The notes under the pieces were generated by a model. The model did not search any database, was not told the DNA's origin, and saw nothing but the letters and a program-made list of their open reading frames with translations. From NCBI GenBank assembly GCA_017563185.1, contig JAFXIL010000195.1, positions 16,159 to 80,158 of the forward strand: a DNA stretch of 64,000 bases, written 5' to 3'. The DNA is from Kiritimatiellia bacterium. GTDB lineage: Bacteria > Verrucomicrobiota > Kiritimatiellia > RFP12 > UBA1067. Positions 1 through 64,000 of the stretch are shown here, piece by piece (within the stretch, counting starts at the first letter, position 1; each line of letters starts with the position of its first letter). The translations under genes and the position numbers were made by a program.

Positions 1-1
1 T

Positions 2-484
2 CTCCACTCCCGCGCGCGCAAGCCCGGCGAGAGCGAGCGCTTCACGTTCCTGATGTGGCAGTACGCCTTCGCTCACAAGCTGCACCGCACGCCCACCAAT
101 CCCGTCGGACGCAGGTTCGACCCGACGGTGCCCTGGATCGACGAAAACATGAATCCCGACACGGCGGACTGGATCGCCCGCACGCTCCTCCATCAGCGCA
201 AGCAGAAACCCCGCGAGCGCGGCAAGGACTACAACCACTCGACGTTCTGCGATCTGGTTGTCTCCGGACTAGTTGGTTTCATGCCGGAGGGCGCGGACGG
301 CTTCTCGGTCGATCCGCTCTGCCCCGCGACGTGGGACTACTTCATTCTCGACAACCTCCGCTACCGCGGCCATGACGTCTCCATCCGTTGGCACCGCGGG
401 CGCGGGCTCACTGTGAAGGTAGACGGACGCGAGGCCGCGCACAGTCAGACGCTCGCCAAGATGCACGTGCGCCTAGAGAAATGA
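2..484 (+). CDS. C-terminal fragment of a glycoside-hydrolase-like protein (5' end lies outside the window)
   Basis: The reading frame is open from the window edge (frame of ORF 53..484). The C-terminal sequence (…WDYFILDNLRYRGHDVSIRWHRGRGLTVKV…) resembles the beta-sandwich C-terminal domain of large secreted glycosidases. No catalytic motif is visible, so the family is unassigned. Confidence 0.35.
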   Translation, partial: LHSRARKPGESERFTFLMWQYAFAHKLHRTPTNPVGRRFDPTVPWIDENMNPDTADWIARTLLHQRKQKPRERGKDYNHSTFCDLVVSGLVGFMPEGADGFSVDPLCPATWDYFILDNLRYRGHDVSIRWHRGRGLTVKVDGREAAHSQTLAKMHVRLEK

Positions 485-500
485 AAGAAAGGCGGTAACG

Positions 501-1880
501 ATGGGCAGCGGTGAATGTCAGGACATAGGTCGGCGCGCGTTTCTTGAACGCGCGGCATGGGCCGTTACCGTGGCGGCAGTCGGAAGCGGCGCGGCGTCGA
601 AGGCCGCGCCCGTGCAGGGTAAGGCGTCCCTCGTGGGATTCGCGGCGTCGAAGCTCGAGAAGATCCGCGTGGCGGTGATCGGCACGGGCGGACGCGGCGG
701 CAGTGCTGTGCATCGTCTTTGCCACGTGCCCGGCGTGGAGGTGGTGGCGCTCTGCGAACTCGACGAGAACAAGGCGAAGCACCATCAGCAGGCGCTGAAG
801 AAGAATGGTTTCAGGGAGCCGCAGCTCTTTATTGGCCCCGAGGCGTACAAGAAGCTGTGCGAATCCGGCGTGTGCGACCTCGTGCACATCAACACGAACT
901 GGGAGTCGCACGGCATGATCGCGCGCTATTCCGTGGAGTGCGGAATACACACGATGGTGGAGGTGCCGGGCGTGCGCAGGATCGACGACGCCTGGGCGAT
1001 CGTGGAAGCCGCCGAGAAGAACCGCTGCCACTGCATGCCGCTCTCCAACTGCTGCTACGACGAGGACGCGATGACGATGATAAACGCGGCGCATGCGGGC
1101 ATCCTCGGCGAGCTCGTGCATGGTGAGGGCTGCTACCTGCACTTCACGCGCAATTTGCGTAGCCAGGGCTTCCAAGACGCCAACAGGATATTCTCGTCGC
1201 TCGAGGCGCTTAGAAACCACACGGGAATGTGCTACTGCGTGCATGCGCTCGGGCCGATCTCGCTCGCGATGAACATCAACAGAGGCGACAGGCTGGAGCA
1301 TCTCGTATCGATGGGCAACAAGGGATTCGGCTGGGAGATGTACGCGCAGAAGAAGTTCGGTCCGAAGGCGAGGGTTTCGCAGATCAGGTTCGAAGCGAAC
1401 GACTTCAACACCACGTGCGTCTACACGGCGCAGGGAAAGACGATCCTCCTTCGGCAGTGCAACGACGTTCCGATGCCGTACACGCGCTTCAACTCCATCT
1501 ATGGCTTCAACGGAACGATCGAGACGCGTCCGCTGCGCGTCGCGGTCGAGAAGAAGTTCGACGCGGGCGCGGGGAACTTTCTTGAAGGCGCCGAGCTTGA
1601 CGCGTTCCGCGCGAAATACGGTTCGCCGCTCTGGAGGAAGGACGCTGCAACGGCCAAACGCATTGGCGGACACGGCGGGCAGGATTACTTCATGGACTTC
1701 CGCTGGGCGCACTGCATCCGCAACGGCCTGCCGCTCGACATGAACGTGTACGACCTCGCCGCGTGGAGCGCCATCTTCGAGCTGAGCGAGAAGAGCGTCC
1801 GTAACCGCTCGCAGGCGCAGGACATTCCCGACTTCATGCGCGGCGCATGGAAGACCACCAAGCCCGACACGGCGATATGA
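501..1880 (+). CDS. Gfo/Idh/MocA-family NAD-binding oxidoreductase with twin-arginine signal peptide (GH109-like)
   Basis: 459 aa. The N-terminus GRRAFLERAAWAVTVAAVGSGAA is a TAT motif (RRxFL). A Rossmann motif VAVIGTGGRGG follows. The size and architecture are typical of GH109 / Gfo-Idh-MocA periplasmic enzymes. RBS gaaagg lies upstream. Confidence 0.8.
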   Translation: MGSGECQDIGRRAFLERAAWAVTVAAVGSGAASKAAPVQGKASLVGFAASKLEKIRVAVIGTGGRGGSAVHRLCHVPGVEVVALCELDENKAKHHQQALKKNGFREPQLFIGPEAYKKLCESGVCDLVHINTNWESHGMIARYSVECGIHTMVEVPGVRRIDDAWAIVEAAEKNRCHCMPLSNCCYDEDAMTMINAAHAGILGELVHGEGCYLHFTRNLRSQGFQDANRIFSSLEALRNHTGMCYCVHALGPISLAMNINRGDRLEHLVSMGNKGFGWEMYAQKKFGPKARVSQIRFEANDFNTTCVYTAQGKTILLRQCNDVPMPYTRFNSIYGFNGTIETRPLRVAVEKKFDAGAGNFLEGAELDAFRAKYGSPLWRKDAATAKRIGGHGGQDYFMDFRWAHCIRNGLPLDMNVYDLAAWSAIFELSEKSVRNRSQAQDIPDFMRGAWKTTKPDTAI

Positions 1881-2099
1881 CGCTGCCTTCCCTCGCGCGG
1901 CGCTGCACACGGCGCAGGCGTCGCGGTCGATGTTCTCGTTCGTAACCTGCGTGTCGGCGAGCTCTCCCGGATAGACAGCGAAAGGCGCCTGGGCGACAAG
2001 CGCGAGCGCCATCGTCGCCATCTCCTTCACAGCATGCTTCTGCTTGTTCGTTTTTACCATGCCGACATTGTACCACACTTACATAATGGCGACATGGGG

Positions 2100-3074
2100 C
2101 TAGAATACGCGGTTGATGATCTCGGCTGCCGAGTTGAGGCAGGCACGGTAGTCGCTTGGCGTCTTTGCGAGCGGGAAGCGGATGCCGGACCAGTCGATCT
2201 TGTGGTGGTTCTTGCCGCTGATGTAGCGGAAGCCGATCTTCTCAAGTTCGGCTATGGCGGAGGCGTCGAGGTTGGAGCCGGCATCCTTGACGATCTGCCG
2301 TACGGCCTCGCGGCGGGCCTCGAGTTCGCCGGAGGGTGGATTGGCGGCGATTACGGCCTCGAGGATCCGGGCGCGGCGGTCGCGCCCAGCGGCCTCTGCC
2401 GCGCGGTATGCGTCGCGCAGAGTCTCCACAACGTGTTCGCGCAGCTCGCCCGTGAACTTCTCGGCGAAGGCAGGGGGCTTCTCGAGCATCACCGACGACG
2501 AAAGCGACGTGCGCTGTGCCTCGACGAGAAGGTCCTTGAGGCGGGATATCTCGCGGTCGCGCTCCTCGATCGCCCGGTCTCGCTCCGCGATAGTGCCATC
2601 GCGGGCGGCGACTTCGGCGGAGAGCCTTGAAATCTCCTCCGGATCCGGACGGGGGGAGGCGCGAAGCTCGTCTAGCTCCTTTAGCGCGGCGGTGTGTTCG
2701 TCTCGCAGCTGGGCGAGGTCGGCGGCCAGGGATTCGCATGCCGCCATCTGCGCTTCGAGCTCACCTGACAACTTGGCTTCTCGCGCGGCTGCGGCCTCGC
2801 GTTCTGCGGCGAGGGCGCTTGCGGCCTGCTCCTCGCGCACTCGTGAAATGGTGGACGGGGTTACGATCGTCGTATGCCGCTCTGGAGCTGCGGGGGTGCG
2901 GGCGTCCTTCCTGCGGTCTTCGCCAGGGCCGAGCAGGGATGAGAAGTAGTCGGACGCGTTTGAGGCGCCCACGAGGGCTCGGTCGGCGGAGGAAACGGGC
3001 TTGGGCGGCTCGGGCGCGGGCTTAGGGGGCGCTGGCTTGAATTTGAGCTTAGAGAGGTCGTTGAAGGTCCCCAT
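2100..3074 (-). CDS. hypothetical coiled-coil protein (Ala/Glu/Arg-rich)
   Basis: 324-aa ORF. The N-terminus is proline/lysine-rich, and the long central region is heptad-like and rich in A/E/R/L. It is divergent from nusA. I recognise no catalytic motif. Confidence 0.5.
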   Translation of the reverse strand: MGTFNDLSKLKFKPAPPKPAPEPPKPVSSADRALVGASNASDYFSSLLGPGEDRRKDARTPAAPERHTTIVTPSTISRVREEQAASALAAEREAAAAREAKLSGELEAQMAACESLAADLAQLRDEHTAALKELDELRASPRPDPEEISRLSAEVAARDGTIAERDRAIEERDREISRLKDLLVEAQRTSLSSSVMLEKPPAFAEKFTGELREHVVETLRDAYRAAEAAGRDRRARILEAVIAANPPSGELEARREAVRQIVKDAGSNLDASAIAELEKIGFRYISGKNHHKIDWSGIRFPLAKTPSDYRACLNSAAEIINRVF

Positions 3075-3234
3075 GGGTCTATGTTCCTTTCATTGGATGT
3101 GTTTCACAAGATTATACCACAAATTTCGGAAACTGTCGCAGCCGCTGAAAGCGACGTGGAAAATGAAGCGCGCGAAACCGCGAAACTAGAAACCACGAAA
3201 CTAGAAGCCGCAACCACTTTTTTCCATTTACCCA

Positions 3235-3263
3235 TTGACTTTTCACCTAAAAAACGATACTAT
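3235..3263 (+). promoter_or_regulatory. putative sigma70-type promoter upstream of nusA (-35 TTGACT, 17-nt spacer, -10 TACTAT)
   Basis: TTGACT at 3235-3240 and TACTAT at 3258-3263 with a 17-nt spacer, about 75 nt upstream of the nusA ATG. The match to the E. coli-type consensus is from sequence only. Confidence 0.35.
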
Positions 3264-3339
3264 TATCGTCGTTTTTCACGGTGGTTCAGCGAATCACCGA
3301 AGTGTTGTTTTGTTTTTTGACAAGAGAGGAAGCTGCATC

Positions 3340-4662
3340 ATGGCCACGAACAATGACTTGTTGGCAATAGTGAACTACATCGAGCGCGAGCGCGGTGTGG
3401 ACCGCGAGATTGTGCTTGGCGCAATCGAGAGCGCGGTAACGAAAGCCGCCGTCAGGAACAATCCCGACGTGACGAGAGACCTCCGCGTGGCCATTGACCG
3501 CAAGACTCTCATGCTGCATGTGTACGACACGAAGGTCGTGACCGACGAGGACTTGGGGCCTGGCTACATTTCCGTGGCGCGCGCGCGCCGCATCAAGCCC
3601 GACGCCGCCGAAGGCGAAACTCTTGAGATCGAGATACCCGCCGCGAAGCTTGGGCGCATAGTGGCCGCCGCCACGCGCCAGGGCATCACGGACGCCATCC
3701 ACAACGCGGAGCGCGACAACACTTTCGTTGAATACAAGAACCGCGTCGGCGAGATCGTGAGCGGCACCGTGACGGCCGTGAACCACCGCGACCTCTACGT
3801 GATGGTTGGCAAGACGGAGATGGTGCTGCCCGGCAAGGAGCGCATCCCCATGGAAGAGCACAAGGTGGGCGATTCGATCCGCGCGATCGTGGACAAGGTG
3901 CGCGACCCCGACGACAACAAGGAGAGGCAGCGCGGCGCCTCCTTCAGCGCGCAGAGCCACGCCGTCATGCTCAGCCGCTCCTCGCCCGAGTTCGTGCGCA
4001 CGCTCTTCCGCCTCGAAGTCTCCGAGATCGCCGACGGCGTGGTGGAGATCATGGGCATCGCCCGCGACGCCGGCTACCACACCAAGATAGCGGTGCGCAC
4101 GCACGACGACAAGGTGGACCCCGTGGGCGCGTGCGTGGGCCTGAAGGGCGCGCGCGTGCGCAACATCGTGCGCGAGCTCAACGGCGAGAAGATCGACATC
4201 GTGCGCTGGAGCGACGACATGAAGAACTACGTGACCCAGGCTCTTGCCCCGGCGAAGCTTGAGTCCGTGGAAGTGGACGTGGCGCGCGGTTCGGTGCATG
4301 CCACCGTGGCGCCCAGCGAATACTCCAAGGCCATCGGCAAACGCGGCCAGAATGTGCGCCTCACCTCAAAGCTCACCGGCTGGCATGTGGAGGTGACCAA
4401 GGCCATGTCGCTCGCAAGCTTCGAAGACCAGAAGGCCGAGGCCATCAAGAACCTTGCCGAGACCTTCAGCGTGTCAACCGCTGTTGCAACGCAGCTTGCC
4501 GATGCCGGCTTCCTCACTGTGGACGGAATCGTGGAGAGCGACGAGGAGGGCTTCATCGCGGCTACCGGACTCGACGAGGTCACCGCCAAGGGCCTCTACG
4601 CCGCCGCTCAGGCGGTGGCCGAGCTTACGGCCCAGGCCGAAGAGGAGAACGGCGAGGGCTGA
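3340..4662 (+). CDS. nusA: transcription termination/antitermination factor NusA
   Basis: The N-terminus MATNNDLLAIVNYIERERGVDREIVLGAIESAV is the classic NusA start. S1 and KH regions follow. It is immediately upstream of infB (conserved synteny). RBS agagagga precedes the ATG at 3340. Confidence 0.9.
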   Translation: MATNNDLLAIVNYIERERGVDREIVLGAIESAVTKAAVRNNPDVTRDLRVAIDRKTLMLHVYDTKVVTDEDLGPGYISVARARRIKPDAAEGETLEIEIPAAKLGRIVAAATRQGITDAIHNAERDNTFVEYKNRVGEIVSGTVTAVNHRDLYVMVGKTEMVLPGKERIPMEEHKVGDSIRAIVDKVRDPDDNKERQRGASFSAQSHAVMLSRSSPEFVRTLFRLEVSEIADGVVEIMGIARDAGYHTKIAVRTHDDKVDPVGACVGLKGARVRNIVRELNGEKIDIVRWSDDMKNYVTQALAPAKLESVEVDVARGSVHATVAPSEYSKAIGKRGQNVRLTSKLTGWHVEVTKAMSLASFEDQKAEAIKNLAETFSVSTAVATQLADAGFLTVDGIVESDEEGFIAATGLDEVTAKGLYAAAQAVAELTAQAEEENGEG

Positions 4663-4720
4663 GAGTCGGTTGCGCGGCAGCAAATTCGTTTCGGCTTCAA
4701 TGTGGTGAGAGGGAATTGTC

Positions 4721-7456
4721 ATGAGAGTATATCAGTTCGCCAAGAAGATCGGCGCCACGTGCGCAACGGTCATGAAATGGGCAGAGGAGTGCGAAATCGA
4801 GGTGTACTCGCCGCTCTCGGAGCTTGAAGGCGATGACGCCAATACGCTGAACGCCCGCTTCCTCAAGGAGGGGCCTGCGACTGTCAAGGCCGAGACTGAG
4901 GCCGTTCGCGCACGCGGAAAGGCGAAGGCCGAGAAGGCTGTGAAGGCGCGCGCCGCCAAGGACAAGGCACAGGCTGAGGCCCTTGAGGCCGCACGCAGGC
5001 GCGCCATGGCCGTACACAACGGCGAGCCTTTCGTGATGACTCCGGCCGAGCCGCCGAAGGCGGAAGAAGTCCACGCAGAGAAGCCGGCGAAGGAGCAGAC
5101 GGAGCCGGTTGAGGAGAAGGGGCCGAAGGTTGAGATCGGAGTGTCCCTGCCCGAACTGCCCAAGGTGAGCTTTGAGATGTCGGAGGAGCAGGACACTTCT
5201 GGCGGAGATGATTTCGAGGACGAAGACGACGAGGACGCTCTCGACTATCTGCAGGGCAAGGACCGCGGACGCTCCTCCAAAAAGGACGTCAAGAAGGAGA
5301 AGGATTCCAAGAAGGACGAGGAGAAGGGTGGCTCCAGGCGCGACCGCGAGAGAGGCGAGCGCGACAGGAAGGACGCTCCTGCGAAGAAGGACCGCGATGT
5401 GCGCGCTACGGCAAGAACTGCCGAGCCTGCCGCCGCGCGCCGTTCTGCCGCGCCAGCTGCGCCCGCAGCGCCTGCTGCCAAGCATCCTGCAGCGCCGCAG
5501 CGCCCCGCCTCCACGCGCGTGGGCGGTCATCGCGCGGGCTTCTCTTCCGTGTCCATGAAGCTGTCACGTCCGCAGGTGCAGATCGGCACTGCCAAGCCGG
5601 TGGTCACGGCAGTCGGCGCGCCGACTGCCGCCCCCGCCGCTCCCGCGAAGCCAACGATATCGCTTTCCGTGTCGACCCGCGAGATCTCGATCCGCGGCGC
5701 GGTGGTGGTGAAGGAGCTCGCGCTCAAGCTCGGCATACGCCCGAACAGGCTAATCGCCGATCTCATGGGCCTGAAGATACTCGCCTCCATCAACCAGCGC
5801 GTCGAGCCGGAGGTGGCCATCAAGGTGGCGCAGAAGTACGGCTACAAGGTGAACGTGGAGCACGCGCGCGACGCTGCGAACAAGAAGCCCGTGCTGAAGT
5901 CGATCGACGCAGACGACGAGATCCCGCAGGACAAGCCCGAGGACATGCAGCCGCGTCCTCCGGTGGTCACCTTCCTCGGCCATGTGGACCACGGCAAGAC
6001 GACTCTCATGGACTACATCCGCCACGCGCACGTGGCGGCCGGCGAGGCTGGCGGCATCACGCAGCAGATCTCCGCCTACCAGGTGGACGTGCAGGGCCGC
6101 AAGATCACGTTCCTCGACACGCCCGGCCACGCCGCGTTCAACGCGATGCGCCAGCGCGGCGCGCAGCTCACCGACATCGCAGTGATCATCATCGCGGCAG
6201 ACGACGGCATCATGCCGCAGACCGAGGAGGCTATCAAGTTCGCCCGCCAGGCCGGCGTGCAGATCATGGTGGCCATCACCAAGTGCGACAAGCCCACCGC
6301 CAACACCCAGCGCGTCAAGCAGCAGCTGCAGAAGGCCGGTCTCACCCCCGAAGAGTGGGGTGGCGACATCGTGTGCTGCGAAGTGTCGGGCGTCTCGGGC
6401 CAGGGCGTGGACAACCTTCTCGAGATGATGCTGCTGCAGGCCGACGTGCTCGAGCTTTCCGCCAACCCTCGCCGCCGCGCCAACGGCTACGTGATCGAGG
6501 CCGAGCTCGAACAGGGCTTCGGCCCCTCCGCCACGCTGCTCGTCACCGGCGGCACCCTCAAGGTGGGCGACGCAATCCTCATCGGCGAGCACTTCGGCAA
6601 GGTGCGCTCTCTCATCGACGACCGCGGCCGCCGCATCAAGGAGGCGCCTCCCGCGACGCCCGTGAAGTGCACTGGTCTCTCCGGCGTGCCCGAAGCAGGC
6701 GCGGAGTTCCGTGTGATGCTCGACGAGAAGCGCGCCCGCACGCTCGCCGAGGAGACGGCCCGTCTGCGCAAGGAGCAGGAGCTTTCGCAGACGAAGGCGC
6801 TCTCGCTCGACGACCTCATGAGCCAGATGAACGCCGGCGACAAGCGCGAGCTGAGCGTGGTAGTGAAGAGCGACACGCAGGGCTCACTCGAGGCGATCGT
6901 CGAGGCGCTGCGCGGCATCAAGAGCGAGAAGGTGGGCCTCAAGATCATCGGCACTGGCACGGGCAACGTCTCCATCACCGACGTGAAGAGCGCCGCCGCT
7001 GGCAAGGCCGTGATCGTGGGCTTCGACATCGGCTGCGACTCCGGCGTGCAGCAGCAGGCCCGCCACGACGGCGTGCGAATCAACTCGTTCCGCATCATCT
7101 ACGAGCTGATCGACCATGTGAAGAAGACCATGCTCGACCTTCTGCCGCCAGAGTACACAGAGAAGATCAAGGGCCACGCCCAGGTCAAGGCGATCTACGA
7201 CATCGGCAAACTCGGAAAAATCGCAGGCTCGCAGATGCTCGACGGCTCTCTCGTGGCCTCGGCCCGCTACCGCATCCTCCGCAACGGCGCCAAGGTGTGG
7301 GAAGGCAAGGTGCAGACGCTGCGCCACTTCAAGGACGAGGTCAAGGAGGTCACCGGCCAGCAGGAATGCGGCATCTGCTTTGCGAACTACGAGGGCTTCG
7401 CCGAGGGCGACGTGGTGGAGTGCTATATCCTCGAGGAACTGCCGCGCTCGCTCTAG
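4721..7456 (+). CDS. infB: translation initiation factor IF-2
   Basis: 911 aa. The N-terminus MRVYQFAKKIG… is IF2-like, with a charged low-complexity linker. The GTPase G1 motif is GHVDHGKTTLMDYIR, and DTPGHAAF and NKCD-like (TKCDK) motifs follow. Synteny is nusA-infB-rbfA. Confidence 0.95.
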   Translation: MRVYQFAKKIGATCATVMKWAEECEIEVYSPLSELEGDDANTLNARFLKEGPATVKAETEAVRARGKAKAEKAVKARAAKDKAQAEALEAARRRAMAVHNGEPFVMTPAEPPKAEEVHAEKPAKEQTEPVEEKGPKVEIGVSLPELPKVSFEMSEEQDTSGGDDFEDEDDEDALDYLQGKDRGRSSKKDVKKEKDSKKDEEKGGSRRDRERGERDRKDAPAKKDRDVRATARTAEPAAARRSAAPAAPAAPAAKHPAAPQRPASTRVGGHRAGFSSVSMKLSRPQVQIGTAKPVVTAVGAPTAAPAAPAKPTISLSVSTREISIRGAVVVKELALKLGIRPNRLIADLMGLKILASINQRVEPEVAIKVAQKYGYKVNVEHARDAANKKPVLKSIDADDEIPQDKPEDMQPRPPVVTFLGHVDHGKTTLMDYIRHAHVAAGEAGGITQQISAYQVDVQGRKITFLDTPGHAAFNAMRQRGAQLTDIAVIIIAADDGIMPQTEEAIKFARQAGVQIMVAITKCDKPTANTQRVKQQLQKAGLTPEEWGGDIVCCEVSGVSGQGVDNLLEMMLLQADVLELSANPRRRANGYVIEAELEQGFGPSATLLVTGGTLKVGDAILIGEHFGKVRSLIDDRGRRIKEAPPATPVKCTGLSGVPEAGAEFRVMLDEKRARTLAEETARLRKEQELSQTKALSLDDLMSQMNAGDKRELSVVVKSDTQGSLEAIVEALRGIKSEKVGLKIIGTGTGNVSITDVKSAAAGKAVIVGFDIGCDSGVQQQARHDGVRINSFRIIYELIDHVKKTMLDLLPPEYTEKIKGHAQVKAIYDIGKLGKIAGSQMLDGSLVASARYRILRNGAKVWEGKVQTLRHFKDEVKEVTGQQECGICFANYEGFAEGDVVECYILEELPRSL

Positions 7457-7480
7457 CGGGACGCGGCCAAGGAGCGTGAA

Positions 7481-7849
7481 ATGGCAGTTGACCGTCTTGA
7501 AAGAGTGAACTCGCTTCTGCGCCGCGTGATCGGCGAGGCGATGTTCCGCGTGCTGCAGGGCGACGACGTGAATCCCGGCGTAGTCACCGTGACCGCCGTC
7601 GCGTGCGCCAAGAACCTGCGCAACGCCACCGTGAAGGTGAGCGTGTTCGGCGACGCAGCCGAGCAGAGCCGCGTGATGGGCCACATCATCCGCCGCACGC
7701 ACGAATTCGAGCGCATCGTCAACGCAGAGGTGCGCCTGAAGTTCACGCCGCAGCTGCGGTTCGTGATCGACCATTCGCTTGAGAAGGGCGACCACGTGCT
7801 CAGCATCATAAGCGAGATCGAGAAGAACGAGAGCGGCGCGAATGGCTAA
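7481..7849 (+). CDS. rbfA: ribosome-binding factor A
   Basis: 122 aa. It has the RbfA-like N-terminus (RVNSLLRRVIGEA) and sits directly after infB. Confidence 0.85.
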   Translation: MAVDRLERVNSLLRRVIGEAMFRVLQGDDVNPGVVTVTAVACAKNLRNATVKVSVFGDAAEQSRVMGHIIRRTHEFERIVNAEVRLKFTPQLRFVIDHSLEKGDHVLSIISEIEKNESGANG

Positions 7850-8567
7850 CCTCGCCTCAATTGCCATGCTTGCAGAGCAGGACGGCCTGCTGCTTGTGGA
7901 CAAACCCGTCCAGATCGCCTCGCACGACGTGCTAAAGGCCGTGAAGACGCGCTTCAACCTGGTGAAGATCGGCCATGGCGGCACGCTCGAGCCCAATGCC
8001 ACGGGCCTTCTTGTGCTTCTCGTGGGCGACGCAACGCGCGTCTCGGGCGACGTGATGGACGGCGACCGCGAATACTCTGCGACAATCCGTCTCGGGCGCG
8101 TGACCGACACTGCGGACCGCGAAGGCCGCACGCTCTCAGAGTCCCCGTTTGACGGCGTCACTCGCGAGGCGCTCGATGCCGCTCTTCCCGAGTTCCGCGG
8201 CGACATTTTCCAGACGCCTCCTGCCTTCAGCGTGATGAAGCGCCCCGACACTCCGTCGTACGGAATCGTCCCCACCGACCCCGCCGACGCCAAGGCCCGC
8301 CTAGTGCACGTGTTCCGCCTGGCCGTGACGGAGTTCGCGCCGCCGCTCGTGTCGTTCGACATCCTCTGCACCAAGGGCGTGTGCGTGCGCGCACTTGCCC
8401 ACGATCTCGGCGCGCAGCTCGGCTGCGGCGCCTCTCTCGAGACGCTGCGCCGCACGCGCTGCGGCAGATTTTCCGTGGACGAGGCGCTTGGCTTCATGGA
8501 CGTGATGAAGCTCGATCCCGTGGCGTTCAAGGACCGTCTCGTTCCAATGGCGAGGGCCTTTGCCTGA
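7842..8567 (+). CDS. truB: tRNA pseudouridine(55) synthase TruB
   Basis: The motif VDKPxxxxSHDVLKAVKTRFNLVKIGHGGTLEPNATGLL carries the TruB catalytic Asp. It overlaps the rbfA end by 8 nt. Confidence 0.9.
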   Translation: MANLASIAMLAEQDGLLLVDKPVQIASHDVLKAVKTRFNLVKIGHGGTLEPNATGLLVLLVGDATRVSGDVMDGDREYSATIRLGRVTDTADREGRTLSESPFDGVTREALDAALPEFRGDIFQTPPAFSVMKRPDTPSYGIVPTDPADAKARLVHVFRLAVTEFAPPLVSFDILCTKGVCVRALAHDLGAQLGCGASLETLRRTRCGRFSVDEALGFMDVMKLDPVAFKDRLVPMARAFA

Positions 8568-9421
8568 TGAACCTCGCCGTGGGCTTCTTCGACGGCGTGC
8601 ATGTCGGCCACCGCCGGATTCTCGCCTGCGCCGATGCAGCGCTCACTTTCCGCGACCATCCCGCGCGCGTGCTTGCGCCGTCGCGCGCGCCTGCGCTGCT
8701 GATGACTTCGTCCGCAAGGCTTGCCGCCGTAGAGGCGGCGCTGCGTCCCGGAGCGACCGGGCGAGTGCGCGCGCTTGATTTCACGCCCGACTTCGCCGCC
8801 GAATCCGCAGAGGCGTTCGCTCTCTGGCTGCGCCGCGAATATCCCGATCTGGAGGAGATTCTCTGCGGACCAAACTGGCGCTTCGGCGCAGGAGGAGTTG
8901 GCGACGCCGCTTTCCTGCGCGAGAGGGGATTTGCCGTGCGCGCGATGCCGTTCGTCGAGATCGACGGTTCGCCCGTCTCCTCCACGCGCATCCGCGCCGC
9001 GATTGCCGCAGGCGACATGGCCGATGCAGCGCGTCTCCTGGGGCGTCCATGGCGCGAGGAGGGCGAGGTCGTTCCGGGTAAGGGTTTGGGACGCGCGCTT
9101 GGATTTCCCACGATGAACGTGAAGGTGGCTGAAGGACTGGTGCGCCCTCCATGCGGCGTGTACGCCGTGGAGACGCCGCTTGGGCGCGCCGTGGCGAACT
9201 GGGGTGTCGCGCCGACGATGGGGGAGAAGGCGTGGGAGCATCCCGTCCTTGAAGTGCATGTGGTCTCAACGCATCCTGTCGCCGCGCCGAAGACGCTTGC
9301 GGTTGACTTTCTCGCGTTCATCCGCCCCGAGCGCGTCTTCTCCGGCGAAGATGCGCTTCGCGCGCAGATCGCCGCCGACATTCTGGCGGCGCAGGGCATG
9401 GACGAATTGTTTCTAAACTGA
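8567..9421 (+). CDS. ribF: bifunctional riboflavin kinase / FAD synthetase
   Basis: The internal start MNLAVGFFDGVHVGH is the nucleotidyltransferase HxGH-type motif. The C-terminal riboflavin-kinase part includes GKGLGRALGFPTMN. Its ATG at 8567 overlaps the truB stop (TGATG). The preceding ORF frame from 8381 is an artefact of the open GC-rich frame. Confidence 0.85.
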   Translation: MNLAVGFFDGVHVGHRRILACADAALTFRDHPARVLAPSRAPALLMTSSARLAAVEAALRPGATGRVRALDFTPDFAAESAEAFALWLRREYPDLEEILCGPNWRFGAGGVGDAAFLRERGFAVRAMPFVEIDGSPVSSTRIRAAIAAGDMADAARLLGRPWREEGEVVPGKGLGRALGFPTMNVKVAEGLVRPPCGVYAVETPLGRAVANWGVAPTMGEKAWEHPVLEVHVVSTHPVAAPKTLAVDFLAFIRPERVFSGEDALRAQIAADILAAQGMDELFLN

Positions 9422-9459
9422 CACTAAGTCACAAGGCATGTCCGCAACGGCTGAAAATG

Positions 9460-9468
9460 TGCTATAAT
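9460..9468 (+). promoter_or_regulatory. extended -10 element TGcTATAAT, 7 nt upstream of the sod ATG (leaderless-type arrangement)
   Basis: TGCTATAAT at 9460-9468; the ATG at 9476 follows a 7-nt spacer. The same architecture recurs at 24456 and 25628. Confidence 0.4.
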
Positions 9469-9475
9469 GTCTGCC

Positions 9476-10174
9476 ATGAAAACAGACATTACTAGACGAC
9501 GTTTTGCGGCAGGCGCGGCGTGCGCCGCTCTGGCCGCGTGCGCCGATGCCAAGAGAGGAAAGCCCGCCATGAAGGAGATAGCTCTTCCACCGCTGCCGTA
9601 TGCCGAAGACGCACTTGCGCCCGTCATCTCGGCAAAGACGATTTCCTACCACTACGGAAAGCACCATGCCGGGTACATAAAGGCACTGAATGGCCTTATA
9701 TCCGGAACTCATTATGAAACTCTGTCGCTCTCGGAGATGGTGGGGCTTTCGCGCGAGCTGAACGATCCCGGGATATTCAACAATGCAGCCCAGGCGTGGA
9801 ACCACGACTTCTACTGGCATTCGCTCGCCCCTGTGGGCAAGGGAGGCGAACCGTCGGCCGAACTGCTCAAGGCGATCAACGAGTCGTTCGGGTCGCTTGA
9901 CAATTGCAAGAAGGCGCTTTCCCAAGCCGCCACGAGGCAATTCGGAAGCGGCTGGGCGTGGCTCGTCGCAAAGGGCGGAAAACTCCTCGTGGAGAGTACA
10001 GGCAACGCCGACACGCCGTGCAGGCAGCAGTACGTGAAGCCGCTTCTCACCATCGACGTGTGGGAGCATGCCTACTATCTCGACTGGCAGAACAACCGCG
10101 CCGCATACGTCAAGGCGATTGTCGACGGTCACCTGGACTGGTCCGCCGCCTCCAGTCGCTTCGCGTCGGCCTGA
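9476..10174 (+). CDS. Fe/Mn-family superoxide dismutase with N-terminal export/lipoprotein-like signal
   Basis: SOD signatures are present: YHYGKHH and DVWEHAYYLDWQNNRAAYV. The N-terminus MKTDITRRRFAAGAACAALAACADAK has an RRRF TAT-like motif and a lipobox-like LAAC. An alternative start lies at 9467. Confidence 0.85.
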   Translation: MKTDITRRRFAAGAACAALAACADAKRGKPAMKEIALPPLPYAEDALAPVISAKTISYHYGKHHAGYIKALNGLISGTHYETLSLSEMVGLSRELNDPGIFNNAAQAWNHDFYWHSLAPVGKGGEPSAELLKAINESFGSLDNCKKALSQAATRQFGSGWAWLVAKGGKLLVESTGNADTPCRQQYVKPLLTIDVWEHAYYLDWQNNRAAYVKAIVDGHLDWSAASSRFASA

Positions 10175-10193
10175 GACGACTGGAGGTGTTCCA

Positions 10194-11165
10194 ATGGCAG
10201 CCGCCCATAATGAAGGCGCATCGCGCCGAAAGGCCGGATCTCTGGACCGGCGCTCGTTCGTTGGATCGCTCGCGGCGTTTGGCGCGGGACAGGTTGCGTT
10301 TGGCGCGACGAACTGCGTTGAGCAGACGTCTGCCGCGCCTAAGCCGAATAACAGGTTCTCGGCGTGGGACGAAGTGTCGCTTGGCGGCACGGGCATTCGC
10401 ACGTCGCGTCTTGGCTTCGGAACGGGCGTGAAGTCCGGCAACCGCTCCAGCGGGATGGTCCGCCGCAACGGACACGACGGCGCGGTGAAGCTGGTGCGCG
10501 CCGCATACGAGCGCGGGATAAGGTTCTTCGACACTGCCGACAGCTACGGCACCCACGCGGTGCTGCGCGAGGCGCTCTCTCCGTTTCCGCGTTCGTCCTA
10601 CGTAATCTGCACGAAGTACTGGTTCATGGGCGGCGGCATCCCGGAGGCCGACAAGTCCGACGTCGAGAGCTCCGTCAGCCGCTACCTTCGCGAGCTAGGA
10701 ACGGACTACATTGACATTTTGCAGCTGCATTGCGTGTTTCAGCCAGATTGGCCGACAAATCTCCAGAAGCACATGGAGGGGCTTGAGCGCTGCAAGAAGG
10801 CAGGAAAGATCCGCGCCCATGGCTGCTCGTTCCACGGCGCGAAGTCGCTTCCGCTCGCTGCCGACACGAAGTGGCTTGACGTGGCGCATGTGCAGATCAA
10901 CCCGTTTGGAAGCAAGATGGGACTCAAGCCAGACGAGGCGCTTGAGCAGGTACGGAGACTGCACGCCGCCGGGAAGGGCGTGATCGGGATGAAGGTGCTT
11001 GGCGAAGGGGCTATAGCCAAGGAAGGGCGCATGGACCAGTCGATTGCCTGGGTGCTGAAGAACAATGCTGCGGATGTGCTTGACATCGGTTTTCTCGACA
11101 TCGCCGAGATCGACGACATCGCCCGCCGTATCGCGGCGGTCGAGGGGACAGTCCCCAACACCTAG
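10194..11165 (+). CDS. aldo/keto reductase with twin-arginine signal peptide
   Basis: Internal start MAAAHNEG…SLDRRSFVGSLAAFGAG (TAT motif), with RBS ggaggtg upstream. The AKR fold is indicated by GxGxxxxG…RFFDTADSYG…ILQLHC…GVIGMKVLGEG. The last codons (…GTVPNT*) are themselves a copy of the downstream palindromic repeat. Confidence 0.8.
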   Translation: MAAAHNEGASRRKAGSLDRRSFVGSLAAFGAGQVAFGATNCVEQTSAAPKPNNRFSAWDEVSLGGTGIRTSRLGFGTGVKSGNRSSGMVRRNGHDGAVKLVRAAYERGIRFFDTADSYGTHAVLREALSPFPRSSYVICTKYWFMGGGIPEADKSDVESSVSRYLRELGTDYIDILQLHCVFQPDWPTNLQKHMEGLERCKKAGKIRAHGCSFHGAKSLPLAADTKWLDVAHVQINPFGSKMGLKPDEALEQVRRLHAAGKGVIGMKVLGEGAIAKEGRMDQSIAWVLKNNAADVLDIGFLDIAEIDDIARRIAAVEGTVPNT

Positions 11166-11399
11166 CGGGGACAGTCCCCAATGCTTCCAAGGGGGACAGT
11201 CCCCAATATCCAAGGGGGACAGTCCCCAATGCTTCCAAGGGGGACAGTCCCCAATGTTTGAAAAGGAGAACAGATGAGAACACCTAGCGGGGACAGTCCC
11301 CAATGCTTCAAGGTGACAGTCCCCAATATCCAAGGGTGACAGTCCCCAATGCTTCCAAGGGGGACAGTCCCCAATGTTTAGAAAAGGAGAACAGATGAA
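11142..11399 (+). repeat. tandem duplication (2 x ~122 bp) containing 9 copies of a ~24-bp sub-repeat with palindromic core GGGGACAGTCCCC
   Basis: The direct repeat unit aacacctagcggggacagtccccaatgcttccaag…aaaaggagaacagatga occurs twice (11156-11277 and 11278-11399). Each unit carries four GGGGACAGTCCCCAAT(A/G)(T/C)… sub-repeats at 23-25 bp spacing. A ninth copy lies within the last codons of the upstream reductase gene. Each 122-bp unit ends with RBS aaaaggagaacag plus ATG. Confidence 0.9.
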
Positions 11400-14300
11400 T
11401 GAAAAAAGCGGACGGGCCTGCGAAACGTTGGGTTGTCTTCGTTGGGCGCGGCTGTTGGCTCTTGTGGCGGGGATTGCCGCAGTTGGAGGCGTGAATGGTG
11501 CGGTGTCGTATATAGTTGATTCCGCCGAGGGGCCTGAGAAGGCGAAGTGGGCCGAAGACGTGCTTGAGTTCGCTGATCCGTTCATCGGCTCAGGCGGCAC
11601 GGGCCACACCACTCCGGCGGCCGCGTATCCGTTCGGCATGGTCCAGCCTGGCCCTGACACCAGCCACTCCGGCTGGGAACATTGCTCCGCCTACCAGTAC
11701 GGCGACAAGCGCATCAGGCGCTTCTCCCAGAACCATCTGAGCGGGACAGGCTGTTCTGAGTTCACCGACCTTGGATTCATGCCCTCGGCCGATGACCCTG
11801 ACGATGCGCTGAGGCGCGACTATTCTGCCGGTTTCGACAAGGCTACGGAAAATGCGTCGCCGGGATACTACACCGCCACGCTTGAATGCGGAACGAAGGT
11901 GGAGGCGACGTGCACGAGGCATGTGTCGCTCTTCCGCTTCACGTTTCCGAAGGGCAAGAAGGCGTCGCTCCTGTTCGATCCGTCGTGGTCGTTCTCCAGG
12001 ACAAAGTCCGCAGAAATCGCCACGATGAAGGATAGACGCGTCTCGGGACACGTCGACCGCCACGGCTGGCCGGGCCACGAGTACTGGTTCGCCTGGGAGG
12101 TGTCTGCCGAGCCCACGCGCGCGCGCGTCGTCAGAGAGGCCATGGCGGAGAAGGGCAGAGTGCCGATCTGCGCGTACGAATTCGATGCGGACAGGGACAA
12201 CGTCATCTACCTCAAGGTCGCGCTGTCGCGCACCTCCGCCAAGGGCGCGCGCCGCAACATCGACAAGGAGGTGCCGGACTGGGACTTCGACGGGGTGCTT
12301 GCCGCCAACCGCGCCGCCTGGCGCAGGATACTCGAGCGCGTAAAGGCGAAGGGCACCAGAGACCAGCTAAAGACACTCTATACTTCGCTCTACCACCTCT
12401 GCTTCCAGCCGAACACTATTTCAGACGTTGACGAACCCGACCTCTATTCCACCTTCTCGTGCTGGGATACGTATCGCGCGGCGGGTCCGCTCTACACCAT
12501 CCTCACTCCCGAATACGTGCCCGCGTTCATCAACTCGATGTTGTGGCACTTCGAGAAAAACGGCCACCTCCCCGTATGGACCCTCTGGGGCAAGGACAAC
12601 CAGTGCATGGTCGGCGTGCATTCAGTGCCCATGATTGTCGATGCGTACCTGAAGGGCTTCAAGGGCGTGGACTGGGAGCGGGCGTTCGACTGCGTGCGCA
12701 AGACGCTGAGGGAGAACCGCGGCAGATGGATTGCGCGATACGAGCTCCTCGACAAGTACGGCTACTATCCCTGCGACTTCATCAAGAACGAATCGGTGTC
12801 GTGGCTGCTCGAAAACTGCTACGACGATGCCTGCGCGTATCGTATGGCCAAGAAGCTCGGCGGCAGGAAAGAGGACGAGAAGTTCTTCCTTGAGCGTTCC
12901 CGCACCTGGACGAAGTGCTTCGACCCGAAGACCGGCTTCATACGCGCCCGCGACTCGAAGGGCAGATGGCGCGAACCTTTTGATCCCTACAGAATCCACG
13001 GCGAAGGCCATCACCACTACACGGAGGGCAACGCATTCCACTGGAACTGGCATGTCATGCAGGATCCTGACCTTCTCGTCAAACTGCTTGGCGGCAAGGA
13101 CGCCGCGCTCAAGAGGCTTTACGGACTCTTCAACGAAGACCCCAGCAAGCTTTCCGATGCGCCGCCGGATGTGACCGGTCTTATCGGGCAGTACTGCCAC
13201 GGCAACGAGCCTAGCCACCATAACATCTATTTCTTCTCTTTGCTCGGCAGGCGCGACCTCGCCGCCCAGTACATAAGGGAAGTGATGGATACGCAGTATC
13301 AGACCACTCCCACGGGCCTCTGCGGAAACGACGACTGCGGGCAGATGAGCGCGTGGTGCATATTCAGTACGCTGGGTTTCTATCCGTTCGACCCGTGCGG
13401 CGGCAAATACGTGCTTGGTGAAGCGCAGATGGAGGAGATATCCATCGACGTAGGCGGCGGCAAGCGGTTCCGGGTGTCGTCCGAACTGCCCGGCGAGGCT
13501 TCCAAGGCGGTTCAGTTCAACGGACGCAAGATGGACGGCGTCATGATCGCCCACGACGAGATAATGAAGGGCGGCACGCTCGACTTCGTTGGAGGCACCT
13601 CGAGGTTCGACTACGTCTTCGACACGACCGGCGCCCCGGAACTTGCCGCATGGACCAGGCAGAACCTTGCGCCGCTTATCCGCAAATGGTATCCGAAGCT
13701 GACCGAGATGTTCCCGTCGGAAGGCTGGAGCCCGAACAGGAAAGTCAGATTCCGCTTCAAGGAGAGAATCGGCTGCCCGGCGTATGCGGCTGGCAACTGC
13801 GTGACTTTGGACCGCGAGTGGATCAATAGCAACCCCACGGACGTCGGCTGCGCGATACACGAGCTTTTCCACATTGTCCAGGGCGGGTATCGCAAAGCTC
13901 CTGGCTGGCTTGCAGAAGGACTTGCCGACTACGTCAGGTTCTATCTCTATGAGCCTGAAGCGCATGGATGCGACTTGATTCTAGGCTCCTCCGAGGTACG
14001 CTACAACCAATCCTATCGCGTGTCCGCAAACTTCCTCAATTTTGTAGAAACGAAATACCCCGGCGTCGTGAAGGAGCTGAACGCGCTCTGCCGTCAGGGC
14101 AAATATGAAGAAGAGACCTACTGGAAGAAGCGCACCGGCAAGACGGTCAAAGAAATCGAGAGGGAATGGAAGTCCCTAGGGGATATGCCGTTCAGGTACT
14201 ACCGCTTCTGCGTTGACCGCACGAAGCGCCCGGCCGACTGCATGCAGCTTTCCGAAATCGAGCTGATCGATTCAAAGGGCAAGGTGATTCCCGCCGGGAG

Positions 14301-14658
14301 ATTCGAGCTTGGCTTCAACGGTAGCGGCGGCAGAAAGTTCGGAAATGGCGAAACGCCTGACCGGGCCATTGACGGCGACGTCGAAACCAAGTGGCTGGAT
14401 TTCAGGGCCGAGCACAATGCCAAGCCCTCGCTTCGCGCCGCCGTTTGGCTGCAGTTCAAGTTCGCCTCGCCGACTGAGCTCTCCGGCTACAGGTGGTACA
14501 CGGCGAACGACTTTGAAGACCGAGATCCCGGCGCCTGGCGCCTCCTCGGATCCAACGACGGCGCCAACTGGGTCATGATCGACCAGGTCACCGGCTTTCG
14601 CGCCACTTCAGAGCGCAACAAACTCGCCTTCTCCCGGCGCCTGCCAGAAGTGAAGTAG
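11395..14658 (+). CDS. secreted GH92-family alpha-mannosidase fused to an HExxH (BSP-like zincin) domain and a C-terminal F5/8-type discoidin (CBM32-like) domain
   Basis: A signal peptide follows M at 11395 (…LLALVAGIAAVGGVNGA). The GH92 N-terminal signature is GSGGTGHTTPAAAYPFGMVQPGPDT, and the GH92 body runs to about aa 740. Residues 745-930 contain GCAIHELFHIVQG (HExxH). Residues 940-1087 are F5/8-C-like (…DGDVETKWLDFRAEH…WRLLGSNDGANWVMI). An ATG at 11374 inside the repeat is an unlikely start. Confidence 0.85.
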   Translation: MNEKSGRACETLGCLRWARLLALVAGIAAVGGVNGAVSYIVDSAEGPEKAKWAEDVLEFADPFIGSGGTGHTTPAAAYPFGMVQPGPDTSHSGWEHCSAYQYGDKRIRRFSQNHLSGTGCSEFTDLGFMPSADDPDDALRRDYSAGFDKATENASPGYYTATLECGTKVEATCTRHVSLFRFTFPKGKKASLLFDPSWSFSRTKSAEIATMKDRRVSGHVDRHGWPGHEYWFAWEVSAEPTRARVVREAMAEKGRVPICAYEFDADRDNVIYLKVALSRTSAKGARRNIDKEVPDWDFDGVLAANRAAWRRILERVKAKGTRDQLKTLYTSLYHLCFQPNTISDVDEPDLYSTFSCWDTYRAAGPLYTILTPEYVPAFINSMLWHFEKNGHLPVWTLWGKDNQCMVGVHSVPMIVDAYLKGFKGVDWERAFDCVRKTLRENRGRWIARYELLDKYGYYPCDFIKNESVSWLLENCYDDACAYRMAKKLGGRKEDEKFFLERSRTWTKCFDPKTGFIRARDSKGRWREPFDPYRIHGEGHHHYTEGNAFHWNWHVMQDPDLLVKLLGGKDAALKRLYGLFNEDPSKLSDAPPDVTGLIGQYCHGNEPSHHNIYFFSLLGRRDLAAQYIREVMDTQYQTTPTGLCGNDDCGQMSAWCIFSTLGFYPFDPCGGKYVLGEAQMEEISIDVGGGKRFRVSSELPGEASKAVQFNGRKMDGVMIAHDEIMKGGTLDFVGGTSRFDYVFDTTGAPELAAWTRQNLAPLIRKWYPKLTEMFPSEGWSPNRKVRFRFKERIGCPAYAAGNCVTLDREWINSNPTDVGCAIHELFHIVQGGYRKAPGWLAEGLADYVRFYLYEPEAHGCDLILGSSEVRYNQSYRVSANFLNFVETKYPGVVKELNALCRQGKYEEETYWKKRTGKTVKEIEREWKSLGDMPFRYYRFCVDRTKRPADCMQLSEIELIDSKGKVIPAGRFELGFNGSGGRKFGNGETPDRAIDGDVETKWLDFRAEHNAKPSLRAAVWLQFKFASPTELSGYRWYTANDFEDRDPGAWRLLGSNDGANWVMIDQVTGFRATSERNKLAFSRRLPEVK

Positions 14659-14742
14659 GAATCCGTCGGCGCACGAAGATGCACATTACTGCGTAAGACC
14701 GGAAGCCCGCGCTTTGTGCCGCGTATGGCTACGCTCGCCGAA

Positions 14743-17037
14743 TTAGAAGCGGGCGAGATCGAGCATTGAGCCTGGGCCGAGCGCGCGAAGATAGATGAAG
14801 AAGTAGAAGCGGTTGTCGCATTCCTCCTTCGAGCCGTCCACGCGCGTGTACGAGGTCTCGTGTGCGAACTGGAAGCGGTAGCCGATGCAGTCCGTCATCA
14901 GGTCAAACCACGAGCCAACCTCGTCGAGGTCGTTGCGGCGGCAGTCGTAGCGGATGTACGGCGACCACGCGAACCAGTCGCACACGGTGTGCTCGAAGCC
15001 GAGCTGCACCACGTTTGAGTACTCGTAGTTCCATCTGTCGTAGAGGCTGGGAAGGTAGTTCCATATGCGGTGGTCGCGGCCGATGTAGCCGGCGTGCCAC
15101 GCGAAGACGTCGGTGAGGCGCTGGCGGAAGAAGACGTCGGCGTAGGCGGCCTTGGAGTTTTCGCAGTCGTATTCGGCGCGGGTGTAGAACGTGACGTCGC
15201 GGGTGGGCAGCCAGCGGATGCGCGTGCCGGGAACCGCCTGGCGGTGTCCGCTGCGGCTGTAGTTGGGGTCTTCGTCCGTGTCGGGGTAGCCGGCGAGAGG
15301 GCCGTCCTTGTATGGGGTCATGGTCTCGAAGGGGATGGCGGCATACACGTCCCAGTCCAGAATGGTTCGTAGAATGTTCTGCTCGTCCGTTCTCTGGAAG
15401 ACGTTGCGGATGCCGGGGCGCACGCCGTGCCAGCTGGTTGGAAGGCCGCGGCCCTCGAAGCCGAACTGGTCGAGCCAGTCGACGGAGCTGTCGTAGCTGT
15501 CGAAGACGTAGTGGCGCTTGCTACGGCCGGAGGAGAGCTGCGCGTTCTGGTAGGAGTAGTCGATGTACGGCTCGAAGGTGTGGCGCCACGAGTCGTTGAG
15601 CCAGCTGGTGGCGTGCGCGGAGAGGGTGAAGCCGAACTCGCAGATGTGGCGGAAGAGGGCGTCGCCGGAGGCCTTGAGGTATTCGGAGCTGCGCGAGCCG
15701 CTGTTGCTCCAGTAGGTGCCGCGGTAGCCGGCGCGCGGGTTGACGGCGAGCACGTCCCAGAGCTTGAAGGGGGCGGTCACGCGGTGCGCGGTGTCCATGC
15801 GAAAGGCCTGGTAGTCGGCGCCGCGTCCGCTCTCGCCGAGGTATGGAACGTAGCGGAACATCGGATCGTGCGAGCCGTAGCGGGCATAGTCGTGGTTGAG
15901 GTAGCCGGCGCGCGTCTGCGACTCGTAGTTGGCGGGGAGGTCCCAGATGGGCTGCGGGGCGATGTTGGCCCAGCCTTCCGGGAGGCGGGAGGTGCCGCCG
16001 TAGAAGTCGTTGATGGGACCGGATACGCTGCCGCCAACGGCCCATGAGAGCCAACGGTGTTCGTACCATGCTTCATTGGAGGGGAGGGACTCGAGGCGGT
16101 GGTCCTTGTCGAAGAAGTCGCGGTTCATGTGCGAGTCGCTGAAGTAGGTGGCATGCACTCGCAGGTCGTCGTTGGGCGAGAGTTCAGCGCTGTGGTCCAG
16201 CACCACACGGTAGCGGTGGCGGTCCACGTCGCTGCCCCAGTTCTGGTAGTTGCGGTGGTGCCCGCTCCAGCGGCGGCCGGTGTAGCGGTCGTAGTCCTCG
16301 TCCCAGGCGTTGTAGCCGGAGATCTTGCCCTTGCCGAACTCCTGCAGATCCCAGCGCAGCGACTGCCCCACGGCGAAGCCGTTTTTCGTGCGGTAGTCGG
16401 CCGAGGTCGATGCGCCCAGCTTGTAGCCGCCGGGTGTGCCGTCGTCGTACAGGTTGTACACGTATTTGGTGAGCAGAAAGCCGCCCCAGCGCGAGCGGTA
16501 GCCGGGCATTGCGCGCAGGCCGTAGTCGGTGTTGAGCGGGTAGTACCACATGGGCACCCAGAGAACGGGCACGTCCATGTACCTTAGCCATGCGTTCTTG
16601 ACGAGCACGGCCTTGTCCTGGATGTATGTGAAGTCGCCGCGGAGGTCCCAGTGAAGATGGTCCACATCGTTGGAGCATGTGGTGGCCTTGGCGGGATTGC
16701 CGAAGGAGTAGATGCCGTCCACGCTGCGAGAGACGCGCTCCGAGAAGAAGCGGTACGGCGCGGCAGTGGCTGTGACGGAGCCAGTGGCGAGCAGAGCCCC
16801 GTCCTTGAGTCCACCCTGCAGGTACTTGCCTGTCACCGTGAGCTCGCCCGCGATGCGCTGGCCCTTCGCCTTCTGTGGAAGGGGGGCTGGGGCGAGGAGG
16901 TCTAGGATGCTAGACTCGGGGGAGAGAATATCCAGCATGTTAGACTCGGCTGCGACAGCGCCGAGCGTGGCGAGCGAGGCAAGAAAGAGTAGTGTCTTTT
17001 TCATTGTATTTTGTTCGCTTTGCGGGCTGAGTGTCAT
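14743..17037 (-). CDS. lptD: LptD/OstA-like outer-membrane beta-barrel protein (LPS-assembly protein family, tentative)
   Basis: It has a signal peptide (MKKTLLFLASLATLGAVAAES), an N-terminal OstA-like beta-jellyroll region, and a very W/Y/G-rich C-terminal ~550 aa typical of large OM barrels. The start at 17037 overlaps the rng stop (ATGA); an alternative ATG is at 17004. The upstream 200 codons of the ORF-track entry are antisense/overlap artefact. Confidence 0.5.
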   Translation of the reverse strand: MTLSPQSEQNTMKKTLLFLASLATLGAVAAESNMLDILSPESSILDLLAPAPLPQKAKGQRIAGELTVTGKYLQGGLKDGALLATGSVTATAAPYRFFSERVSRSVDGIYSFGNPAKATTCSNDVDHLHWDLRGDFTYIQDKAVLVKNAWLRYMDVPVLWVPMWYYPLNTDYGLRAMPGYRSRWGGFLLTKYVYNLYDDGTPGGYKLGASTSADYRTKNGFAVGQSLRWDLQEFGKGKISGYNAWDEDYDRYTGRRWSGHHRNYQNWGSDVDRHRYRVVLDHSAELSPNDDLRVHATYFSDSHMNRDFFDKDHRLESLPSNEAWYEHRWLSWAVGGSVSGPINDFYGGTSRLPEGWANIAPQPIWDLPANYESQTRAGYLNHDYARYGSHDPMFRYVPYLGESGRGADYQAFRMDTAHRVTAPFKLWDVLAVNPRAGYRGTYWSNSGSRSSEYLKASGDALFRHICEFGFTLSAHATSWLNDSWRHTFEPYIDYSYQNAQLSSGRSKRHYVFDSYDSSVDWLDQFGFEGRGLPTSWHGVRPGIRNVFQRTDEQNILRTILDWDVYAAIPFETMTPYKDGPLAGYPDTDEDPNYSRSGHRQAVPGTRIRWLPTRDVTFYTRAEYDCENSKAAYADVFFRQRLTDVFAWHAGYIGRDHRIWNYLPSLYDRWNYEYSNVVQLGFEHTVCDWFAWSPYIRYDCRRNDLDEVGSWFDLMTDCIGYRFQFAHETSYTRVDGSKEECDNRFYFFIYLRALGPGSMLDLARF

Positions 17038-18725
17038 ACGGCCGGTTTCCCGGCACCAGAAGAGTATAGCACTTGTCCGCTCTCCGCGTCCAGTATAGAA
17101 TACGATTCCGGATGACGGTGGAGTTCCGAGACGAAGGTGAGCTTTGTGTTGAACTGTGCCTGCAGCTGTGCGAGAATCTGCGCGTCTTCGGTGCGCAGGC
17201 GCTGCATCACCGCGGGGGCGATCACTATCTTCGGCACGAACGGACGCTTCTCCGCGTCGGCCTTGCGCAGCAGGGACGTGAGCTGGCGCTGGAGTTCGAT
17301 GGAGACTGCGAGCGGACTCTTCACCACGCCGTGGCCGCCGCAGCACGGGCAGGTGCTGCTGAGCATGGAGAGGATGGATTCCTCGTGGCGCTGGCGGCTC
17401 ATCTCCAGGAGGCCGAGGTCGCTGATCTCGAGCACGTTGGTGCGCGCGCGGTCGCGCTTGAGCGCGTCCTTGAGCGCGCGGTACACCTGCTTCTGGTGCT
17501 TGCGGCTCTTCATGTCGATGAGGTCGAGCACCACGAGTCCGCCGATGTTCCTGAGGCGCAGCTGGCGGGCGACCTCCTCCACGGCCTCGAGGTTGACTTC
17601 GAGAATCGCCTCCTCCTGAGTGCCCTTGCACTTGTGGTGGCCGGTGTTCACGTCCACCGCGATGAGGGCCTCTGTCTCGTCGATCACGAGATAGCCGCCG
17701 CCTTTCAGGCGCACTTGGCGCTTGAATGCGTCGTGCAGCTGGCGCTCAACGCCGAGGCGCTCGAAGATGTTCTCTGCGCCGTCGTAGCGGCGCACCTTGC
17801 CGCGTGCGCGGCGGGAGATGCGGCTCGTGGCGTCGCGCAGCTTCTCGAAGGTGCTCTCGTCGTCCACGACAACGCTGTCGATGTCCTCGGTGAGCCAGTC
17901 GCGCACCACGCGCTCCACGAGGCCGGGCTCCTGCCACACGCAGCAGGGCGTGCGCAGGTTCTTCACGTTGCCCTGCAGCTCGTGCCAGCTCTGCAGGAGA
18001 TTGCGCATGTCGCGCACGAAGGAGGTTCCCTTGGCGCCAACGCCTGCTGTGCGCACGATGAGGCCCACGTCGTCGGGCAGGAGAAGGCGGTCGAGAATCT
18101 TCTTGAGGCGCTTGCGCTCCTCGGCGTCGCCGATCTTGCGGCTGACGCCGCGAGTCTTGGTGCCGGGCATCATCACTAGGTAGCGTCCGGGAATGGAGAG
18201 ATTCGTGGTCACGCGTGGCCCCTTGGTGGAGATGGGGCCCTTCGTCACCTGCACGATGATCTCGGTGCCGGGTTTGAAGCGCTCGTGGATCTCCTCGGTG
18301 GTGAGGCGCGGGGGCTTGCCGCGGCGCTTGGAGTTGTTCTTGCCTTTGCCGTTCTTGCCGTTTTTGCCGTTCTTGCCAGAGGACTTGTCGTCCGCATAGT
18401 CGTCGCTGCCGTCGTCGATTTCGTCGAGGAAGGCGTCTACGTCGGGCTGCATGTCCCAGTAGTGGAGGAACGCGTTCTTCTTCAGGCCGATGTCCACAAA
18501 CGCCGCCTGCAGGTCGTCCTGCAGGTTCTGGATGCGCCCCTTGAAGACGCATCCGACGAGGCGCTCGTCCTCGGGATGTTCCACCATGTACTCCTCGAGA
18601 CGTCCGTTTTCCATCACGGCCACGCGCGTCTCGAGCTTTTCGACGTTCACGAGTATCTCTCGCTTGATCTTGCTTCGGTTCAGCCAGTTCCTGACTGTGT
18701 TCACCACTGTTTGTATCACTGACAT
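17034..18725 (-). CDS. rng: RNase E/G-family endoribonuclease
   Basis: The start MSVIQTVVN…REILVNVEKLETRVAVMENGRLEEYMVE is the S1-domain start of the Rne/Rng family. Further markers are DVNTGHH (the DNase-I-like catalytic region) and a CPxCxGxG zinc link. It is 564 aa. RBS gaaaggaa lies upstream. Confidence 0.85.
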   Translation of the reverse strand: MSVIQTVVNTVRNWLNRSKIKREILVNVEKLETRVAVMENGRLEEYMVEHPEDERLVGCVFKGRIQNLQDDLQAAFVDIGLKKNAFLHYWDMQPDVDAFLDEIDDGSDDYADDKSSGKNGKNGKNGKGKNNSKRRGKPPRLTTEEIHERFKPGTEIIVQVTKGPISTKGPRVTTNLSIPGRYLVMMPGTKTRGVSRKIGDAEERKRLKKILDRLLLPDDVGLIVRTAGVGAKGTSFVRDMRNLLQSWHELQGNVKNLRTPCCVWQEPGLVERVVRDWLTEDIDSVVVDDESTFEKLRDATSRISRRARGKVRRYDGAENIFERLGVERQLHDAFKRQVRLKGGGYLVIDETEALIAVDVNTGHHKCKGTQEEAILEVNLEAVEEVARQLRLRNIGGLVVLDLIDMKSRKHQKQVYRALKDALKRDRARTNVLEISDLGLLEMSRQRHEESILSMLSSTCPCCGGHGVVKSPLAVSIELQRQLTSLLRKADAEKRPFVPKIVIAPAVMQRLRTEDAQILAQLQAQFNTKLTFVSELHRHPESYSILDAESGQVLYSSGAGKPAV

Positions 18726-18898
18726 GTCTGTTCCTTTCGGTTGTAAGTTTGTTTGAGAGTTTGAGAGTTTGAAAGTTTGAAGGTTTGAAAGTTTGAGAGT
18801 TTGAAAGGTTGAGAGTTTGAAAGGTTGAGAGTTTGAAAGGTTGAGAGTTTGAAAGTTTGAGAGTTTGAAGGTTTGAAAGGTTGAGAGTTTGATGGGTT
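18726..18898. repeat. 8-bp microsatellite (GTTTGARR / GGTTGAGA; ~18 tandem copies) occupying the whole rodA-rng intergenic spacer
   Basis: The tract gtttgagagtttgagagtttgaaagtttgaaggtttgaaagtttgagagtttgaaaggttgagagtttgaaagg… occupies 18747-18895. On the coding (minus) strand it reads as (YYTTCAAAC)n, i.e. a CA/U-rich unstructured 5' leader directly in front of the rng start. Confidence 0.9.
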
Positions 18899-20065
18899 CT
18901 AGGTTTCGGCGATTTCTTCGTTGTGGACGGCCACGCTCTGCACTAGGCCGAGCGAGGCCATCAGCACTATGAGGAAAGTGCGACCTGCGCTGATGAAGGG
19001 CAGCGGAAGGCCGGTTATGGGCATGAGCCCGATGGACATTGCGATGTTGATGTACACATGGCAGAAGATGAGTGTGGCCACGCCGGCTGCCAGAAGCTGG
19101 CCGCGTTCGTCGGTTGCCTTGAAGGCGATCCGGAGGCATGGCAACAGAACGCCCAGATAAAGAGCGAGCAGCAGCAGGTTGCCGATGAACCCGCTCTCCT
19201 CCGCCACCACCGCGAAGATGAAGTCGTTCATGGAGACTGACTGCGGCAAATATCCGAGCGCCTTGAACTCGCCCTTTCTCAGTCCCTTGCCCCATACGGA
19301 TCCCGAGCCAATCGAGATGAGCAGCTGATGCTGGCTGTATCCCGTTCCCTTCAGGTCCCTCTCCGGGAACAGGAACACCTTCAGTCGCTTGATCTGGTGC
19401 TCCCTCAGGGGAAGGCGGCTGTACATCTGCGCTTTGCGCGCCTCGTCGTTCTGGCGTTCGGCAACGTACACGGTGCCAAGCACCAGGCCTGCGGCGAGCA
19501 GCGCCACCATTAGCAGCGCAACGAGTCCTTTCGTCCAAACGCGCGCCACGAGCAGCATCACCATCACCGCCGGCGCCAGCACGAGCGCCGTGCCGAGGTC
19601 CGGCTCTTTGAGTATGAGAAGGGCGGGAACGGCGAACGCAGCACCCGCTGCGGCGAACCACTTGAAGGACCTGCGCCCCTCGCGCCCCAGCAGATACGCT
19701 ATGAAGATGATCACCGCGAGCTTTGCCACTTCGCTTGGCTGGAAGAACCACAGCCACCTTCTGCCGCCGTAGATCTCAGCGCCCACGATCAGCACCGCCA
19801 CGAGCAGTACGAGCGCGCCGGCGTAGGCGGGTATGGCCACGAAGTCGAAAAGCCTGCGATAGTCGATTGAGGCGAGCGTGAAGTAGATTGCGAGGCCGAA
19901 TGCGGCAGTGCCGGCGTGGACGCGCCAGATGTTCTGTATGACGGCTATCTGGCGTGTGCTGCAGGCGCTCCAGATGAACGCCGTGCCCATTGCTATTAGG
20001 CAGGTCATGCATGCTGTCAGCACCCAGTCGGTGCGTTTGAGCTTGGAAAGGAACGCCGCGATCAT
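18899..20065 (-). CDS. rodA: SEDS-family peptidoglycan glycosyltransferase RodA
   Basis: A 10-TM FtsW/RodA-like protein (…GTGYSQHQLLISIGSGSVWGKG…). It lies directly downstream of PBP2 (mrdA) in the mre cluster. Confidence 0.85.
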   Translation of the reverse strand: MIAAFLSKLKRTDWVLTACMTCLIAMGTAFIWSACSTRQIAVIQNIWRVHAGTAAFGLAIYFTLASIDYRRLFDFVAIPAYAGALVLLVAVLIVGAEIYGGRRWLWFFQPSEVAKLAVIIFIAYLLGREGRRSFKWFAAAGAAFAVPALLILKEPDLGTALVLAPAVMVMLLVARVWTKGLVALLMVALLAAGLVLGTVYVAERQNDEARKAQMYSRLPLREHQIKRLKVFLFPERDLKGTGYSQHQLLISIGSGSVWGKGLRKGEFKALGYLPQSVSMNDFIFAVVAEESGFIGNLLLLALYLGVLLPCLRIAFKATDERGQLLAAGVATLIFCHVYINIAMSIGLMPITGLPLPFISAGRTFLIVLMASLGLVQSVAVHNEEIAET

Positions 20066-20068
20066 CTG

Positions 20069-21949
20069 CTAGTCCCTCCCCTCGTAGTAGTGGACTGACG
20101 GGCGGCCGCCCGTCACCTCCTCCTCGCCGAATATCCCCGCGAGCACGTTGTGGACGCGCGGCGCAACAGTCTTGCCGCCTGATTCTCCTCGCTCCACGAG
20201 CATTGCGATCGCCACCGTCGGATTCTCGTATGGGGCGAAAGCGATGATCCACGTGTTCTTCCGCTTCGTCTCGCCGCGTCCGATCTCGGCCGTGCCCGTC
20301 TTGCCTGCGCAGTCCACCTTCAGCCTGAAGCGGCGGCGCCGTTCGCCGGGCTTCTGCGCCTGCTCGGTGCGCACGAGGATGGCGCGTCCCGTGCCTGTTT
20401 CCACAACGGCCTTCATGCTCTTCCTCACAAGGTCTATCGCGTCATCCTCGTAGGGAATGCGCCGCACGGCCGAGGCGATGTGCGCGCCCTCCCTGCGCGC
20501 GTATAGATATGGACGGTACACCCGTCCGCCGTTCGCGAGCGTGGCGGCCACCACTGCCATCTGGAGCGGTGTCACGAGCAGCATGCCTTGGCCGATGCAC
20601 ATCTGGCACGTGTCGCCGGGATACCAGTGCTCGTTGTACCAGCGGTATTTCCATTCGTCGTCGGGCACCACGCCGGAGTATTCCCCGCCGATGTCGATTC
20701 CGGTGCGCGAGCCCAGGCCGAAGGCCCGCGCGGCGGTGATGACGGCGTTGGAGCCAACAGCCGTGCCGAGGTTGCAGAAGAACGTGTTGCAGCTCTGCTC
20801 GATGGCATCGCTCAGATTGACGGAACCGTGTCCGTAGCGGTCCCAGCAATGGAGGCGCAGGTTGCCGAGGCGGTACACTCCCTGGCAGTTGTATTCGTCC
20901 TCGGGCATCCACGCGGTGGCGAGGCCGGCGAGGGCGGTGATGGGCTTGAATGTTGAGCCCGGGGCGTAGCCTTCGGAGATGGCGCGGTTCTGCCCGCGCT
21001 TGGCTGGGGCGTTCGTAAGGTTGGCGTACATTGCGTGCGTGAGGGCGGGCACGCACTCGTTGGGGTTGAAGGTGGGGGCGCTTGCGAGGGCCAGCACGGC
21101 GCCGTCGCGCGGATCCAGCACCACACCCGCGCCGGTGACGCCTTCGAGCTCGCGTTCGAGCGACGCCTGTATCCTTATGTCGAGCGTGAGGGCAAGGTCG
21201 AGCCCGTTGGCCGGCGCCACGTCGCCGTCTTCCGTTTCGTCCATGATGCTCTTGTGGGCGCGGGTTGGACGGAACCCGCGTGCGTCCACCGTCACGCGCT
21301 TCTCTCCCGTCACACCCGAAAGGAATCGGTTGTAGTAGCTCTCCACCCCGCCGCGTCCCTTCATCTCCTTCTCGTTGAAGTACACTGGATCGTTCTCAAA
21401 TCCCTCGGGATCGCTGCGGCCCGTGTAGCCCAATACGTGCGCGGCGAGGGACCCGAAGGGGTAGGTGCGTTCGGCGGAGACATGGTCGGCGAAACCAGGG
21501 AACTCGTGGGAGCGCTCGCAGAAGCGCGCGAAGGTGGCCTCGTCGAGGTCTTGCCACGCCACAAGGGGTATCGCGCTTGCAGTGTGCAGGTGGCGCGCGA
21601 TCTCGCGCGCGGATATCTGGCGGGGAATCGCAAGGGCGCGGGAGAGCGCGTCGATTGCCGCGTCAACTGCGGCGACGGTGTTTGACGATGCGCCGCGGCG
21701 CTGGAACTCCTCGAGATTGCACTGGATGCAGCGGCTTGGACGGCATTCGGCGAGCACACGGCCGTTGCGGTCGAAGATGCGGCCGCGCCTGCCGGGAACG
21801 CGCACGCGGCGGATGGTCTGAATGGCCTGGCTTTCGCGCGACTTCGCAACGTTGAGAACCTGCAGGCGGAATAGAGAAATGCCCAGCACGAGTTCGCCGA
21901 ACACGAACACCGCGCCGAGCGCGGCTATGAACCAGCGGGACGGATTCAT
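20069..21949 (-). CDS. mrdA: penicillin-binding protein 2 (elongasome transpeptidase)
   Basis: It has an N-terminal TM anchor and a PBP dimerisation domain (…RGRIFDRNGRVLAE…). Transpeptidase motifs STFK, SSN and KTGT are present. Synteny is mreBCD-mrdA-rodA. Confidence 0.9.
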   Translation of the reverse strand: MNPSRWFIAALGAVFVFGELVLGISLFRLQVLNVAKSRESQAIQTIRRVRVPGRRGRIFDRNGRVLAECRPSRCIQCNLEEFQRRGASSNTVAAVDAAIDALSRALAIPRQISAREIARHLHTASAIPLVAWQDLDEATFARFCERSHEFPGFADHVSAERTYPFGSLAAHVLGYTGRSDPEGFENDPVYFNEKEMKGRGGVESYYNRFLSGVTGEKRVTVDARGFRPTRAHKSIMDETEDGDVAPANGLDLALTLDIRIQASLERELEGVTGAGVVLDPRDGAVLALASAPTFNPNECVPALTHAMYANLTNAPAKRGQNRAISEGYAPGSTFKPITALAGLATAWMPEDEYNCQGVYRLGNLRLHCWDRYGHGSVNLSDAIEQSCNTFFCNLGTAVGSNAVITAARAFGLGSRTGIDIGGEYSGVVPDDEWKYRWYNEHWYPGDTCQMCIGQGMLLVTPLQMAVVAATLANGGRVYRPYLYARREGAHIASAVRRIPYEDDAIDLVRKSMKAVVETGTGRAILVRTEQAQKPGERRRRFRLKVDCAGKTGTAEIGRGETKRKNTWIIAFAPYENPTVAIAMLVERGESGGKTVAPRVHNVLAGIFGEEEVTGGRPSVHYYEGRD

Positions 21950-22503
21950 GCGTCCCCTCCGATCGACTCGGGGCCTTCGAATCCCACGTTCTTCTCAAGG
22001 CGCGGCATGAGGAAGAAAATGACTGCGCCCACAGGGGCGGCGGGGATGGCGCTCGCGAAGAAGCGTATTATCGGCGCTGGATCGTCGCCCGCGACGCCCC
22101 ACACGGCGAGCCACAGTTCGTGAAGGGGGGCGGCAAGCGTCACCGCCAGGAGTCCGAAGGCCGCAGGGGAGAGGGTGGCTGCGGTTGAGCGCATGAAGCG
22201 CATGGAGACGCCGGCGAGAAGGAAGAAGCCGGTGGCGCAGCCTATCGGGAAGCCGCTCAGCGCGTCCTCGAGCGCGCCTGCGAAGACGGCCACGGGAATC
22301 CAGCGGGCGGCGTAGAACGGACGCTTCCGCGATGGGTGGCGTTCGGAGTCGTTGGTAGGTTGGTCGGCAATGGTCCAGTGGAGGACGAGCGCGAGGAGGA
22401 ATGGGGGCTTCGTCCCGCCGAAGACGGGCCACATGTCCTGCAGCGCGGCAGCGAAGACCGTGCAGACGAAGAAGAAGAGGAACTGTACTGCTCTAGTCTT
22501 CAC
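21946..22503 (-). CDS. mreD: rod shape-determining protein MreD (tentative; GTG start)
   Basis: A small polytopic membrane protein (VQFLFFFVCTVFAAAL…) between mreC and mrdA. The GTG at 22503 overlaps the mreC stop, and the 3' end overlaps the mrdA start. The longer ORF-track version (to 22590) is implausible. Confidence 0.5.
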   Translation of the reverse strand: MKTRAVQFLFFFVCTVFAAALQDMWPVFGGTKPPFLLALVLHWTIADQPTNDSERHPSRKRPFYAARWIPVAVFAGALEDALSGFPIGCATGFFLLAGVSMRFMRSTAATLSPAAFGLLAVTLAAPLHELWLAVWGVAGDDPAPIIRFFASAIPAAPVGAVIFFLMPRLEKNVGFEGPESIGGDA

Positions 22504-23332
22504 GGCGGATGAACACGTCCTCGAGGGATTGGAAGTCGACGGCCGGCATGACGGCTCCCTCCCTCTCAAGCTGCGTTTCGTCCTCTTCACACCCTTCGAC
22601 CAGGTAGCCGACCGTCAGCCCGCGGGGAAATACGCCCCCCAGGCCGCTAGTGATGATTTTCGCATTTGGCGGCAGTGCGGGCCGCCTTTTCATGTGTCGC
22701 ATGCGAAGAGGGTTTACAAGATACAGAATGGAAAGTCCGGTGCGGGCGTGGGCGATGTGCGTGCCGCCGCCCTCGAGTATGCCGTGCACTGCGCCCAGCG
22801 AGGGGTCGCCGGTATGGATTTCGCAGGCGACCTTTACGGAAGGATCTGTGAGAAGGCGCACGTCGGCCGTGCTGCGCGACACCTGCTCGACGCGCCCCAC
22901 TAGCCCGCCCGGCACGGCAACGGTGGCGTTTGTCTTGACGCCGTCAGCCGAGCCGCGCCCCACGCGCATGAGCCCGCGCACGCCGCCTGCTCCGTCGCGG
23001 CTCAGCACCGGCGCGCATATCCAGCGGTTCGTGGCGGCCGCGGAATATGCCAGCAGCTTCCTGAGCCGCTGGTTCTCCTCGGCGAGTGCGTTTCTTTCCG
23101 TCTCGAGCATTCGCAGTGCGGCCGCCTCAGTTCTGAGCCGCTGGTTCTCGGAGGCTGTTTGCGCCGGGCGGCACACCGCCTTGAGCCAGGCCACGGGGCC
23201 GCGCACCGTCCAGACACGGGCGTTCTCCACGGGATACACAGCCTCCTTGGCAAGACTGCGCCCGCACGCGAGCCAAAGCCCGAGAGCTGCAAGCGCGACT
23301 AGCGCGGCGACTGTTCCTGTGTTGCCTTTCAA
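22493..23332 (-). CDS. mreC: rod shape-determining protein MreC
   Basis: It has a signal anchor, a coiled-coil region (LRTEAAALRMLETERNALAEENQRLRKLL), and a C-terminal beta-barrel-like domain. The start is TTG at 23332, preceded by RBS gggaagg. Confidence 0.8.
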   Translation of the reverse strand: MKGNTGTVAALVALAALGLWLACGRSLAKEAVYPVENARVWTVRGPVAWLKAVCRPAQTASENQRLRTEAAALRMLETERNALAEENQRLRKLLAYSAAATNRWICAPVLSRDGAGGVRGLMRVGRGSADGVKTNATVAVPGGLVGRVEQVSRSTADVRLLTDPSVKVACEIHTGDPSLGAVHGILEGGGTHIAHARTGLSILYLVNPLRMRHMKRRPALPPNAKIITSGLGGVFPRGLTVGYLVEGCEEDETQLEREGAVMPAVDFQSLEDVFIRRED

Positions 23333-23366
23333 TCGTCCTTCCCTTGCGGAAGGACTTCCGGACGCG

Positions 23367-24410
23367 TCAGTCTCTCTTGTTCTTGAGGAGAATGTCGAGC
23401 TGGCTCATGACCTGTCCGGTGCCCTCGGCCACCGCCGAGAGAGGATCGTCCGCAAGCGTGACGGGCAGACCCGTCTCCTGGGCGATCAGCTTGTCGAGGC
23501 CGCGCAGAAGCGAACTGCCGCCGGAGAGCACGATGCCGCGGTCCACAAGGTCCGCCGCCAGCTCCGGTTCGCAGTTGCCCAGCGTCGAGCGAACAGCCTC
23601 GACGATGTTTGAAACAGGTTCTGTGAGCGAGTCTCTGATCTCCTCGGACGAGATCGTCATCGTCTTCGGAAGCCCCGCCACTATGTCACGGCCGCGCACT
23701 TCCATGGTCATCTCCTGACCTGTAGGAAACGCCGAACCGATCGTCATCTTGATTTCCTCGGCCGTGCGCTCGCCAATCAGAAGATTGTACACGCGCCGCA
23801 TGTGGCTCACGATGCACGCGTCCATGGCGTCGCCCGCCGAACGCACGCTGCGCGAATGCACTATGCCGGCAAGCGAGATGATCGCCACCTCGCATGTGCC
23901 GCCGCCGATGTCCACTATCATGCTGCCCGCCGGCTCTGACACCGGCAGTCCCACTCCGATCGCCGCCGCCATCGGCTCCTCGACCAGAACAACCTCTCCC
24001 GCCCCTGACGCCTTGGCGGCATCTTCGACCGCGCGCTTCTCCACCTCCGTGATGTCGCCTGGAACGGCAATCACCACGCGCGGCTTCGCGTAGTTCCTCC
24101 AAACGTGCTTGGGGCACACTTTGTTTATGAAATAGCTGAGCATGGCCTCCGTTACGTCAAAGTCCGCAATCACGCCGGACTTCATCGGACGAATGGCCAT
24201 GATGTTTCCGGGAGTGCGGCCAAGCATCTTCTGAGCCTCAATTCCAACGGCCAGAACGCGCTTGGTGTCCTCCTTTATTGCGACAACGCTGGGCTCCCTC
24301 AGCACTATTCCATGGTCCTTGACGTAAACAAGGCAGTTGGCAGTGCCGAGGTCTATGCCGATGTCGGTTGAGAAGAAGCTCGAAAAGAGACCTTTGAATT
24401 TGGAAAACAT
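23367..24410 (-). CDS. mreB: actin-like rod shape-determining protein MreB
   Basis: The motifs DLGTANCLVYV…DIGGGTCEVAI… are actin-fold phosphate-binding motifs. It is 347 aa. Confidence 0.95.
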   Translation of the reverse strand: MFSKFKGLFSSFFSTDIGIDLGTANCLVYVKDHGIVLREPSVVAIKEDTKRVLAVGIEAQKMLGRTPGNIMAIRPMKSGVIADFDVTEAMLSYFINKVCPKHVWRNYAKPRVVIAVPGDITEVEKRAVEDAAKASGAGEVVLVEEPMAAAIGVGLPVSEPAGSMIVDIGGGTCEVAIISLAGIVHSRSVRSAGDAMDACIVSHMRRVYNLLIGERTAEEIKMTIGSAFPTGQEMTMEVRGRDIVAGLPKTMTISSEEIRDSLTEPVSNIVEAVRSTLGNCEPELAADLVDRGIVLSGGSSLLRGLDKLIAQETGLPVTLADDPLSAVAEGTGQVMSQLDILLKNKRD

Positions 24411-24455
24411 GTTACATATTATAGACTATTCGCGCGCGCGTTGCAAGGGGATTTG

Positions 24456-24464
24456 TGATATACT
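24456..24464 (+). promoter_or_regulatory. extended -10 element TGaTATACT inside the 15-mer GATTTGTGATATACT, 6 nt upstream of the anSME ATG
   Basis: An identical 15-mer also occurs at 25622-25636, and the start codon follows 6-7 nt later in both cases. This suggests leaderless transcripts and/or a shared operator. Confidence 0.4.
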
Positions 24465-24470
24465 TGTGGC

Positions 24471-25535
24471 ATGGATTTTTCTCTGCTGGTAAAACCCGTG
24501 GGCTCGGCATGCAATCTTGCCTGCGACTACTGCTTCTACTGCCCGGCCAACGGAGCGCGCGCCCCGGCGCCTGCGCGCATGACGCGCGCCGTGCTGGAGC
24601 GGATGCTCGCTTCGTATCTGGCCGAGCCAGTTTCCGCCCCGGCGGTCGCCTTCCAGGGTGGCGAACCGCTGCTGGCGGGCGAGGACTTCTTCCGCGGGGC
24701 TGCTGCAATCGCCGCGCGCGCCGGGCGGCGCGTTTCGTTCTCCGTCCAGACGAACGGCACCCTCGTCACACCCTCCCTCGCCCGCTTCTTCGCCGCGGAG
24801 GGTTGGCTCGTCGGCGTGAGCGTTGACGGCCCCGCCTCCCTGCACGACCTTCACCGCCGCACCTCGTCGTCCTCACCCTCCCATGCCGATGTCCTGGCCG
24901 GTCTCTCGGCCCTCCGTTCAGCCGGCGTCGAGTTCAACACCCTCACCCTCGTCACCCCAGCCAACGCCAGTTCCCCCGAAATCGTCTATCGCCACCTTCG
25001 CGACGAGATCGGCGCCCGCTTCCTCCAGTTCATCGAATGCACATCGCCGGCGCCCTACGCGGTCTCCGCCGCTGCATGGGGCGATTTTCTCTGCCGCCTA
25101 TACGATGTGTGGCGCGCGTGCGGCGACGAGCGCCGCGTGAGCGTGCGCCTATTCGACACGATCGTGCTACGGCTTCTGGGCGGCCCGCCGGACGCCTGTC
25201 CGTTCGCCAGCGACTGCCGCAACTACTTCGTCGTCGAGAACGATGGCTCGGTCTATCCCTGCGACTTCCACGTCTCCCCCGAATGGCGCCTTGGCGACGT
25301 CATGCATGATTCATGGACTTCGCTCGTGGAGAGTCCCCTCTACGCCGCATTTGGACAGCGCAAGTCCGATCTTCCGTCCCAGTGCCTGGAATGTCCATAC
25401 TGCTTCATCTGCCAGGGCGACTGTGTGCGCAACCGCGCGCCGGGCGGTCCCTCACGCCTGTGCGCCGGCTGGCGCCGCTTCTTCGATCACGCCATCCCCG
25501 GCCTCGCCGAACTCGCCCGCGAGGTGGTGTGGTAG
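24471..25535 (+). CDS. anaerobic sulfatase-maturating enzyme (radical SAM / SPASM)
   Basis: CNLACDYCFY is the radical-SAM CxxxCxxC cluster. The C-terminal Cys-rich SPASM region is CPFASDC…CDFHV…CLECPYCFICQGDC. The size (354 aa) and architecture match AnSME (AslB/ChuR-like). Confidence 0.85.
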   Translation: MDFSLLVKPVGSACNLACDYCFYCPANGARAPAPARMTRAVLERMLASYLAEPVSAPAVAFQGGEPLLAGEDFFRGAAAIAARAGRRVSFSVQTNGTLVTPSLARFFAAEGWLVGVSVDGPASLHDLHRRTSSSSPSHADVLAGLSALRSAGVEFNTLTLVTPANASSPEIVYRHLRDEIGARFLQFIECTSPAPYAVSAAAWGDFLCRLYDVWRACGDERRVSVRLFDTIVLRLLGGPPDACPFASDCRNYFVVENDGSVYPCDFHVSPEWRLGDVMHDSWTSLVESPLYAAFGQRKSDLPSQCLECPYCFICQGDCVRNRAPGGPSRLCAGWRRFFDHAIPGLAELAREVVW

Positions 25536-25627
25536 ACTCGTGGCTCGTGGCTCGTGGCCCGTGACGCCACTTCGTTTTTGTTGTTGCGCGCATGGAACCG
25601 TTAGACTGGCGCTGAGATGCCGATTTG

Positions 25628-25636
25628 TGATATACT
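25628..25636 (+). promoter_or_regulatory. extended -10 element TGaTATACT inside the second copy of GATTTGTGATATACT, 7 nt upstream of the GH43 ATG
   Basis: See the feature at 24456; the 15-mer here is at 25622-25636 and the ATG is at 25644. Confidence 0.4.
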
Positions 25637-25643
25637 CTTTGCA

Positions 25644-28238
25644 ATGAAAAAGCCAGAAGAAATCAAGATCGTCGGATTGACGGGGAAGGTCGTGTTCGCG
25701 CTGTGTGCCGCAATGGCGGCCTTCGGCGCGCATGAGGCGCGGGGAGCGGCGATACAGCCCATGTTCGCCGCCGCAACGGCGCTTCAGTCTTCTGACGGCA
25801 CGAATCCGATCGTCAAGGACCGTTTCTCGCCCGATCCCGCCCCGGTGGTGGACGGTGATACGCTCTATGTATTCACAGGGCACGACGAACCCGACGCGCG
25901 CGGGTACAAGATGAAGGACTGGCAGGTGTTCTCGACGAAGGATATGGTCCACTGGCACAGCCACGGCGCGGTGATGGACACCTCCACGTTCAAGTGGGCG
26001 CGCCAGGGCGACCGCGCCTGGGCCTCGCAGGCGATCAAGCGCAACGGCAAATGGCATTGGTATGTCGCGGTGCAGCACGGAAAGGGCGGCGACGCGATCG
26101 GCGTGGCCACTGCCGACTCGGTGGATGGCCCATGGACCGATCCCGTGGGCGACGCTCTTCTGCGCGCCCCCGCCGGCTACATCGACCCGTCCGTATTCAT
26201 AGACGACGACGGCAAGGCCTGGCTCTTCTGGGGCAACTGCGGCGGAAACCCCGGCTGCTGGTACGTAGAGCTCAAGGAGAACATGCACGAGCTCGCCGGC
26301 GAGGTGAAGCCGGTGGCGGGCCTCATGGACGAAGCCGCGTTCGGCGCGCCGCTGTGGAAGAAGTGGGGCGCAGGCCACCGCCGCAACGGAGAGAAGAACA
26401 CCAACTTCGAGGAGGCGCCCTGGATATACAAGCTCGGCACCACCTACTACCTCGAATACGCCGCCGGCGGATGCCCGGAATTCTGGGCATACTCCACGGC
26501 GAAGTCGATACACGGCCCTTGGACCTACCGCGGCGCCGTCACGGACTGCGCGGAGAACACGGGCACCATCCACAGCGGCAGCGTCTTCTTCAAGGGCTCG
26601 TGGTATCTCGTCTACCACAACGCGAACCTGCCCAACGGCGCCGACTGCCGGCGCAGCTTCTGCATCGAAAAGTACACGCGCAATCCCGACGGCTCTATCC
26701 CGTTTGTCCACCAGACGAAGAGCGGCGTCTCCCGCGCGGGGGCGACATCGCTTGCGCCAACGCTCTGGGCTGATGTGCCCGACATCGCGATGTGCCGCAA
26801 GGGCAAGAAGTTCTACATGGTTTCCACGTCCATGCACTTCAACCCCGGCATCCCCGTGATGGTTTCGACGAACCTCGTGGACTGGAAGACGGCCTCGTAC
26901 TGCTACGAGACGATAGAGAACCGTCCTAAGGACCGTCTCGACGACGGACGCAACGACTATTCGGGCGGCACATGGGCAAGCTCCATCCGCTACGACGCGC
27001 AGGGCGACATGTTCTACGTCACGAGCTTCAACAACCAGATCGACTCGACGTATCTCTTCTGGACGCGCGACCCAGAGAAGGAGCCGTGGTCGTTCTCTCG
27101 CCTTTCGCCGAAGCAGTACGACGAATCTCTCTGGATAGAGGACGGCCGGTTCTGGATATACGCCACCGTGCCGGGGCGCCCGTACAAGGTGCGTCTCACC
27201 GAGCTGAAAGACGACCTCTCGGGCTTCAAGGACCGCGGCGAGATCGTGCTCGACAACGTGACCGACTGCTGCGGGGGCGGCGGGCTCGGCGAGGGCACGC
27301 AGGTGTTCAAGCGCAACGGATGGTACTATCTCGTCAACATCGCATGGCCGCGCGGAAATTGCCGCACGGTGGTGGTGCATCGCGGTAAGTCTCGGAGGGG
27401 ACCGTGGGAAGGAAAGGTCGTATTGCAGCGAGAAGGCATCGCCCAGGGGTCGTTCATAGACGACGCAGACGGCAACTGGTACGGCTATTTCTTCGGCGAC
27501 CGCGGCGCGGTGGGGCGCTGCCCGTACATCCTGCCAATCACGTGGGAGGACGACTGGCCGGTGGTGGGGCGGACGAATCTAGTTTCCTCCGCCTCGCCGC
27601 GGATGCCGGGCGTCGTGGCGTCCGACGAATTCAACTCCGGCAAGCTCGACATCGCCTGGCAGTGGAACCACAATCCCGTGGAGAGCCTCTGGTCGCTCAC
27701 GGCAAGGCCAGGATGGATGCGGCTCTCCACGGACCGTCTCGACAGCGACCTCCTCAGCGCGCGCAATACGCTTACGCAGCGCTGCTGGGGACCCGCCTGC
27801 CGCGCCGTCACGAAGCTCGACGTCTCTGGCATGAAGCCGGGCGACTGGGCTGGAATAGCCTTCTTCCAGAAGGAATACGGCTTCATCGGCGTGCGAAAGA
27901 CGTCCGACGGCCGCGTGTTCGTGGAAGTGACTGGCCCCGCCGTCAAGCGCGGCCAGGGCGCTGTGGCGGAGCTCAGGAGCGGAGCGAAGGAGGTCTACCT
28001 CAAGGCGATTGGCGATTTCGCGCGCCCGGCGCGCGAGTTCTTCAACGGCAATCCCGAGGGCGACGACCTTGGCCGCTTCGCGTTCAGCGAGGACGGCGTT
28101 GCATGGTTCCCGCTTGGCCGGTCCTTCAAGATGCGCTATACGATACCGCATTTCACGGGCTACCGCTTCGCGCTCTTCTACTTCTCCACCGAGGAGGCGG
28201 GCGGGCACGTTGATTTCGATTTCCTCAGGCTGGACTGA
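25644..28238 (+). CDS. secreted multi-domain GH43-family glycoside hydrolase (two beta-propeller-like modules plus C-terminal beta-sandwich)
   Basis: It has a signal peptide (MKKPEEIKIVGLTGKVVFALCAAMAAFGA). The first module has GH43 motifs (DPAPVVDGDTLYVFTGHDE…DPSVFIDDDGKAWLFWG…EAPWIYK). A second propeller-like module spans about aa 380-650, and the C-terminal ~220 aa is concanavalin-like. An ATG at 25617 is an alternative start. Confidence 0.8.
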   Translation: MKKPEEIKIVGLTGKVVFALCAAMAAFGAHEARGAAIQPMFAAATALQSSDGTNPIVKDRFSPDPAPVVDGDTLYVFTGHDEPDARGYKMKDWQVFSTKDMVHWHSHGAVMDTSTFKWARQGDRAWASQAIKRNGKWHWYVAVQHGKGGDAIGVATADSVDGPWTDPVGDALLRAPAGYIDPSVFIDDDGKAWLFWGNCGGNPGCWYVELKENMHELAGEVKPVAGLMDEAAFGAPLWKKWGAGHRRNGEKNTNFEEAPWIYKLGTTYYLEYAAGGCPEFWAYSTAKSIHGPWTYRGAVTDCAENTGTIHSGSVFFKGSWYLVYHNANLPNGADCRRSFCIEKYTRNPDGSIPFVHQTKSGVSRAGATSLAPTLWADVPDIAMCRKGKKFYMVSTSMHFNPGIPVMVSTNLVDWKTASYCYETIENRPKDRLDDGRNDYSGGTWASSIRYDAQGDMFYVTSFNNQIDSTYLFWTRDPEKEPWSFSRLSPKQYDESLWIEDGRFWIYATVPGRPYKVRLTELKDDLSGFKDRGEIVLDNVTDCCGGGGLGEGTQVFKRNGWYYLVNIAWPRGNCRTVVVHRGKSRRGPWEGKVVLQREGIAQGSFIDDADGNWYGYFFGDRGAVGRCPYILPITWEDDWPVVGRTNLVSSASPRMPGVVASDEFNSGKLDIAWQWNHNPVESLWSLTARPGWMRLSTDRLDSDLLSARNTLTQRCWGPACRAVTKLDVSGMKPGDWAGIAFFQKEYGFIGVRKTSDGRVFVEVTGPAVKRGQGAVAELRSGAKEVYLKAIGDFARPAREFFNGNPEGDDLGRFAFSEDGVAWFPLGRSFKMRYTIPHFTGYRFALFYFSTEEAGGHVDFDFLRLD

Positions 28239-28253
28239 GATGAAAGAGAAAAG

Positions 28254-28440
28254 ATGAATAGAGCTGTAGTTGCCTGCTGCGCATTCGCGGCGTGCACGGT
28301 CTTCGCCGATGTCGAGATGATCAACATCGCCCATCGCGGCATGTGGGATAAAGCAGTGCCGCAGAACACAGTGGAGGCCATCAGGCGCGCGTACGAGTCA
28401 GGCGCCACATGGGTGGAGACCGATTTCCACAGCAGCACCT
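28254..28440 (+). pseudogene. N-terminal fragment of a glycerophosphodiester phosphodiesterase (GDPD) gene; rest of domain missing/degenerate
   Basis: The first ~62 codons (signal peptide plus INIAHRGMWDKAVPQNTVEAIRRAYESGATWVETDFH) match the GDPD N-terminus well. After that, no reading frame continues the domain; the ORF-track tail is a Cys/Arg-rich artefact. About 200 bp of non-coding-looking sequence follows. Confidence 0.45.
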
Positions 28441-28648
28441 GTGCCCCGTGCGCTTCCGCAACGTGTGGGTGCGTGTGCGGCAACGGCGCACGAGGTGATG
28501 CCCCACGCGGTCGAGTCCGTTCGAAATCGAGCGCATTATGGTGTTGTGGTAGTTCTGCGCGGTGGGGCCGACGTTGTCGAACTCGTTGCCGTACTTGCCG
28601 AGTGTGATGCCGCTGCATTCGGTGCCGGACTTATTTCAGTCGGATGTT

Positions 28649-29482
28649 TTATCGGTCTGCAAGCGTGGCCATGCGCGCGGAGCGGCCCGCGGCGAGGAGT
28701 TCGCGAAGGGCGGTGCCGTCTTCCGCAGCTATCGCGCGGCGGTATTCGCCAAGGCGGGCGATTAGGCCGTCGAGCGCGTCGAGAAGGGCGGAGCTGTTCT
28801 CTAGGAAGAGGTCGCGCCAGATGTCGGGATCGAGCCGGGCCACTCGCGTCATGTCGTGGAAGCTGCCGGCCGAATATCCGCGGTGCTCGAGGGCGAGGGG
28901 ATCCTGGACGTATGCGGACGACACCACGTGCGCGAGCTGCGAGGTGAGGGCGATCATCCGGTCGTGGTGTTCTGGTGTGGTGACGACCACGCGTCCGAAT
29001 CCAAGCGACTTGAAGAACGTCTCCAGCATGTCGAGCGGGCCGCGTCCGCACGAAGGATACGGCGTGAGTATCATCGATGCGCCATTGAATAGATCGGCGC
29101 TTGCGTTGGCGAAGCCGCTCACCTCCTTGCCGGCCATCGGGTGCCCGCCAACAAATGTCCATCTGCTCTGGAAGGCGAACCTCTCGAGCGCCTTGCAGAC
29201 GGCGCTCTTTACGCCTGTTGCGTCCACCACCACGGCTCCCTGCTTGAAAGTGGCTTCGTGTGCGCATATCCACGGCGCGACGGCGGCGGGCGGCAGCGCC
29301 ACGATCACGACGTCGCACGCGCCGATGTCGTCTTCCAGCACGGCCTGCGCCACGCCTTCTGAAACGGCCGTCTCCGCAGTCGCCCTCGTGCGGTTCCACA
29401 CCTGCACGGCATGGCCGGCCTGCGCGGCTGCCTTGGCGAACGATCCGCCGATCAGCCCCAGCCCTATGATGCCGATATTCAT
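28649..29482 (-). CDS. tyrA: prephenate dehydrogenase
   Basis: The N-terminus MNIGIIGLGLIGGSFAKAA is a Rossmann motif, and HPMAGKE marks the catalytic His region. It is 277 aa. The ORF-track start at 29491 is TTG; the ATG at 29482 is preferred. Confidence 0.8.
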   Translation of the reverse strand: MNIGIIGLGLIGGSFAKAAAQAGHAVQVWNRTRATAETAVSEGVAQAVLEDDIGACDVVIVALPPAAVAPWICAHEATFKQGAVVVDATGVKSAVCKALERFAFQSRWTFVGGHPMAGKEVSGFANASADLFNGASMILTPYPSCGRGPLDMLETFFKSLGFGRVVVTTPEHHDRMIALTSQLAHVVSSAYVQDPLALEHRGYSAGSFHDMTRVARLDPDIWRDLFLENSSALLDALDGLIARLGEYRRAIAAEDGTALRELLAAGRSARMATLADR

Positions 29483-29501
29483 GTGAAGCAATCCTTTTCG
29501 C

Positions 29502-30755
29502 TCACATTGCGGCGGCGAGGGCCGCCGCGAACGCCGAGCAGGAGACTTCGGTGGCGTTCTCCATCAGGCGGGCGAGGTCGTAGGTGACCGTCTTGGCGGA
29601 TATGACGGAGTCCATTGCGGCGATTATGCGGTCGGCGGCCTCCGTCCAGCCCATGTACCTCAGCATCATCTCGCCGGAGAGAATGAGCGAGCCGGGGTTG
29701 ACCTTGTCGAGGTTGGCGTTCTTGGGGGCCGTGCCGTGTGTGGCCTCGTACACCGCGGCGCCTGTATGGTAGTTGATGTTGGCGCCGGGAGCGATGCCGA
29801 TGCCACCCACCGTTGCGGCAAGCGCGTCGGAGACGTAGTCGCCGTTCAGGTTGAGCGTGGCGATCACGTCGTACTCGGCGGGACGCGTGAGGATCTGCTG
29901 CAGAAACGCGTCGCAGATGCAGTCCTTGACAACGATCTCGCGGCCCGTCTTCGGGTTCTTGAACGAGCACCAGGGGCCGTCGCCGATTGGCGCTGCGCCG
30001 TAGTCGCGCTTCGCGAGGGCGTAGCCCCAGTCGCGGAAGGCGCCTTCTGTGAACTTCTGGATGTTGCCCTTGTGGACGAGCGTCACAGACTTGCGGTCGT
30101 TCGCGACCGCATAGTCGATGGCGGCCTTCACGAGGCGCTCAGTGCCTTTCTGCGAGACGGGCTTTACGCCGATGGAGGACGTCTCGGGGAAGCGGATCTT
30201 CTTCACGCCCATCTCGTCGATCAGGAAACGCTTGATCTTGTCCGCCTCGGGCGTGCCGTTCATCCACTCGATGCCGGCGTAGATGTCTTCTGTGTTCTCG
30301 CGGAAGATCACCATGTCGGTGAGCTCGGGATGCTTCACGGGCGAGGGAACGCCCTTGAACCAGCGCACGGGGCGCAGGCACACGTAGAGGTCGAGCTGCT
30401 GGCGCATGGCCACGTTGATCGAGCGGATGCCGCCGCCTATCGGGGTGGTGAGCGGGCCCTTGATCGAGACCAGATACTCGCGGCACGCGTCAAGCGTATC
30501 CTGCGGCGGCCAGGTGTTCGGGCCATAGACTGCATTCGCCTTCTCGCCGGCGTACACCTCCATCCAAGATATGCGGCGGCTCTCGCCGTATGCGGCCTTC
30601 ACGGCGGCGTCCACCGCCGTGCGCATGGCGCGCGTGATGTCCGGGCCGATTCCGTCGCCTTCGATGAAGGGGATGATCGGGTTTGCAGGCACGGCGAGAC
30701 GGCCGTTATGCATGGTGATCTTCTCGCCTTGAGGCACGTTGATTTTGCTGGTCAT
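29502..30755 (-). CDS. icd: NADP-dependent isocitrate dehydrogenase
   Basis: The sequence [40 protein letters not shown] is the near-canonical prokaryotic Icd N-terminus. It is 417 aa. Confidence 0.9.
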
Positions 30756-30801
30756 TGCGTTGTCCTGATTTGTCTTTGAGAGTGTTGGCAGCGCCGCGGC
30801 G

Positions 30802-31653
30802 CTACTGGATGAACTTGAGAATCGCGGGGGTGACGTCCTCAAGCGACTTGACGGACGCGCGCAGCTCGGCCTCGCGTGGGCCGAAGGCGATGAAGGGGAC
30901 GGGGTTGCGCGTGTGGCCGCGTTCGTTCACGGCCTCGATGTTGCCATGGTCGGAAGTTATGACGAGCGTGATGCCGGCCGCCTCGGTGAATCGCACGAGC
31001 GAGGCGAGGAAACGGTCGTAGAGGCGCAGCACGCCGCAGGCGCGCGGGTAGTCGGAGGAATGCCCGGCGACGTCGGTCTGGAAGAACTCGAAGAGCGTGA
31101 AGTCGCACGTGCGGGCGATGCCGAAGAGGTGGGCGGCGGCATCCTCGGGGGAGATGGGGGGAATGTCGGGATAGCGGTCCTGGATGGTCTCGCGGGTGAG
31201 GTCCTGGAGAAGGGCCTGGTCGTCGCAGAGGTCGTCGAGGGTTGATATGACCTCTGGGGTGGTGAGGGCCATTACGGTGGTCACGCTCTTGAATCGGCGG
31301 GCGGCAAGTTCGTCGGGCGAGTCGATCAGAAAGGCGTCAGCAAACCGCACGCGCAGGCCACGCGCCTTGAGGGAGAGGAAGAGATTGCTCTCCTCGATCT
31401 TGCGGCGCAGTGCGGGGCCGGGAAAGCCTTCGCAGTGGCGGCCCATGAGAAGGGGGGCGTTGAGGCCGGTGAACATGGTGGCCTGCCCGGTGGCGGACTG
31501 CGGAAGGCCGTCCACCGAAAGGCATGCGTCGATGGGCGTCGAGTGCCGTTCGATGAGGCGGCAGAGGGCGGGGCACACTTCGGGATTGACGGGGTTGTCT
31601 GCAGCCGGCGGACGAAGCCCCACGCCGTCTATGAAGAGAAAGAGTATCTTCAC
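30802..31653 (-). CDS. metalloenzyme-superfamily protein (cofactor-independent phosphoglycerate mutase / phosphopentomutase-like)
   Basis: [12 protein letters not shown] is the N-terminal metal-binding Asp region, and ITSDHGN is the alkaline-phosphatase-core motif. It is 283 aa. Its start overlaps the stop of the upstream gene (ATGA). Confidence 0.55.
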
Positions 31654-33062
31654 TTTGACGCTGGCTTTTCCGCAGGCTTCGTTTCCGCTGGCTTTGTCTC
31701 CACTGGCTTGGCTTCTGCAGATTTTGCTTCCGCAGGCTGCGCTTCTGCGGGCTTCGCGGCGGCGGGTTTCTTCTCGGCGGGCTTTTTCGCGGGGAGCTCA
31801 ACGGGGAAGCCGTTGTCCTTCATCTCCTTCGCGAGGGTCTTTAGGGAGGGTTCGTCTTCGGCGGCCTTTTCGAGGGCCGTCTTGAAGAAGTCGGCTGCGA
31901 GGGCGCGGTATTCGGCGGCCTTGGCGGAATCGTTGGAATTCTTGGAGAATTCGGCGCAGCGGAGGTAGTTGCGGGCGATCACCCATTCGCGTGAGTAGAG
32001 GATGCCGGTGGAGGGGTCGCAGTCCTCGAAGTCCTTCTGCTCGTCGGAGCGCATGAAATCGATGAAGGCGAGCATCTGCTTCGTGGCCTCGGGCCAGTTC
32101 TTGGCCTCCATGGCCTTGTGTCCGCGCAGCTTGGCGGCGGTGGCCTTGCACCATGCGGGCGAGCGGTTGGGGAGGCCGCCTTTCTCGAGAAGCGCAATTG
32201 CGCTGTCGAAGTCGTTCACGAGGAAGAAGCCGTCGAGGCGGCGCTCGGCGAGGAGCTCGGCGCCGCCCTTTGAAAGTCGGCCCGACTTGACGAGTGCCTC
32301 GGTGTAGGCGAGCATTTCGCCGATGGCCTTCACGTTCGGAGGGTTCTGCGGCGTTCCGTCGCCGCCGAAGCGGATGATCTGCTCCTCGCAGATGGAGGCC
32401 ACGAAGTCGGACGATGTGAAGAAGGGCGACGCCTCGAGCTTGCGGAGGTTCGCGACGATCGCATCGGACGGCATCTCGCGGAATGCGCCGGAGAACGCCG
32501 AACGCACCATGCGCGAGGCGGTGCCAGAGCGGCCTACCTTCACGAGCCGTGCGCATGCGCCGTCGAGGTCTTTGGCCTGGACGAGCTGCACCACGCCGCT
32601 CGCGCGGAGCTGGTCGATGCTCTCCGTGAGAAGCCGCTGTGCGCGGAGAGGCGGAGTGTTCGTCGCGGGTGGCGGGAACGTCTTCACGAAGGAGTCTGCG
32701 AACATAAGCAGCTTGTCCGCCGCGGGGGTGAGCGCCTCCTTGGCGTCACGCGCGCGGTCGAGTGCGCGCGAGGCGTGGCCGGCGATGGCCTCCTGCGTGA
32801 TCAGCGTCTCGTGCCGCAGCTCAAGCCAGGGGAAGTTCGGCTTGCCGTAGATGCGCCACACCTTCTTCGTCGAGAGCTCCTTGAGCAGCTCAGTCTTCGC
32901 CTCGGTGGACGCCGCCTTCGCGAAACGCTGCTCCACCTGCTGGACCGTCGCGGAGCGCTTGGCCTCGGTGTAGCGAAGTTGCCGGCATCCGAATCCGATG
33001 GCCGCCACCACGACGACTGCCAGCGCCGATATTACTGCGATTTTCACTGAAGACTTGCTCAT
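31650..33062 (-). CDS. hypothetical membrane-anchored protein with C-terminal (KPAE)n low-complexity tail
   Basis: It has a signal anchor (MSKSSVKIAVISALAVVVVAAIGF). The C-terminus is [47 protein letters not shown] recognise no domain. It is the first gene of the hyp-metalloenzyme-icd-tyrA string. Confidence 0.5.
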   Translation of the reverse strand: MSKSSVKIAVISALAVVVVAAIGFGCRQLRYTEAKRSATVQQVEQRFAKAASTEAKTELLKELSTKKVWRIYGKPNFPWLELRHETLITQEAIAGHASRALDRARDAKEALTPAADKLLMFADSFVKTFPPPATNTPPLRAQRLLTESIDQLRASGVVQLVQAKDLDGACARLVKVGRSGTASRMVRSAFSGAFREMPSDAIVANLRKLEASPFFTSSDFVASICEEQIIRFGGDGTPQNPPNVKAIGEMLAYTEALVKSGRLSKGGAELLAERRLDGFFLVNDFDSAIALLEKGGLPNRSPAWCKATAAKLRGHKAMEAKNWPEATKQMLAFIDFMRSDEQKDFEDCDPSTGILYSREWVIARNYLRCAEFSKNSNDSAKAAEYRALAADFFKTALEKAAEDEPSLKTLAKEMKDNGFPVELPAKKPAEKKPAAAKPAEAQPAEAKSAEAKPVETKPAETKPAEKPASK

Positions 33063-33112
33063 GATTGTTGTGCCCTCAAAGTTTTTTCGCATATTATAAA
33101 ATGATTTTGGAT

Positions 33113-33142
33113 TTGACGCAAGGGGAAAGTGTGCGGTATTAT
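33113..33142 (+). promoter_or_regulatory. putative sigma70-type promoter of hom (-35 TTGACG, 18-nt spacer, -10 TATTAT) in an AT-rich divergent spacer
   Basis: TTGACG at 33113-33118 and TATTAT at 33137-33142. On the opposite strand a TATAAT (reverse complement of 33092-33097) faces the divergent gene. Confidence 0.35.
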
Positions 33143-33175
33143 ATACGCCCACACGGAAAGACGAGGTAGAAAGAG

Positions 33176-34474
33176 ATGAAAGAAATAGGAGTAGGAATAC
33201 TCGGATTCGGCACGGTGGGCGCAGGCGTGGCCGAAGGGCTGCTGCGCAACCGCAGGCTTATGGCTGAGCGCCTTGGCGTGGACATCGCGCTCAGGCGCAT
33301 TGCGGATCTTGACATCACGACGGACCGCGGCGTGGCCGTCGATCCCGATGTGCTCACAACCGACGCCCAGGGCGTGATCGCCGATCCAAACGTCCAGATC
33401 GTCGTCGAGACCATCGGCGGCACCGGCATCGCCCGCACGTTCGTGCTGGCCGCGCTCAATGCCGGCAAGGCCGTTGTCACCGCCAACAAGAAGCTTCTCG
33501 CCGAGCACGGCAAGGAGATATTCGACGCCGCCGCGAAGAACGGCGTGGACATCTACTTCGGCGCGTCGGTCGGAGGCGGCATACCCATCATCCGCTCGCT
33601 CCGCGAAGGCCTCGCGGGCAACGACATCCAGCAGATACACGGCATCCTCAACGGCACGTGCAACTACATCCTCACCCGCATGGAGACGGAGGGACGTCCC
33701 TTCGGCGAGATACTCGCCGACGCCCAGAAGCTCGGCTACGCCGAGGCCGATCCCTCCCTCGACATCGACGGCTTCGACACCGCCCACAAGGCATGCATCC
33801 TCTCGGCGCTCGCGTACGGCTTCCAGCCTTCGCTCGACCAGGTGCAGATGGAGGGCATCCGCAACCTCGACGGGCGCGACGTCAAGTACGCCGCGGACTT
33901 CGGCTGCCGCATCAAGCTGCTCGCCGTGGTGGCCAAGCACGGCGCCGACGTGGAAGTGGGCGTGCACCCCACGCTCGTCCCCTTCGATCACATGCTCGCG
34001 AGCGTGAACGGCGTGTTCAACGCCGCGATGGTGCGCGGCGACATGGTGGGCGACACGATGTTCTACGGGCGCGGCGCGGGCCGCCTGCCCACCGCGTCCA
34101 CGGTGGTGGGCGACATCGGCGACATCGCGCGCAACATGGCGCACGGCGAGACGCGCTACGCGCGCGCCGTGCCCACGTACGGCGAGGGCGTCACGAAGCT
34201 GCGCGCGCCGGGCGACATCTTGAGCCGCTTCTACCTGCGATTCGGCGTGGCCGACCGCGCGGGCGCGTTCGGGCAGATAGCGTCCATACTCGGCCGCCAC
34301 GGCGTCTCGATCTCCGCCGCCGCCCAGAAGGCGGCAGACGTGGACGCCGGCGGGTTCGTGCCAGTCGTCGTGCTCACCCATCCCGCCGCCGCGAAGGCCG
34401 TCGACGCCGCGCTCGAGGAGATATCGAAGAGCGGCGCGACTGGCGGCGCCCACGTGCGCCTGCGCATGCTCTAG
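33176..34474 (+). CDS. hom: homoserine dehydrogenase (with C-terminal ACT domain)
   Basis: The sequence ILGFGTVGAGVAEGL…VVTANKKLLA…IHGILNGTCNYIL… matches Hom. It is 432 aa. Confidence 0.9.
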   Translation: MKEIGVGILGFGTVGAGVAEGLLRNRRLMAERLGVDIALRRIADLDITTDRGVAVDPDVLTTDAQGVIADPNVQIVVETIGGTGIARTFVLAALNAGKAVVTANKKLLAEHGKEIFDAAAKNGVDIYFGASVGGGIPIIRSLREGLAGNDIQQIHGILNGTCNYILTRMETEGRPFGEILADAQKLGYAEADPSLDIDGFDTAHKACILSALAYGFQPSLDQVQMEGIRNLDGRDVKYAADFGCRIKLLAVVAKHGADVEVGVHPTLVPFDHMLASVNGVFNAAMVRGDMVGDTMFYGRGAGRLPTASTVVGDIGDIARNMAHGETRYARAVPTYGEGVTKLRAPGDILSRFYLRFGVADRAGAFGQIASILGRHGVSISAAAQKAADVDAGGFVPVVVLTHPAAAKAVDAALEEISKSGATGGAHVRLRML

Positions 34475-34515
34475 GGCAGATTGCGAAGAGAATGTTCACG
34501 AGAAAGGAAATCAAA

Positions 34516-35682
34516 ATGGCATCCAGGAAGCAGAGAACTCTCATCAAGAACGCGCACGTGATCTCGCCCGACCTCGACCTGAGGCGTGCGAACGTGATGC
34601 TCGAAGGCGCGAAGATCGCGCTCGTCACGCAGGAGGATGTGCCATCCGCGGGCTTCGGAACGGTGGTGGACCTGCGCGGCAAGTACCTCGTGCCGGGCTT
34701 CATCGACGTGCACCTGCACGGCGCAAGCGGCTTCGACGTTTGCGACGCCACCCCAGAGGCCATAGAGAAGATCGCCGAGGCCAAGCTCGCCGAGGGCTGC
34801 ACCAGCTTCCTGCCCACCACGCTCACCGTGGCGAACTCGACGCTGAAGGCCGCCGCGAAGGCCGTTGCCGCATACAAGAAGAACGAGCGCTTCGCCAAGG
34901 TGATAGGCATCCACCTCGAGGGGCCGTTCATCAACCCCGCCTGCTGCGGCGCGCAGAACCCCGCATTCGTGCGCAAGCCTAACATGCGCGAGGTGCTCGC
35001 GATCTCGGCCATCTCGCCCGTCAAGATGGTGAGCTTCGCGCCCGAGATGCCCGGCGGCGCCGAGTTCGCGGAGGCCTGCCTCGCAAACGGCATCGTGCCC
35101 AGCTGCGGCCACACCGGCGCCACCTTCGCCCAGCTCCTGCCTGCGTACGACAAGGGCCTCAGGCACCTCACGCACTTCTGCAACCAGATGACGAAGCTGC
35201 ACCACCGCGAGATAGGCGTGGTGGGCGCGGGCTTCCTGCTCGACGACCTGAACACCGAAGTCATCTGCGACCGCATCCACCTCTGCGACGACATGCTGCG
35301 CCTCGTCTTCTGGAAGCGCGACCTCGCGCACGTGCAGATGATCACCGACTCCCTCCGCTGCTCGCACTGTCCCGACGGCTACGAGTTCGAGATGGGCGGC
35401 CTCAAGGTGGCCCTCAAGAACGGCGAGGCGCGCCTCGTGGAGGGCGGCAACCTCGCGGGCTCCACGCTCTGGCTCAACAAGGGCCTCAAGAACCTCGCCG
35501 AGGTGACGGGGCTTCCGCTCAAGGATCTCGTGCGCGTCACGAGCTGGAACCAGGCGATTGAGCTCGGCCTCGGCAGAAAGCTCGGCAAGGTGGAGAAGGG
35601 CTTCATCGCCGACCTCGCCGTTCTCGACCCGAAGACGTTCGACGTCTGCGCCGTGTTCGTCGAAGGCGAACAGCGCATCTAG
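34516..35682 (+). CDS. nagA: N-acetylglucosamine-6-phosphate deacetylase
   Basis: FIDVHLHGASGFD is the HxH metal site; IHLEGPFIN…SCGHTGA… also fit the amidohydrolase NagA family. RBS agaaagga precedes the ATG at 34516; an alternative ATG is at 34492. Confidence 0.85.
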   Translation: MASRKQRTLIKNAHVISPDLDLRRANVMLEGAKIALVTQEDVPSAGFGTVVDLRGKYLVPGFIDVHLHGASGFDVCDATPEAIEKIAEAKLAEGCTSFLPTTLTVANSTLKAAAKAVAAYKKNERFAKVIGIHLEGPFINPACCGAQNPAFVRKPNMREVLAISAISPVKMVSFAPEMPGGAEFAEACLANGIVPSCGHTGATFAQLLPAYDKGLRHLTHFCNQMTKLHHREIGVVGAGFLLDDLNTEVICDRIHLCDDMLRLVFWKRDLAHVQMITDSLRCSHCPDGYEFEMGGLKVALKNGEARLVEGGNLAGSTLWLNKGLKNLAEVTGLPLKDLVRVTSWNQAIELGLGRKLGKVEKGFIADLAVLDPKTFDVCAVFVEGEQRI

Positions 35683-35684
35683 AG

Positions 35685-36185
35685 GTGCGCATGCTCTTCG
35701 CAAACGTGATAAGAGACTTCAATCCGGGGAACTACTTTCTGCATCCGTGGTTCTGGTCCGCGTTTCTCGCCTGGATCACGGCGCAGACGATCAAGATAGT
35801 GCGCTCCGCGGTGAAGACGAAGTCCATTGACTTCGAGTACCTCGTCTCCACCGGCGGAATGCCGAGCGCGCATTCCGCCATGGTGATGGGCCTCGCCACG
35901 TCGATCGGGCTCACCGAGGGCTTCGGCTCGCCCGTCGCCATGCTCGCGCTAGGTTTCGCGGCCGTGACCACGTTCGACGCCGCCACCGTGCGCCATGCCG
36001 CCGGCGAGCAGGCGAAGGTGCTCAACCGCATCATGAAGAACCTCGTCACATCGCATCAGTTCCCCTCGGTCACTCATCTCAAGGAGCTTCTTGGCCATAC
36101 GCGCAAGGAGGTGTGCTGGGGGATGGTGACAGGTGTGTGCGTGGCCGTGGCGGTGTGCAGCCTCTGGCCCGCGCGCTTTTCGTAG
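35685..36185 (+). CDS. divergent PAP2-family (DUF212) membrane protein
   Basis: A small 4-TM protein with GGMPSAHSA, the acid-phosphatase-like motif of the divergent PAP2 family. The start is GTG at 35685 or ATG at 35691, directly after the nagA stop. Confidence 0.6.
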   Translation: MRMLFANVIRDFNPGNYFLHPWFWSAFLAWITAQTIKIVRSAVKTKSIDFEYLVSTGGMPSAHSAMVMGLATSIGLTEGFGSPVAMLALGFAAVTTFDAATVRHAAGEQAKVLNRIMKNLVTSHQFPSVTHLKELLGHTRKEVCWGMVTGVCVAVAVCSLWPARFS

Positions 36186-36214
36186 GTGCCGCAAAACGAC
36201 ATGGTTTACAGCCA

Positions 36215-37834
36215 ATGAGACGCATCATAAAGTATTTCGACAACCTTGCCGCGCCGGCGCTTCTGGCGGCGGGGGCCTTGCTTTGCCTGGCATTCGCGGC
36301 CGTGTGGTTCGGCGGGCTCAACCAGGACGAAGGATGGTACCTGTACGCCGCTCAGATGGTGCGCGCCGGCCATGTGCCCTACCGCGACTTCTTCTACACG
36401 CAGGGGCCGGCCATGCCGTTCGTCTATTCGGTGCTTGCGCCTCTGTGGGGACGCGGCTCGCCGCTGCAGGGGCTTCTGGGTGGACGCATCGTCACGCTCC
36501 TCATAGGGCTTCTCGGCACCGGATGCGCCGTGGCGCTGGCGCGCCGTCTCGTGCCGCCCGCGCGCCGCACGGCGGCCGCGGTCGTCGTGTTTGCTCTTCT
36601 AGCCTGCAATCTCTACCACCTCTACTTCAACACGATTCCGAAGACGTACGCGCTTGGCGGGCTCTTCCTGATGGCGGGGCTCCTGCTGATCGTGCGCGGA
36701 CTCGAGGCGGGCGGCACGAAGGGCGGCGCATGCCTCTTCACCGGCGGCCTCTCGCTTGCGTTCGCCACAGGCACGCGCATCTCGCTGCTGCTCGTCCTGC
36801 CCGTGGTGGGCGTCACGCTGCTCGTCCGCTTCCGCACGTTCAGGTGGAGCTTCGCGTGGTACGGCTTCGGCGGGGCAACGGGGCTGCTGCTCACTTACGG
36901 CGTGTTCACGCTGGACGCGGATTCGCTGCGCGGCCTCCTCGCGGCGCAGAGCTACCACGCGGCGCGCGGCGGGTTCGACCCGTTCTTCGTCATAGGCAGC
37001 GTGAGCCGTCTCGTGCGGGGCTATCTTGCGCTGGGAGCGGCGTTCTTCGCCGCAGTCTGTCTCTGCGCGCGCGGGGAGGCGTCCTGCGAGGAAGAGCCCG
37101 AACGCGGCCGGGAGGTGGCGCGCACGATGTTCTGGATTCTGGGCCTCGGCTTCGCGGCGGTCTTCGCGCTGCAGCTCAGCGCGCCGTTCCCATACGACGA
37201 CTACCAGGTGCCGATAATGGGAATGCTCGCGGTGCTTGTGGCCGCGTGGCTGGTGCGGAGGCTGCCGGACGGGGATGCGTGGCGCGTTGGGGCCGCATGG
37301 TTCGTGGTTCTGACGGCATCGGCTGTCTCGTTCGCCTCGCCGCTCCTGCAGGAGTGGGCGGCGTACAGCAACGATCGCTTCTGGAGCCAGAAGAAGGAGA
37401 TGACCGAGCTCGCGAAGCTGCGCGCGGTGGGGCGCAAGATAGAGGCGCTCGATCCAGGCGGCGACACGCTTCTCACGCAGGATCTTTATCTCGCGGTGGA
37501 GACCGGGCGCACCGTGCCACGCGGGCTTGAGATGGGGCCGTTCTGCTATTTTGCCGACCTGCCGGACGACGACGCGCGCGCCCTGCACGTGATGAACCGC
37601 TCGCTCATGGAGCAGCTGCTCGAATCCGCCCCGTCTCCCGTCGCCGCATGCAGCGGCTACGCATTCGCCATCACCGCCCCGTCGTGCAGGGAGACCTCCT
37701 TCGACGAGCAGACCCGCGCCTTCAAGGTGCTGAAACGCCACTACGCGCGCACCGAGAGCGTGCTCAACTTCGGGCAGAACACCACAACGCTTCTTCTCTT
37801 CAAGCGCCGCAGCGCCGCTCCGCAGGGAGAGTGA
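36215..37834 (+). CDS. GT39/ArnT-like polytopic membrane glycosyltransferase (tentative)
   Basis: An N-terminal ~350-aa multi-TM region with a DE/loop motif (GLNQDEGWYLYAAQMVRAGHVPYRDFFYTQGP) resembles the PMT/ArnT/YkcB family. A soluble domain follows at the C-terminus. Confidence 0.6.
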   Translation: MRRIIKYFDNLAAPALLAAGALLCLAFAAVWFGGLNQDEGWYLYAAQMVRAGHVPYRDFFYTQGPAMPFVYSVLAPLWGRGSPLQGLLGGRIVTLLIGLLGTGCAVALARRLVPPARRTAAAVVVFALLACNLYHLYFNTIPKTYALGGLFLMAGLLLIVRGLEAGGTKGGACLFTGGLSLAFATGTRISLLLVLPVVGVTLLVRFRTFRWSFAWYGFGGATGLLLTYGVFTLDADSLRGLLAAQSYHAARGGFDPFFVIGSVSRLVRGYLALGAAFFAAVCLCARGEASCEEEPERGREVARTMFWILGLGFAAVFALQLSAPFPYDDYQVPIMGMLAVLVAAWLVRRLPDGDAWRVGAAWFVVLTASAVSFASPLLQEWAAYSNDRFWSQKKEMTELAKLRAVGRKIEALDPGGDTLLTQDLYLAVETGRTVPRGLEMGPFCYFADLPDDDARALHVMNRSLMEQLLESAPSPVAACSGYAFAITAPSCRETSFDEQTRAFKVLKRHYARTESVLNFGQNTTTLLLFKRRSAAPQGE

Positions 37835-37838
37835 CACT

Positions 37839-40211
37839 TTGGACGGAAGCAGGAAAGATGCGGAGTCTGACGCCGCGCTGTTCATGGACGACCCCAACTG
37901 GGCGGCGTTCATTCCCGACGCCCCGCAGGGCGGGCCGAAGTGCCGGATGGTGCCGCACGAGGACTGCTCGCCGCTGGACGTTGACGCCGTGGTGCGCCAT
38001 CTTGAGAGCGGCGGCATTCTCGGCTCCATGCAGGGATACGAGACTCGCCCAGGCCAGCTTGAGATGGTCCGCGCCGTCACATGCGCGTTCAACGGCAGAG
38101 AGCACCTGATGGTCGAGGCAGGCACCGGAGTTGGCAAGTCGCTTGCATACCTCGTGCCCGCCGTGCAGTGGAGCTTCCTGAACGACACGCCAGTGGTGCT
38201 CTCCACCGCCACGCGAAATCTCCAGAGCCAGCTCATATCGAGCGATCTGCCGCGCGCCGCGAAGACTCTTGGCGACGACGCCGGAAAGTTCCGCGCCACG
38301 GTGCTCAAGGGACGAGTGAACTATCTTTGCCTGCGCGCGCTCGGCGAATACATGCAGGGAGGGTATTGGACGCTCTCGGACGACGAACGCGAGGCGTTCG
38401 ACAAGTTCCTCGGATGGCTGCGCCGCACGGAAGACGGCGACCTGGACGACCTGGGCGACGAGGAGATGCGCGCGCGCCTCTCGTGTCCAAGCGAGGACTG
38501 CGCGGGAAGGACGTGTCCGTTCCGCGCAAAGTGCTTCGTGGCCAAGGCCCGCGCCCGCGCCCGCGAAGCGCATGTGGTGGTGGTGAACCACGCGCTTGTG
38601 CTTGCGGACTCCGAGAGCGCCGGCTCGGAGCTTCTGCCCGCGTACGGACGCATCGTCTTCGACGAGGCGCACAACCTCGAGGACATAGCAACGGAGTTTC
38701 TTTCGTACGAGCTTTCGCGTCCCGCCCTCGCCCGGCTTCTCGGCAGGCTGGCGCGTCCTTCCCGGTCGCGGCGCGGCCCCGGCCGCACGCGCGGCGTCTT
38801 GGGCGCGGTGGAGCGCCAGCTGCAGCGCGGCGCGTTTCCGAACAAGGACGCCGCCGTCGAGGCTCGAGAGCTTCTCACGAAGACGCATGTGCAGATGCGC
38901 TTCGTGCAGAGCGCCGGGGAGGCGCTCTTCGCGGTGCTGGAGCGCCTCTTCTCGCCCGCTCCGAAGGAGAGCGTGATACGCTTCCGCTGCGTTCCGCAGA
39001 GGCAGTATTCGCTGAGGGGGCTTTTCGCGGACTATTCGCCTGCGCAGTGGAGCGAGGAAGAGCTCTTGAACGCGGGCATTGCGTTCGAAGACGCGCTGGC
39101 GCGCCTTCAGGGATGCGTGTTCGACCTCGCCGAGGCGCTCGCGGCAGCCTCGCCAGGCGTGCCGCAGCAGGACGATCCCTCAGCGCAGATCAAGGCCGTG
39201 GCGGATTCGATCAAGGACTTCATGCTGGAGAGCAAATTCATCCTCAGCTCAAGCGATCCGTCGCGCGCCTACTGGGCGGAGCGCCGCCCCGGCAGCGCCC
39301 GCGCCCGCCAGGGCGCGTACGTGCGCCTTGTGGCCGCGCCTCTCTCGGTCGCGGGCGAACTGAAGAAGCGGTTCTACGACGCCAAGGACTCCGTGGTGCT
39401 CTGCTCCGCCACGCTGCGCGCCGGCGACAAGTTCGACTACATGGCGAGGAAGCTCGGCGTGTCGCTCGTTGAGGCGGGGCGCGTCCGCTCGCTCGTGGCG
39501 GCCTCGCCGTTCGACTACCTTCGCCAGGCCTGCGTGCTCGCTTGCGACTTTCTGCCCGACCCCTCGGCGAACGCCGTCGAATACGGCGCCGCGCTTGTGG
39601 ACGTGCTGCGTGACGTCTTCGTCGCCACCGATGGACGAGCCCTCGTTCTCTTCACCGCATACGAGATGATGCGCGCCGTCGCGGAGAACGTGCGCGCCCC
39701 CCTTGAAGAGGCTGGGATGGATCTTCTCGTGCAGGGCGACGGCCTTTCGCGCGAGGGCATGGTGGCCGCCCTCAAGAAATGCGGCGCCCCATCGAAGGGA
39801 AAGCGCGCGCGGCGCGTGGTGCTTTTCGGCGCGCAGTCGTTCTGGGAGGGGGTGGACGTGCCAGGCGAGGCGCTCAGCTGCGTGGTGCTGGCGCGTCTGC
39901 CGTTTCCGCAGGTGGGCGAGCCGATCGTGGAGGCGAGAAGCGACCGCATCAAGGAGAACGGCGGCTCGCCGTTCCGCGACTACATGCTGCCCGAGGCGAT
40001 CATCCGCTTCCGCCAGGGATTCGGACGCCTTGTGCGCACGAAGCGCGACAGGGGAGTCGTGGTGGTGACCGACCCAAGAGTGGTCACGAAGAACTACGGC
40101 GCGATGTTCCGCAAGGCGGTGCCCGCGAGCGTTCATTCCGTGCCGACTCTGGCGGAGCTCAGCGCGCGCACCGCAGCGTTTCTGCACGTGGAGCCTAAGA
40201 GCCTCATTTGA
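37839..40211 (+). CDS. dinG: DinG/Rad3-family ATP-dependent DNA helicase (Fe-S type)
   Basis: Walker A is EAGTGVGKSLAYLVP, and the DEAH-like motif is FDEAHNL. The Fe-S Cys cluster is CLRALGE…SCPSEDCAGRTCPFRAKCF. A C-terminal helicase_C_2 domain is present (VLFTAYEMM…GSFWEGVDVPGEAL). It is 790 aa with a probable TTG start. Confidence 0.85.
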   Translation: MDGSRKDAESDAALFMDDPNWAAFIPDAPQGGPKCRMVPHEDCSPLDVDAVVRHLESGGILGSMQGYETRPGQLEMVRAVTCAFNGREHLMVEAGTGVGKSLAYLVPAVQWSFLNDTPVVLSTATRNLQSQLISSDLPRAAKTLGDDAGKFRATVLKGRVNYLCLRALGEYMQGGYWTLSDDEREAFDKFLGWLRRTEDGDLDDLGDEEMRARLSCPSEDCAGRTCPFRAKCFVAKARARAREAHVVVVNHALVLADSESAGSELLPAYGRIVFDEAHNLEDIATEFLSYELSRPALARLLGRLARPSRSRRGPGRTRGVLGAVERQLQRGAFPNKDAAVEARELLTKTHVQMRFVQSAGEALFAVLERLFSPAPKESVIRFRCVPQRQYSLRGLFADYSPAQWSEEELLNAGIAFEDALARLQGCVFDLAEALAAASPGVPQQDDPSAQIKAVADSIKDFMLESKFILSSSDPSRAYWAERRPGSARARQGAYVRLVAAPLSVAGELKKRFYDAKDSVVLCSATLRAGDKFDYMARKLGVSLVEAGRVRSLVAASPFDYLRQACVLACDFLPDPSANAVEYGAALVDVLRDVFVATDGRALVLFTAYEMMRAVAENVRAPLEEAGMDLLVQGDGLSREGMVAALKKCGAPSKGKRARRVVLFGAQSFWEGVDVPGEALSCVVLARLPFPQVGEPIVEARSDRIKENGGSPFRDYMLPEAIIRFRQGFGRLVRTKRDRGVVVVTDPRVVTKNYGAMFRKAVPASVHSVPTLAELSARTAAFLHVEPKSLI

Positions 40212-40213
40212 GT

Positions 40214-40343
40214 TTAACGCAGAGACGCAGAGACGCATAGGCGCAGAGAATCCCATATAAAGCAGAAAGAGAATGAGAATCGAAACTATGAAGAATATGA
40301 GCACATACGATTCTTTCTCCGCGCCTCTGCGCCTCTGCGTTAA
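40214..40343. repeat. imperfect inverted repeat: 23-bp arms (TTAACGCAGAGACGCAGAGACGC / GCGCCTCTGCGCCTCTGCGTTAA, 2 mismatches) built from tandem CGCAGAGA octamers, flanking an 84-bp AT-rich core
   Basis: Left arm 40214-40236; right arm 40321-40343. Arm similarity extends, with gaps, to about 39 bp (…GCGCAGAGAATC / GATTCTTTCTCCGCGC…). The core (ccatataaagcagaaagagaatgagaatcgaaactatgaagaatatgagcacatacg) is AT-rich, unlike the rest of the genome. It lies between dinG and hrpB. Confidence 0.85.
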
Positions 40344-40393
40344 GAAATGCGAGTGGCAACAGAGGAATTTAGGCGGGGGGATAGGCCTTGCAG

Positions 40394-42805
40394 ATGAGAG
40401 AGATGTTTCCAGTTGAGAGGATAATCCCGGCAGTGGCCGCCTCGCTCGAGCGGAACCGCAGCGTTGTGCTGCGCGCGCCGCCCGGAAGCGGCAAGACCAC
40501 ATGCGTACCGCCGGCGCTTCTCGACGCGCCGTTTCTGAAGGGACGCAAGATCCTCATGCTCGAGCCGCGGCGTCTCGCGGCGAGAAGCTGCGCCGCCTTC
40601 ATCGCCCGCCGCATGGGCGAGGCGGTGGGCGACACTGTTGGATACCAGGTGCGCCTTGAGCGCAAGGTTTCGGCCCGCACGCGCCTCGAGATCGTCACGG
40701 AGGGTCTGCTCGCGCAGAGGCTCGTGTCGGATCCCGAGCTTGCCGACGTCGGGCTTGTGATCTTCGACGAGTTCCACGAACGTTCCCTGCAGTGCGATCT
40801 CGGGTTCGCGATGGCGCTCGACGTGAGGCGCGCGCTGCGCGAAGACCTGCGCATCCTCGTGATGTCCGCAACGCTCGACGTGGAGTCTGTTGCCGCCCAC
40901 ATGGGCGATGCCGACGTCCACTTCGCCGAGGCGCGCATGTTCCCGGTCGAGACGCGCTACCTGCAGGTGGAGTCGCTCGCGCCCATATCGGCACAGATGG
41001 CCGGCGCAGTGCGGCGCGCGCTAGCGGAGCCTGGCGGCGACGTTCTCTGCTTCCTGCCCGGCGAGGGCGAGATAAGGCGCTGCCAGGAGGAGCTCTGCGA
41101 CGACGCCGCGTCGCTCGGCGGCGCGGAGGTGCTGCCGCTCTACGGCGCGCTCCCGAAGGAGGCGCAGGACCGCGCGGTGGCGCGCCGGACGCCAGGCGAC
41201 GGCGGGGCGAGGCGGGTGATCCTCGCCACATCGATCGCCGAGACCTCTCTCACAATCGATGGCGTGACAACGGTGATAGACTCCGGCCTGATGCGCGTTA
41301 GCAGGTTCTCGCCAAGTTCCGGCATGAGCCGCCTAGAGACGCTGCGCCTCACGCGCGACAGGGCCGACCAGCGGCGCGGACGCGCCGGACGCGTTGCGCC
41401 GGGCGTGTGCCTGCGGCTCTGGACCGAAGCGCAGGACCGCCAGCTGCAGAGCGCCATGCAGCCCGAGATAATGGACGCCGATCTCGCCCCCGTCGTGCTC
41501 ACCGCCGCCACATGGGGCACGACGGCGCTGGACGGCCTCCCCTGGCTCACGCCGCCGCCGTGGTCCTCCTGGGAGAATGCGAAGTCCCTGCTCCGCTCTC
41601 TCGGCGCGCTCGACGGAGAAGGGCGCATCACCGAGCGCGGCCGGTCGATGGCCCGCCTCGCCGCTCATCCCCGCCTCGCGAACATGATGCTGCACGACCG
41701 CCGCTCCGCCTACTGGGCCGCCATTCTCGAAGAGGGCTCGCGTTCGCGAGAGACGGACATCTCGCGGATACATCCCACACCGAGAATGCTCGAGCTCGCA
41801 CGGCGCTGGGGATGGCGGCGCGGCGACGATCCGCCCGATCCCGCAGCGCTTGCATACGCTTTCCCCGACCGCATCGCCCGCAACCGCGGCAACGGCACGT
41901 TCCAGATGACGTGCGGACGCGGCGCGTTCATGGACCGTGCCGAGGTGCTTTCCTCCTCGCCGTTTCTAGTCTTGTGCGAGCTGGACGACCGCGGCGGCGA
42001 TGCCAAGGTGCATCTTGCCGCGTACATCGGCCTTGACGATATTGAGAGCATCTTCGCCGATGAGATCACCGAGGGCACCACAACGGAATGGGATAGGCGC
42101 GCCGAGGCGGTTAAGGCCGTCCGCCAGACGAGGCTCGGGAAGATGGTGATCGAGGAGGGCGGCCAGTCTAGTCCGCGCGAGGAGGACGTGCAGGCCGCGC
42201 TCTTTGCGGGCATGCGCCAGAAGGGCGTGGCGAACCTGCCGTGCTGGACGCCCGGTCTGCGCCAGCTTCAGGCGCGGATATGCTTTCTCCACCGCGTTCT
42301 CGCGGATGAGGCGTGGCCTGACGTTTCGGACGCGGCGCTTGAGGCTCATCTTGAGGCTTGGTTTGCAGGGTTCACGCTCGGCATGAGCCGGTGGGCGCAT
42401 CTTGCGAAGCTCGACCTTGCGGCCGTGTTCGACTGCGCGCTCGCTGAGGCGGGGCTCGACAGGCGCGCGCTCGACAGGCTTGCTCCTGTGAAGATGCAGG
42501 TGCCTAGCGGGTCGATGATGACGATCCACTACGAGGAGGACGAGCCGTTCGTGGCGGTGCGTCTGCAGGAATGCTTTGGGCTTCTCGCCACGCCGAAGGT
42601 GGCGGGTGGGAGAGTGCCGATCGTGATGCGGCTACTTTCGCCGGCGCAGCGTCCCGTGCAGGTGACTAAGGATCTCGAGGGCTTCTGGAAGACGAGCTAC
42701 GCGCTTGTGCGCAAGGACATGAGGGGCCGCTATCCAAAGCACTACTGGCCGGAGGACCCGTCAATCGCCGAGCCCACCCGCCGCGTGCGGCCAGCCAGGA
42801 GCTAG
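40394..42805 (+). CDS. hrpB: ATP-dependent RNA helicase HrpB
   Basis: Walker A is PPGSGKTT. Further markers are DEFHERS (the DEAH box), SATLD, and the HrpB-specific C-terminal domain. It is about 800 aa. Candidate starts are the ATGs at 40394 and 40403 and a TTG at 40388. Confidence 0.9.
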   Translation: MREMFPVERIIPAVAASLERNRSVVLRAPPGSGKTTCVPPALLDAPFLKGRKILMLEPRRLAARSCAAFIARRMGEAVGDTVGYQVRLERKVSARTRLEIVTEGLLAQRLVSDPELADVGLVIFDEFHERSLQCDLGFAMALDVRRALREDLRILVMSATLDVESVAAHMGDADVHFAEARMFPVETRYLQVESLAPISAQMAGAVRRALAEPGGDVLCFLPGEGEIRRCQEELCDDAASLGGAEVLPLYGALPKEAQDRAVARRTPGDGGARRVILATSIAETSLTIDGVTTVIDSGLMRVSRFSPSSGMSRLETLRLTRDRADQRRGRAGRVAPGVCLRLWTEAQDRQLQSAMQPEIMDADLAPVVLTAATWGTTALDGLPWLTPPPWSSWENAKSLLRSLGALDGEGRITERGRSMARLAAHPRLANMMLHDRRSAYWAAILEEGSRSRETDISRIHPTPRMLELARRWGWRRGDDPPDPAALAYAFPDRIARNRGNGTFQMTCGRGAFMDRAEVLSSSPFLVLCELDDRGGDAKVHLAAYIGLDDIESIFADEITEGTTTEWDRRAEAVKAVRQTRLGKMVIEEGGQSSPREEDVQAALFAGMRQKGVANLPCWTPGLRQLQARICFLHRVLADEAWPDVSDAALEAHLEAWFAGFTLGMSRWAHLAKLDLAAVFDCALAEAGLDRRALDRLAPVKMQVPSGSMMTIHYEEDEPFVAVRLQECFGLLATPKVAGGRVPIVMRLLSPAQRPVQVTKDLEGFWKTSYALVRKDMRGRYPKHYWPEDPSIAEPTRRVRPARS

Positions 42806-43854
42806 TCGTCCAGCTCCACCGACGTGGCGGCATCGGGCGCTGGCAGATCGCCACCGGCCTCCACCATGGTCGCCGCGTTGTACACGGCGTCCCAGGTCTG
42901 CAAGCGCGCCTCGCGGTCCTTCACGAGCATGTTGGCCACAAGATGCGCGAAGCCGCGCGAGAGCTCGGGCGCGAGCTGGCGGGGGTCTGGAGCGTGCGCC
43001 ATGGGGTCCACGTGCGCGCGCAGGATTTCGTCGTTGTCCATCAGCGGAAAGAGCATGCGGCCTGTGGTGAGGTGGTAGAGCGCGGCGCCGAGGCAGTAGA
43101 TGTCGGCCCGGCAGTCGAGCTCCTTGTCGCAGTATATCTGCTCTGGGCTGATGTATGCCGGCGTGCCGATCACCTCTTCCTTCTCGTCGTAGCGGTGCAT
43201 CACGGCGGTGGACTGGCAGAGGCCGAGGTCCATCACCTTCACCGTGCCGTCGCGGTCCACCATTATGTTCTCGGGCTTTAGGTCGCAGTGAACGATGCCG
43301 AAGAGATCCCACGCGTACTTCATCGCGTCGGCCACCGACTCGCAGACGATGAGCGCGTCCGACTCGGAGATGCGCTTCTTGCGGTTCTGCAGCGAGCCGA
43401 ACGTGTAGCCGTCCACATAGTCCATGATCAGGTAGTATCGTCCGTCAACGCAGTCCGCGCCGTAGCCCTGCACGATGCCCTGGTGGTGGAGGTCCGTCAT
43501 CATGCGCACCTCCGACATGAACTGGCGGATGTCCTGCCCGGTGGCTGTGAACTTTTCGTCCAGCACCTTCACGGCCACGAAGCGCTGCAGCTCCTTGTGC
43601 CATGCGCGCCACACAACGGCCATCCCGCCGCGTCCGACGATCGCGTCGAAGCGCAGGAAGGGGAGGTTGGGGGGAGTGTCGCGCGAGATTTTCTTCACCA
43701 CGCGCGTCTGCTGCACGGCGTCTGGCTCTGGGGATGGGATGCCGATCTTCGGGCGAAGCACGACGTGGGCGTTGGAGGGCCGCTTTGCGAAGCGGTATTT
43801 GCGGCGCGGCGCATCGCCGTCCGCCGCAGGGGGTGTGTTGTCTGCTGCTTCCAT
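42802..43854 (-). CDS. Ser/Thr protein kinase (Hanks-type), cytoplasmic
   Basis: Motifs: VAVKVL (the VAIK-like Lys), HCDLKPENIM (the catalytic loop), DLGL (DFG-like), and GTPAYISPE (the APE-like activation segment). It is 350 aa. Its ATG overlaps the stop of the upstream zinc-finger gene (TAATG), and its stop overlaps the convergent hrpB stop (CTAG). Confidence 0.85.
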   Translation of the reverse strand: MEAADNTPPAADGDAPRRKYRFAKRPSNAHVVLRPKIGIPSPEPDAVQQTRVVKKISRDTPPNLPFLRFDAIVGRGGMAVVWRAWHKELQRFVAVKVLDEKFTATGQDIRQFMSEVRMMTDLHHQGIVQGYGADCVDGRYYLIMDYVDGYTFGSLQNRKKRISESDALIVCESVADAMKYAWDLFGIVHCDLKPENIMVDRDGTVKVMDLGLCQSTAVMHRYDEKEEVIGTPAYISPEQIYCDKELDCRADIYCLGAALYHLTTGRMLFPLMDNDEILRAHVDPMAHAPDPRQLAPELSRGFAHLVANMLVKDREARLQTWDAVYNAATMVEAGGDLPAPDAATSVELDD

Positions 43855-44455
43855 TAGCGCTTCTCCCTCTTGGGCGTTCCGCCCTGGCCATGGCACTTTC
43901 TGCACACCACGCCGCCCCTGCCCATGCAGTCGGGGCATACGATCTTGCCTATGCCCGAGCATCCGCCGCACGGCGTCACCAGCATCTTCGCGTACTTCAT
44001 GGACGATCTCATCCCCGCGGTGGTGGTCTTCTGCGAGACGATCCATCCCGGCTTTCCGTTCTTGTTGCCTCCTCCGCTCTGGCACTTGCGGCAGGCCTGG
44101 TATCCCGTGCCATGGCACTTGCGGCAGGCCGTCACGCCGGCCCACCTGCATTCGGGGCATGCGTCCAGTCCATTGCGCTCCTCCTCTGGCGGTGCCTTCA
44201 CGAACAGTCTGTACGTCTCGTGACGGCCAGTGCCGGAACACAGCGGACACGTCTTGTACTTCACGTCGAAGCGGTGCGTGGTGAACGGCTTGCCCGGGGT
44301 GACGCCGATTTCGCCGTCGTACTGCCCGAGGTTGGGCGGAGTGAGGGATAGCGAGCGTTTGCCTCTGCAGGCGGCGCATGGCGACGACTGCATTGTGGGC
44401 TCGGCGAAGAGCGCTACGACGGCGGCGATTGCGAAGACGAACGTTGCTTGCGTTT

Positions 44456-44459
<4 letters not shown>
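43854..44459 (-). CDS. secreted Cys-rich zinc-finger protein with DnaJ-type CxxCxGxG repeats
   Basis: It has a signal peptide (MKTQATFVFAIAAVVALFAEP). At least 7 CxxC pairs are present, several as CxxCxGxG (CPLCSGTG, CRKCHGTG, CGGCSGIG, CRKCHGQG). Its start overlaps the stop of the response-regulator gene (ATGA). Confidence 0.6.
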
Positions 44460-45811
<1,352 letters not shown>

Positions 45812-45840
45812 TTACTTCCTTGTTAGGTTCATTCCTATGA

Positions 45841-46272
45841 TCAAGTATCGTCGGTAGTCATCCACCCCGGCTTGATTTCCTCTGCCATTGCGCATACAAG
45901 TGCAGCTGGACCGTATCCGATTCTGTCGGCCGCTTTCATCGCCTCTAATGCCTTCATGGGGTCTTTCTTGCAACCTTGTCCCATGCCTAATCTGATTCCC
46001 TTTTCATAAAGCATTTTCCCATGGTTGTACATTCCCGTGTTTACATGATTCATCCTGCTTCCGCGGTTTTCAGCGTCCTTGATCACGTTACTTGTCGCCA
46101 TTGCAGAAAGAAAGATCATTGATACGGTGACAGAGAGCTGTAGCCTCCATGACAGGGCACGTATCACGCGAAGAAGTGCGCGCGAACAGTCGGAACCGCC
46201 GTACCAGTCGGCAGCGATCTTGTTCTTAAGCTCTTCGAGGATGGAGAATGGATATTTCACTGTTGTGCCCAC
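45841..46272 (-). CDS. small Sel1-like repeat protein (tentative; GTG start; low-GC segment)
   Basis: 143 aa. The C-terminal half (GMYNHGKMLYEKGIRLGMGQGCKKDPMKALEAMKAADRIGYGPAALVCAMAEE) fits a Sel1/TPR-like repeat. GC is about 50% against about 68% for the genome. It is tightly spaced between the lipoprotein gene and the RR gene. Confidence 0.4.
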   Translation of the reverse strand: MGTTVKYPFSILEELKNKIAADWYGGSDCSRALLRVIRALSWRLQLSVTVSMIFLSAMATSNVIKDAENRGSRMNHVNTGMYNHGKMLYEKGIRLGMGQGCKKDPMKALEAMKAADRIGYGPAALVCAMAEEIKPGWMTTDDT

Positions 46273-46280
46273 GGCATCTT

Positions 46281-47072
46281 TTAATGCCTTTCTTTCTTTG
46301 CTTGAGGTAAATCTTTTTCCATCTCGCTTGGCAGTTTGCCAAGTACAGACTTTACATGTGACACAATAGCGGCTCGTTGCTCTAGCGTAAGACGGTGGCT
46401 TATGGAATGATATATGTGGTTGATTCTGCGAAGCTGGCTGTCTTCTTCCAGGCCCATTTCCTTTTTGAAATGTTCAAGTCGTCTATATTGTGTTGACTGA
46501 CGTCTATCGTTCAGGTTTAATCCAGGCATTGCGCTATCTGCCGCAGTTGCAGCTTGTCGTTCTTTTAGTATTACGTCCAGTAGTATGTTCCACCCCTCTA
46601 TTTTTTCTGGATTACGGAAGAATATGGTGAGCGCAGCCCATTGGCTGATATTCCATTGGTTACGCAAACGAACCTCAAGTCGATTATGTTCCTTTTCCTC
46701 TCCTTGAGCGTCATGTTCAATGTCGAAAGAAATATTCGTAGCGGCTTTAACGTAAATGCCGCTCAGAATTTCATAGAGGTTGGTCTGGGAATCTGCCGTA
46801 GCTTCCTTGCATAAATCATATGCTAGACTGTAGGAGTCGCATCCTCTAGCATCAAGCATTCCTGCTAGTTGCTGAACGCGAGTTTTAAATTTCTCTATGG
46901 CGTTACGCGAATCATCATTTTCTTCTTTTTGCGATGTAACTTGCTCGTGATGAGGCATTGCAACATTGCTCTTGATATCACTACGCTCTCTGCCGTCGCG
47001 ACATCCAACAACTACAGCAATCAGGCAGATGCTGAAGGATAGTGCCTTATCCCGTAATCCAAAGATGCTCAT
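46281..47072 (-). CDS. hypothetical lipoprotein (low-GC segment)
   Basis: The signal peptide carries a lipobox (MSIFGLRDKALSFSICLIAVVVGC). The 263-aa body is charged with no recognisable domain. Its ATG overlaps the stop of the upstream 876-aa gene (ATGA). Confidence 0.5.
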   Translation of the reverse strand: MSIFGLRDKALSFSICLIAVVVGCRDGRERSDIKSNVAMPHHEQVTSQKEENDDSRNAIEKFKTRVQQLAGMLDARGCDSYSLAYDLCKEATADSQTNLYEILSGIYVKAATNISFDIEHDAQGEEKEHNRLEVRLRNQWNISQWAALTIFFRNPEKIEGWNILLDVILKERQAATAADSAMPGLNLNDRRQSTQYRRLEHFKKEMGLEEDSQLRRINHIYHSISHRLTLEQRAAIVSHVKSVLGKLPSEMEKDLPQAKKERH

Positions 47073-49699
47073 TCTGGTAATCTCCCTGTTGTTATGATGG
47101 TGTTTGTACCGCGGATTACGTAATGTCCTGCCTTGATCACGCCAGCAGAGCCGTTTGGCAGAATTGTAAATTTCTGCTGCTCTGGAACTGCATTGGTTCG
47201 GGCTGGCATAGAGTCTCCGATCGTATTATGCTCATTCCACCCTAGTGGAATTGACCATATTATCACACCCTCCTGCCATCCGAACGAAACATCGTTTGTA
47301 AGTACGCCGTCGGGCGTCATTGGCTTAAGTATTCTGGAATTAGATGCTTCGTCCTCAAGCATGAAGAGATTGTCGTCACCTATGTTGAGCCACTCTCCGG
47401 CATGGTGGTCAGTTGTATGCGCCCATTCATCTGAGAATTCCTCGTTGCGAAAATATCCACTTACACCGCCTTCGGTGGTTGGTATCTCTTGCATGGCAAT
47501 GTTTCCGAAAGACACAGTGCGTGGGGCAATATACAGTTCTAGGAGCATACCTACGCCGCCAGCTTCGTTTTCGCCCAATCCAAAGTCAATTTTAGTTACT
47601 CGAGGACAATAGTATTTTCTCGGCTCTAGAATCATACAAGTAGTTTGGTAAGACTCATTGTTGACAGAAATTGTAAGAATACACTCGCCACCCTCTAAAG
47701 GAGCATGGAAGGAATGCGCGGTGTTCCTTAATGCAGAAATGGTCCCCTTGTTGACGTTCCAAGTGGCAGTCAATGATTTAGGCCAATGCCAGCAGGCAAC
47801 TTCTTCTTTTATCCCATAAATGTGCCTGCTCGTATTGCCGTCCAACGGCGCACTACGTATAGCCTCAAGTTGAACCTTGACTGTCGTTGCAGATGCCGAG
47901 TCTGACACAACTTCCAACAGAGACGGGGTGAATGCCGCGTTCACTATGATGTCGTCTGCTGCATCGCTGTGCCGTGCCGCTTCATAATCCACGGCAAACG
48001 ACATGCTACCTCCTGATGGAATCATTGCCATGTAGGGGAAGTGCAGATTGGCCCCGCCAGTTCGGACGAGTTGGTCAATATTCTGCGCTGTCAAGAGTAG
48101 CATGCCGCCGGTTTCTCCACCGTACACCGAGACTGAAAGAGTTGTGCTGGTGGATCGGCGCGCCACAACGTCATTCGGTGCATTCGTGTATGCGTCTTCA
48201 TAGAATACAACCGGCTTGTCAAAATCCACCGAGACGGACGCGGGCAGCTGCGGCATGCCTGGAAAGCCCGATCCAGCCGCAGCACATCCACACCACAACG
48301 ACGGTACGGCGAAAACCGCGCCTTCGAGCGTATATGTTCCGTCAATGGAAGTTCCGCCGCATTCGCAGTTGTCGCATCCCGTGAACCCAATCCAGTTGCC
48401 GCTGGCGACGTATGAACATGACGAGCCACCCGACAAAAGGCGGGGCCCGACACTGCCGCCAAATCCCGGCGTCCACGAGAATGCGCCGCCAGGATCGAAC
48501 GGCTGAACGCCGACGGCGTATCCGCCATCGTCAGGCGAGAGGTCGAACGAGAGCGGCCACTTGACTGTGAACGAGCGTCCGTCGTTGAGTCCATTTATGG
48601 TCACGACCGCGTTGCTGGGCGCTGACACGGAGAATGGCTCCGTGGATGTCACTATGTACTCAACGCCCATCAAAAGCGGAACATGGTTTGTCTCGCCGCC
48701 TCTGGCGATGACTATGGGCGAACCGAGATGAGATTCGCGGTCGGCGTTGAAGCAGATCGGCACAGGACCGCGATCCACCACGACGTCCACGAAGTAGTAG
48801 GCGTTCGTGTTCACAATGTCGGCGCATACGACATTGTACCATTCCTCGTTCGTCCCGTGCGCATCAGGTCCCGCAACGAGCGGCTCCGGGTCGAGGGTGT
48901 TTTCAAGGCCATCGTTGTCCCAGTCGAATGGAAACGCCGGTGCATATTCAACTGTCTGATTTTGATAGCGATACGCAAAGCGTCCGTCAGAGAAGAATTC
49001 CGCCTGGAAGTTGGTTATGCAGCTAACATCGCGGTTCACCGGCGAGTTCTCCCATGTGACGATCAGCGAGTTAGACGGCGATGTCGCATGCCAGAACACG
49101 TTTGAGACGCCGCCCGGCAGGAGATGCCAGTTGAACGCCGGCACCACGGCAAGCGGCGCTTCAAAAGGCGACGGAAAGTAGCATGTGCGCAGAGTCGGAC
49201 GAAACTCGCATTTGGAGAACACGGCCATTCCCTCGAGAAATCCCTCGCGCCATGGGAATGACCAGCCGACAGAAGGAATGCGCATCACATCTTCAAATCC
49301 GCCTCGCACGAGCCACGGCTCGTATGTCTGTGGCGTGCCGAAGGCATCACGCGCCACGATCTCACAACCCTCGCGCGTCTCAGCCACGCGCCAGCTGTTG
49401 GTAATGTCCGCGTCGGCAATTGGAAGCGCGATGTTCCCAGCATTGCGGTCACGCGGGACGCGTGACCCTACTGACCCTACCATGTTTGGCGGATCATTGG
49501 TGTACTTGGCGAAACCCTTGTACACTCCCGTTGCCGCCATCGCGCCCAGCAGCAGCGCCAAAACAAAGTTGTGCTCCTTCACAAGCCACGCAAGCGCATT
49601 GACGCGATTCCACACGAACCACGCCACAGCAACCGCAACACACACTCCCAGCAGTGCATGCAGTACATCTGGCGGCAAGGGATGGAGCATTTTGCACAT
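47069..49699 (-). CDS. large membrane-anchored protein of unknown function (two N-terminal TM helices; Cys/Gly-rich middle; compositionally distinct C-terminal third)
   Basis: 876 aa. TM1 is LHALLGVCVAVAVAWFVW and TM2 is FVLALLLGAMAATGVY. A DxDxDG-like acidic motif (FDWDNDGLENTLDPEP) is thrombospondin-type-3/calcium-binding-like. A Cys cluster (CSYVASGNWIGFTGCDNCECGG…CGCAAAG) follows. Codons about 1-530 are high-GC; the remaining ~340 codons are about 50% GC. The ATG at 49699 abuts the HK stop codon with a 0-nt spacer. Confidence 0.6.
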   Translation of the reverse strand: MCKMLHPLPPDVLHALLGVCVAVAVAWFVWNRVNALAWLVKEHNFVLALLLGAMAATGVYKGFAKYTNDPPNMVGSVGSRVPRDRNAGNIALPIADADITNSWRVAETREGCEIVARDAFGTPQTYEPWLVRGGFEDVMRIPSVGWSFPWREGFLEGMAVFSKCEFRPTLRTCYFPSPFEAPLAVVPAFNWHLLPGGVSNVFWHATSPSNSLIVTWENSPVNRDVSCITNFQAEFFSDGRFAYRYQNQTVEYAPAFPFDWDNDGLENTLDPEPLVAGPDAHGTNEEWYNVVCADIVNTNAYYFVDVVVDRGPVPICFNADRESHLGSPIVIARGGETNHVPLLMGVEYIVTSTEPFSVSAPSNAVVTINGLNDGRSFTVKWPLSFDLSPDDGGYAVGVQPFDPGGAFSWTPGFGGSVGPRLLSGGSSCSYVASGNWIGFTGCDNCECGGTSIDGTYTLEGAVFAVPSLWCGCAAAGSGFPGMPQLPASVSVDFDKPVVFYEDAYTNAPNDVVARRSTSTTLSVSVYGGETGGMLLLTAQNIDQLVRTGGANLHFPYMAMIPSGGSMSFAVDYEAARHSDAADDIIVNAAFTPSLLEVVSDSASATTVKVQLEAIRSAPLDGNTSRHIYGIKEEVACWHWPKSLTATWNVNKGTISALRNTAHSFHAPLEGGECILTISVNNESYQTTCMILEPRKYYCPRVTKIDFGLGENEAGGVGMLLELYIAPRTVSFGNIAMQEIPTTEGGVSGYFRNEEFSDEWAHTTDHHAGEWLNIGDDNLFMLEDEASNSRILKPMTPDGVLTNDVSFGWQEGVIIWSIPLGWNEHNTIGDSMPARTNAVPEQQKFTILPNGSAGVIKAGHYVIRGTNTIITTGRLPE

Positions 49700-50851
49700 T
49701 TATGTGAGGCTCCTGACGCGCTTTTCGAGGCGGGGGACAATTACGGTGAACTTGGTGCCTTCGCCTTCCTTGGACTCCACGTCTATGTCGCCGCCGTGTG
49801 CGCGTGCGATTCTGCGCGAAAGCATCAGGCCAAGGCCCGTTCCCTGCTTCTTCGTGGTGCGGTACGGCTCGAAAAGCGCAGCGACGGCGCTTGGCGCCAT
49901 GCCAGCGCCTGTGTCGCGGAACGACACTGTGACGGAGTCGTCGCTGGAATCGAGCGCGATCGAAAGTTCGCCGCCGTCCTTCATGGCCTCGAGCGCGTTC
50001 TTCACGAGGTTGAAGAACACCTGCTCCATCTGCGCGCGGTCGAGGGCGACTAGCGGAAGGGCGGGTGGAAGGTCGAGGGTCACGCGTATGCGGCGGCTCT
50101 CGATCTGCGGCTTGAGAGTCTCGAGTGTGTCGCGAAGGGGATCAGCAAGCGAGCCGGGCACCAGGTTGGGGCGAACGGGACGCATCGCCTCGAGGAAGCC
50201 GCGGTTGATGTCGATGATGCGGCGGATCTCGTTCTGGGCGGTCGCGACGTCTGCGAGCAGGCGCTCACGCCGGGCGGAGTCCGATTCTTTGCGGAACTCG
50301 CGGGCCATGAGCTGGAGGTTCATTGAAAGGGCGTTTAGCGGGTTGCCGATCTCGTGCGCGAGACCGGCGGCAAGGTCCTGGATGGCGTCCGTGCGCTCGC
50401 TCTCGCGCGCGTCCGCCGCGCGCGCGTGCTCCCCTGTGACATCGCGGATGATCACGACGACGGCGTTGCCGTTGGGAAGGGAGCCAAGCTCGAGTATGCG
50501 GCGCTCGGGGTAGGCGATCTCGATCTCGCAGGAGGCCTTGCGCGCCCAGCCTGCGCCCTCGGCTGAGGGGTTCAGCAGACGGTCCCAGTCCCAGCCCGGC
50601 AGCATGTCGCGTATGGGCTTGCCGCGCCCGCGCGAGAAGGGACATGCCGCCAGACGCTCGGCAATGCTGTTGGAATACATCAGCATACCGCTAGAGTCTA
50701 TCACGAGCACCCCCTCCGAAAGCGTGTTGAAGACTGACTCCAAAAACCCGATTTCGTTGGCAAGGGCCTCGAACTGATGACGACGATCTGCCGCATCGAG
50801 CTTGTCGATTCGGTCAGCGACTTTCTTGAAAAATTTCTTCATGTGCGCCAT
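49700..50851 (-). CDS. cytoplasmic PAS-domain sensor histidine kinase (NtrB-like)
   Basis: It has no TM segment. A PAS-like region is present (LSEGVLVIDSSGMLMYSNSIAERL). The H-box is LAHEIGNPLNAL. The N, G1 and G2 boxes are LVKNALEAM, DTGAGM and GTGLGL. It is 383 aa and is the first gene of the operon. Confidence 0.85.
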   Translation of the reverse strand: MAHMKKFFKKVADRIDKLDAADRRHQFEALANEIGFLESVFNTLSEGVLVIDSSGMLMYSNSIAERLAACPFSRGRGKPIRDMLPGWDWDRLLNPSAEGAGWARKASCEIEIAYPERRILELGSLPNGNAVVVIIRDVTGEHARAADARESERTDAIQDLAAGLAHEIGNPLNALSMNLQLMAREFRKESDSARRERLLADVATAQNEIRRIIDINRGFLEAMRPVRPNLVPGSLADPLRDTLETLKPQIESRRIRVTLDLPPALPLVALDRAQMEQVFFNLVKNALEAMKDGGELSIALDSSDDSVTVSFRDTGAGMAPSAVAALFEPYRTTKKQGTGLGLMLSRRIARAHGGDIDVESKEGEGTKFTVIVPRLEKRVRSLT

Positions 50852-50878
50852 TTAGTCCCAATGAAACCATTTGGCACA

Positions 50879-50887
50879 ATTATATCA
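50879..50887 (-). promoter_or_regulatory. extended -10 element TGaTATAAT on the minus strand, ~36 nt upstream of the histidine-kinase ATG (putative operon promoter)
   Basis: The reverse complement of 50879-50887 is TGATATAAT. This is the same TGATATA(A/C)T core seen at 24456 and 25628. Confidence 0.4.
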
Positions 50888-50962
50888 TTTTCTAGCTTGC
50901 AGTTCAATAGTGGATTTACATCGATTTAAAATGCCGGAGTTACTCAAAAAAGCGATTCTCTA

Positions 50963-50991
50963 TTGACGCGCGTTTAGCACAATGGTATGAT
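50963..50991 (+). promoter_or_regulatory. putative sigma70 promoter (-35 TTGACG, 17-nt spacer, -10 TATGAT) for the metallophosphoesterase gene
   Basis: TTGACG at 50963-50968 and TATGAT at 50986-50991. RBS aaggagagg precedes the ATG at 51036. Confidence 0.4.
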
Positions 50992-51035
50992 ATGGCGTGA
51001 TTTTTCAGACGGCAACGAGCAAGGAGAGGCATATA

Positions 51036-52766
51036 ATGAAACGACGTGAGTTCATTGGCGGCATGGTGGCTGTCGGCACAAGCCCGCTTTTCGGCGTGGC
51101 GGGTGACGGAGGTGAACGCATCGCCAGAATAGGACTCATTACCGACACCCATGTTGAGACGACTCTTGAAAGCTGCTCCCGCGTGCGTGCCGCGCTTTCG
51201 CTCTTCAAGGCCAAGGGTGCGGAGATGGTGATCAACTGCGGCGACATCGCCGACCGCCACTATCCCCAGGGCTATCGTTTCTACAGGCAGACCGTCAACG
51301 AGGTCTTTCCCGACCCGGCGTCGCGTCCGAAGGAGATATTCGTGTACGCCTGGCACGACCTCATCAACCATGACAAGGTGCTGGGCGGCAAATGGGATCC
51401 TGTGGCCGCATACGCCAATGTGCGCAAGCAGCTAGAGGCCCCCAATCCGCCTTTCTGCGACTTCGTGTGGAAGGGCCTTCCTTTCGTGGTGGCCACGCAG
51501 AACGTCGGCATGAAGGGTTTCCCCTCGTGGGAGGAATACGAGAAGACCGTCGATCGCGTGTGTGCCGCCAACCCCGGAAAGCCGGTGTTCGTGTGCGACC
51601 ACCTGCCGCCCGCCGGCACCACGTTCCACAGCCGCGAATGGGGCAGCGAGAGATGCCGCCGCATGCTCAACCGCTTCCCGCAGGTGGTGTCGCTTTCGGG
51701 GCACGTTCACGGCTCGCTCGCGAACGAGCGCCAGATATGGCAGGGCGAGTTCACGGCCGTTAACATCGGCTGTCTCCAGACTTGGGGCGGCTTTGCGTCC
51801 GGCTCAACCCCGCCTCGCCAGGCGAAGCCCAACTTCGGCGCGATTGTGATGGACGTCTTTGCCGACCGTCTCGAGTTCCATCGCCACGACGTGCGCGACG
51901 GCTCCGAGATCGCCCCTCCATGGGTGGTGCCTCTTCCGTTCGATCCTTCCGCCGCACCCTACGCGCCCGCCCGCGCCGCCGCGCGCGTGAGGAGACTGCC
52001 GGCATTCAATGACGGCGCGAAGGTGGAGGTGAAGCCCGTCGCCTCCGGCTTTGAGGTGAAGTTCGACGACGCCACCACGCCCCAGGCGTTCATGTACCGC
52101 ATCCAGTGCGAGCGCAGAAACGCGCTCGGCGAATGGGAGGCCTTCTCGCGGGACGACGTGTTCAGCGAATTCTGGAAGGCGAAGGCCGACCGCACAGGCG
52201 TCATCAGCCACGTTCTCGCCTCGGGCTTCTTCTCGCCGCGCGGCGAATACCGCGTGTCGGTGCGTCCGCTCGACTTCTTCTACCGCGCCGGCGCGGAAAT
52301 CGCTTCGCAGGCGGCGACCATGCCTGGAGAGCCAGCCCCCGAAGAGTTGTGGAGGATCGAGCCTCCCGTGCGCAAGCTTCGCTTCACCGAATACAATAAA
52401 GCGGTGGCGGAGACCGTAGGCGGCAGGTTCGCGCCGTCCACCGGGCAGGGCACGCTGTGGCTCCCCGAGAATGCGTTCGCGAATCTCGTGCCCGGAAAGC
52501 GCCACCAGCTTGTGCTGGACCTCGACAGCTGCCTGCCGGACGGCGACTGGTGCGGCTGGCGCGTGCGCCTCGCCCCGCGCTCGGGCGGAAGCGTGCCGGC
52601 CAGCAGCGCCCTCACGGCATCTGGCTCTCCCGGCACGCTGCGCTACGTGTTCACGTTCACAACTCCGGCGGACGGCTCGTTCCCCGCCTCCTGCAACATC
52701 ACATTCAACAACCACCTTCCCGGCGCAAGCCTTCGCGTGGCCGGAATCCGCCTTCTGCGCGGCTGA
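51036..52766 (+). CDS. calcineurin-like metallophosphoesterase with twin-arginine signal, plus C-terminal beta-rich extension
   Basis: MKRREFIGGMVAVGTSPLFG is a TAT motif. Metallophosphoesterase motifs are ITDTHV (DxH), GDIADR (GDxxDR) and LSGHVHG (GHxH). The ~250-aa C-terminal extension has no obvious domain. Confidence 0.8.
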   Translation: MKRREFIGGMVAVGTSPLFGVAGDGGERIARIGLITDTHVETTLESCSRVRAALSLFKAKGAEMVINCGDIADRHYPQGYRFYRQTVNEVFPDPASRPKEIFVYAWHDLINHDKVLGGKWDPVAAYANVRKQLEAPNPPFCDFVWKGLPFVVATQNVGMKGFPSWEEYEKTVDRVCAANPGKPVFVCDHLPPAGTTFHSREWGSERCRRMLNRFPQVVSLSGHVHGSLANERQIWQGEFTAVNIGCLQTWGGFASGSTPPRQAKPNFGAIVMDVFADRLEFHRHDVRDGSEIAPPWVVPLPFDPSAAPYAPARAAARVRRLPAFNDGAKVEVKPVASGFEVKFDDATTPQAFMYRIQCERRNALGEWEAFSRDDVFSEFWKAKADRTGVISHVLASGFFSPRGEYRVSVRPLDFFYRAGAEIASQAATMPGEPAPEELWRIEPPVRKLRFTEYNKAVAETVGGRFAPSTGQGTLWLPENAFANLVPGKRHQLVLDLDSCLPDGDWCGWRVRLAPRSGGSVPASSALTASGSPGTLRYVFTFTTPADGSFPASCNITFNNHLPGASLRVAGIRLLRG

Positions 52767-52921
52767 AAGGAGACCTATGGCAAGTCAACTGAATTCCAGC
52801 ATGTCCGCCGCGCGCGTCGCGGTCGCGGGCGTTCTCTCCCAACACCGAACGCGGCCTGATGGAGCTGGGCGAATGGCTGCCGGCAAACTGGAACGACGGC
52901 TGACCGCTGCGGGAGCAAGGC

Positions 52922-54451
52922 ATGAACTACATCCTGGCGCATGACCTTGGAACGAGCGGCAACAAGGCCACTCTGTACGCGGCTGACGGCACGGCATGCG
53001 CAAGCGTGCTCGCAGCCTACGACACGCGCTTCTTCAACGGTTGCTGGGCCGAGCAGAATCCAGACGACTGGTGGAAGGCCGTGTGCGACTCCACGCGGGA
53101 GCTGCTGGAGCGCGCGCGCGTGGACCCGCGCGACGTGGCGGTGGTGGCGCTGAGCGGGCAGATGATGGGATGCACGCCCGTGGACGCGGAAGGACGCGCC
53201 CTCAGGCCGTCCATGCTCTACTGCGACCAGCGCGCGACTGCCGAGGCAGACGCCATCCTTTCGCGGATGTCACTTGCCGACTTCTACCGCATCGTCGGCC
53301 ACCGCGTGAGCGCCTCCTACTCCCTCGAGAAGCTCATGTGGCTGCGCGCAAACGAGCCAGAGGTGTTCGCGAAGACGGCGAAGACGCTCTGCGCGAAGGA
53401 CTACGTGAACTGCCGCCTCACAGGCCGCATGGCCACCGACTACTCCGACGCGAGCGGCACGAACGCGTTCGACATAAACACATTCAAGTGGTCGGGGGAG
53501 GTTCTTGCCTGCGCCGGAATCGCGCTGGACCTCTTCCCCGAGGCGCTGCCATCCACGGCGATCCTCGGCGGAGTGACCTCCGAGGCGGCCGCCGCGACAG
53601 GGCTTCTCGAAGGCACGCCCGTAGCGGTTGGCGGCGGCGATGGAAGCGCGGCTGGCGTTGGCGTGGGATGTGTGAGGCCTGGCTCTGCGTACAACTGCAT
53701 GGGATCTTCGAGCTGGATCGCGCTCACGGTCAGGGATCCCGTTGTGGATCCTGAGATGCGCACGATGAACTGGGCGCACTGCGTGCCGGGATATCTGCAT
53801 CCGTCGGGCACGATGCAGACTGCCGGGTCGAGCTTCAAGTGGCTTGCCGAGCAGCTGTGCGCCGAGGAGACCGCCGAGGCGGCGCGCGCTGGAGGCTCGA
53901 AGTATGCGCTGATCGACGCGAAGGCCGCTTCCTCGCCCGCCGGCGCCAATGGCGTGCTCTTTCTGCCGTACATGCTGGGCGAGCGCACTCCGTGGTGGAA
54001 TCCGGACGCGCGCGGCGCGTTCGTCGGGCTCAACCTCGCGACGAAGCGCGCCGACATGCTGCGCGCGGTGCTGGAGGGGGTGGCGATGAATCTCGGGTAC
54101 ATCGTGGACATCTTCCGGAACGGCGGCGTGTCGTTCGACGGCGGCCTCAGGATCATCGGCGGAGGCGCGCAGAGCCGCGTGCTGCGGCAGATCCTCGCGG
54201 ACGCATGCGGCTGCCCGGTGCATACGCTTCAGTCCACGGCCGAGGCGACGTCCATGGGCGCCGCCATAATCGGCGGCGTGGCGTGCGGCATGTTCCCGGG
54301 ATTCGACGTTGTGGACGATCTTCTCAAGACGTCCGAGACCATCGCCCCAGACCCTTCGCGCGTCGAGTTCTACCGCGGCCGCACGAAGCTGCTTGCCAAG
54401 GCGTATAGATCGCTCGTGGGCGTGTACGCGGATCTCGCGGCGGGAATGTGA
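52922..54451 (+). CDS. FGGY-family carbohydrate kinase (xylulokinase-like)
   Basis: The N-terminus MNYILAHDLGTSGNKATLY is the FGGY N-terminal motif. The C-terminal signature is …GGGAQSRVLRQILADACG…. It is 509 aa with RBS gggag upstream. Confidence 0.85.
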   Translation: MNYILAHDLGTSGNKATLYAADGTACASVLAAYDTRFFNGCWAEQNPDDWWKAVCDSTRELLERARVDPRDVAVVALSGQMMGCTPVDAEGRALRPSMLYCDQRATAEADAILSRMSLADFYRIVGHRVSASYSLEKLMWLRANEPEVFAKTAKTLCAKDYVNCRLTGRMATDYSDASGTNAFDINTFKWSGEVLACAGIALDLFPEALPSTAILGGVTSEAAAATGLLEGTPVAVGGGDGSAAGVGVGCVRPGSAYNCMGSSSWIALTVRDPVVDPEMRTMNWAHCVPGYLHPSGTMQTAGSSFKWLAEQLCAEETAEAARAGGSKYALIDAKAASSPAGANGVLFLPYMLGERTPWWNPDARGAFVGLNLATKRADMLRAVLEGVAMNLGYIVDIFRNGGVSFDGGLRIIGGGAQSRVLRQILADACGCPVHTLQSTAEATSMGAAIIGGVACGMFPGFDVVDDLLKTSETIAPDPSRVEFYRGRTKLLAKAYRSLVGVYADLAAGM

Positions 54452-54511
54452 TGTGTTGTGCCATGCGGGAGTTTTTGGTAGAATATCGCCTTATTCAATT
54501 TAGGAGCAAAT

Positions 54512-55534
54512 GTGGACTTGAACAGTAACATTCCTCTGGTGCTTTCGCTGGTCTTCATCGTGGGAGGCCTCGCTGCGCTGTGCTGGAGCGCCGACCGCTT
54601 CATTTCGGCGGCGGCGCGCATTGCGCGCGCAATCGGGATGTCGCCGATGATCGTGGGCATGGTGGTGATAGGCTTCGGCACGAGCGCGCCGGAGATGGCG
54701 GTGTCGGTTCTCTCCGGAATGGCGAAGCACTCCAACCTGTCTCTCGGCAATGCGTACGGATCGTGCATATTCAACATCGCGCTGATCCTCGGCGTGTCGT
54801 CCGTGATATGGCCGCTGAAGGTGAAGCCGTCTATATGCAAGATCGGCGTGCCGCTGCTGATGGCGGTCACGGGGCTTTCGTTTCTGCTTGTGAAGGACAT
54901 GGCGTTCGAGCGCTCGAACGGCGTGGTCTTGCTGGCGCTGTTCGCGCTGATGATGCCGGCCTACTGCATCTACGACCAGAAGATGCAGGGGGGCGGTTCG
55001 CCGCTGAAGGTCAAGAGCGCTGAGCGTCCGCCACTGCGCGTCGTCGATTTCGCACGGCTTGTCTTCGGGCTGGCGTTGCTCGTGGCGTCGTCTCACCTGC
55101 TCGTGTGGGGATGCGTGGACTTCGCGCGCGACGTGCTGGAGGTGGACGATCTCATAATCGGCCTGACGATAGTGGCGGCAGGAACTTCTCTTCCAGAGCT
55201 CGCGAGCGCGGTCGCCTCGGCCCGCAGGGGCGAGCACGAGTTCGTGATCGGCAACATAGTGGGCTCCAACCTCTTCAACATGCTCGCCGTCGTGGGCCTG
55301 GCCGGAGCAATCGCCCCGTTCAGCGGGTACAGCCGCTACATCGTCTCGCGCGACATTCCGATGATGGCCGGCGTCACGGCGTTCGTGTTCATCTTCGGCT
55401 TCAACTGGCGCAGGCCGAGCGAGGCGGGGCGCATAGGCCGCCGAGCCGGCGCGTTGTGGATACTGTCTTTCGTGGCCTACGTCCTGATCATGATCGCGCA
55501 GGAGACGCGGCTGCGGGGAACCGGCATGCTCTAG
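54512..55534 (+). CDS. Ca2+/Na+ (CaCA-family, YrbG-like) antiporter
   Basis: Two alpha-repeat motifs are present: GFGTSAPEMAVSV and AAGTSLPELASAV. It has about 10 TM segments and a GTG start with RBS aggagc. Confidence 0.85.
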   Translation: MDLNSNIPLVLSLVFIVGGLAALCWSADRFISAAARIARAIGMSPMIVGMVVIGFGTSAPEMAVSVLSGMAKHSNLSLGNAYGSCIFNIALILGVSSVIWPLKVKPSICKIGVPLLMAVTGLSFLLVKDMAFERSNGVVLLALFALMMPAYCIYDQKMQGGGSPLKVKSAERPPLRVVDFARLVFGLALLVASSHLLVWGCVDFARDVLEVDDLIIGLTIVAAGTSLPELASAVASARRGEHEFVIGNIVGSNLFNMLAVVGLAGAIAPFSGYSRYIVSRDIPMMAGVTAFVFIFGFNWRRPSEAGRIGRRAGALWILSFVAYVLIMIAQETRLRGTGML

Positions 55535-55551
55535 GAAAGGAAGGACGGCAC

Positions 55552-56628
55552 ATGCAGAAGCTCACAGAGATAGCCTGGCCGGAGTTTGAGGCCCTGCCTC
55601 TCGAGGCGAAGAAGCCGTATCTCGAAAACTACGAGATACCGGCCACACCATACCACACCCTCTTTGCGCAGCAGTTCGACAGGCCGCTGCTGGAACGCCT
55701 CGCCGCGCTCGCGAACCGCATACGCTTCATGGCCAAGAGCAAGGAGGGGGCTCTGTACCTGAAGTCGCTGCTGCCGCACAAGCGGGCGATGCTCTACTTC
55801 TCGCAGCCGAGCTCGCGCACGTTCCTCTCGCATCTGGCGGCGTGCCAGATACTGGGGCTCACCACGGGGAGCGTGCGCGATTCGGCCACGTCCTCGGAGT
55901 TCAAGGGAGAGTCGCACGAGGATTCGATACGCACGTTCTCGTCGTACTTCGACATGATCATAATGCGCACGCCGGAGAAGGGCCTAGCCGAGCACATGGC
56001 CTGGGAGCTCTCCAATTCGTCGCGTCCGATTCCGATCATCAACGCCGGCTCCGGCAAGGACCAGCATCCCACGCAGGCGCTTCTCGACGTCTACACGCTC
56101 CTGCGCTCGTTCGAGACGAAGGGCGGCCTCAGGAACCGCACGGTGACATTCTGCGGCGACCTCATGCGCGGGCGCACCGTGCGCTCGCTCAGCTACCTTC
56201 TCACCAACTTCGAGAACATCCGCCAGGTGTTCGTGGCGCCGCCGCAGCTGCAGGTGCCGGAGGACGTGCTGAAGATTCTGCGCGCCAAGGGCGTGGAGTT
56301 CGCCGTGTCGCAGAACCTGCGCGAGGCGGTGACGCTCTCCGACGCGGTGTACATGACGCGCATCCAGGACGAGTGGGACCAGTCGAAGGGCGAGAGCGCG
56401 AAGATCGACACGAGCCACTTCAAGTTCGGCGCGGAGGAGCTGAAGCTGCTTCCCAGGGACGGCATCATCATGCACCCGCTTCCGCGCCGCGACGAGATCG
56501 CCGTCTGCTGCGACCATGATCCCCGCGCCATGTACTGGCGCCAGATGCGCAACGGCATGTGGATACGCTCCGCTCTGATCGCGATGACGTTCGGCTTCGA
56601 GAGACAGATAATGTGCTTTGGAGCGTAG
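55552..56628 (+). CDS. aspartate/ornithine carbamoyltransferase-family protein with atypical carbamoyl-phosphate motif and ~60-aa N-terminal extension
   Basis: The HPxQ motif is HPTQ and the HxLP motif is HPLP. The canonical STRTR is replaced by SQPSSRTF. RBS ggaaaggaagg precedes the ATG at 55552. It is 358 aa. Confidence 0.65.
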   Translation: MQKLTEIAWPEFEALPLEAKKPYLENYEIPATPYHTLFAQQFDRPLLERLAALANRIRFMAKSKEGALYLKSLLPHKRAMLYFSQPSSRTFLSHLAACQILGLTTGSVRDSATSSEFKGESHEDSIRTFSSYFDMIIMRTPEKGLAEHMAWELSNSSRPIPIINAGSGKDQHPTQALLDVYTLLRSFETKGGLRNRTVTFCGDLMRGRTVRSLSYLLTNFENIRQVFVAPPQLQVPEDVLKILRAKGVEFAVSQNLREAVTLSDAVYMTRIQDEWDQSKGESAKIDTSHFKFGAEELKLLPRDGIIMHPLPRRDEIAVCCDHDPRAMYWRQMRNGMWIRSALIAMTFGFERQIMCFGA

Positions 56629-56630
56629 CC

Positions 56631-57485
56631 ATGAGAATCGCGAAAGAGACAAGGGCGCTCGCATGGCAGGCGCTGCGTGCGAAAGACACATACGGCACCT
56701 TCCTCCTGGCGCTGCTGCTGCTGACTGCGGTGCGCGTGCTGGCGGTGCTGCCGTGCATCATGGCCGTAGTGGGGTTCGTGGTGGTCATGGCGGTCATGGC
56801 TGCGAAGGGGAATCCTGGGGGCTGCGGGGAGTCGTTGGACGACGCGATGGCCCTGCTGACAAGCTTGGGCGATAGAATTGGAGACCTTCAGCCCGGCATA
56901 ATCGCCGGCTCTGTGGTCATCTCGGCTGCCGTGGTGGCGGTGTTCTTATACCTGATCGGCTTCGCTACCTGGAGCAAGAACGCAATGGCGATTGCCGCAG
57001 CGCGAGGCGGGATAAGGACGGCCCATGCATTCAGCGGATGGGGAAACGGCTGGCGAATGGCCACGCTCGTCCTGTGGCGCGACACGCTTGTGTTCCTGCA
57101 GCTGCTGCTTTTGATCGTGCCGGGCGTCCGCGCGGCGTTCTCCTATGCGATGGCGCCGTTTCTTCAGATCGACCATCCGGACTGGACGGCGCTCAGATGC
57201 ATCAACGAGTCGAAGCGGCTCATGGAGGGCAACCGCTGGCGGCTCTTCTGCCTTGGCATCAGCTTCATCGGATGGTATCTGCTCGTGGTGCTCGTGAACT
57301 TGGCGATCCAGATCGGCGGCATCGCCCTCTTCGTCCTCGAGCCGTATCCATCTACGGCGACCGCCATCTTCTACGATGAGCTGCTCGACGACGATCCCGG
57401 GCAGCCACGCGCGGATGCCGCTTCTGGCGAAGAGCCCCCGCAGGAATCTGAAGAAACAGAACAAGAAAGGAATCCAGCAGAATGA
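56631..57485 (+). CDS. DUF975-like integral membrane protein
   Basis: It has about 6 TM segments and an acidic C-terminal tail (DDDPGQPRADAASGEEPPQESEETEQ). I assign no function. Confidence 0.55.
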   Translation: MRIAKETRALAWQALRAKDTYGTFLLALLLLTAVRVLAVLPCIMAVVGFVVVMAVMAAKGNPGGCGESLDDAMALLTSLGDRIGDLQPGIIAGSVVISAAVVAVFLYLIGFATWSKNAMAIAAARGGIRTAHAFSGWGNGWRMATLVLWRDTLVFLQLLLLIVPGVRAAFSYAMAPFLQIDHPDWTALRCINESKRLMEGNRWRLFCLGISFIGWYLLVVLVNLAIQIGGIALFVLEPYPSTATAIFYDELLDDDPGQPRADAASGEEPPQESEETEQERNPAE

Positions 57486-58528
57486 AGAACGTCAAATCAC
57501 TCGCAGGCGCGGCGCTCGCCCTCGGCATGATCGCAGGCTGCGGCCCCTCTAAGCCCGAGCTGCACATCTACACGTGGAGCGACTACGTGGACGAGGACGT
57601 GAAGAGCAAGTTCGAGGAGGAGAACAACTGCAAGGTCGTGATCGACACATTCGACTCGAACGAGGCCATGTACGCGAAGCTTCAGGCAGGCTCCACGGGA
57701 TACGACATCATCACCCCCAGCTCCTACCAGATTCCGCTCATGGCGAAGAACAAGATGATCATCCCCCTCGACCACTCGAAGATCCCCAACGTGAAGAAGA
57801 ACTTCGACGCCGCCTTCGCGAACTCCATCCTCGACCCGTCGCTCACCTACAACGCTCCCTACATGGTCACCTACACCGGCATCGCGTATCGCAGGGACAA
57901 GATCGCGAAGGACGTTCCCGTGGACAGCTGGAAGATCTACGAGACTGCAGCCCTCAAGGGGCGCATGTCGCTTCTCTCCGACATGCGCGAGACCATCGGC
58001 GCCGCGCTGAAGTCCCTCGGCTTCTCGCTCAACTCCGAGAAGAAGGAGGAGCTGGACAAGGCCGTTGAGGTGGTGCTCAAGTGGAAGAAGAACATCGCCA
58101 AGTTCGACAACGAGCAGTACAAGACCGCCGTCGCCGCAGGCGAGTGGTTCGTCGGCCATGGGTATTCCTCCGACGTCACGCAGATCATGCTCGAGGACGA
58201 CAAGGTGGGCTTCTCTCTTCCCAAGGAGGGCTTCACGATCGCGTTCGACGAGATGGTGATCGCGGCCGACGCCCCGCAGAAGGAGCTCGCCCACAAGTTC
58301 ATCGACTTCATGTACCGTCCCGAGATGGCCAGGGCCAACATGGAGAGCGTGTGCGCCCCGATGCCCGTCAAGGCGGCGCTTGAGGCGCTCAAGCCCGAGC
58401 TGAAGGCGCTCATCGTGAAGGACGCCGACACGATCAAGCGCGGCGAGGTGCTGCGCGACTTCGACGACAAGCCCGAAGTGCGCAAGATGTACATCGAGGC
58501 CTGGGACAGGATAAAGGCCGGCGAGTGA
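57482..58528 (+). CDS. polyamine (spermidine/putrescine) ABC-transporter substrate-binding lipoprotein, PotD/PotF family (orphan)
   Basis: The signal peptide has a lipobox (LALGMIAGCG). Similarity to the PotD/PotF fold runs throughout (…YTWSDYVDEDV…GYDIITPSSY…). No permease or ATPase genes are adjacent. Confidence 0.75.
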   Translation: MKNVKSLAGAALALGMIAGCGPSKPELHIYTWSDYVDEDVKSKFEEENNCKVVIDTFDSNEAMYAKLQAGSTGYDIITPSSYQIPLMAKNKMIIPLDHSKIPNVKKNFDAAFANSILDPSLTYNAPYMVTYTGIAYRRDKIAKDVPVDSWKIYETAALKGRMSLLSDMRETIGAALKSLGFSLNSEKKEELDKAVEVVLKWKKNIAKFDNEQYKTAVAAGEWFVGHGYSSDVTQIMLEDDKVGFSLPKEGFTIAFDEMVIAADAPQKELAHKFIDFMYRPEMARANMESVCAPMPVKAALEALKPELKALIVKDADTIKRGEVLRDFDDKPEVRKMYIEAWDRIKAGE

Positions 58529-58553
58529 GCCGGCGCGCAAGGAGTCTTTTCGA

Positions 58554-59366
58554 ATGAACAAGCTTCTCCCTTTGCTCGCGCTTGCGCTCTGCGCTGTCTG
58601 CGCCGGCTGCTTCGACAACCGCGGGCGTCCGCCTGACGCGACGCCCGTGACGTCCCTAAAGGCGCTCGCCGCCACGAACCGCGCCGACGTGACGCGCCTC
58701 TACCTGCGCGGCGGCGCGGAGCCGCTCGCGAAGGGCGCCCTCGCCGATCTGCCCAATCTCCGCGAGCTGGACCTCTCGGAGCGGCAGCTGGCCGCCGTGC
58801 CGGAGGAGGTGTTCGCCATGAAGTCGCTCGAACACCTGTATCTCGTGCGCAACGAGTTCAAGGAGCTGCCCGACGCGCTCGCCACGCTGCCCGCGCTCAC
58901 CTACCTGAACCTCGACGGCAACAAGCTCACGGGCGTTCCCGAGTCCCTCGGCGGCGCCGCGAAGCTGAAGTGGCTGCGCCTCAACGAGAACCAGATCGTC
59001 TCGCTGCCCGACTCTCTCGGCAGGCTCGGCGACCTGCGCCGCTTCTACGCCCGCCGCAACAAGCTCAAGGAGGTGCCGGCGTTCTTGAAGTCCTGCACGC
59101 GCCTCGAGGATCTGTCGCTCGACGCCAACTTCATCACCGAGGTGCCCGACTGGCTCGTGAAGCTTCCCGCGCTCAAGAGCGTTTCGTTCAGTGGCTGCCG
59201 CATATCCAAGCTTCCCGCAGACCTTTCCCCGTGGCGTCGCCTCGATTCGCTCGTCCTCTCCGGCTGCCCGATCCACGCCGACGAGATGGCTCGCATCCGA
59301 AAGGAGCTGGGCGACATCGGCGGCACCGAGCAGGTCAACGGCAAAGGCGTGGCGGTGGTGTTCTAG
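58554..59366 (+). CDS. leucine-rich-repeat lipoprotein
   Basis: It has a lipobox (LALCAVCAGC) and about 9 LxxLxLxxNxLxxLP repeats (LRELDLSERQLAAVP, LEHLYLVRNEFKELP, LTYLNLDGNKLTGVP…). Confidence 0.75.
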   Translation: MNKLLPLLALALCAVCAGCFDNRGRPPDATPVTSLKALAATNRADVTRLYLRGGAEPLAKGALADLPNLRELDLSERQLAAVPEEVFAMKSLEHLYLVRNEFKELPDALATLPALTYLNLDGNKLTGVPESLGGAAKLKWLRLNENQIVSLPDSLGRLGDLRRFYARRNKLKEVPAFLKSCTRLEDLSLDANFITEVPDWLVKLPALKSVSFSGCRISKLPADLSPWRRLDSLVLSGCPIHADEMARIRKELGDIGGTEQVNGKGVAVVF

Positions 59367-59369
59367 GCA

Positions 59370-61787
59370 ATGCCCGACTCTAGACTCAAGGATCTCGCGG
59401 AGGCGCCTCTCGGGCGCCTTCTGCTGCGCTATTCGTGGCCTGCCCTCGTCTCGATGACGTTGAACGCGCTCTACACTATCGTGGACCGTGCGTACATCGG
59501 CCATGGCTGCGGACAGGACGCAATGGCCGGCCTCACGCTCGCCTTCCCGGTGATGATGGTGTTTGGCGCGTTCGGCGTGTTCGTTGGCGCGGGCCACTCG
59601 GCGCTCATCTCCCTCAAGCTCGGCGCGGGCGACCGCCCGGCCTGCGACAAGATACTCGGCGAGCTTGTGGCGTTCAAGCTTGCGTTCTTCTTCGTGCTGC
59701 CGCCGCTTGTGTTCGCGTTTCTCGACCCCATTCTGCGTGCGACGGGAGGATCCGGCGTGACGCCGGGCGCCCTAGAGCAGGCGAAGACGTATCTGCGCCT
59801 CGTTCTCTTCTCGCATCTCTTCTCGCATCTCGCCTTCGGCCTCTCTGCAGCGATGCGCAGCGAAGGCGGCGTGCTGCCATCCATGATGTGCATGGTGGTG
59901 GGTTTCGGCACGAACCTCGTGCTCGACCCATTGTTCATCTTCGCATTCAAGATGGGCGTGACCGGTGCCGCCTGGGCCACCAACATCGCGATGTTCCTCT
60001 CGTGCCTCTGCGCGCTGTGGTACTACAGGCCAGGACACAGCGTGGTGCGCCTTCGCCTTGGATGCGTGCGGTTCTACCGCGAGTACGCGCGGCGGGCGGC
60101 GGGCATCGGCCTCTCGCCTGCCCTGCAGCAGCTGATGGGCAGCCTGATAACGGTCTCGATGCAGATGGCGTTCGCGAAGTGGGCGACAAGCCGCGAGGCG
60201 GCCACTGCGCAGATCGCGTCGCTCGGCATCTTCCAGATGTCGGTCATGTTCTTCTTCATGCCGGTGATGGGCGTGCAGCAGGGGCTTGCGCCGATAATGG
60301 GCTTCAACTGGGGCGCGCGCAGCTACGGCAGAGTGCGCGACGCGCTGATCCTCGGCTTCTGGATAACGACGGCGTGCGTGGCCTTTGCCTCGGCCGCGAG
60401 CGTCCTTGCCCCGGGGGTGATAGCGCGCGTGTTCACCGACGGCAAGGACGTCGGCTTTCTGCGTCTTGTCGCGGGCGACCTGCGCCTCGCAAACTGCATG
60501 TTCTGGTGCATCGGCCTCAACGTTGTGGCGACCACCTACTTCCAGTCCATCGGCCATCCATGGACGGCCATAGTCCTTTCGATGATGCGCCAGTGCCTCT
60601 GCCTCCTGCCGTGCATCTGGCTGCTCCCGTATCTCTTCTCCGACCACATGTTCGCCATCTGGGTGTCTCATCCGATCTCAGACGTTCTCGCCTTCTTCTT
60701 CACAATCCCGCCGTTCTTCTCGCACGCGCGCTTCCTGCGCCGCGCATCGAGCATTTCGGCCTCTCGTTCGCGCGAGAGCGTGCGTGTGGAGCGCGCTCCC
60801 CTGCGCAAGCGCATCGCGCCGTGGCTTTCGTTCTTTCGCCTTCCGAACCTGCCTACCGCCCCGGGCGACGCTCTGGCGGGGGCGGCGTTCCTTGCCGCCG
60901 CCTTCCCCGAAATCATCCGCGGTTGCGCGCCCCGCGCGCTCGCGGCGGCGGCGGCCGCGCTTTTTCTCTACATGTTCGGCCTTGCGGACAACGATGTGGT
61001 CGGTGCGCCTGAAGACGCGCAGCGCTCACCGCACCGTCCCATCCCGTCCGGGGCGATATCCATGCGCGCCGCGAAGAGCGCCCGCGCAATCTGCCTTGCC
61101 CTTGCCGCAGTCACTGGCGCCTGCGCGTCGCTGCCTTTGGTCTGGTGGGCGATTGCTCTTCTGCTTGGTGGCGCGATATTGCTTTACAACCGCGTGAAGG
61201 GCTCTTTGCTGATGGGCGCGTGCAGGGGCATCAGCATGATCGCGGGCGGCGCGGCACTATACGTGCCCGGGCTTGCGCGCCGTTCGACGATCATGCATCC
61301 AGGCGATCCGGGCGTGATGTTCTTCGCCGCGTGCGCGGCGCTGATCCTCGCGGCAGGGGGGTGGATGCTCTACATAGCGGCGGTGACGAAGCTCTCTGAA
61401 GGCGAGGAGACCGAGAGCGAGGGGCTGGGCAACCGGCGCTATCTGCTGGGGCTTGCCTCATTTGCGCCGCTTGCCGCGTTCGTGCCGGTTCTCGCATGCC
61501 GCATGAACCTGCCTGATCCGCGCGTCACGTTCACGTTCCTGATGCTGCCCGTTCTGGGCTGCCTCTGGACGTTCATCACATGGTGTTCGGCTGTGTCGCC
61601 GCTCTGGTGCGCGCATGGTCCGGCCGAGCGCCGCGCCGCCGTTGGACGCACCATAGGCGCGCTTCTCTACCTGCAGCTCGGCTTCGTGCTAGTGGCGCCC
61701 GAGCCTGCATTTCTCGCCGCGGCCGCGGTGCTTTGGGGCGCCTCGCGCACCATCCGCCGCTTCGCGCCGGGCATCAGCGGATCGTGA
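59370..61787 (+). CDS. fusion ORF: MATE/MOP-family efflux/flippase domain (aa 1-~470) + UbiA-family prenyltransferase-like membrane domain (aa ~480-805)
   Basis: The N-terminal half has 12 TM segments and is MATE-like (LLRYSWPALVSMTLNALYTIVDRAYIGHG…). The C-terminal half carries the UbiA signature region (ADNDVVGAPEDAQRSPHRPIPSGAIS) plus 7-8 TM segments. It is one continuous frame in this assembly. Confidence 0.65.
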   Translation: MPDSRLKDLAEAPLGRLLLRYSWPALVSMTLNALYTIVDRAYIGHGCGQDAMAGLTLAFPVMMVFGAFGVFVGAGHSALISLKLGAGDRPACDKILGELVAFKLAFFFVLPPLVFAFLDPILRATGGSGVTPGALEQAKTYLRLVLFSHLFSHLAFGLSAAMRSEGGVLPSMMCMVVGFGTNLVLDPLFIFAFKMGVTGAAWATNIAMFLSCLCALWYYRPGHSVVRLRLGCVRFYREYARRAAGIGLSPALQQLMGSLITVSMQMAFAKWATSREAATAQIASLGIFQMSVMFFFMPVMGVQQGLAPIMGFNWGARSYGRVRDALILGFWITTACVAFASAASVLAPGVIARVFTDGKDVGFLRLVAGDLRLANCMFWCIGLNVVATTYFQSIGHPWTAIVLSMMRQCLCLLPCIWLLPYLFSDHMFAIWVSHPISDVLAFFFTIPPFFSHARFLRRASSISASRSRESVRVERAPLRKRIAPWLSFFRLPNLPTAPGDALAGAAFLAAAFPEIIRGCAPRALAAAAAALFLYMFGLADNDVVGAPEDAQRSPHRPIPSGAISMRAAKSARAICLALAAVTGACASLPLVWWAIALLLGGAILLYNRVKGSLLMGACRGISMIAGGAALYVPGLARRSTIMHPGDPGVMFFAACAALILAAGGWMLYIAAVTKLSEGEETESEGLGNRRYLLGLASFAPLAAFVPVLACRMNLPDPRVTFTFLMLPVLGCLWTFITWCSAVSPLWCAHGPAERRAAVGRTIGALLYLQLGFVLVAPEPAFLAAAAVLWGASRTIRRFAPGISGS

Positions 61788-61792
61788 ATGCA

Positions 61793-62785
61793 ATGAAACA
61801 GATGGCCACAGATGCGCGCAAGCCCCTGAGAATGCCGGAGGGGAGCTGTTTGGGATGGCTGGCCGCCGCGTTCTCCATCGTCGTGTGGAGCATCACCTAC
61901 GCGAGCACGCGCGTGCTGCTGCGCGACTTCTCTTCGCTCGAAATACAGATCGTGCGCTTCACGCTCGCCTGGGCGGCGCTGGCGCTCTTAGGGGCGGCTT
62001 CTCGGCGGACGTCGTCGCCGCGCGGAGCTGGCAACGAGCCTCTTTTCGCGGCCATGGGCTTCACGGGGATTGCGGCCTACCAGTTCCTGGAGAACTGCGC
62101 GATATACTACACGAACGCGAGCAACGTGGCGATACTCGTTGCCTTCGCGCCGATAATGACGGCCGTGGTGACGAGGATGTTCGTGAAGGACAAGTCGATG
62201 TCGGCGTCGTTCGTGGCGGGGTCGCTGGTGGCGGTCGGCGGCGTGGCGGTGGTGAGCCTGGGCGCGGGGGCCGAGCTTGAGCTGCGTCCTGTGGGCGACC
62301 TGATGGCGATTGGCGCAATGGCGTCGTGGGGGGGCTACTCGATGCTGGTCGATGTGGCGAACAGGCGGGGAGTGCCGCCGGCATTGGCTATGCGCAGGGC
62401 GTTCGTGTGGTCGCTTCTGATGATGGCGCCGCTCGTCGCATGGGGGGCCACCGAGGCGGGCGCAAGGGCGGTGGACGGCGTGTTCGCGGTGACGTTCGAC
62501 TACGCGCGCAACGCGGAACGCTTCTCGAGGGCGGCGAACTGGGTGAACTTCGGATTCCTTGGCGTGTTTGCGTCCGCAGCGAGCTTCGCGCTCTGGAACT
62601 ACGCCTGCCGGTCGCTCGGCGTGGTGCGGGCGTCTGTCGGGCTCTATCTCACGCCGGTCATAGGAGTCGCGTTTGCCGTGGCGTTTCTAGGCGAGGCGCT
62701 CACGGCGTCGGGCGTGTGCGGCGGCGCGCTCATCCTCGCCGGCGTGTACGTGGCAAGCAGGACAAGGCAGAAGGAGAGGCAATGA
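61793..62785 (+). CDS. EamA/DMT-family transporter
   Basis: It has 10 TM segments in two EamA repeats. The ATG at 61793 comes 5 nt after the upstream stop. Confidence 0.75.
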   Translation: MKQMATDARKPLRMPEGSCLGWLAAAFSIVVWSITYASTRVLLRDFSSLEIQIVRFTLAWAALALLGAASRRTSSPRGAGNEPLFAAMGFTGIAAYQFLENCAIYYTNASNVAILVAFAPIMTAVVTRMFVKDKSMSASFVAGSLVAVGGVAVVSLGAGAELELRPVGDLMAIGAMASWGGYSMLVDVANRRGVPPALAMRRAFVWSLLMMAPLVAWGATEAGARAVDGVFAVTFDYARNAERFSRAANWVNFGFLGVFASAASFALWNYACRSLGVVRASVGLYLTPVIGVAFAVAFLGEALTASGVCGGALILAGVYVASRTRQKERQ

Positions 62786-63165
62786 CGACTAGACTGACAA
62801 AAGACGGACGCAAGGTCCCCGGCGTAGTCCTGTTCGCAGTGGTCGTGGCGCTTGCGGCGATCGGCAAGGGCCGCTTGTGGTGCAACTGGGTGTGCCCTGC
62901 CGGAGCTATAGAGGTGATTCCGCGCCTTGAGCGCAAGAACGCACATGGGGCACGCGATCTGGAAGAAGGACCATTGCATACGCATTTCGGATGGAGTGTC
63001 GTGCACGGCATGCGCCCGGAAGTGTCCGGTGAAGGCGATCCACATCGTCGAGGGCTTTCCCGTGGTGGACAAGGGCGCCTGCATCGGATGCGGCGCATGC
63101 GCCACGCCGCAAGCGCGGCCGCGTTGCGCACTCCTTTCTCGCGCGCGAGGCCGTCGCCCTGTTGA
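62782..63165 (+). pseudogene. 4Fe-4S ferredoxin-like membrane protein, apparently frameshifted
   Basis: Frame A (from the ATG at 62782, overlapping the EamA stop) encodes a TM region plus RLWCNWVCPAGA (the Fer4_5-type motif), then degenerates. Frame B (+1, open from 62918) encodes a ferredoxin cluster domain: CTACARKCPVKAIHIVEGFPVVDKGACIGCGACA. One gene appears split by a frameshift near 62915-62930. Confidence 0.4.
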
Positions 63166-63393
63166 TAACTTTTCCATCAGTGCAACGGGATGCCAGCCTG
63201 TTGGGTTGTTCGCCGCTCGAACCACGAGCCACGAATCGCGAACCACTGTCTTTCATCTTCCTGTCCTCCGCCCGCGCGGCCAGAATGGCTTCGGCGGAGA
63301 ACGGCCCCCGCCTCGCGCAGACGGGAACAGTGTCTCATTGGTTTGGCTGTCAAATGAAATTCACACGTCAGATTCCCCAGGACAAACGAAAAA

Positions 63394-63413
63394 CCCCCTG
63401 TAGATACAGGGGG
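63394..63413 (-). terminator. rho-independent terminator (8-bp GC stem CCCCCTGT/ACAGGGGG, 4-nt loop, U-tract on minus strand)
   Basis: The plus strand reads aaaaaCCCCCTGTagatACAGGGGGttgg. On the minus strand the hairpin is followed by TTTTTCGTTTG. It lies about 120 nt downstream of the minus-strand ORF ending at 63535. Confidence 0.6.
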
Positions 63414-63534
63414 TTGGCGCATTGGAAAAAGTTTCACGAGATGACGGTTTCGGTGAAACTTTCACCGCATTACGCGGGTTTTTCATGAAAGTTTCATCGC
63501 GCGAAGTGAAAGTTTCGCCGGAAGCGGACGTGCA

Positions 63535-63885
63535 TTAGAACTCTTGCGCGTGATTATGGCAGTAATGGTACAGCGCCTTGACGGACGGATAGCCGCCCTT
63601 GACGTTCTGCCATGCCTTGCGGCAGGCGCGGAGGATTGACATCCGCTTGCCGGCGGCGCGCGCCTCGCGCACGAGGCTGCGCACGGCGGCGATCTGGCGC
63701 CCGCGCTCGCCCTTTGGAGACCGCCTGTCGGCCTCGCTCGTGCGGGCGGTGTGCGCGTCCCTGATGACCTCGCGCCTGGGGCATTGACTTCTGCCTGTGG
63801 GTATGATACACTTTGAGCCGTCTCGGGGCAGGAGGATGCCGATGGAGATGGTTGTGAGGGTATTGTTTTGAAGAGAGAATTCCAC
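63535..63885 (-). CDS. hypothetical small protein (low confidence)
   Basis: 116-aa ORF. The C-terminal ~50 aa (…RSLVREARAAGKRMSILRACRKAWQNVKGGYPSVKALYHYCHNHAQEF) look protein-like; the N-terminal part may be GC-driven noise. The terminator above follows it. Confidence 0.3.
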   Translation of the reverse strand: MEFSLQNNTLTTISIGILLPRDGSKCIIPTGRSQCPRREVIRDAHTARTSEADRRSPKGERGRQIAAVRSLVREARAAGKRMSILRACRKAWQNVKGGYPSVKALYHYCHNHAQEF

Positions 63886-64000
63886 AAGTTTGCCTTTGTG
63901 GCGGTTGCCGCAGCGGTTGCCGTCGGCGCAGAAGCCGACGACGCAGCGGGCGTGATGCGCGCTTCGGCGTCGAACGAGTCCGTCACGGTTGTCATGCCGT

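Follow-up and report, generated by a model that had tools for sequence, protein, structure and literature searches.

A probable REP/REPIN-like palindromic repeat cluster, locally amplified at the junction of an aldo/keto reductase gene and a GH92 gene in Kiritimatiellia

The window analysed here, a 64-kb stretch of DNA from a Kiritimatiellia bacterium, carries two neighbouring genes separated by an array of short palindromes; these genes and all features described below are on the forward strand. The upstream gene (10191–11165) encodes an aldo/keto reductase (Pfam PF00248, E 6e-31), its start being uncertain, at either 10191 or 10068. The downstream gene (11395–14658) encodes a GH92 glycoside hydrolase (PF17678; PF07971, E 7e-139; PF04450; PF00754), a fusion protein in which Pfam recognises, beside the GH92 part, a BSP-like peptidase domain and an F5/8 type C domain; its start at 11395 is backed by a gene call at the equivalent ATG in the independent assembly L001. 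A motif search located nine palindromic cores, starting at 11144, 11167, 11192, 11215, 11240, 11289, 11312, 11335, and 11360 and spanning 11144–11372. The exact sequence GGGGACAGTCCCC is found in seven of them, while cores 7 and 8, at 11312 and 11335, read GGTGACAGTCCCC, with a G>T change giving GGTGAC; the nine palindromes of the preliminary description thus stand as nine cores, but not as nine perfect ones. None of 100 shuffled controls reached nine cores, and no further copy with up to one mismatch from GGGGWCWGWCCCC is present in the 64-kb window, with 0.18 expected by chance. The core-to-core spacing in the window is 23 or 25 bp, which is not the exact two helical turns once ascribed to it.

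The array begins inside the reductase gene. What can be considered its founding doublet (11144–11179) consists of core 1 (11144–11156), the spacer AACACCTAGC, which holds the reductase stop codon, and core 2 (11167–11179). The protein ends in ...AAVEGTVPNT*, with the TAG stop at 11163–11165, and the last six codons (GTVPNT) together with the stop come from the inserted doublet, core 1 encoding G-T-V-P before NT*, in agreement with the earlier observation of a palindrome copy at the reductase end. The usual ending of reductase homologues is ...RRIAAV(E)(A). Cores 3–5, at 11192, 11215, and 11240 (11192–11252), are separated by the spacers AATATCCAAG and AATGCTTCCAAG and are not present in the shorter, 2-core allele discussed below.

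The remainder of the array is a tandem duplication, on which direct reading of the sequence, Tandem Repeats Finder (11157–11398, period 120, 2.0 copies, 95% matches, score 449, sub-periods 23 and 48), and a repeat finder concur. The first copy (11156–11277; also recorded as repeat families D2 and D3) contains cores 2–5 and the first AAAAGGAGAACAG-ATG, and the second copy (11278–11399) contains cores 6–9, at 11289, 11312, 11335, and 11360, followed by the functional GH92 ribosome-binding site (RBS) and ATG. The two units, of about 121 bp, differ at six positions, indels included. Since three of these are 1-nt indels, the offset between the copies is 120–122 bp, so that a duplication was correctly described but a fixed 122-bp unit was not. 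Both units terminate in AAAAGGAGAACAGATG, by which the RBS and start codon are duplicated as had been noted. The functional Shine-Dalgarno sequence AAGGAG (11384–11389) and the GH92 start codon (11395–11397) occupy 11384–11397; the duplicated AAGGAG (11263–11268) lies 5 nt 5′ of the ATG of an upstream open reading frame (ORF) of 21 codons, predicted at 11274–11339, whose translation, MRTPSGDSPQCFKVTVPNIQG*, agrees with the preliminary description. Its TGA stop arises from the G>T change in core 8. No sigma-70-like promoter and no U-tract terminator was found in a scan of 10800–11700. A CRISPR array, in which repeats of 24–48 nt alternate with unique spacers of about their own length, was considered and rejected, the core being 13 nt long and the 10–12-nt spacers themselves being repeated.

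The folding potential attributed to the cores is real, but not in the form of a 6-bp stem with a 1-nt loop, which is impossible; a lone core folds as DNA into a 5-bp stem with a CAG triloop at −3.3 kcal/mol. The stable structures are those in which neighbouring cores pair with each other. Both as DNA and as RNA, the founding doublet gives a 13-bp stem with one A·A mismatch and a 10-nt loop (RNA −29.3 kcal/mol, z −3.6; DNA −12.7 kcal/mol, z −4.4), the z values of doublets ranging from −3.6 to −5.6, and the whole array folds at −110.7 kcal/mol with a z value of −4.5. The units of the window are devoid of the extended lower stems present in several other lineages. Rfam yielded no match in the window at gathering score, and permissive scans returned only sub-threshold generic hairpins (miRNA/SRP-like). 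An intrinsic terminator was also rejected, as there is no terminator-like site in 10800–11700 and flanks with an A-run and a T-run accompany merely 3–4% of the cores of the wider family.

Comparison with related loci reveals that the number of cores at exactly the same junction is 0, 2, or 9 among strains 95–97% identical, which bears out the earlier suspicion of an unstable locus. The 9-core allele is present in the window and in L001, a locus from a different ENA metagenome assembly, which has the identical array and, in about 8.2 kb of its flanks, 4 SNPs. The 2-core allele was found in three independent assemblies (L222, L267, and L268), where the founding doublet is the entire element. The spacer variants of cores 3–5 are confined, among 268 loci, to the window and L001. 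In the outgroup loci L262, L263, and L265 no core is present and the reductase ends in GTCGAATAG or GTCGAAGCTTGA; relative to them, the founding event comprised about 40 bp with two perfect cores gained in one step. Neither a target-site duplication nor a guide tetranucleotide was identified at the insertion site. The close relative L002 carries a 0-core allele, which goes back either to the loss of TCGA together with the array or to a small deletion in an allele that had lacked the array from the outset.

The core is not private to this operon. When 185,579 species genomes were scanned for core-N6-20-core pairs, at least 120 stretches were found in at least 80 assemblies from about 12 phyla, including the cultured Pseudoduganella lurida, with unrelated neighbour genes; the core itself is invariant, and the flanks are specific to each lineage. 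In an unbiased degenerate scan of metagenomes for GGGGWSNSWCCCC pairs (120 loci), GGGGTC.GACCCC was found at 69 loci and GGGGAC.GTCCCC at 25, the other two stem classes at none; the centre base is A or T in 93 of 98 pair types, and at positions 5 and 9 complementary pairs greatly outweigh mixed combinations. Clusters most often take the form of a doublet (96 of 176 and 85 of 137), and some genomes carry one unit at multiple loci, such as Paratractidigestivibacter (at least seven) and a Kuenenia MAG (four). Core spacing across the family occupies all values from 16 to 33 bp, with no helical phasing or periodicity. The flanks comprise 370 distinct contexts, with no base above 45% at any position; those in the window are TCGA, TAGC, and CAAG. 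The arrays lie mainly at the 3′ ends of genes and are depleted between divergent genes, a placement based on crude gene calls by which 58 of 141 arrays fall inside a 'chosen ORF' in GC-rich genomes. When the ORFs of 120 genome loci were clustered all against all, no protein family recurred beside the arrays, the largest cluster being ABC-type paralogues. In viral contigs the core pair had 3 matches and two control palindromes had 1 and 0, numbers too low to be informative; the third control was a 14-mer and not a clean one. A full-text literature search for the core and its sister core as DNA or RNA strings retrieved no relevant paper. The preliminary description had set a GH92-specific control region against a generic REP element, and a cross-phylum spread beside unrelated genes is essentially that of a generic REP-type element.

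The link of these repeats to a transposase surfaced solely through a literature-prompted signature search. TIRYT tyrosine transposases are flanked by inverted repeats with the consensus GGGGWSAS, i.e., GGGG[AT][CG]A[CG] (Di Nocera et al. 2013, PMC3733652; PMC6006769), and have been equated with subclass 2.1 of TnpA-Y1, near the genes of which no REP-like secondary structures were reported (Quentin et al. 2018, PMC6006769), and with RAYT group 1, the most widely distributed RAYT group (Bertels et al. 2017, PMC5581495). In the core (GGGGACAG) and in the sister core (GGGGTCAG) alike, the first 8 nt fit this consensus. An ORF signature scan of about 270 loci yielded two Y1 proteins (L188 and L053), each encoded between core doublets that have inverted centre bases on the two sides of the transposase gene. 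Both proteins match PF01797, their best NCBIfam match being 'REP-associated tyrosine transposase' (NF047646), and an 85%-identical relative, P0243, is bracketed in the same way in all five assemblies checked (L275, L277, L281, L283, and L284). In all, RAYT-type genes bracketed by cores were found in three lineages. The structural model of P0243 (pLDDT 84) has as its best fold match 4ER8, the E. coli RAYT with a REP hairpin (E 4e-8); a sequence search of the PDB with the L053 transposase gave no significant match. In more distant homologues the terminal inverted repeats still contain the half-site AAGGGGACAT..., not the full palindrome. Subclass 2.1 is marked by a C-terminal helix-turn-helix (HTH) extension resembling Bac_DnaA_C, HTH_23, or HTH_28. 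The core-flanked transposase is extended at its C-terminus by about 85 residues, in which three helices are predicted (178–216), and in the C-termini of such transposases no Pfam HTH domain is detectable even at E ≤ 10, so that the specific assignment to subclass 2.1/group 1 is tentative. The 64-kb window itself contains no ORF with the RAYT signature and no second core locus; dispersal and a cognate enzyme are therefore only presumed for the host genome.

On this evidence the array is probably a locally amplified cluster of REP/REPIN-like palindromic repeats, of the type flanking RAYT (IS200/IS605-like Y1/HUH) transposases of the TIRYT/group 1 kind; its core, GGGGAC-A-GTCCCC, would be one member of a family GGGG[AT]C[AT]G[AT]CCCC shared across phyla. 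With the terminal inverted repeats of TIRtrons/TIRYT (RAYT group 1) the family as a whole shares the occurrence of dimers and clusters, low to moderate copy numbers per genome, and a cross-phylum range, as well as Y1/HUH genes with inverted core copies on either side (in other lineages; L053, L188, and L275–L284). Unlike the TIRYT repeats, it is built of a full 13-nt palindrome, i.e., two overlapping inverted half-sites, and its tandem doublets form a REPIN-like hairpin. The canonical REP/BIME/REPIN elements of E. coli and Pseudomonas are likewise short extragenic repeats, rich in GC and able to fold into hairpins, that are placed at gene 3′ ends and in the gaps between cistrons, occurring as singletons, doublets, and tandem-amplifying clusters with presence/absence polymorphism between strains; as in REP/REPIN systems the core doublet folds as a longer hairpin, a 13-bp stem with one mismatch, and the predicted fold of the partner enzyme is closest to that of 4ER8. 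In contrast to canonical, GTAG-tagged REPs, the core family has no conserved GT[AG]G guide tetranucleotide, its core is 13 nt long rather than 20–40 nt and is conserved across phyla rather than species- or genus-specific, and its copy number is far below the hundreds reached in enterobacteria and pseudomonads. Mycobacterial interspersed repetitive units (MIRUs) are non-palindromic sequences of 46–101 bp whose small ORFs overlap the flanking stop and start codons. The array resembles them in having tandem units with stop and start signals in an intercistronic region of an operon and a copy number that varies by strain, and differs in its basic 13-nt palindromic unit, in an upstream ORF that does not overlap GH92, and in its transposase link.

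The preliminary description had seen in the array an operator or iteron; on such a reading, nine dyad sites would bind a dimeric transcription factor, or a replication or partition protein, on duplex DNA and control GH92. The 13-bp palindrome with its 6-1-6 layout has the shape typical of an HTH-dimer site, and the sites lie at a regular 23/25 bp directly 5′ of GH92; the favoured complementary pairs at positions 5 and 9 suit the symmetry of a dimer and, equally, base pairing. Such control is nevertheless very improbable, as GH92 orthologues in related Kiritimatiellae (L003–L010) and in the close relative L002 have no upstream core, and the 9-core allele has no promoter-like site, while in the 2-core allele the reductase stop and the GH92 ATG stand no more than about 37 nt apart, which leaves no room for a promoter. 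Moreover, the core is found beside unrelated genes in about 12 phyla, chiefly at their 3′ ends and with no recurrent neighbouring regulator, the spacing in the family (16–33 bp) is unphased, and the core fits the repeat motif of RAYT/TIRYT genes, which were found bracketed by it. An array specific to the control of GH92 is thus not supported. That the duplication is a mis-assembled shorter repeat is scarcely credible: short-read metagenome assemblies are prone to err at repeats and other assemblies do carry the 2-core allele, but L001 independently has the identical 9-core structure together with SNPs in its flanks, and the six differences between the units, indels among them, indicate that they are not a collapsed or duplicated path of identical k-mers.

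A reading at the RNA level deserves more weight, although, taken as a whole, it is unlikely: a selected cis-acting element in which the hairpins and a translated upstream ORF tune the expression of the reductase versus GH92, with copy number as a rheostat, by intercistronic mRNA stabilisation, attenuation, translational coupling, or occlusion. In E. coli, REPs stabilise upstream mRNA and affect translation when situated within about 15 nt of the stop codon, according to work cited in PMC6006769. The array folds better than shuffled controls (z −4.5) and is situated in what looks like an operon, with neither promoter nor terminator, both the 2-core and the 9-core allele place a hairpin 8–11 nt 5′ of the Shine-Dalgarno sequence of GH92, and the G>T change provides the upstream ORF with an in-frame stop. 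Against selection stand the 0-, 2-, and 9-core alleles of near-identical strains, which resemble neutral turnover more than conservation, the two cores already decayed, and the scarcity of terminator-like A/T-run flanks in the family (3–4% of members). A local minisatellite, whose palindrome arose by chance and grew by slippage, its likeness to repeats elsewhere being convergence on a simple GC-rich hairpin, is less probable still. A single core locus in 64 kb, spacers private to the reductase–GH92 locus, and a window with no RAYT gene speak for it, and the missing GGGGAG and GGGGTG stem classes could reflect avoidance of Shine-Dalgarno-like sequences instead of recognition by a protein; yet about 40 bp with two perfect cores were gained in one step relative to the outgroups, the centre base is A or T in 93 of 98 pair types with two of four stem classes found, families of the same unit are dispersed in other genomes, and the core fits a published transposase-flanking motif and brackets RAYT genes. 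Several other candidates were dropped: DosR-type GGGAC half-sites, the spacing of which differs; CsrA-binding hairpin arrays, since the sister core has no GGA; and, for want of support, matS, KorB/ParB-type centromere sites, Tn3 inverted-repeat tips, cyanobacterial STRR heptamers, type IIS restriction sites, G-quadruplexes, and type III antitoxin RNA repeats.

For a REP/REPIN-like cluster the history of the locus can be arranged in three steps. Comparison of the alleles places the insertion of a doublet at the reductase stop, between GTCGA and GCTTAG, in an ancestor of this rumen Kiritimatiellae lineage; the protein thereby gained six residues and a new TAG stop, just 5′ of the GH92 ribosome-binding site. 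By the known biology of the family, this insertion would have been performed by a RAYT-type enzyme acting in trans on a hairpin in single-stranded DNA. Three further units, apparent in the present state of the locus, were then gained; slipped-strand mispairing of identical cores, or their unequal recombination, is the likeliest route. Slippage does not fully account for this path, since the extra CCAAGG-type spacers do not simply copy the founding one. Finally, as the sequence of the two copies indicates, a segment of about 121 bp was duplicated in tandem, giving rise to nine cores, a second RBS and ATG, and the 21-codon upstream ORF. The main present effect of the array, if any, would by analogy with the REP/BIME elements of E. 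coli be that of a stack of stable intercistronic RNA hairpins, which could keep 3′ exonucleases away from the upstream message, attenuate read-through, or have a bearing on translation at the stop of the reductase and the start of GH92. An RNA-level effect is proposed because the array is situated within an apparently co-transcribed reductase–GH92 unit with no promoter- or terminator-like site, and the explanation put forward here would deny it the role of a protein-binding operator.

A bolder proposal, to be taken as speculative, is that doublets of the 13-nt palindrome are an unrecognised REPIN-equivalent of RAYT group 1/TIRYT, the core being kept invariant over at least a dozen phyla by one conserved enzyme, and that insertion and amplification rewrote the operon junction, with a new C-terminus and stop, a duplicated RBS and start, and a translated upstream ORF, in such a way that GH92 expression would depend on copy number. 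The tempting reading of the array as a GH92-specific operator is set aside, and its place is taken by a documented allelic series, with no cores in outgroups and two or nine among near-identical strains, in which a REP-type doublet landing on a stop codon led to a longer protein with a new stop, and then to duplication of the neighbour's translation signals. One 13-nt palindrome and one sister, which appear in doublets across at least 80 species from about 12 phyla and bracket RAYT-type genes, may be of interest for RAYT/REPIN biology. Published work describes the terminal repeats of the most far-ranging RAYT group as only loosely defined, with REP-like hairpins absent.

The junction between the aldo/keto reductase gene (PF00248) and the GH92 hydrolase gene, the latter fused with BSP-like and F5/8-C domains by domain search, carries at 11144-11372 nine copies of a 13-nt near-palindrome, GGGGAC-A-GTCCCC, hereafter the core, located by motif search. 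The preliminary description counted nine perfect palindromes; the number stands, but only seven cores are exact GGGGACAGTCCCC, the other two (11312 and 11335) being the variant GGTGACAGTCCCC. Successive cores start 23 or 25 bp apart, and 49 bp apart over the joint of a tandem duplication (11157-11398; period 120, 2.0 copies, 95% matches in Tandem Repeats Finder). The tandem pair had been described as a 122-bp unit, but three single-base indels make the offset between its copies vary from 120 to 122 bp. Core 1 is read as G-T-V-P among the last codons of the reductase, whose TAG stop (11163-11165) lies inside the first spacer. Both duplication units close with AAAAGGAGAACAG-ATG, of which the second ATG, at 11395, is the GH92 start, while translation from the first, at 11274, yields a 21-codon ORF, MRTPSGDSPQCFKVTVPNIQG*, with a TGA stop arising from a G>T change in core 8; the repeated RBS and ATG and the upstream ORF are thus as first reported. 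An identical array is present in L001, from a separate ENA assembly with 4 SNPs over ~8.2 kb of flanks, and the duplication is therefore not the assembly artefact against which a check had been advised. The reductase N-terminus (10191-10330) has a twin-arginine-like signal (…SLDRRSFVGSLAAFGAGQVAFG…), and its homologue P0163 a Pfam TAT_signal match, which suggests an exported reductase encoded beside a secreted GH92.

Outside the array the 64-kb window contains no further copy of GGGGWCWGWCCCC at ≤1 mismatch, with 0.18 expected by chance. Other repeats in it are an AT-rich tandem array at 18751-18892 (the window has 63% GC), built of ~18 copies of an 8-bp unit, GTTTGAAA/GTTTGAGA, or of 8.9 copies of a 16-bp period at 90% match, and a 15-bp-period repeat at 31668-31792, with ~6 copies of TTCCGCAGGCTTCGC followed by three of GCGGGCTTCTTCGCG, which is probably a coding repeat. 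A low-GC island at 45841-49699 (GC 0.47 at 46-48 kb versus ~0.63 elsewhere), with three minus-strand ORFs of 143, 263 and 876 aa that have no Pfam match, is flanked by a sigma-54 response regulator gene (44456-45811) and a PAS histidine kinase gene (49700-50851), and may have been horizontally acquired.

Homologues of the reductase and GH92 originate from rumen and gut metagenomes, from Kiritimatiellae wherever named, and the reductases usually end in ...RRIAAV plus 0-8 residues. The nearest outgroups lack the core, and their reductases end in GTC GAA TAG (L262 and L263, 85% identity) or GTC GAA GCT TGA (L265, 88% identity). A two-core allele, GTCGA-core-AACACCTAGC-core-AATGCTTAGAAAAGGAGAACGA-ATG, occurs in three independent assemblies with 95-97% identity to the window (L222 from JGI, L267 and L268 from ENA); compared with the outgroups, ~40 bp with two perfect cores have been inserted after GTCGA and before GCTTAG. 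Judging from these alignments, the insertion point is the ancestral reductase stop codon, and the insertion gave the reductase its GTVPNT end and a new stop. Beyond this allele, the window and L001 hold three more units with CCAAGG-type spacers and the ~121-bp duplication. A further relative, L002, with 97% identity through GH92, has a reductase pseudogene and no core; its junction, GCGGCGG-GCTAG-AAAGGAG...ATG, is a derived deletion, since the ancestral TCGA is also missing. In L002 (5700-6010) the reductase is fragmented, and GH92 begins with ~20 residues (METVSGVGLPSRLLKTRLLF...) that bear no relation to its N-terminus in the window or in L222, although the remainder is ~99% identical, which suggests recombination at this junction. 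More distant GH92 orthologues (L003-L010) have different upstream genes and lack the core. From this distribution the array is recent and lineage-specific and the locus unstable, as had been suspected, with 0-, 2- and 9-core alleles among close strains.

A scan for core-N6-20-core in one genome per species (185,579 species) returned at least 120 stretches, a lower bound and not an estimate of prevalence. The matches listed stem, by record titles, from at least 80 different assemblies of Actinomycetota (Coriobacteriia, Solirubrobacterales, Gaiellales and others), Planctomycetota (Kuenenia included), Kiritimatiellae (eight further MAGs), Lentisphaerae, Verrucomicrobia, Omnitrophota, Acidobacteriota, Desulfobacterota, Bacillota, Bacteroidota, Chloroflexota, Patescibacteria, Acetothermia, and Alpha-, Beta- and Gammaproteobacteria, one of them a cultured strain, Pseudoduganella lurida. 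Among these matches the core is invariant and the flanks and spacers vary by lineage, no flanking position being conserved above 45%; in several lineages the flanks lengthen the palindrome with differing, mutually complementary arms, e.g., tgtcacatt-core-aatgtgaca. One unit may recur at many loci of a genome: at least seven in Paratractidigestivibacter, six in a Gammaproteobacteria MAG and four in Kuenenia. Coriobacteriales have composite hairpins of three cores. In two loci of the Coriobacteriales MAG S14M_St_47, L036 and L061, these are perfect ~67-nt palindromes (stem-core-stem-core-stem'-core'-stem') whose outer and inner stems differ in sequence with complementarity kept, a covariation consistent with a selected hairpin. 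Another Coriobacteriales contig with a core doublet (L015) contains at 1175-1423 a strong match to raiA RNA (Rfam RF03072, 162 bits), unrelated to the repeat.

As a control, metagenomes were scanned with the degenerate GGGGWSNSWCCCC-N6-20-GGGGWSNSWCCCC, a pattern open to four palindromic stem classes and to every base at the centre. The 120 loci listed (L142-L261, an unbiased sample) comprise 69 GGGGTC.GACCCC pairs, 25 GGGGAC.GTCCCC pairs, 17 non-repeats and 9 identical non-palindromic pairs, with no GGGGAG.CTCCCC or GGGGTG.CACCCC pair; A or T occupies the centre in 93 of 98 pair types. These biases define a family, GGGG[AT]C[AT]G[AT]CCCC, in which the core of the window is the rarer of two sisters, GGGGTC[AT]GACCCC being nearly three times as common among the loci listed. 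The missing stem classes might in part reflect avoidance of Shine-Dalgarno-like GGAG/GGTG, which leaves the A/T centre unexplained. Rare hybrid, non-palindromic cores, GGGGACAGACCCC / GGGGTCTGTCCCC (L142, L171, L172, L198 and L226), arranged as direct repeats or with their own reverse complement in long perfect hairpins, indicate that the half-sites GGGGAC and GGGGTC are interchangeable, mixed combinations being rare.

The family resembles repeats known from "TIRYT" genes, which are RAYT-like (REP-associated tyrosine transposase) and flanked by inverted repeats sharing GGGGWSAS, many of them arranged REP-like in dimers or clusters (Di Nocera et al. 2013, PMC3733652). Most TIRYTs belong to TnpA-Y1 subclass 2.1, the second largest, spread beyond one taxon, with the flanking consensus GGGG[AT][CG]A[CG] and no REP-like structures found near its genes (Quentin et al. 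2018, PMC6006769); it corresponds to RAYT group 1, the most widely distributed (21 classes), whose flanking 16-mers occur ~12 times per replicon (Bertels et al. 2017, PMC5581495). Both GGGGACAG and GGGGTCAG match this consensus. A search for the class-2 signature HuH...Y---NP in all ORFs of ~270 fetched loci and the window gave two matches, L188 and the planctomycetal L053, and no RAYT-signature ORF in the 64-kb window. Both genes have core doublets on either side with the centre bases inverted between sides: GGGGTCAGACCCC x2 upstream and GGGGTCTGACCCC x2 downstream in L188, GGGGACTGTCCCC x3 upstream and GGGGACAGTCCCC x2 downstream in L053. Both proteins belong to PF01797, with "REP-associated tyrosine transposase" as top NCBIfam match (80.9 bits for L188, cut-off 80; 67.6 bits for L053). 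Homologues of the L053 protein number 3,543 at E≤1e-10. A relative with 85% identity, P0243, shows the same bracketing by cores in 5/5 assemblies checked; the doublet downstream of it, core-gcggc-core, recurs as the dispersed unit of the Kuenenia MAG. RAYT-type homologues with 53-59% identity to the L053 protein (L269-L273) are flanked by AAGGGGACAT[T/G]CTAC / TAGAATGTCCCCTT, a terminal inverted repeat that has the GGGGACA half-site, and nothing more, in common with the palindromic core. The AlphaFold2 model of P0243 (pLDDT 84, pTM 0.83) matches best 4ER8, the E. coli RAYT with bound REP hairpin (E 4e-8), the ISDra2 and IS608 transposases ranking lower. Its C-terminal part contains three helices, but no HTH is detected there by Pfam in the core-flanked transposases, and membership in subclass 2.1 is thus consistent, though unproven. 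Dispersal and a cognate enzyme in the organism of the window are extrapolated from other lineages, including the eight Kiritimatiellae MAGs.

The array had been proposed to be an operator array or iteron for GH92. That reading is not supported: the core occurs at unrelated loci across phyla and is absent from L003-L010, and core-to-core distances in the family show no helical phasing, all values between 16 and 33 bp being occupied. Comparison of array neighbours across loci found no recurrent protein family, and the centre base has no fixed orientation relative to genes. Arrays lie between convergent (20), co-oriented (34) or divergent (7) genes, many of them 0-35 nt from a stop codon, and appear to be mainly 3' of genes, a picture resting on crude ORF-based calls that in GC-rich genomes put 58/141 arrays inside a "chosen ORF". 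The modal cluster is a doublet (96/176 and 85/137); the nine cores of the window are the largest of ~310 sampled clusters, all others having at most six. A-run/T-run flanks, as in bidirectional terminators, accompany only 3-4% of cores, no sigma-70-like promoter or U-tract terminator was found in 10800-11700, and the array matches no Rfam family. The hairpin potential noted earlier is real: a lone core, as DNA, folds weakly (-3.3 kcal/mol; 5 bp closed by a CAG triloop), and two adjacent cores form a joint 13-bp stem interrupted by one A.A mismatch. In DNA form the founding doublet (cores 1 and 2, 11144-11179) reaches -12.7 kcal/mol (z -4.4) and in RNA form -29.3 kcal/mol (z -3.6); the entire array, folded as RNA, reaches -110.7 kcal/mol (z -4.5).

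Doublet insertion followed by local amplification explains the locus most economically. A REPIN-like doublet (a hairpin-forming REP pair) of a RAYT-associated repeat family was inserted at the reductase stop codon; the allele comparison shows the insertion, and its mechanism is inferred from the repeat family. The doublet would then have multiplied in place, identical cores most likely having undergone slippage or unequal exchange, with the tandem duplication of ~121 bp coming last. The array lies inside an apparent single reductase-GH92 transcription unit, and therefore any present function is most plausibly at the RNA level, the putative roles being those of intercistronic E. coli REPs: mRNA stabilisation, attenuation or an influence on translation close to stop codons. 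With the RBS and ATG duplicated, there is also an upstream ORF that is possibly translated. The coexistence of 0-, 2- and 9-core alleles, together with two decayed cores, suggests largely neutral turnover. The element belongs with the REP-like repeats partnered with RAYT/TIRYT transposases, a known kind, among which it stands out by its unusually large local array and its well-documented effect on gene boundaries; what merits follow-up is the full palindrome conserved across phyla and its REPIN-like doublets.

Follow-up and report, generated by a model that had tools for sequence, protein, structure and literature searches.

Why would a bacterium join a mannosidase, a module of the plant PR17 family with a zinc-hydrolase motif, and a lectin-like domain in one exported polypeptide? 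The gene that raises this question lies in a 64,000-nucleotide stretch of DNA (hereafter the window) and falls within an open reading frame of the program-made list at 11374-14658 of the + strand. An AGGAG stands about 7 nt upstream of the ATG at 11395, and the ortholog from the closest genome (L013) has its ATG at the aligned position. Translation from 11395 gives 1087 amino acids, in agreement with a preliminary description of this DNA. The gene is real and intact, and it comes from a ruminant-gut Kiritimatiellae bacterium. Four Pfam domains (GH92N, GH92, BSP and F5/8C) all score above cut-off with every catalytic signature intact, and the profile search bears out the three domain calls of that description (mannosidase, zincin-like domain, discoidin domain) as well as their boundaries. 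All three modules belong to known families. The features are as follows.

11144..11398, + strand: upstream repeat array adjoining the gene, nine copies of GGGGACAGTCCCCAAT.
11395..14658, + strand: whole gene, 1087-residue exported GH92N-GH92-BSP-F5/8C protein, stop codon 14656-14658 (ORF list, ribosome-binding site, ortholog start, Pfam, NCBIfam).
11395..11499, + strand: signal-peptide-like leader, residues 1-35 (read from the sequence).
11500..11565, + strand: vestigial start of a BSP module, residues 36-57, AVSYIVDSAEGPEKAKWAEDVL (BSP profile match).
11575..12228, + strand: GH92 N-terminal beta-sandwich domain, residues 61-278 (PF17678, alignment with 7ZGM).
12244..13590, + strand: GH92 catalytic (alpha/alpha)6 domain, residues 284-732 (PF07971).
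13024-13026, + strand: codon of the GH92 general acid E544, in the motif YTEGNA, aligned with Bt3990 E533.
13333-13335, + strand: codon of the GH92 general base D647, in CGNDDCGQMSAW, aligned with Bt3990 D644.
13591..14187, + strand: BSP / PR17-type gluzincin module, residues 733-931 (PF04450, invariant motif, AlphaFold model, Foldseek).
13858-13872, + strand: HELFH, residues 822-826, the sole HExxH in the whole protein.
13915-13917, + strand: predicted third zinc ligand E841 (gluzincin signature), with D845 and R848 downstream.
14188..14655, + strand: F5/8 type C (CBM32-like) module, residues 932-1087 (PF00754, 7NSN alignment).

The protein is probably secreted, as had been proposed. Read directly, its first 35 residues comprise a charged n-region followed by the hydrophobic LLALVAGIAAVGGV; the leaders of all homologs compared are alike, and in the full-length model the leader has a pLDDT below 50. 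That model (pTM 0.79) predicts a compact assembly, and the junctions between modules measure 3-4 residues each.

The neighbours in the window encode IF-2, SOD, an aldo-keto reductase, an unknown exported protein, RNase E/G and PBP2. Neither SusC/SusD nor other CAZyme genes stand beside the gene in the window, so that the locus is not a Bacteroidota-type PUL. Gene context differs among relatives and shows no conservation. The housekeeping neighbours, with no polysaccharide-utilisation context in the window, were counted against the mannoprotein reading taken up below. The upstream repeat array includes a twice-repeated 120-bp unit by which the ribosome-binding site and start codon are duplicated. 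Neither the ortholog locus nor any of the 92 loci compared has this array. We regard it as adjacent to the gene only, with no established functional part in it.

What kind of mannosidase is this? Pfam places Glyco_hydro_92N (PF17678) at residues 61-278 (E 6.7e-54, 183.7 bits against a cut-off of 34.5) and Glyco_hydro_92 (PF07971) at residues 284-732 (E 7.4e-139, 464 bits against 24.6), while NCBIfam TIGR01180 scores 486 bits against 249.6. These family profiles and the two-domain layout place the protein in GH92. The best solved match is 7ZGM, B035DRAFT_03340 of Bacteroides massiliensis (572 bits, residues 55-730), and the next closest is BT3130 (6F8Z). The GH92N domain is alignable with 7ZGM residues 2-253, and the motifs TEGN, HGNEPSHH and GNDDCGQMSAW are shared with that enzyme; the first and last of these, in which E544 and D647 stand, are the same in the active enzymes 7ZGM and BT3130. 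In Bt3990 the corresponding E533 and D644 are the Bronsted acid and Bronsted base (PMC10167667). Where Bt3990 has a second carboxylate, D642, our protein aligns N645 and then D646; the GNDD motif in this form also occurs in the characterised, active 7ZGM, BT3130 and BT3965. At the +1 site of 7ZGM four of six residues are kept, namely H, E and both lid tryptophans (W198 and W225 by alignment), whereas S533 becomes G and Y72 becomes H. B035DRAFT_03340 is a plant complex N-glycan alpha-1,3-mannosidase that trims plant N-glycans even while they are protein-bound; its gene adjoins a PNGase gene and the enzyme works with that PNGase. These nearest characterised relatives suggest that the present enzyme may also be specific for alpha-1,3 linkages. 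The two proteins differ in build: B035DRAFT_03340 is a lipoprotein of about 710 aa that consists of GH92 alone and whose gene lies near SusC/D loci, whereas ours carries BSP and CBM32 modules and lies outside any PUL.

At the other end of the chain, F5_F8_type_C (PF00754) matches residues 984-1067 (E 1.1e-8, 35.7 bits against 28.2), and the module aligns with the N-terminal CBM32 of NnGH92 from Neobacillus novalis (7NSN; E 1.5e-11). By this alignment the putative sugar contacts E986, F1003, D1039 and R1043 correspond to NnGH92 E105, F122, D148 and R152, which contact mannoimidazole. The four positions are invariant in 28 modules (one being F or W), which is consistent with possible mannose binding; for NnGH92 itself, binding of mannosides could not be demonstrated. 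NnGH92, like our protein, is a multi-domain GH92 with CBM32, having five domains of which two are CBM32s. It is, however, an alpha-1,2 enzyme of another GH92 subfamily (201 bits) and has no zincin module; the word 'peptidase' is absent from the paper describing it. Of the multi-domain GH92 enzymes NnGH92 alone has been studied, and its accessory domains matter for structural integrity and not for substrate affinity.

Is the region between these two parts a true module, or a linker in which HExxH occurs by chance? PF04450 matches residues 790-924 (E 4.5e-13, 49.9 bits against 23.8), restricted to profile positions 64-206 of 207, and the homologous modules all carry the PF04450 annotation. The module has the gluzincin signature HExxH-x14-E-x3-D. 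Across 35 BSP modules, whose identity to ours falls as low as 25%, eight residues do not vary: H822, E823, H826, W838, E841, G842, D845 and R848. Taking in about 70 other modules, the zinc ligands, the catalytic Glu and the ExxxD Asp remain invariant while the remainder diverges to 25% identity. The AlphaFold model of the module (pLDDT 88.5, pTM 0.86) has a predicted zincin, thermolysin-like fold. Its top Foldseek matches are M1 catalytic domains, with probability ~1 and TMq 0.5-0.64, the E-values being weak (~1e-2) despite the high probabilities. A search of the PDB with the sequence of the module matched no entry. The preliminary description had taken this region for a zincin, and so it is: eight residues invariant in 35 modules are not those of a linker with a chance HExxH.

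A second, vestigial match to the BSP profile lies near the start of the chain. Residues 36-57 align in register with its positions 4-25 (E 1.2e-4), at a score reached by none of 1892 scored shuffles; this vestige is kept in the subclade of our protein only. Degenerate modules occur in a few homologs. The zinc site is degenerate in P0038 and P0039, which have the order F5/8C-BSP-GH92, and in the stand-alone P0142; some relatives of GH92-F5/8C build lack the BSP module through deletion (P0026). Catalysis is therefore dispensable in some lineages.

How does the module relate to proteins already described? The plant PR17 or basic secretory proteins (NtPRp27, NbPRp27, Hv-PR17) belong to the same Pfam family, PF04450, and like our module they are secreted, have the HExxH zinc motif and comprise about 200-230 aa. 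They are stand-alone apoplastic defence proteins, whereas ours is covalently built into a mannosidase. Peptidase activity has been demonstrated for no BSP/PR17 member, nor has a substrate ever been found. Neither casein nor gelatin was cut by Hv-PR17, and NbPRp27 exerts its effect on immunity without need of HExxH; both findings count against a peptidase reading. Binding of a peptidomimetic hydroxamate probe by NbPRp27, on the other hand, needs an intact HExxH.

The best structural matches to the model are M1 aminopeptidases (APN, IRAP, ERAP2, LTA4 hydrolase and tricorn F3), which share with it HExxH followed by a WLxEG-type glutamate helix. Identity is 12-17%, and both the N-terminal beta domain and the C-terminal helical domain of M1 are lacking. 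The exopeptidase motif GxMEN is absent from the sequence of residues 733-931, which again counts against a peptidase. With only some 200 aa, no GxMEN and no sequence match to M1 structures, membership of M1 was rejected; judged from the model, the module has the fold of the same clan and stands outside the family. The M60-like mucinases (e.g. BT4244, 5KD5) combine a zincin with CBM32-type lectin modules and are aimed at glycoproteins. BT4244 is a weak Foldseek match (rank 34), and Pfam finds no PF13402 in our protein, so that M60-like glycopeptidase membership was also rejected. M60-like enzymes have O-glycosylated mucin targets and, unlike our protein, are unfused to mannan-pathway glycoside hydrolases. 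The resemblance is best taken as an analogy of design.

If the module is genuine, how often does it accompany mannan enzymes? BSP is present in 47 of the 120 nearest 90%-identity clusters, and nine of the best 80 BSP loci in reference genomes have all four domains of our protein. The architecture had been called uncommon. This holds for GH92 at large but not within ruminant-gut Kiritimatiellae, where the GH92-BSP combination is recurrent and conserved. The literature search yielded no paper linking GH92 with BSP, or BSP/PR17 with glycan degradation.

In proteins that join BSP to GH92, BSP stands at the C-terminal end, at the N-terminal end or internally; two deep BSP lineages each have such fusions, and domain order flips within each. 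A GH92-malectin-BSP protein occurs in a peat Verrucomicrobiota MAG. Close relatives of about 700 aa (P0044-P0049) consist of GH92 only. That BSP and GH92 came together repeatedly, in independent events, is a new observation made here. The association extends to other partners: in rumen bins a BSP-GH76-EEP gene directly follows a GH92 gene, in three loci of other Verrucomicrobiota (L048, L055, L060) the gene that comes next downstream of GH92 encodes an X-BSP protein, and GH125 (P0014) and GH97 (P0054) are further fused partners. The EEP partner is homologous to the mannosyl-6-phosphatase BT3783 (E 2e-38). A mannan-toolkit gene is fused or within 6 kb at 23 of the 80 reference BSP loci, against none for the GH43 control. 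Counting against the association, about 70% of the reference loci, especially those of Planctomycetota, have no mannan gene within 6 kb; nothing informative came from the surroundings of three stand-alone BSP genes. The fusion in the window is the commonest form of this wider pattern of BSP with alpha-mannan or N-glycan enzymes. The partner set is that of the yeast alpha-mannan loci of B. thetaiotaomicron (GH92, GH76, GH125, GH97 and the BT3783 phosphatase). In Bacteroides, however, each is encoded by its own gene within SusC/D loci and the described system has no zincin, whereas PVC bacteria combine such enzymes with BSP in multi-domain proteins.

How might such a protein work? Its domain content and fold are established, as are the integrity of the catalytic signatures, the recurrence of the fusion and the fact that BSP came together with alpha-mannan or N-glycan enzymes repeatedly and independently. 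The reading we favour, with confidence about evenly balanced, is that of an exported protein with three activities aimed at alpha-mannosylated glycoproteins, BSP being a zinc hydrolase and probably a glycoprotein-directed peptidase beside the mannosidase. The CBM32-like F5/8C module would dock onto a mannose-type sugar, and GH92, presumably a Ca-dependent inverting exo-alpha-mannosidase, would take off terminal alpha-mannose. The zinc site of BSP, with H822, H826 and E841 as predicted ligands and E823 as general base, would then act hydrolytically on the protein moiety of that substrate, presumably cutting a peptide bond and thereby releasing or opening up glycopeptides. Likely targets are fungal or yeast mannoproteins and/or high-mannose or plant-type N-glycoproteins. 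The coordinated attack on N-glycoproteins first suggested for this gene is plausible, and the partner domains strengthen it, but GH76, Man-6-phosphatase and GH125 indicate fungal alpha-mannan or mannoproteins at least equally.

Could the zinc site be active on something other than a peptide backbone? It might cut the GlcNAc-Asn amide as a PNGase does, another amide, or an ester decoration, and BSP would thus supply a step that mannan or N-glycan systems otherwise take from separate enzymes. The nearest characterised GH92 is coupled to an adjacent PNGase, and the same GH92 subfamily here bears BSP instead; the plant member leaves general protease substrates uncut, and the partners of BSP are exclusively glycan-active enzymes. 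LTA4 hydrolase, among the fold matches, is a case of this fold doing non-peptidase chemistry. We nevertheless think this unlikely: rare exceptions aside, every characterised enzyme that has an HExxH...E gluzincin site is a peptidase, the probe bound by NbPRp27 is peptidomimetic, and sequence and structure searches revealed no likeness of BSP to a PNGase or deacetylase. That secreted proteases are common in gut bacteria, and that many BSP genes stand alone among unrelated neighbours, would suit an ordinary broad-specificity nutritional protease, fused by chance and uncoupled from the mannosidase substrate. The repeated, independent fusions and adjacencies specifically involve glycan-binding modules and the enzymes of alpha-mannan and N-glycans, and with casein and gelatin left intact by the plant member this becomes very unlikely.

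Alternatively, BSP may chiefly stabilise GH92 or hold the substrate protein, with catalysis secondary or absent. The persistence of degenerate modules, the structural role of the accessory domains of NnGH92, the very short linkers of a compact predicted assembly and the HExxH-independent immunity function of NbPRp27 all speak for this. Against it, zinc-site residues that stay invariant while the module diverges so far are the signature of selection on catalysis, and GH92 folds without need of BSP, since GH92-only and BSP-deleted relatives exist. A mainly structural role is accordingly improbable in our judgement. It is scarcely conceivable that assembly or gene calling has joined separate genes: nothing was found to support such an artefact, GC3 is even along the whole ORF, and nine reference genomes, together with dozens of assemblies of independent origin (66-99% identity), carry the same four domains in one uninterrupted ORF.

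What would a glycoprotein-directed peptidase mean beyond this gene? PR17 was described in about 2000-2002, and its biochemical function has been unknown since. We suggest, tentatively and with more doubt than confidence, that BSP/PR17 proteins are enzymes of mannosylated glycoproteins, either glycopeptidases or hydrolases of the glycan-peptide linkage, and that gene fusions and operons in bacteria reveal the substrate class of PR17. If so, plant PR17 would defend against fungi by attacking cell-wall mannoproteins. The pattern of BSP partners makes the PR17 question in plant immunity testable on mannoproteins and glycopeptides. Compact single-chain enzymes of deglycosylation and proteolysis could also serve glycoprotein analysis. 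PVC bacteria, for their part, would on this view use BSP to strip protein from fungal mannan or N-glycoproteins; the pattern of partners suggests a missing protein-removing step in the utilisation of alpha-mannan and N-glycans by PVC bacteria of the gut.

What does the gene at 11395–14658 encode? Its open reading frame spans 11374–14658 on the forward strand of the window. An AGGAG lies about 7 nt upstream of the ATG at 11395, and this ATG matches the start of the ortholog in the nearest reference genome (locus L013), so the product has the 1087 residues counted in the preliminary description. The fusion proposed there, of GH92, an HExxH zincin-like domain and an F5/8C domain, is borne out by four Pfam domains, all above their gathering scores:

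Residues 61–278: Glyco_hydro_92N, E = 6.7e-54
Residues 284–732: Glyco_hydro_92, E = 7.4e-139
Residues 790–924: BSP (PF04450), E = 4.5e-13, 49.9 bits against a gathering score of 23.8
Residues 984–1067: F5_F8_type_C, E = 1.1e-8, 35.7 bits against a gathering score of 28.2

NCBIfam TIGR01180 also assigns the protein to GH92. The sole HExxH of the chain, HELFH, occupies residues 822–826, and the profile score confirms that this region belongs to the BSP family. That score and the invariance of the motif rule out a mere linker in which HExxH occurs by chance; an assembly artefact is ruled out by homologous clusters with the same fusion and by nine reference-genome loci with the same architecture.

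How common is the fusion? In a search with the whole protein, PF04450 was present in 47 of the 120 best 90%-identity clusters, the GH92 parts of which are at least 40%, and mostly at least 52%, identical to the query; it was found in none of the more distant GH92s among the matches listed. The architecture had been called uncommon. Across GH92 as a whole it is indeed rare, but within one subfamily, that of gut Kiritimatiellae, it is a stable feature. Some sources label such proteins just ‘GH92 family glycosyl hydrolase [Kiritimatiellae bacterium]’.

The genomes nearest to that of the query are ruminant-gut MAGs. The closest named one, ‘Kiritimatiellae bacterium RGIG4394, roe deer omasum’, is 98% identical over the GH92 part and 94% over BSP; others are RUG rumen bins and Kiritimatiellia from yak, sheep and goat. 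The gene stands alone. No SusC/D-type locus surrounds it, two other orthologous groups do not share its context, and none of these neighbourhoods shows a conserved operon. Its neighbours are housekeeping in kind (IF-2, superoxide dismutase, aldo-keto reductase, an unknown exported 733-aa protein, RNase E/G and PBP2), and a GH43 gene lies 11 kb away. The Fe/Mn superoxide dismutase (9467–10174) and the aldo-keto reductase (10068–11165), both upstream, begin with twin-arginine-like leaders (TRRRFAAGAA..., DRRSFVGSLAAFGAG), which suggests that they are exported redox enzymes. The gene directly downstream (14743–16944, reverse strand) encodes about 733 residues that begin like a signal peptide (MKKTLLFLASLATLGAVAAES) and lack any Pfam match; at the loci of the homolog P0018, an 830-aa gene likewise without annotation follows the ortholog.

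Between the aldo-keto reductase and GH92 genes, a synteny common to the window and L013, lies a repeat array (11144–11398). It contains nine copies of GGGGACAGTCCCCAAT, with the palindromic core GGGGAC-A-GTCCCC, at a spacing of 23–25 bp, where chance would give 0.03 copies. A 120-bp unit, repeated twice at 95% identity, duplicates the end of the aldo-keto reductase gene together with the ribosome-binding site and ATG of the GH92 gene. The same array occurs neither in the rest of the window nor in the 92 loci examined, and its absence from these and from the ortholog rules out a conserved regulatory element. At L013 the two genes are just some 14 nt apart, which argues that the array is a strain-specific insertion, one that lengthens the C-terminus of the aldo-keto reductase. 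The RNA of this region is predicted to fold well (z = -4.8).

Elsewhere in the window, 45800–48200 is a low-GC island (GC 0.44–0.49 against about 0.63 elsewhere) that may have been acquired horizontally. It has no Rfam match, and its two open reading frames have no Pfam or PADLOC match:

46281–47072, reverse strand: 263 aa
47069–49699, reverse strand: 876 aa

Is the GH92 module likely to be active? By alignment, with residue roles taken from PMC10167667, the Brønsted acid E533 of Bt3990 corresponds to E544 of the query (in TEGN) and the base D644 to D647 (in GNDDCGQMSAW). Where Bt3990 has D642, the query has Asn, as do the active enzymes 7ZGM, BT3130 and BT3965. With its catalytic residues in place, the module is almost certainly an active exo-α-mannosidase. 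The closest solved structure is 7ZGM (572 bits), followed by BT3130. 7ZGM is B035DRAFT_03340 of Bacteroides massiliensis, an α-1,3-mannosidase with room for the core xylose of plant complex N-glycans, and it attacks the glycan even when this is still attached to protein; its gene adjoins a PNGase gene, and the paper describing it gives BT3130 as an α-1,3 enzyme too. We compared six residues of the +1 site and lid of 7ZGM, using a SEQRES offset of 29 derived from alignments: H530, E532, W178 and W209 are kept in the query, while S533 is replaced by Gly and Y72 by His. From these nearest characterized relatives we infer α-1,3 specificity.

The BSP module was examined in homologous segments from 75 proteins, the 35 complete ones being aligned. 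Even with identity to the query dropping to 25%, G818, H822, E823, H826, W838, E841, G842, D845, R848, A878, F880, W910, T914 and W925 are invariant. The zinc site follows the pattern HExxH-x14-E-x3-D, the gluzincin arrangement, with two histidines and a glutamate as zinc ligands, the HExxH glutamate as general base and the aspartate of ExxxD as in thermolysin. A confident AlphaFold model built from the alignment (pLDDT 88.5, pTM 0.86) is made up of a small β-sheet with its backing helix, one helix with HExxH and one with the glutamate, and a C-terminal subdomain that is helical. No solved relative was found by sequence, with a single sequence or a profile (best E-values about 1). In a Foldseek search of the PDB, nearly all matches to the model were catalytic domains of M1 aminopeptidases (aminopeptidase N, IRAP, ERAP2, LTA4 hydrolase and tricorn F3), at a probability of about 1, TMq up to 0.64, 12–17% identity and weak E-values of about 1e-2. 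Membership of M1 itself is ruled out, as BSP has neither the GxMEN exopeptidase motif nor the flanking M1 domains. As modelled, BSP thus shares the clan fold of M1 but lies outside that family, and the middle module is a real gluzincin. The BSP family is of modest size, with 2742 representatives at the 50% clustering level (E <= 1e-3) among 1.84 billion proteins.

An alignment (E = 1.5e-11) relates the query F5/8C module to the CBM32 at the N-terminus of NnGH92, which contacts mannoimidazole through E105, F122, D148 and R152; even for NnGH92, binding in solution could not be demonstrated. These residues correspond to E986, F1003, D1039 and R1043 of the query. All four are invariant in 28 homologous F5/8C modules (F or W at one position), whether the module stands before or after BSP, and a mannose-type ligand is plausible. 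The junctions are only 3–4 residues long (GGTS between GH92 and BSP, G-D-M between BSP and F5/8C). In the model of all 1087 residues (pLDDT 81.5, pTM 0.79) BSP lies mostly at pLDDT 85–95, with F5/8C lower. Since GH92 makes up just some 63% of the chain, this pTM suggests that BSP is confidently placed against GH92. Directly after the predicted signal peptide, residues 36–57 (window 11500–11565) are what is left of the beginning of a BSP module: 22 residues that match profile positions 4–25 (E = 1.2e-4, a score reached by no shuffle). This remnant is kept only in the query's subclade and forms a short strand in the model. It suggests that the domain order shifted by duplication and deletion from an ancestor with signal peptide, BSP and GH92 in that order.

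With what else does BSP travel? Domain mapping revealed it C-terminal to GH92 (GH92-BSP-F5/8C, as in the query, and GH92-BSP) and before it (F5/8C-BSP-GH92, BSP-GH92 and EEP-BSP-GH92); one GH97-containing protein has BSP then GH92, and P0014 adds GH125 to the query type. In a neighbour-joining tree the BSP modules form two deep lineages, each GH92-fused and interleaved with stand-alone proteins. Domain position flips within both: P0029 is C-terminal inside the ‘N-terminal’ lineage, and P0051 and P0057 are N-terminal inside the ‘C-terminal’ one. The EEP domain of the fusions is homologous (E = 2e-38) to BT3783, a mannosyl-6-phosphatase that partners a GH92 on phosphorylated high-mannose glycans in Bacteroides yeast-mannan loci.

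One genome was scanned for each GTDB species, which yielded at least 564 BSP loci in Verrucomicrobiota, Planctomycetota and Kiritimatiellia, of which the best 80 were examined. Nine have the query architecture. In a peat-bog Verrucomicrobiota MAG (L043, 3103–6675) a single 1191-aa reading frame encodes GH92-malectin-BSP; its GH92, from a distant subfamily, shares just 34% identity with that of the query, and close by are a second GH92 and a homolog of GH125. At L048, L055 and L060 one or two GH92 genes stand immediately upstream of a 460–490-aa gene ending in BSP. Rumen Kiritimatiellae-type bins (L026–L032) carry an 839-aa BSP-GH76-EEP protein (L026:5935–8451), a zincin joined to a domain of the endo-α-1,6-mannanase family and to a phosphatase domain like BT3783; five bins (L026, L028–L030 and L032) have a GH92 gene upstream of it, directly so in L026, L028 and L032. 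Altogether a GH92, GH76, GH125 or EEP homolog is fused or within 6 kb at 23 of the 80 loci, against 0 for the GH43 control. In 81 other multi-domain representatives the recognizable partners are glycan-related: F5/8C (8), EEP (5), 3-keto-disaccharide hydrolase (3), and GH97, GH78, GH2, malectin and CHB_HEX_C (one each). GH76 is an endo-α-1,6-mannanase family and GH125 an exo-α-1,6-mannosidase family, so the partner set of BSP in these PVC bacteria matches the enzyme set of Bacteroides α-mannan loci. The coupling of BSP to α-mannoside enzymes has arisen repeatedly and independently. The strongest evidence that zincin and mannosidases share their substrates is this Rosetta-stone pattern.

BSP proteins of about 440–490 aa form a large class (L048, L055, L060 and many representatives); their N-terminal stretch of some 240–290 aa has no Pfam match, and several of their genes directly follow GH92 genes. 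Other proteins carry BSP in tandem, such as P0221 with four matched stretches and a thioredoxin-like domain.

Does the module cut peptide bonds? PF04450 is the plant PR17 family, for which the literature searched contains no demonstration of peptidase activity in any member. Hv-PR17 left casein and gelatin uncleaved; MEROPS does not classify NbPRp27 as a metalloprotease, and the contribution of this protein to immunity is independent of HExxH, by a mechanism given as unknown. Labelling of NbPRp27 by a hydroxamate photoaffinity probe requires H122, E123 and H126 to be intact, which makes NbPRp27 a metalloprotein whose zincin site is accessible. A few BSP modules have lost the zinc site (RExxR in P0038, no motif in P0039, HELMY with E-to-Q in the stand-alone P0142) and are degenerate, pseudo-enzyme forms. 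In GH92-F5/8C proteins such as P0026 just the last 20 or so BSP residues are left, which indicates that the module was secondarily deleted. About 70% of the best 80 reference loci have no mannan gene within 6 kb, and no GH92 was found near three stand-alone BSP genes (Roseibacillus, Chthoniobacterales and a third MAG), the neighbours of which include a 3-keto-disaccharide hydrolase, GH16, GH2 and a GxGYxYP+F5/8C protein.

Such degenerate modules, deletions and loci without mannan genes, together with the lack of a demonstrated peptidase, keep two other readings alive: that BSP is a structural or binding module, and that it cuts a non-peptide bond. Beside them stand the zinc site invariant in 35 aligned modules and the HExxH-dependent labelling of NbPRp27. 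We consider it probable that BSP is a catalytic partner coupled to α-mannoside degradation; for the fuller statement, in which this partner cleaves peptide bonds, we put the chances at about even.

We read the query as an exported tri-modular enzyme in which an exo-α-mannosidase and a PR17-type gluzincin, both active-looking, would be rigidly joined to a mannose-type CBM32. Its most likely role is the concerted breakdown of α-mannosylated glycoproteins in the ruminant gut, the zincin cleaving the protein moiety; candidate substrates would be fungal or yeast mannoproteins and high-mannose or plant N-glycoproteins. The literature searched, including that on Kiritimatiellae GH92 and mannan, does not tie BSP to GH92, mannan or glycan degradation, and the paper on NnGH92, the only multi-domain GH92 studied, mentions no peptidase. 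The main value of the architecture is that it offers a concrete, testable substrate hypothesis for the PR17/BSP family.

Follow-up and report, generated by a model that had tools for sequence, protein, structure and literature searches.

A strain-variable octamer array at the rodA–rng junction of a cell-shape gene cluster in uncultured Kiritimatiellae

In a metagenome-assembled genome (MAG) of the Kiritimatiellae, an eight-nucleotide tandem repeat occupies most of the gap between rodA and the gene of an Rne/Rng-family ribonuclease (rng). This raises the question of whether the repeat is a regulatory leader dedicated to the ribonuclease gene or simple sequence that accumulated at a junction without constraint. 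Comparison of the window (the whole 64-kb stretch of DNA that was analysed) with related strains and species indicates that the array is probably a variable-number tandem repeat (VNTR) that grew by slippage within a same-strand cell-shape cluster rather than a conserved regulatory element, and that any effect on expression would probably be a by-product.

There is ample evidence that the 8-bp repeat of about 18 copies postulated by the original prediction is real. Tandem Repeats Finder describes the region at 18751–18892 on the minus strand, on which both flanking genes are encoded, as 17.8 copies of a unit with period 8 (82% matches) or as 8.9 copies with period 16 (90% matches), with scores of 186–214. 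The unit reads CAAMCYYT on this strand, and a 16-nt pattern of two units matches the window 16 times, always within the array, compared with a mean of 0.07 in dinucleotide shuffles, which never reached 16 matches. The array consists of 17 full units, which on the mRNA strand are of the types CAAACTCT (eight copies), CAACCTTT (four), CAAACTTT (three), and CAAACCTT (two), followed by a partial unit CAAAC. Exact periodicity of 8 nt extends over 22 nt at most, whereas exact periodicity of 16 nt is maintained over 63 nt in a core (18793–18855, minus strand) of repeated CAAACTCT–CAACCTTT pairs; the latest growth of the array therefore occurred in double units, and the core is probably the most recent expansion. 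No second array of this unit is present in the 64-kb window.

With its 142 nt, the array accounts for 82% of the rodA–rng spacer (18726–18898; 173 nt). It ends 12 nt before the Shine–Dalgarno (SD) sequence of rng and 25 nt before the ATG; the start codon itself (18725–18723) is located one base from the position implied in the original prediction. The spacer comprises 66 A, 59 C, 44 T, and only 4 G, all four in the SD region, so that the untranslated tract from the rodA stop codon to the SD sequence (18739–18898, minus strand) consists exclusively of C, A, and U and, according to a codon scan, contains neither start nor stop codons in any frame. Such a depletion of G (≤3 G per 80 nt) is found nowhere else in the 64 kb, and all 127 of the 127 windows of 78 nt with a C/G ratio of at least 5 map to 18724–18927 on the minus strand, with ratios of up to 30 within the tract. 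A translated N-terminal extension or a small ORF was ruled out by the lack of a start codon, and a 907-aa ORF that runs through the tract is an artefact because the repeat is free of stop codons. An assembly artefact was also ruled out because the identical array of 17.8 copies recurs in two other metagenome assemblies (L001 and L003).

Profile scores support the identities originally proposed for both flanking genes. The product of rng (17034–18725, minus strand; 563 aa) is a member of the Rne/Rng family (TIGR00757, 465 bits; cutoff 326); it is RNase G-like in size, and its score against the RNase G equivalog model (391 bits) is below the cutoff of that model (594). The protein corresponds to NCBI entry MBR6735029.1 from a Kiritimatiellae MAG, and the host is an uncultured gut or rumen bacterium of this lineage. 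The SD sequence of rng (GAAAGGAA; 18731–18738, minus strand) is the sole conserved part of the spacer. The best match of rodA (18899–20065, minus strand), which encodes a SEDS peptidoglycan glycosyltransferase, is TIGR02210, with a score (307 bits) below the model cutoff of 336.7 bits; a rodA orthologue matches Pfam family FTSW_RODA_SPOVE.

The two genes are part of a longer cluster that extends on the minus strand from 24410 to 14743 in the order mreB–mreC–(mreD)–mrdA–rodA–array–rng–orf764. It begins with mreB (23367–24410; PF06723 MreB_Mbl, 475 bits), followed by mreC (22493–23332; matched by MreC models with E = 1e-25 to 1e-22, all below the curated cutoffs), a putative mreD (21946–22590) that is assigned by position alone, has an uncertain start codon, and found no match in NCBIfam and Pfam searches, and mrdA (20069–21949; encoding PBP2; TIGR03423, 490 bits; cutoff 455), which is located 3 nt upstream of rodA. 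At the other end, the ATG of a 764-aa ORF (orf764; 14743–17037) without a match in a Pfam search overlaps the stop codon of rng by 4 nt, so that the operon continues past rng. The successive junctions of the cluster are 34 nt, an overlap, an overlap, 3 nt, 173 nt, and an overlap; the rodA–rng spacer is the only long one.

The layout of the cluster bears on how the array is transcribed. A sigma-70-like promoter match (TTGCAA-17-TATAAT, 10/12; 24418–24446, minus strand) lies directly upstream of mreB and is, as a match to the consensus only, the best in the region 14000–26000. Promoter and terminator scans of both strands of the rodA–rng spacer yielded no match, and the G-free tract lacks TA dinucleotides, so that a −10 element is not possible on its mRNA strand. 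Manual inspection of the words TTGAAA and TTGAGA on the plus strand and TACAAC on the minus strand revealed no usable −10/−35 pair. The promoter-like site upstream of mreB and the lack of one in the spacer suggest that the array most likely forms part of a polycistronic mRNA, as a transcribed stretch between two cistrons. This makes the original placement of the tract in the mRNA very probable, but the term leader is better replaced by intercistronic spacer, also because most relatives have a 4-nt overlap of rodA and rng. Relatives in which there is a separate promoter carry the canonical TGGTATAAT.

The same observations render it extremely improbable that the array acts at the DNA level on rng or an antisense transcript, whether as a promoter, as an UP element, or as a series of binding sites for a protein. 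Such a function would find a parallel in locus L082, where an octamer repeat borders directly on a −10 element (TGGTATAAT) located upstream of rodA, and the plus strand of the array in the window presents TTGAGA or TTGAAA, which agree with the −35 consensus in 5/6 positions, every 8 nt. However, not only are promoter matches and TA dinucleotides lacking, but the hexamers located 16–18 nt from the −35-like words are unlike −10 elements, and a period of 8 bp does not coincide with the helical repeat of DNA.

The array had also been predicted to be a hotspot of slippage, which is borne out by the differences among closely related strains. Among strains whose RNases differ by no more than 1.2%, the number of units is about 2, 3, 4, 10, or 17, with lengths changing in steps of 8 nt. 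The window, L001, and L003 (100% RNase identity) have 17 units each; in L002, whose RNase is also identical, the contig ends within the array, and the order of units fits a 16-nt deletion. The P0122 strains, which share one identical RNase (99.1% identity to that of the window), have 2, 3, or 4 units, which corresponds to spacer lengths of 53, 61, and 69 nt, and the P0126 and P0127 strains (99.3–99.5% identity) have variants of 61–85 nt with other unit orders. Among the P0125 strains (98.8% identity), there are 10 units in L289 and L292, 4 units in L290, and 9 matching units, with one base change, in L291; in this lineage, the array has stayed with rng even though rodA no longer adjoins it upstream. 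In the short alleles, the G-free tract measures only 30–46 nt. The entire spacer of L084 (53 nt) is shorter than the k-mer length of the underlying assembly (k = 141; record k141_1075275), which makes a collapsed assembly unlikely in this case. With copies far beyond chance expectation that vary among strains in whole units and are absent from sister species, the array is a strain-variable VNTR, that is, a simple-sequence repeat, whose length differences presumably arose by replication slippage.

Slippage of this kind could have regulatory consequences if it occurred frequently within populations and if each step shifted the expression of rng, as in a contingency or rheostat locus, but this is an unlikely role for the array. 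It would be in agreement with the 8-nt length steps among strains with identical flanking proteins, and there is a precedent in the (AGAT)n repeat in the 5′-UTR of uspA2 of Moraxella catarrhalis, which, in the account of Attia and Hansen (2006) given in PMC4679880, varies between 6 and 23 copies, with an expression peak at 18. Both are untranslated tandem repeats upstream of a start codon, with 2–17 copies in the present case; however, the effect of copy number on uspA2 was proven by mutation, whereas that on rng is predicted from sequence, and the repeat unit, the organism, and the class of the gene differ. In silico, the sole recurrent pairing of the tract in the window is that of the CCUUUC units with the GAAAGG of the SD sequence, and the mean unpaired probability of the latter decreases from 0.67 with 0–2 units to 0.24 with 8 or more units, which means that the predicted occlusion of the SD sequence grows with copy number. 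A copy-number-dependent pairing of this kind, seen in silico, would be a specific effect that a neutral array does not need.

Several lines of evidence argue against a contingency locus. The array is located between a stop codon and an SD sequence, outside of ORFs and promoter spacers, so that there is no on/off mechanism as in phase-variable contingency loci. Its units are imperfect, and exact 8-nt periodicity over no more than 22 nt should slow slippage. The 17-unit allele is the same in three assemblies and hence not hypermutable on that timescale, and even the non-repetitive spacer of a sister species has the same length in 10 samples. Moreover, RNase G is a housekeeping enzyme, and its gene is not involved in surface structures or host interaction.

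Whether the array is conserved can be judged from the same junction in other species. The adjacency of rodA and rng is present in nearly all of 80 species representatives of Kiritimatiellota. At RNase identities of up to 76%, the two genes overlap by 4 nt (ATGA) in about 25 loci, which suggests translational coupling, and nearly all of the remaining spacers are shorter than 50 nt. Long spacers are confined to a genus-level clade (≥84% RNase identity), and their content differs by species. In the sister species at 84–92% identity, the spacers range from 20 to 276 nt and are unrelated in content: they measure only 20 nt in L085 and 25 and 31 nt in L227 and L228, contain non-repetitive C/A-rich filler in L005 (142 nt) and in L230–L239 (135 nt, the same in all 10 samples), carry an unrelated octamer, (GTTAAGTR)n, in L006, L009, and L047 (12.5, 5.9, and 4 copies, respectively), and consist of a 14-mer repeat of TTCAATCTTCAGTG in L007, which recurs in L229 together with an inserted palindrome of about 130 nt. 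In one species (L086–L094), rng is located away from rodA, with its own promoter and a structured leader. Arrays were born at the rodA–rng junction on two or more separate occasions, from octamers that are unrelated to each other; these octamers, the 14-mer, and the inserted palindrome have all appeared at this one junction within a single genus.

An alignment of 13 orthologous upstream regions is conserved at the level of 90% or more only in the AAAGGA core of the SD sequence and the ATG. Judged by this alignment, selection is visible only on about 15 nt around the SD sequence, and the rest of the spacer appears to be free to change, and to do so quickly.

The original prediction that the tract forms a G-poor and essentially unstructured RNA holds for the window. 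A 221-nt RNA that comprises the tract has a minimum free energy (MFE) of −9.85 kcal/mol (z = +2.1), and 200 of 200 shuffled sequences fold at least as well; for the 150-nt tract, the MFE is −4.6 kcal/mol and the centroid structure is empty. However, a lack of structure was ruled out as a property shared across species, since the sister array (GUUAAGUR)n of L006 is free of C, rich in G, and forms a long hairpin (−23.1 kcal/mol; z = −6.1). Arrays that occupy the same junction without a common property at the RNA level argue against a shared, selected RNA function.

The idea of a dedicated autoregulatory leader found no support among the compared species. According to this explanation, RNase G would cleave its own single-stranded, A/U-containing leader, in a manner similar to the 5′-UTR of E. 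coli rne, which we consider very unlikely. A single-stranded RNA is a plausible substrate type, and the CAAACUUU units contain three sites that resemble RN|WUU, which we take to be the relevant consensus; in addition, the junction at which rng is located within its long operon is prone to processing. The tract shares with the E. coli element its position in the untranslated region before an RNase E/G-family gene, but the latter consists of conserved stem-loops, whereas the tract has no structure. In a search of the entire window, no Rfam family reached its gathering score, and none of the five weak matches obtained for 18500–19100 at E-values up to 10 represents an rne-leader family. The lack of structure and the lack of conservation in the upstream regions of orthologues beyond the SD core and the ATG are both at odds with an autoregulatory leader of the RNase E type, as are the sister spacers, which are absent, unrelated, or structured. 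To our knowledge, autoregulation is documented for rne but not for rng.

A role in translation would not require cleavage. G-less, CAA-rich leaders, such as the omega leader of TMV, act as enhancers, and the tract might likewise bind S1 or the 30S subunit as a standby platform for ribosomes and boost the initiation of rng after the loss of translational coupling. This would be compatible with the absence of G and of stable structure and with the G-poor, C/A-rich filler that is also present in L005, L008, and L066/L230; binding of S1, Csp, or CsrA has been proposed by MacGregor for TAACTGA repeats (PMC4679880). The explanation is nevertheless quite unlikely, because the closest strains live with two or three units and other species with a spacer of 20 nt, the octamer array of the sister species forms a hairpin, and the bias in the orientation of arrays located 5′ of genes, 14 sense versus 7 antisense among the matches listed, is not significant (p = 0.19).

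These orientations were determined with a GC-frame strand caller validated on the genes of the window. Counts based on ORFs are less consistent: a first count among the matches listed yielded 29 sense versus 19 and, in a stricter version with ATG starts near the array, about 25 versus 10, whereas a greedy ORF count pointed in the opposite direction. The two ORF-based counts disagree because arrays without stop codons let ORFs run through.

The octamer itself is not specific for rng. A degenerate pattern of three units, (CAAMCYYT)x3, detects arrays in at least 120 metagenome contigs, where they adjoin unrelated genes; among the matches listed, arrays are located directly upstream of genes for a phosphofructokinase, an NAD synthase, a GNAT acetyltransferase, an FGE-sulfatase-type protein, and a primase. 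Of the two signs of a generic repeat named in the original prediction, an invariant copy number and an occurrence in many non-regulatory contexts, only the second is thus found, since copy number clearly varies. Control octamers were run against viral contigs, in which (CAAMCYYT)x3 has 12 matches, and reversed and permuted octamers of the same composition have 10, 20, and 11, which means that this octamer is not special. The equal frequency of the viral controls also speaks against the candidate view of (CAAMCYYT)n as a special, widespread leader element. Other loci of Kiritimatiellota harbour many intergenic arrays with short periods (7–9 nt) and different units, some of them upstream of rodA.

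The comparison with known repeat systems supports the same classification. As in other bacterial simple-sequence repeats and VNTRs, short units are arranged head to tail, strains differ by whole units, sister species lack the array, and there is a higher-order expansion, here of 16 nt. The array differs from them in its unusual unit length of 8 nt, in the imperfection of its units, and in its location in the middle of an operon of an uncultured gut lineage of Kiritimatiellae rather than in a surface-antigen gene of a pathogen. The TAACTGA heptamers of Beggiatoaceae, Cyanobacteria, and Bacteroidetes are dispersed over at least 100 loci per genome, and heptamers with a related or scrambled sequence are rare (PMC4679880). 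These and the cyanobacterial STRR heptamers are likewise short, direct, intergenic repeats of up to tens of copies that often lie a short distance before a start codon; in close relatives in which the neighbouring genes are the same, the spacer is shorter and lacks the repeat. By contrast, there is only one array in 64 kb in the present case, related genomes contain many other units, and permuted octamers are as common as CAAMCYYT in viral contigs, the sole collection with controls.

The preferred explanation, an array that expanded by slippage at an unconstrained junction, suggests the following scenario. The ancestral overlap of rodA and rng would have been lost, leaving a junction without constraint at which the array expanded by replication slippage, most recently in double units of 16 nt. 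The expansion would remove the ATGA overlap, uncouple the translation of rng from that of rodA, and place about 160 nt of G-free, C-rich RNA without start codons or predicted structure before rng. RNA of this type is preferred by Rho, as in Rho-utilization (rut) sites, and by RNase E/G; the expression of rng and of the ORF behind it is accordingly predicted to drop relative to that of rodA as alleles lengthen, roughly in proportion to copy number. An effect of the array on the expression of rng is plausible.

It is a different matter whether such an effect has been selected. If the tract were a Rho-loading attenuator tunable by copy number, ribosomes would leave at the rodA stop codon, Rho would terminate transcription before or within rng, and the number of repeats would set the dose of RNase G; alleles shorter than about 60 nt would load Rho poorly and the 160-nt allele would load it well. 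Rut sites are characterized by an excess of C over G, little secondary structure, a length of at least 60–90 nt, and freedom from ribosomes (PMC6407284, PMC12360218). All sequence-level features named in these sources are present in the tract, which has 59 C versus 4 G in the spacer, 34 matches to a pattern of regularly spaced C, 35 YC dinucleotides, no structure, and no start codon, and which should be free of ribosomes, as judged from its untranslated sequence. The G-free tracts of the short alleles are below the optimal length. Cryo-EM structures of Rho with RNA show contacts to A/C-rich stretches of 5 nt separated by linkers of 4–5 nt (PMC12360218), which the CAAAC 5-mer with its 3-nt linker resembles.

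A selected attenuator is nevertheless unlikely. Natural rut sites are not tandem repeats, the array has a period of 8 nt versus the 9–10 nt of Rho, and the prediction of such sites is known to be unreliable (PMC12360218). The octamer of the sister species has the opposite composition, being C-free, G-rich, and hairpin-forming, and other species lack a spacer altogether; the rut property is therefore not conserved. A tblastn search with an E. coli Rho query found no match in the compared sequences, a result that is uninformative as to the presence of rho.

A more far-reaching proposal is that the octamer VNTR serves as a heritable rheostat of polarity, in which slippage would adjust the length of a tract that loads Rho or admits RNase and thereby determine how much RNase G is made relative to the cell-shape machinery, and the recurrent arrays would reflect selection for tunability; we regard it as speculative and quite unlikely. 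If the expression of rng indeed depended on copy number by either of these routes, the locus would represent a repeat-length rheostat acting through transcriptional polarity in a housekeeping operon. We know of no description of such a system.

The slippage-grown VNTR favoured here implies that a formerly overlapping gene junction can turn into a hotspot for the birth of repeats. Observations that may hint at more than neutrality are the repeated, independent births of arrays, the retention of the array with rng in the P0125 lineage, the stable 17-unit allele, and the imperfection of the units. The array is a well-documented natural example of a VNTR from an uncultured lineage of the gut and rumen and would be usable as a strain marker.

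The octamer array (CAAMCYYT, 17.8 copies; window 18751-18892, minus strand) occupies the spacer between rodA (18899-20065) and the Rne/Rng-family ribonuclease gene rng (17034-18725). In closely related strains (L289-L292, RNase group P0125, 98.8% identity to the RNase of the window), the octamer array is still found directly 5' of rng, even though rodA is not its upstream neighbour. The array comprises 10 units in this group but only 4 in L290, and is preceded by a heptamer array, (CAGAAAC) x4. The 212-aa "gene" predicted by the gene caller at these loci is an ORF reading through the stop-free repeat.

The rng gene is also separated from rodA in the species of RNase group P0007 (L086-L094, 90% RNase identity), where the upstream gene encodes the exosortase EpsH. 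In contrast to the unstructured repeat that precedes rng in the window, the rng leader of this species, a stretch of 191 nt with the same sequence in nine samples, contains a promoter-like site (TGGTATAAT) and GC-rich stem-loops. In L229 (positions 1-278), a relative of the sister-species locus L007, the TTCAATCTTCAGTG repeat in the rodA-rng spacer is interrupted by about 130 nt of inserted palindromic sequence (CAGAGGCAATTGCAAAACCTC ... GAGGTTTTGCAATTGCCTCTTCAG), which has the appearance of a MITE.

Elsewhere in Kiritimatiellota, octamer arrays are located 5' of rodA itself, namely (CCAAGCCT) x5.5 and (CCAATCAG) x4, at L082:1705-1748 and at positions 1706-1739 of both L079 and L083. The array of L082 adjoins an extended -10 element (TGGTATAAT); those of L079 and L083 are followed by a GC hairpin and TATACTAT. 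A long-read Kiritimatiellia MAG (L060) carries (AGGGTTTC) x5.8 just downstream of rng (4593-4639) and, 600 nt beyond it, (AGAGTTG) x5.9 (5236-5276), which are G-rich-strand counterparts of such arrays.

Tandem arrays of CAAMCYYT-type octamers, such as (CAACCCTT)n, (CAACCTCT)n, (CAAACCCT)n, and (CAAACTCT)n, are widespread among metagenome and viral contigs (L095-L226). The metagenome contigs that carry them number at least 120 and cover many GC contents; the arrays occur in both orientations, and at times several lie on one contig. Several of them are located immediately 5' of start codons that lack an SD. No significant strand bias could be demonstrated for the arrays, and octamers of this type were not in excess over permuted octamers in the viral contigs.

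The window contains further repeats. An in-frame 9-nt repeat within rng (18346-18377) encodes a Gly-Lys-Asn-rich insert (GKNGKNGKNGKGKNN) close to the N-terminus of the RNase. Its copy number ranges from 3.6 to 7.8 depending on the species, and one species (L066) has a perfect 15-nt x4 version; this coding VNTR lies in the very gene that has the octamer array upstream. An octamer array, (ACGCAGAG) x4 (40217-40249), and its reverse complement (CTCTGCGC/CTCCGCGC) x3 (40317-40339) lie on either side of an A/T-rich intergenic segment of 67 nt; these two short arrays are therefore mutually inverted. Directly 5' of an ORF of 1094 aa (11374-14658), the perfect palindrome GGGGACAGTCCCC is repeated about nine times with a spacing of 23-24 nt, forming an array on the plus strand (11144-11398). 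The array is built as a tandem duplication of a 120-nt segment, each copy of which contains an SD and start (AAAAGGAGAACAGATG), and resembles a series of operators or hairpins in which the translation start is duplicated.
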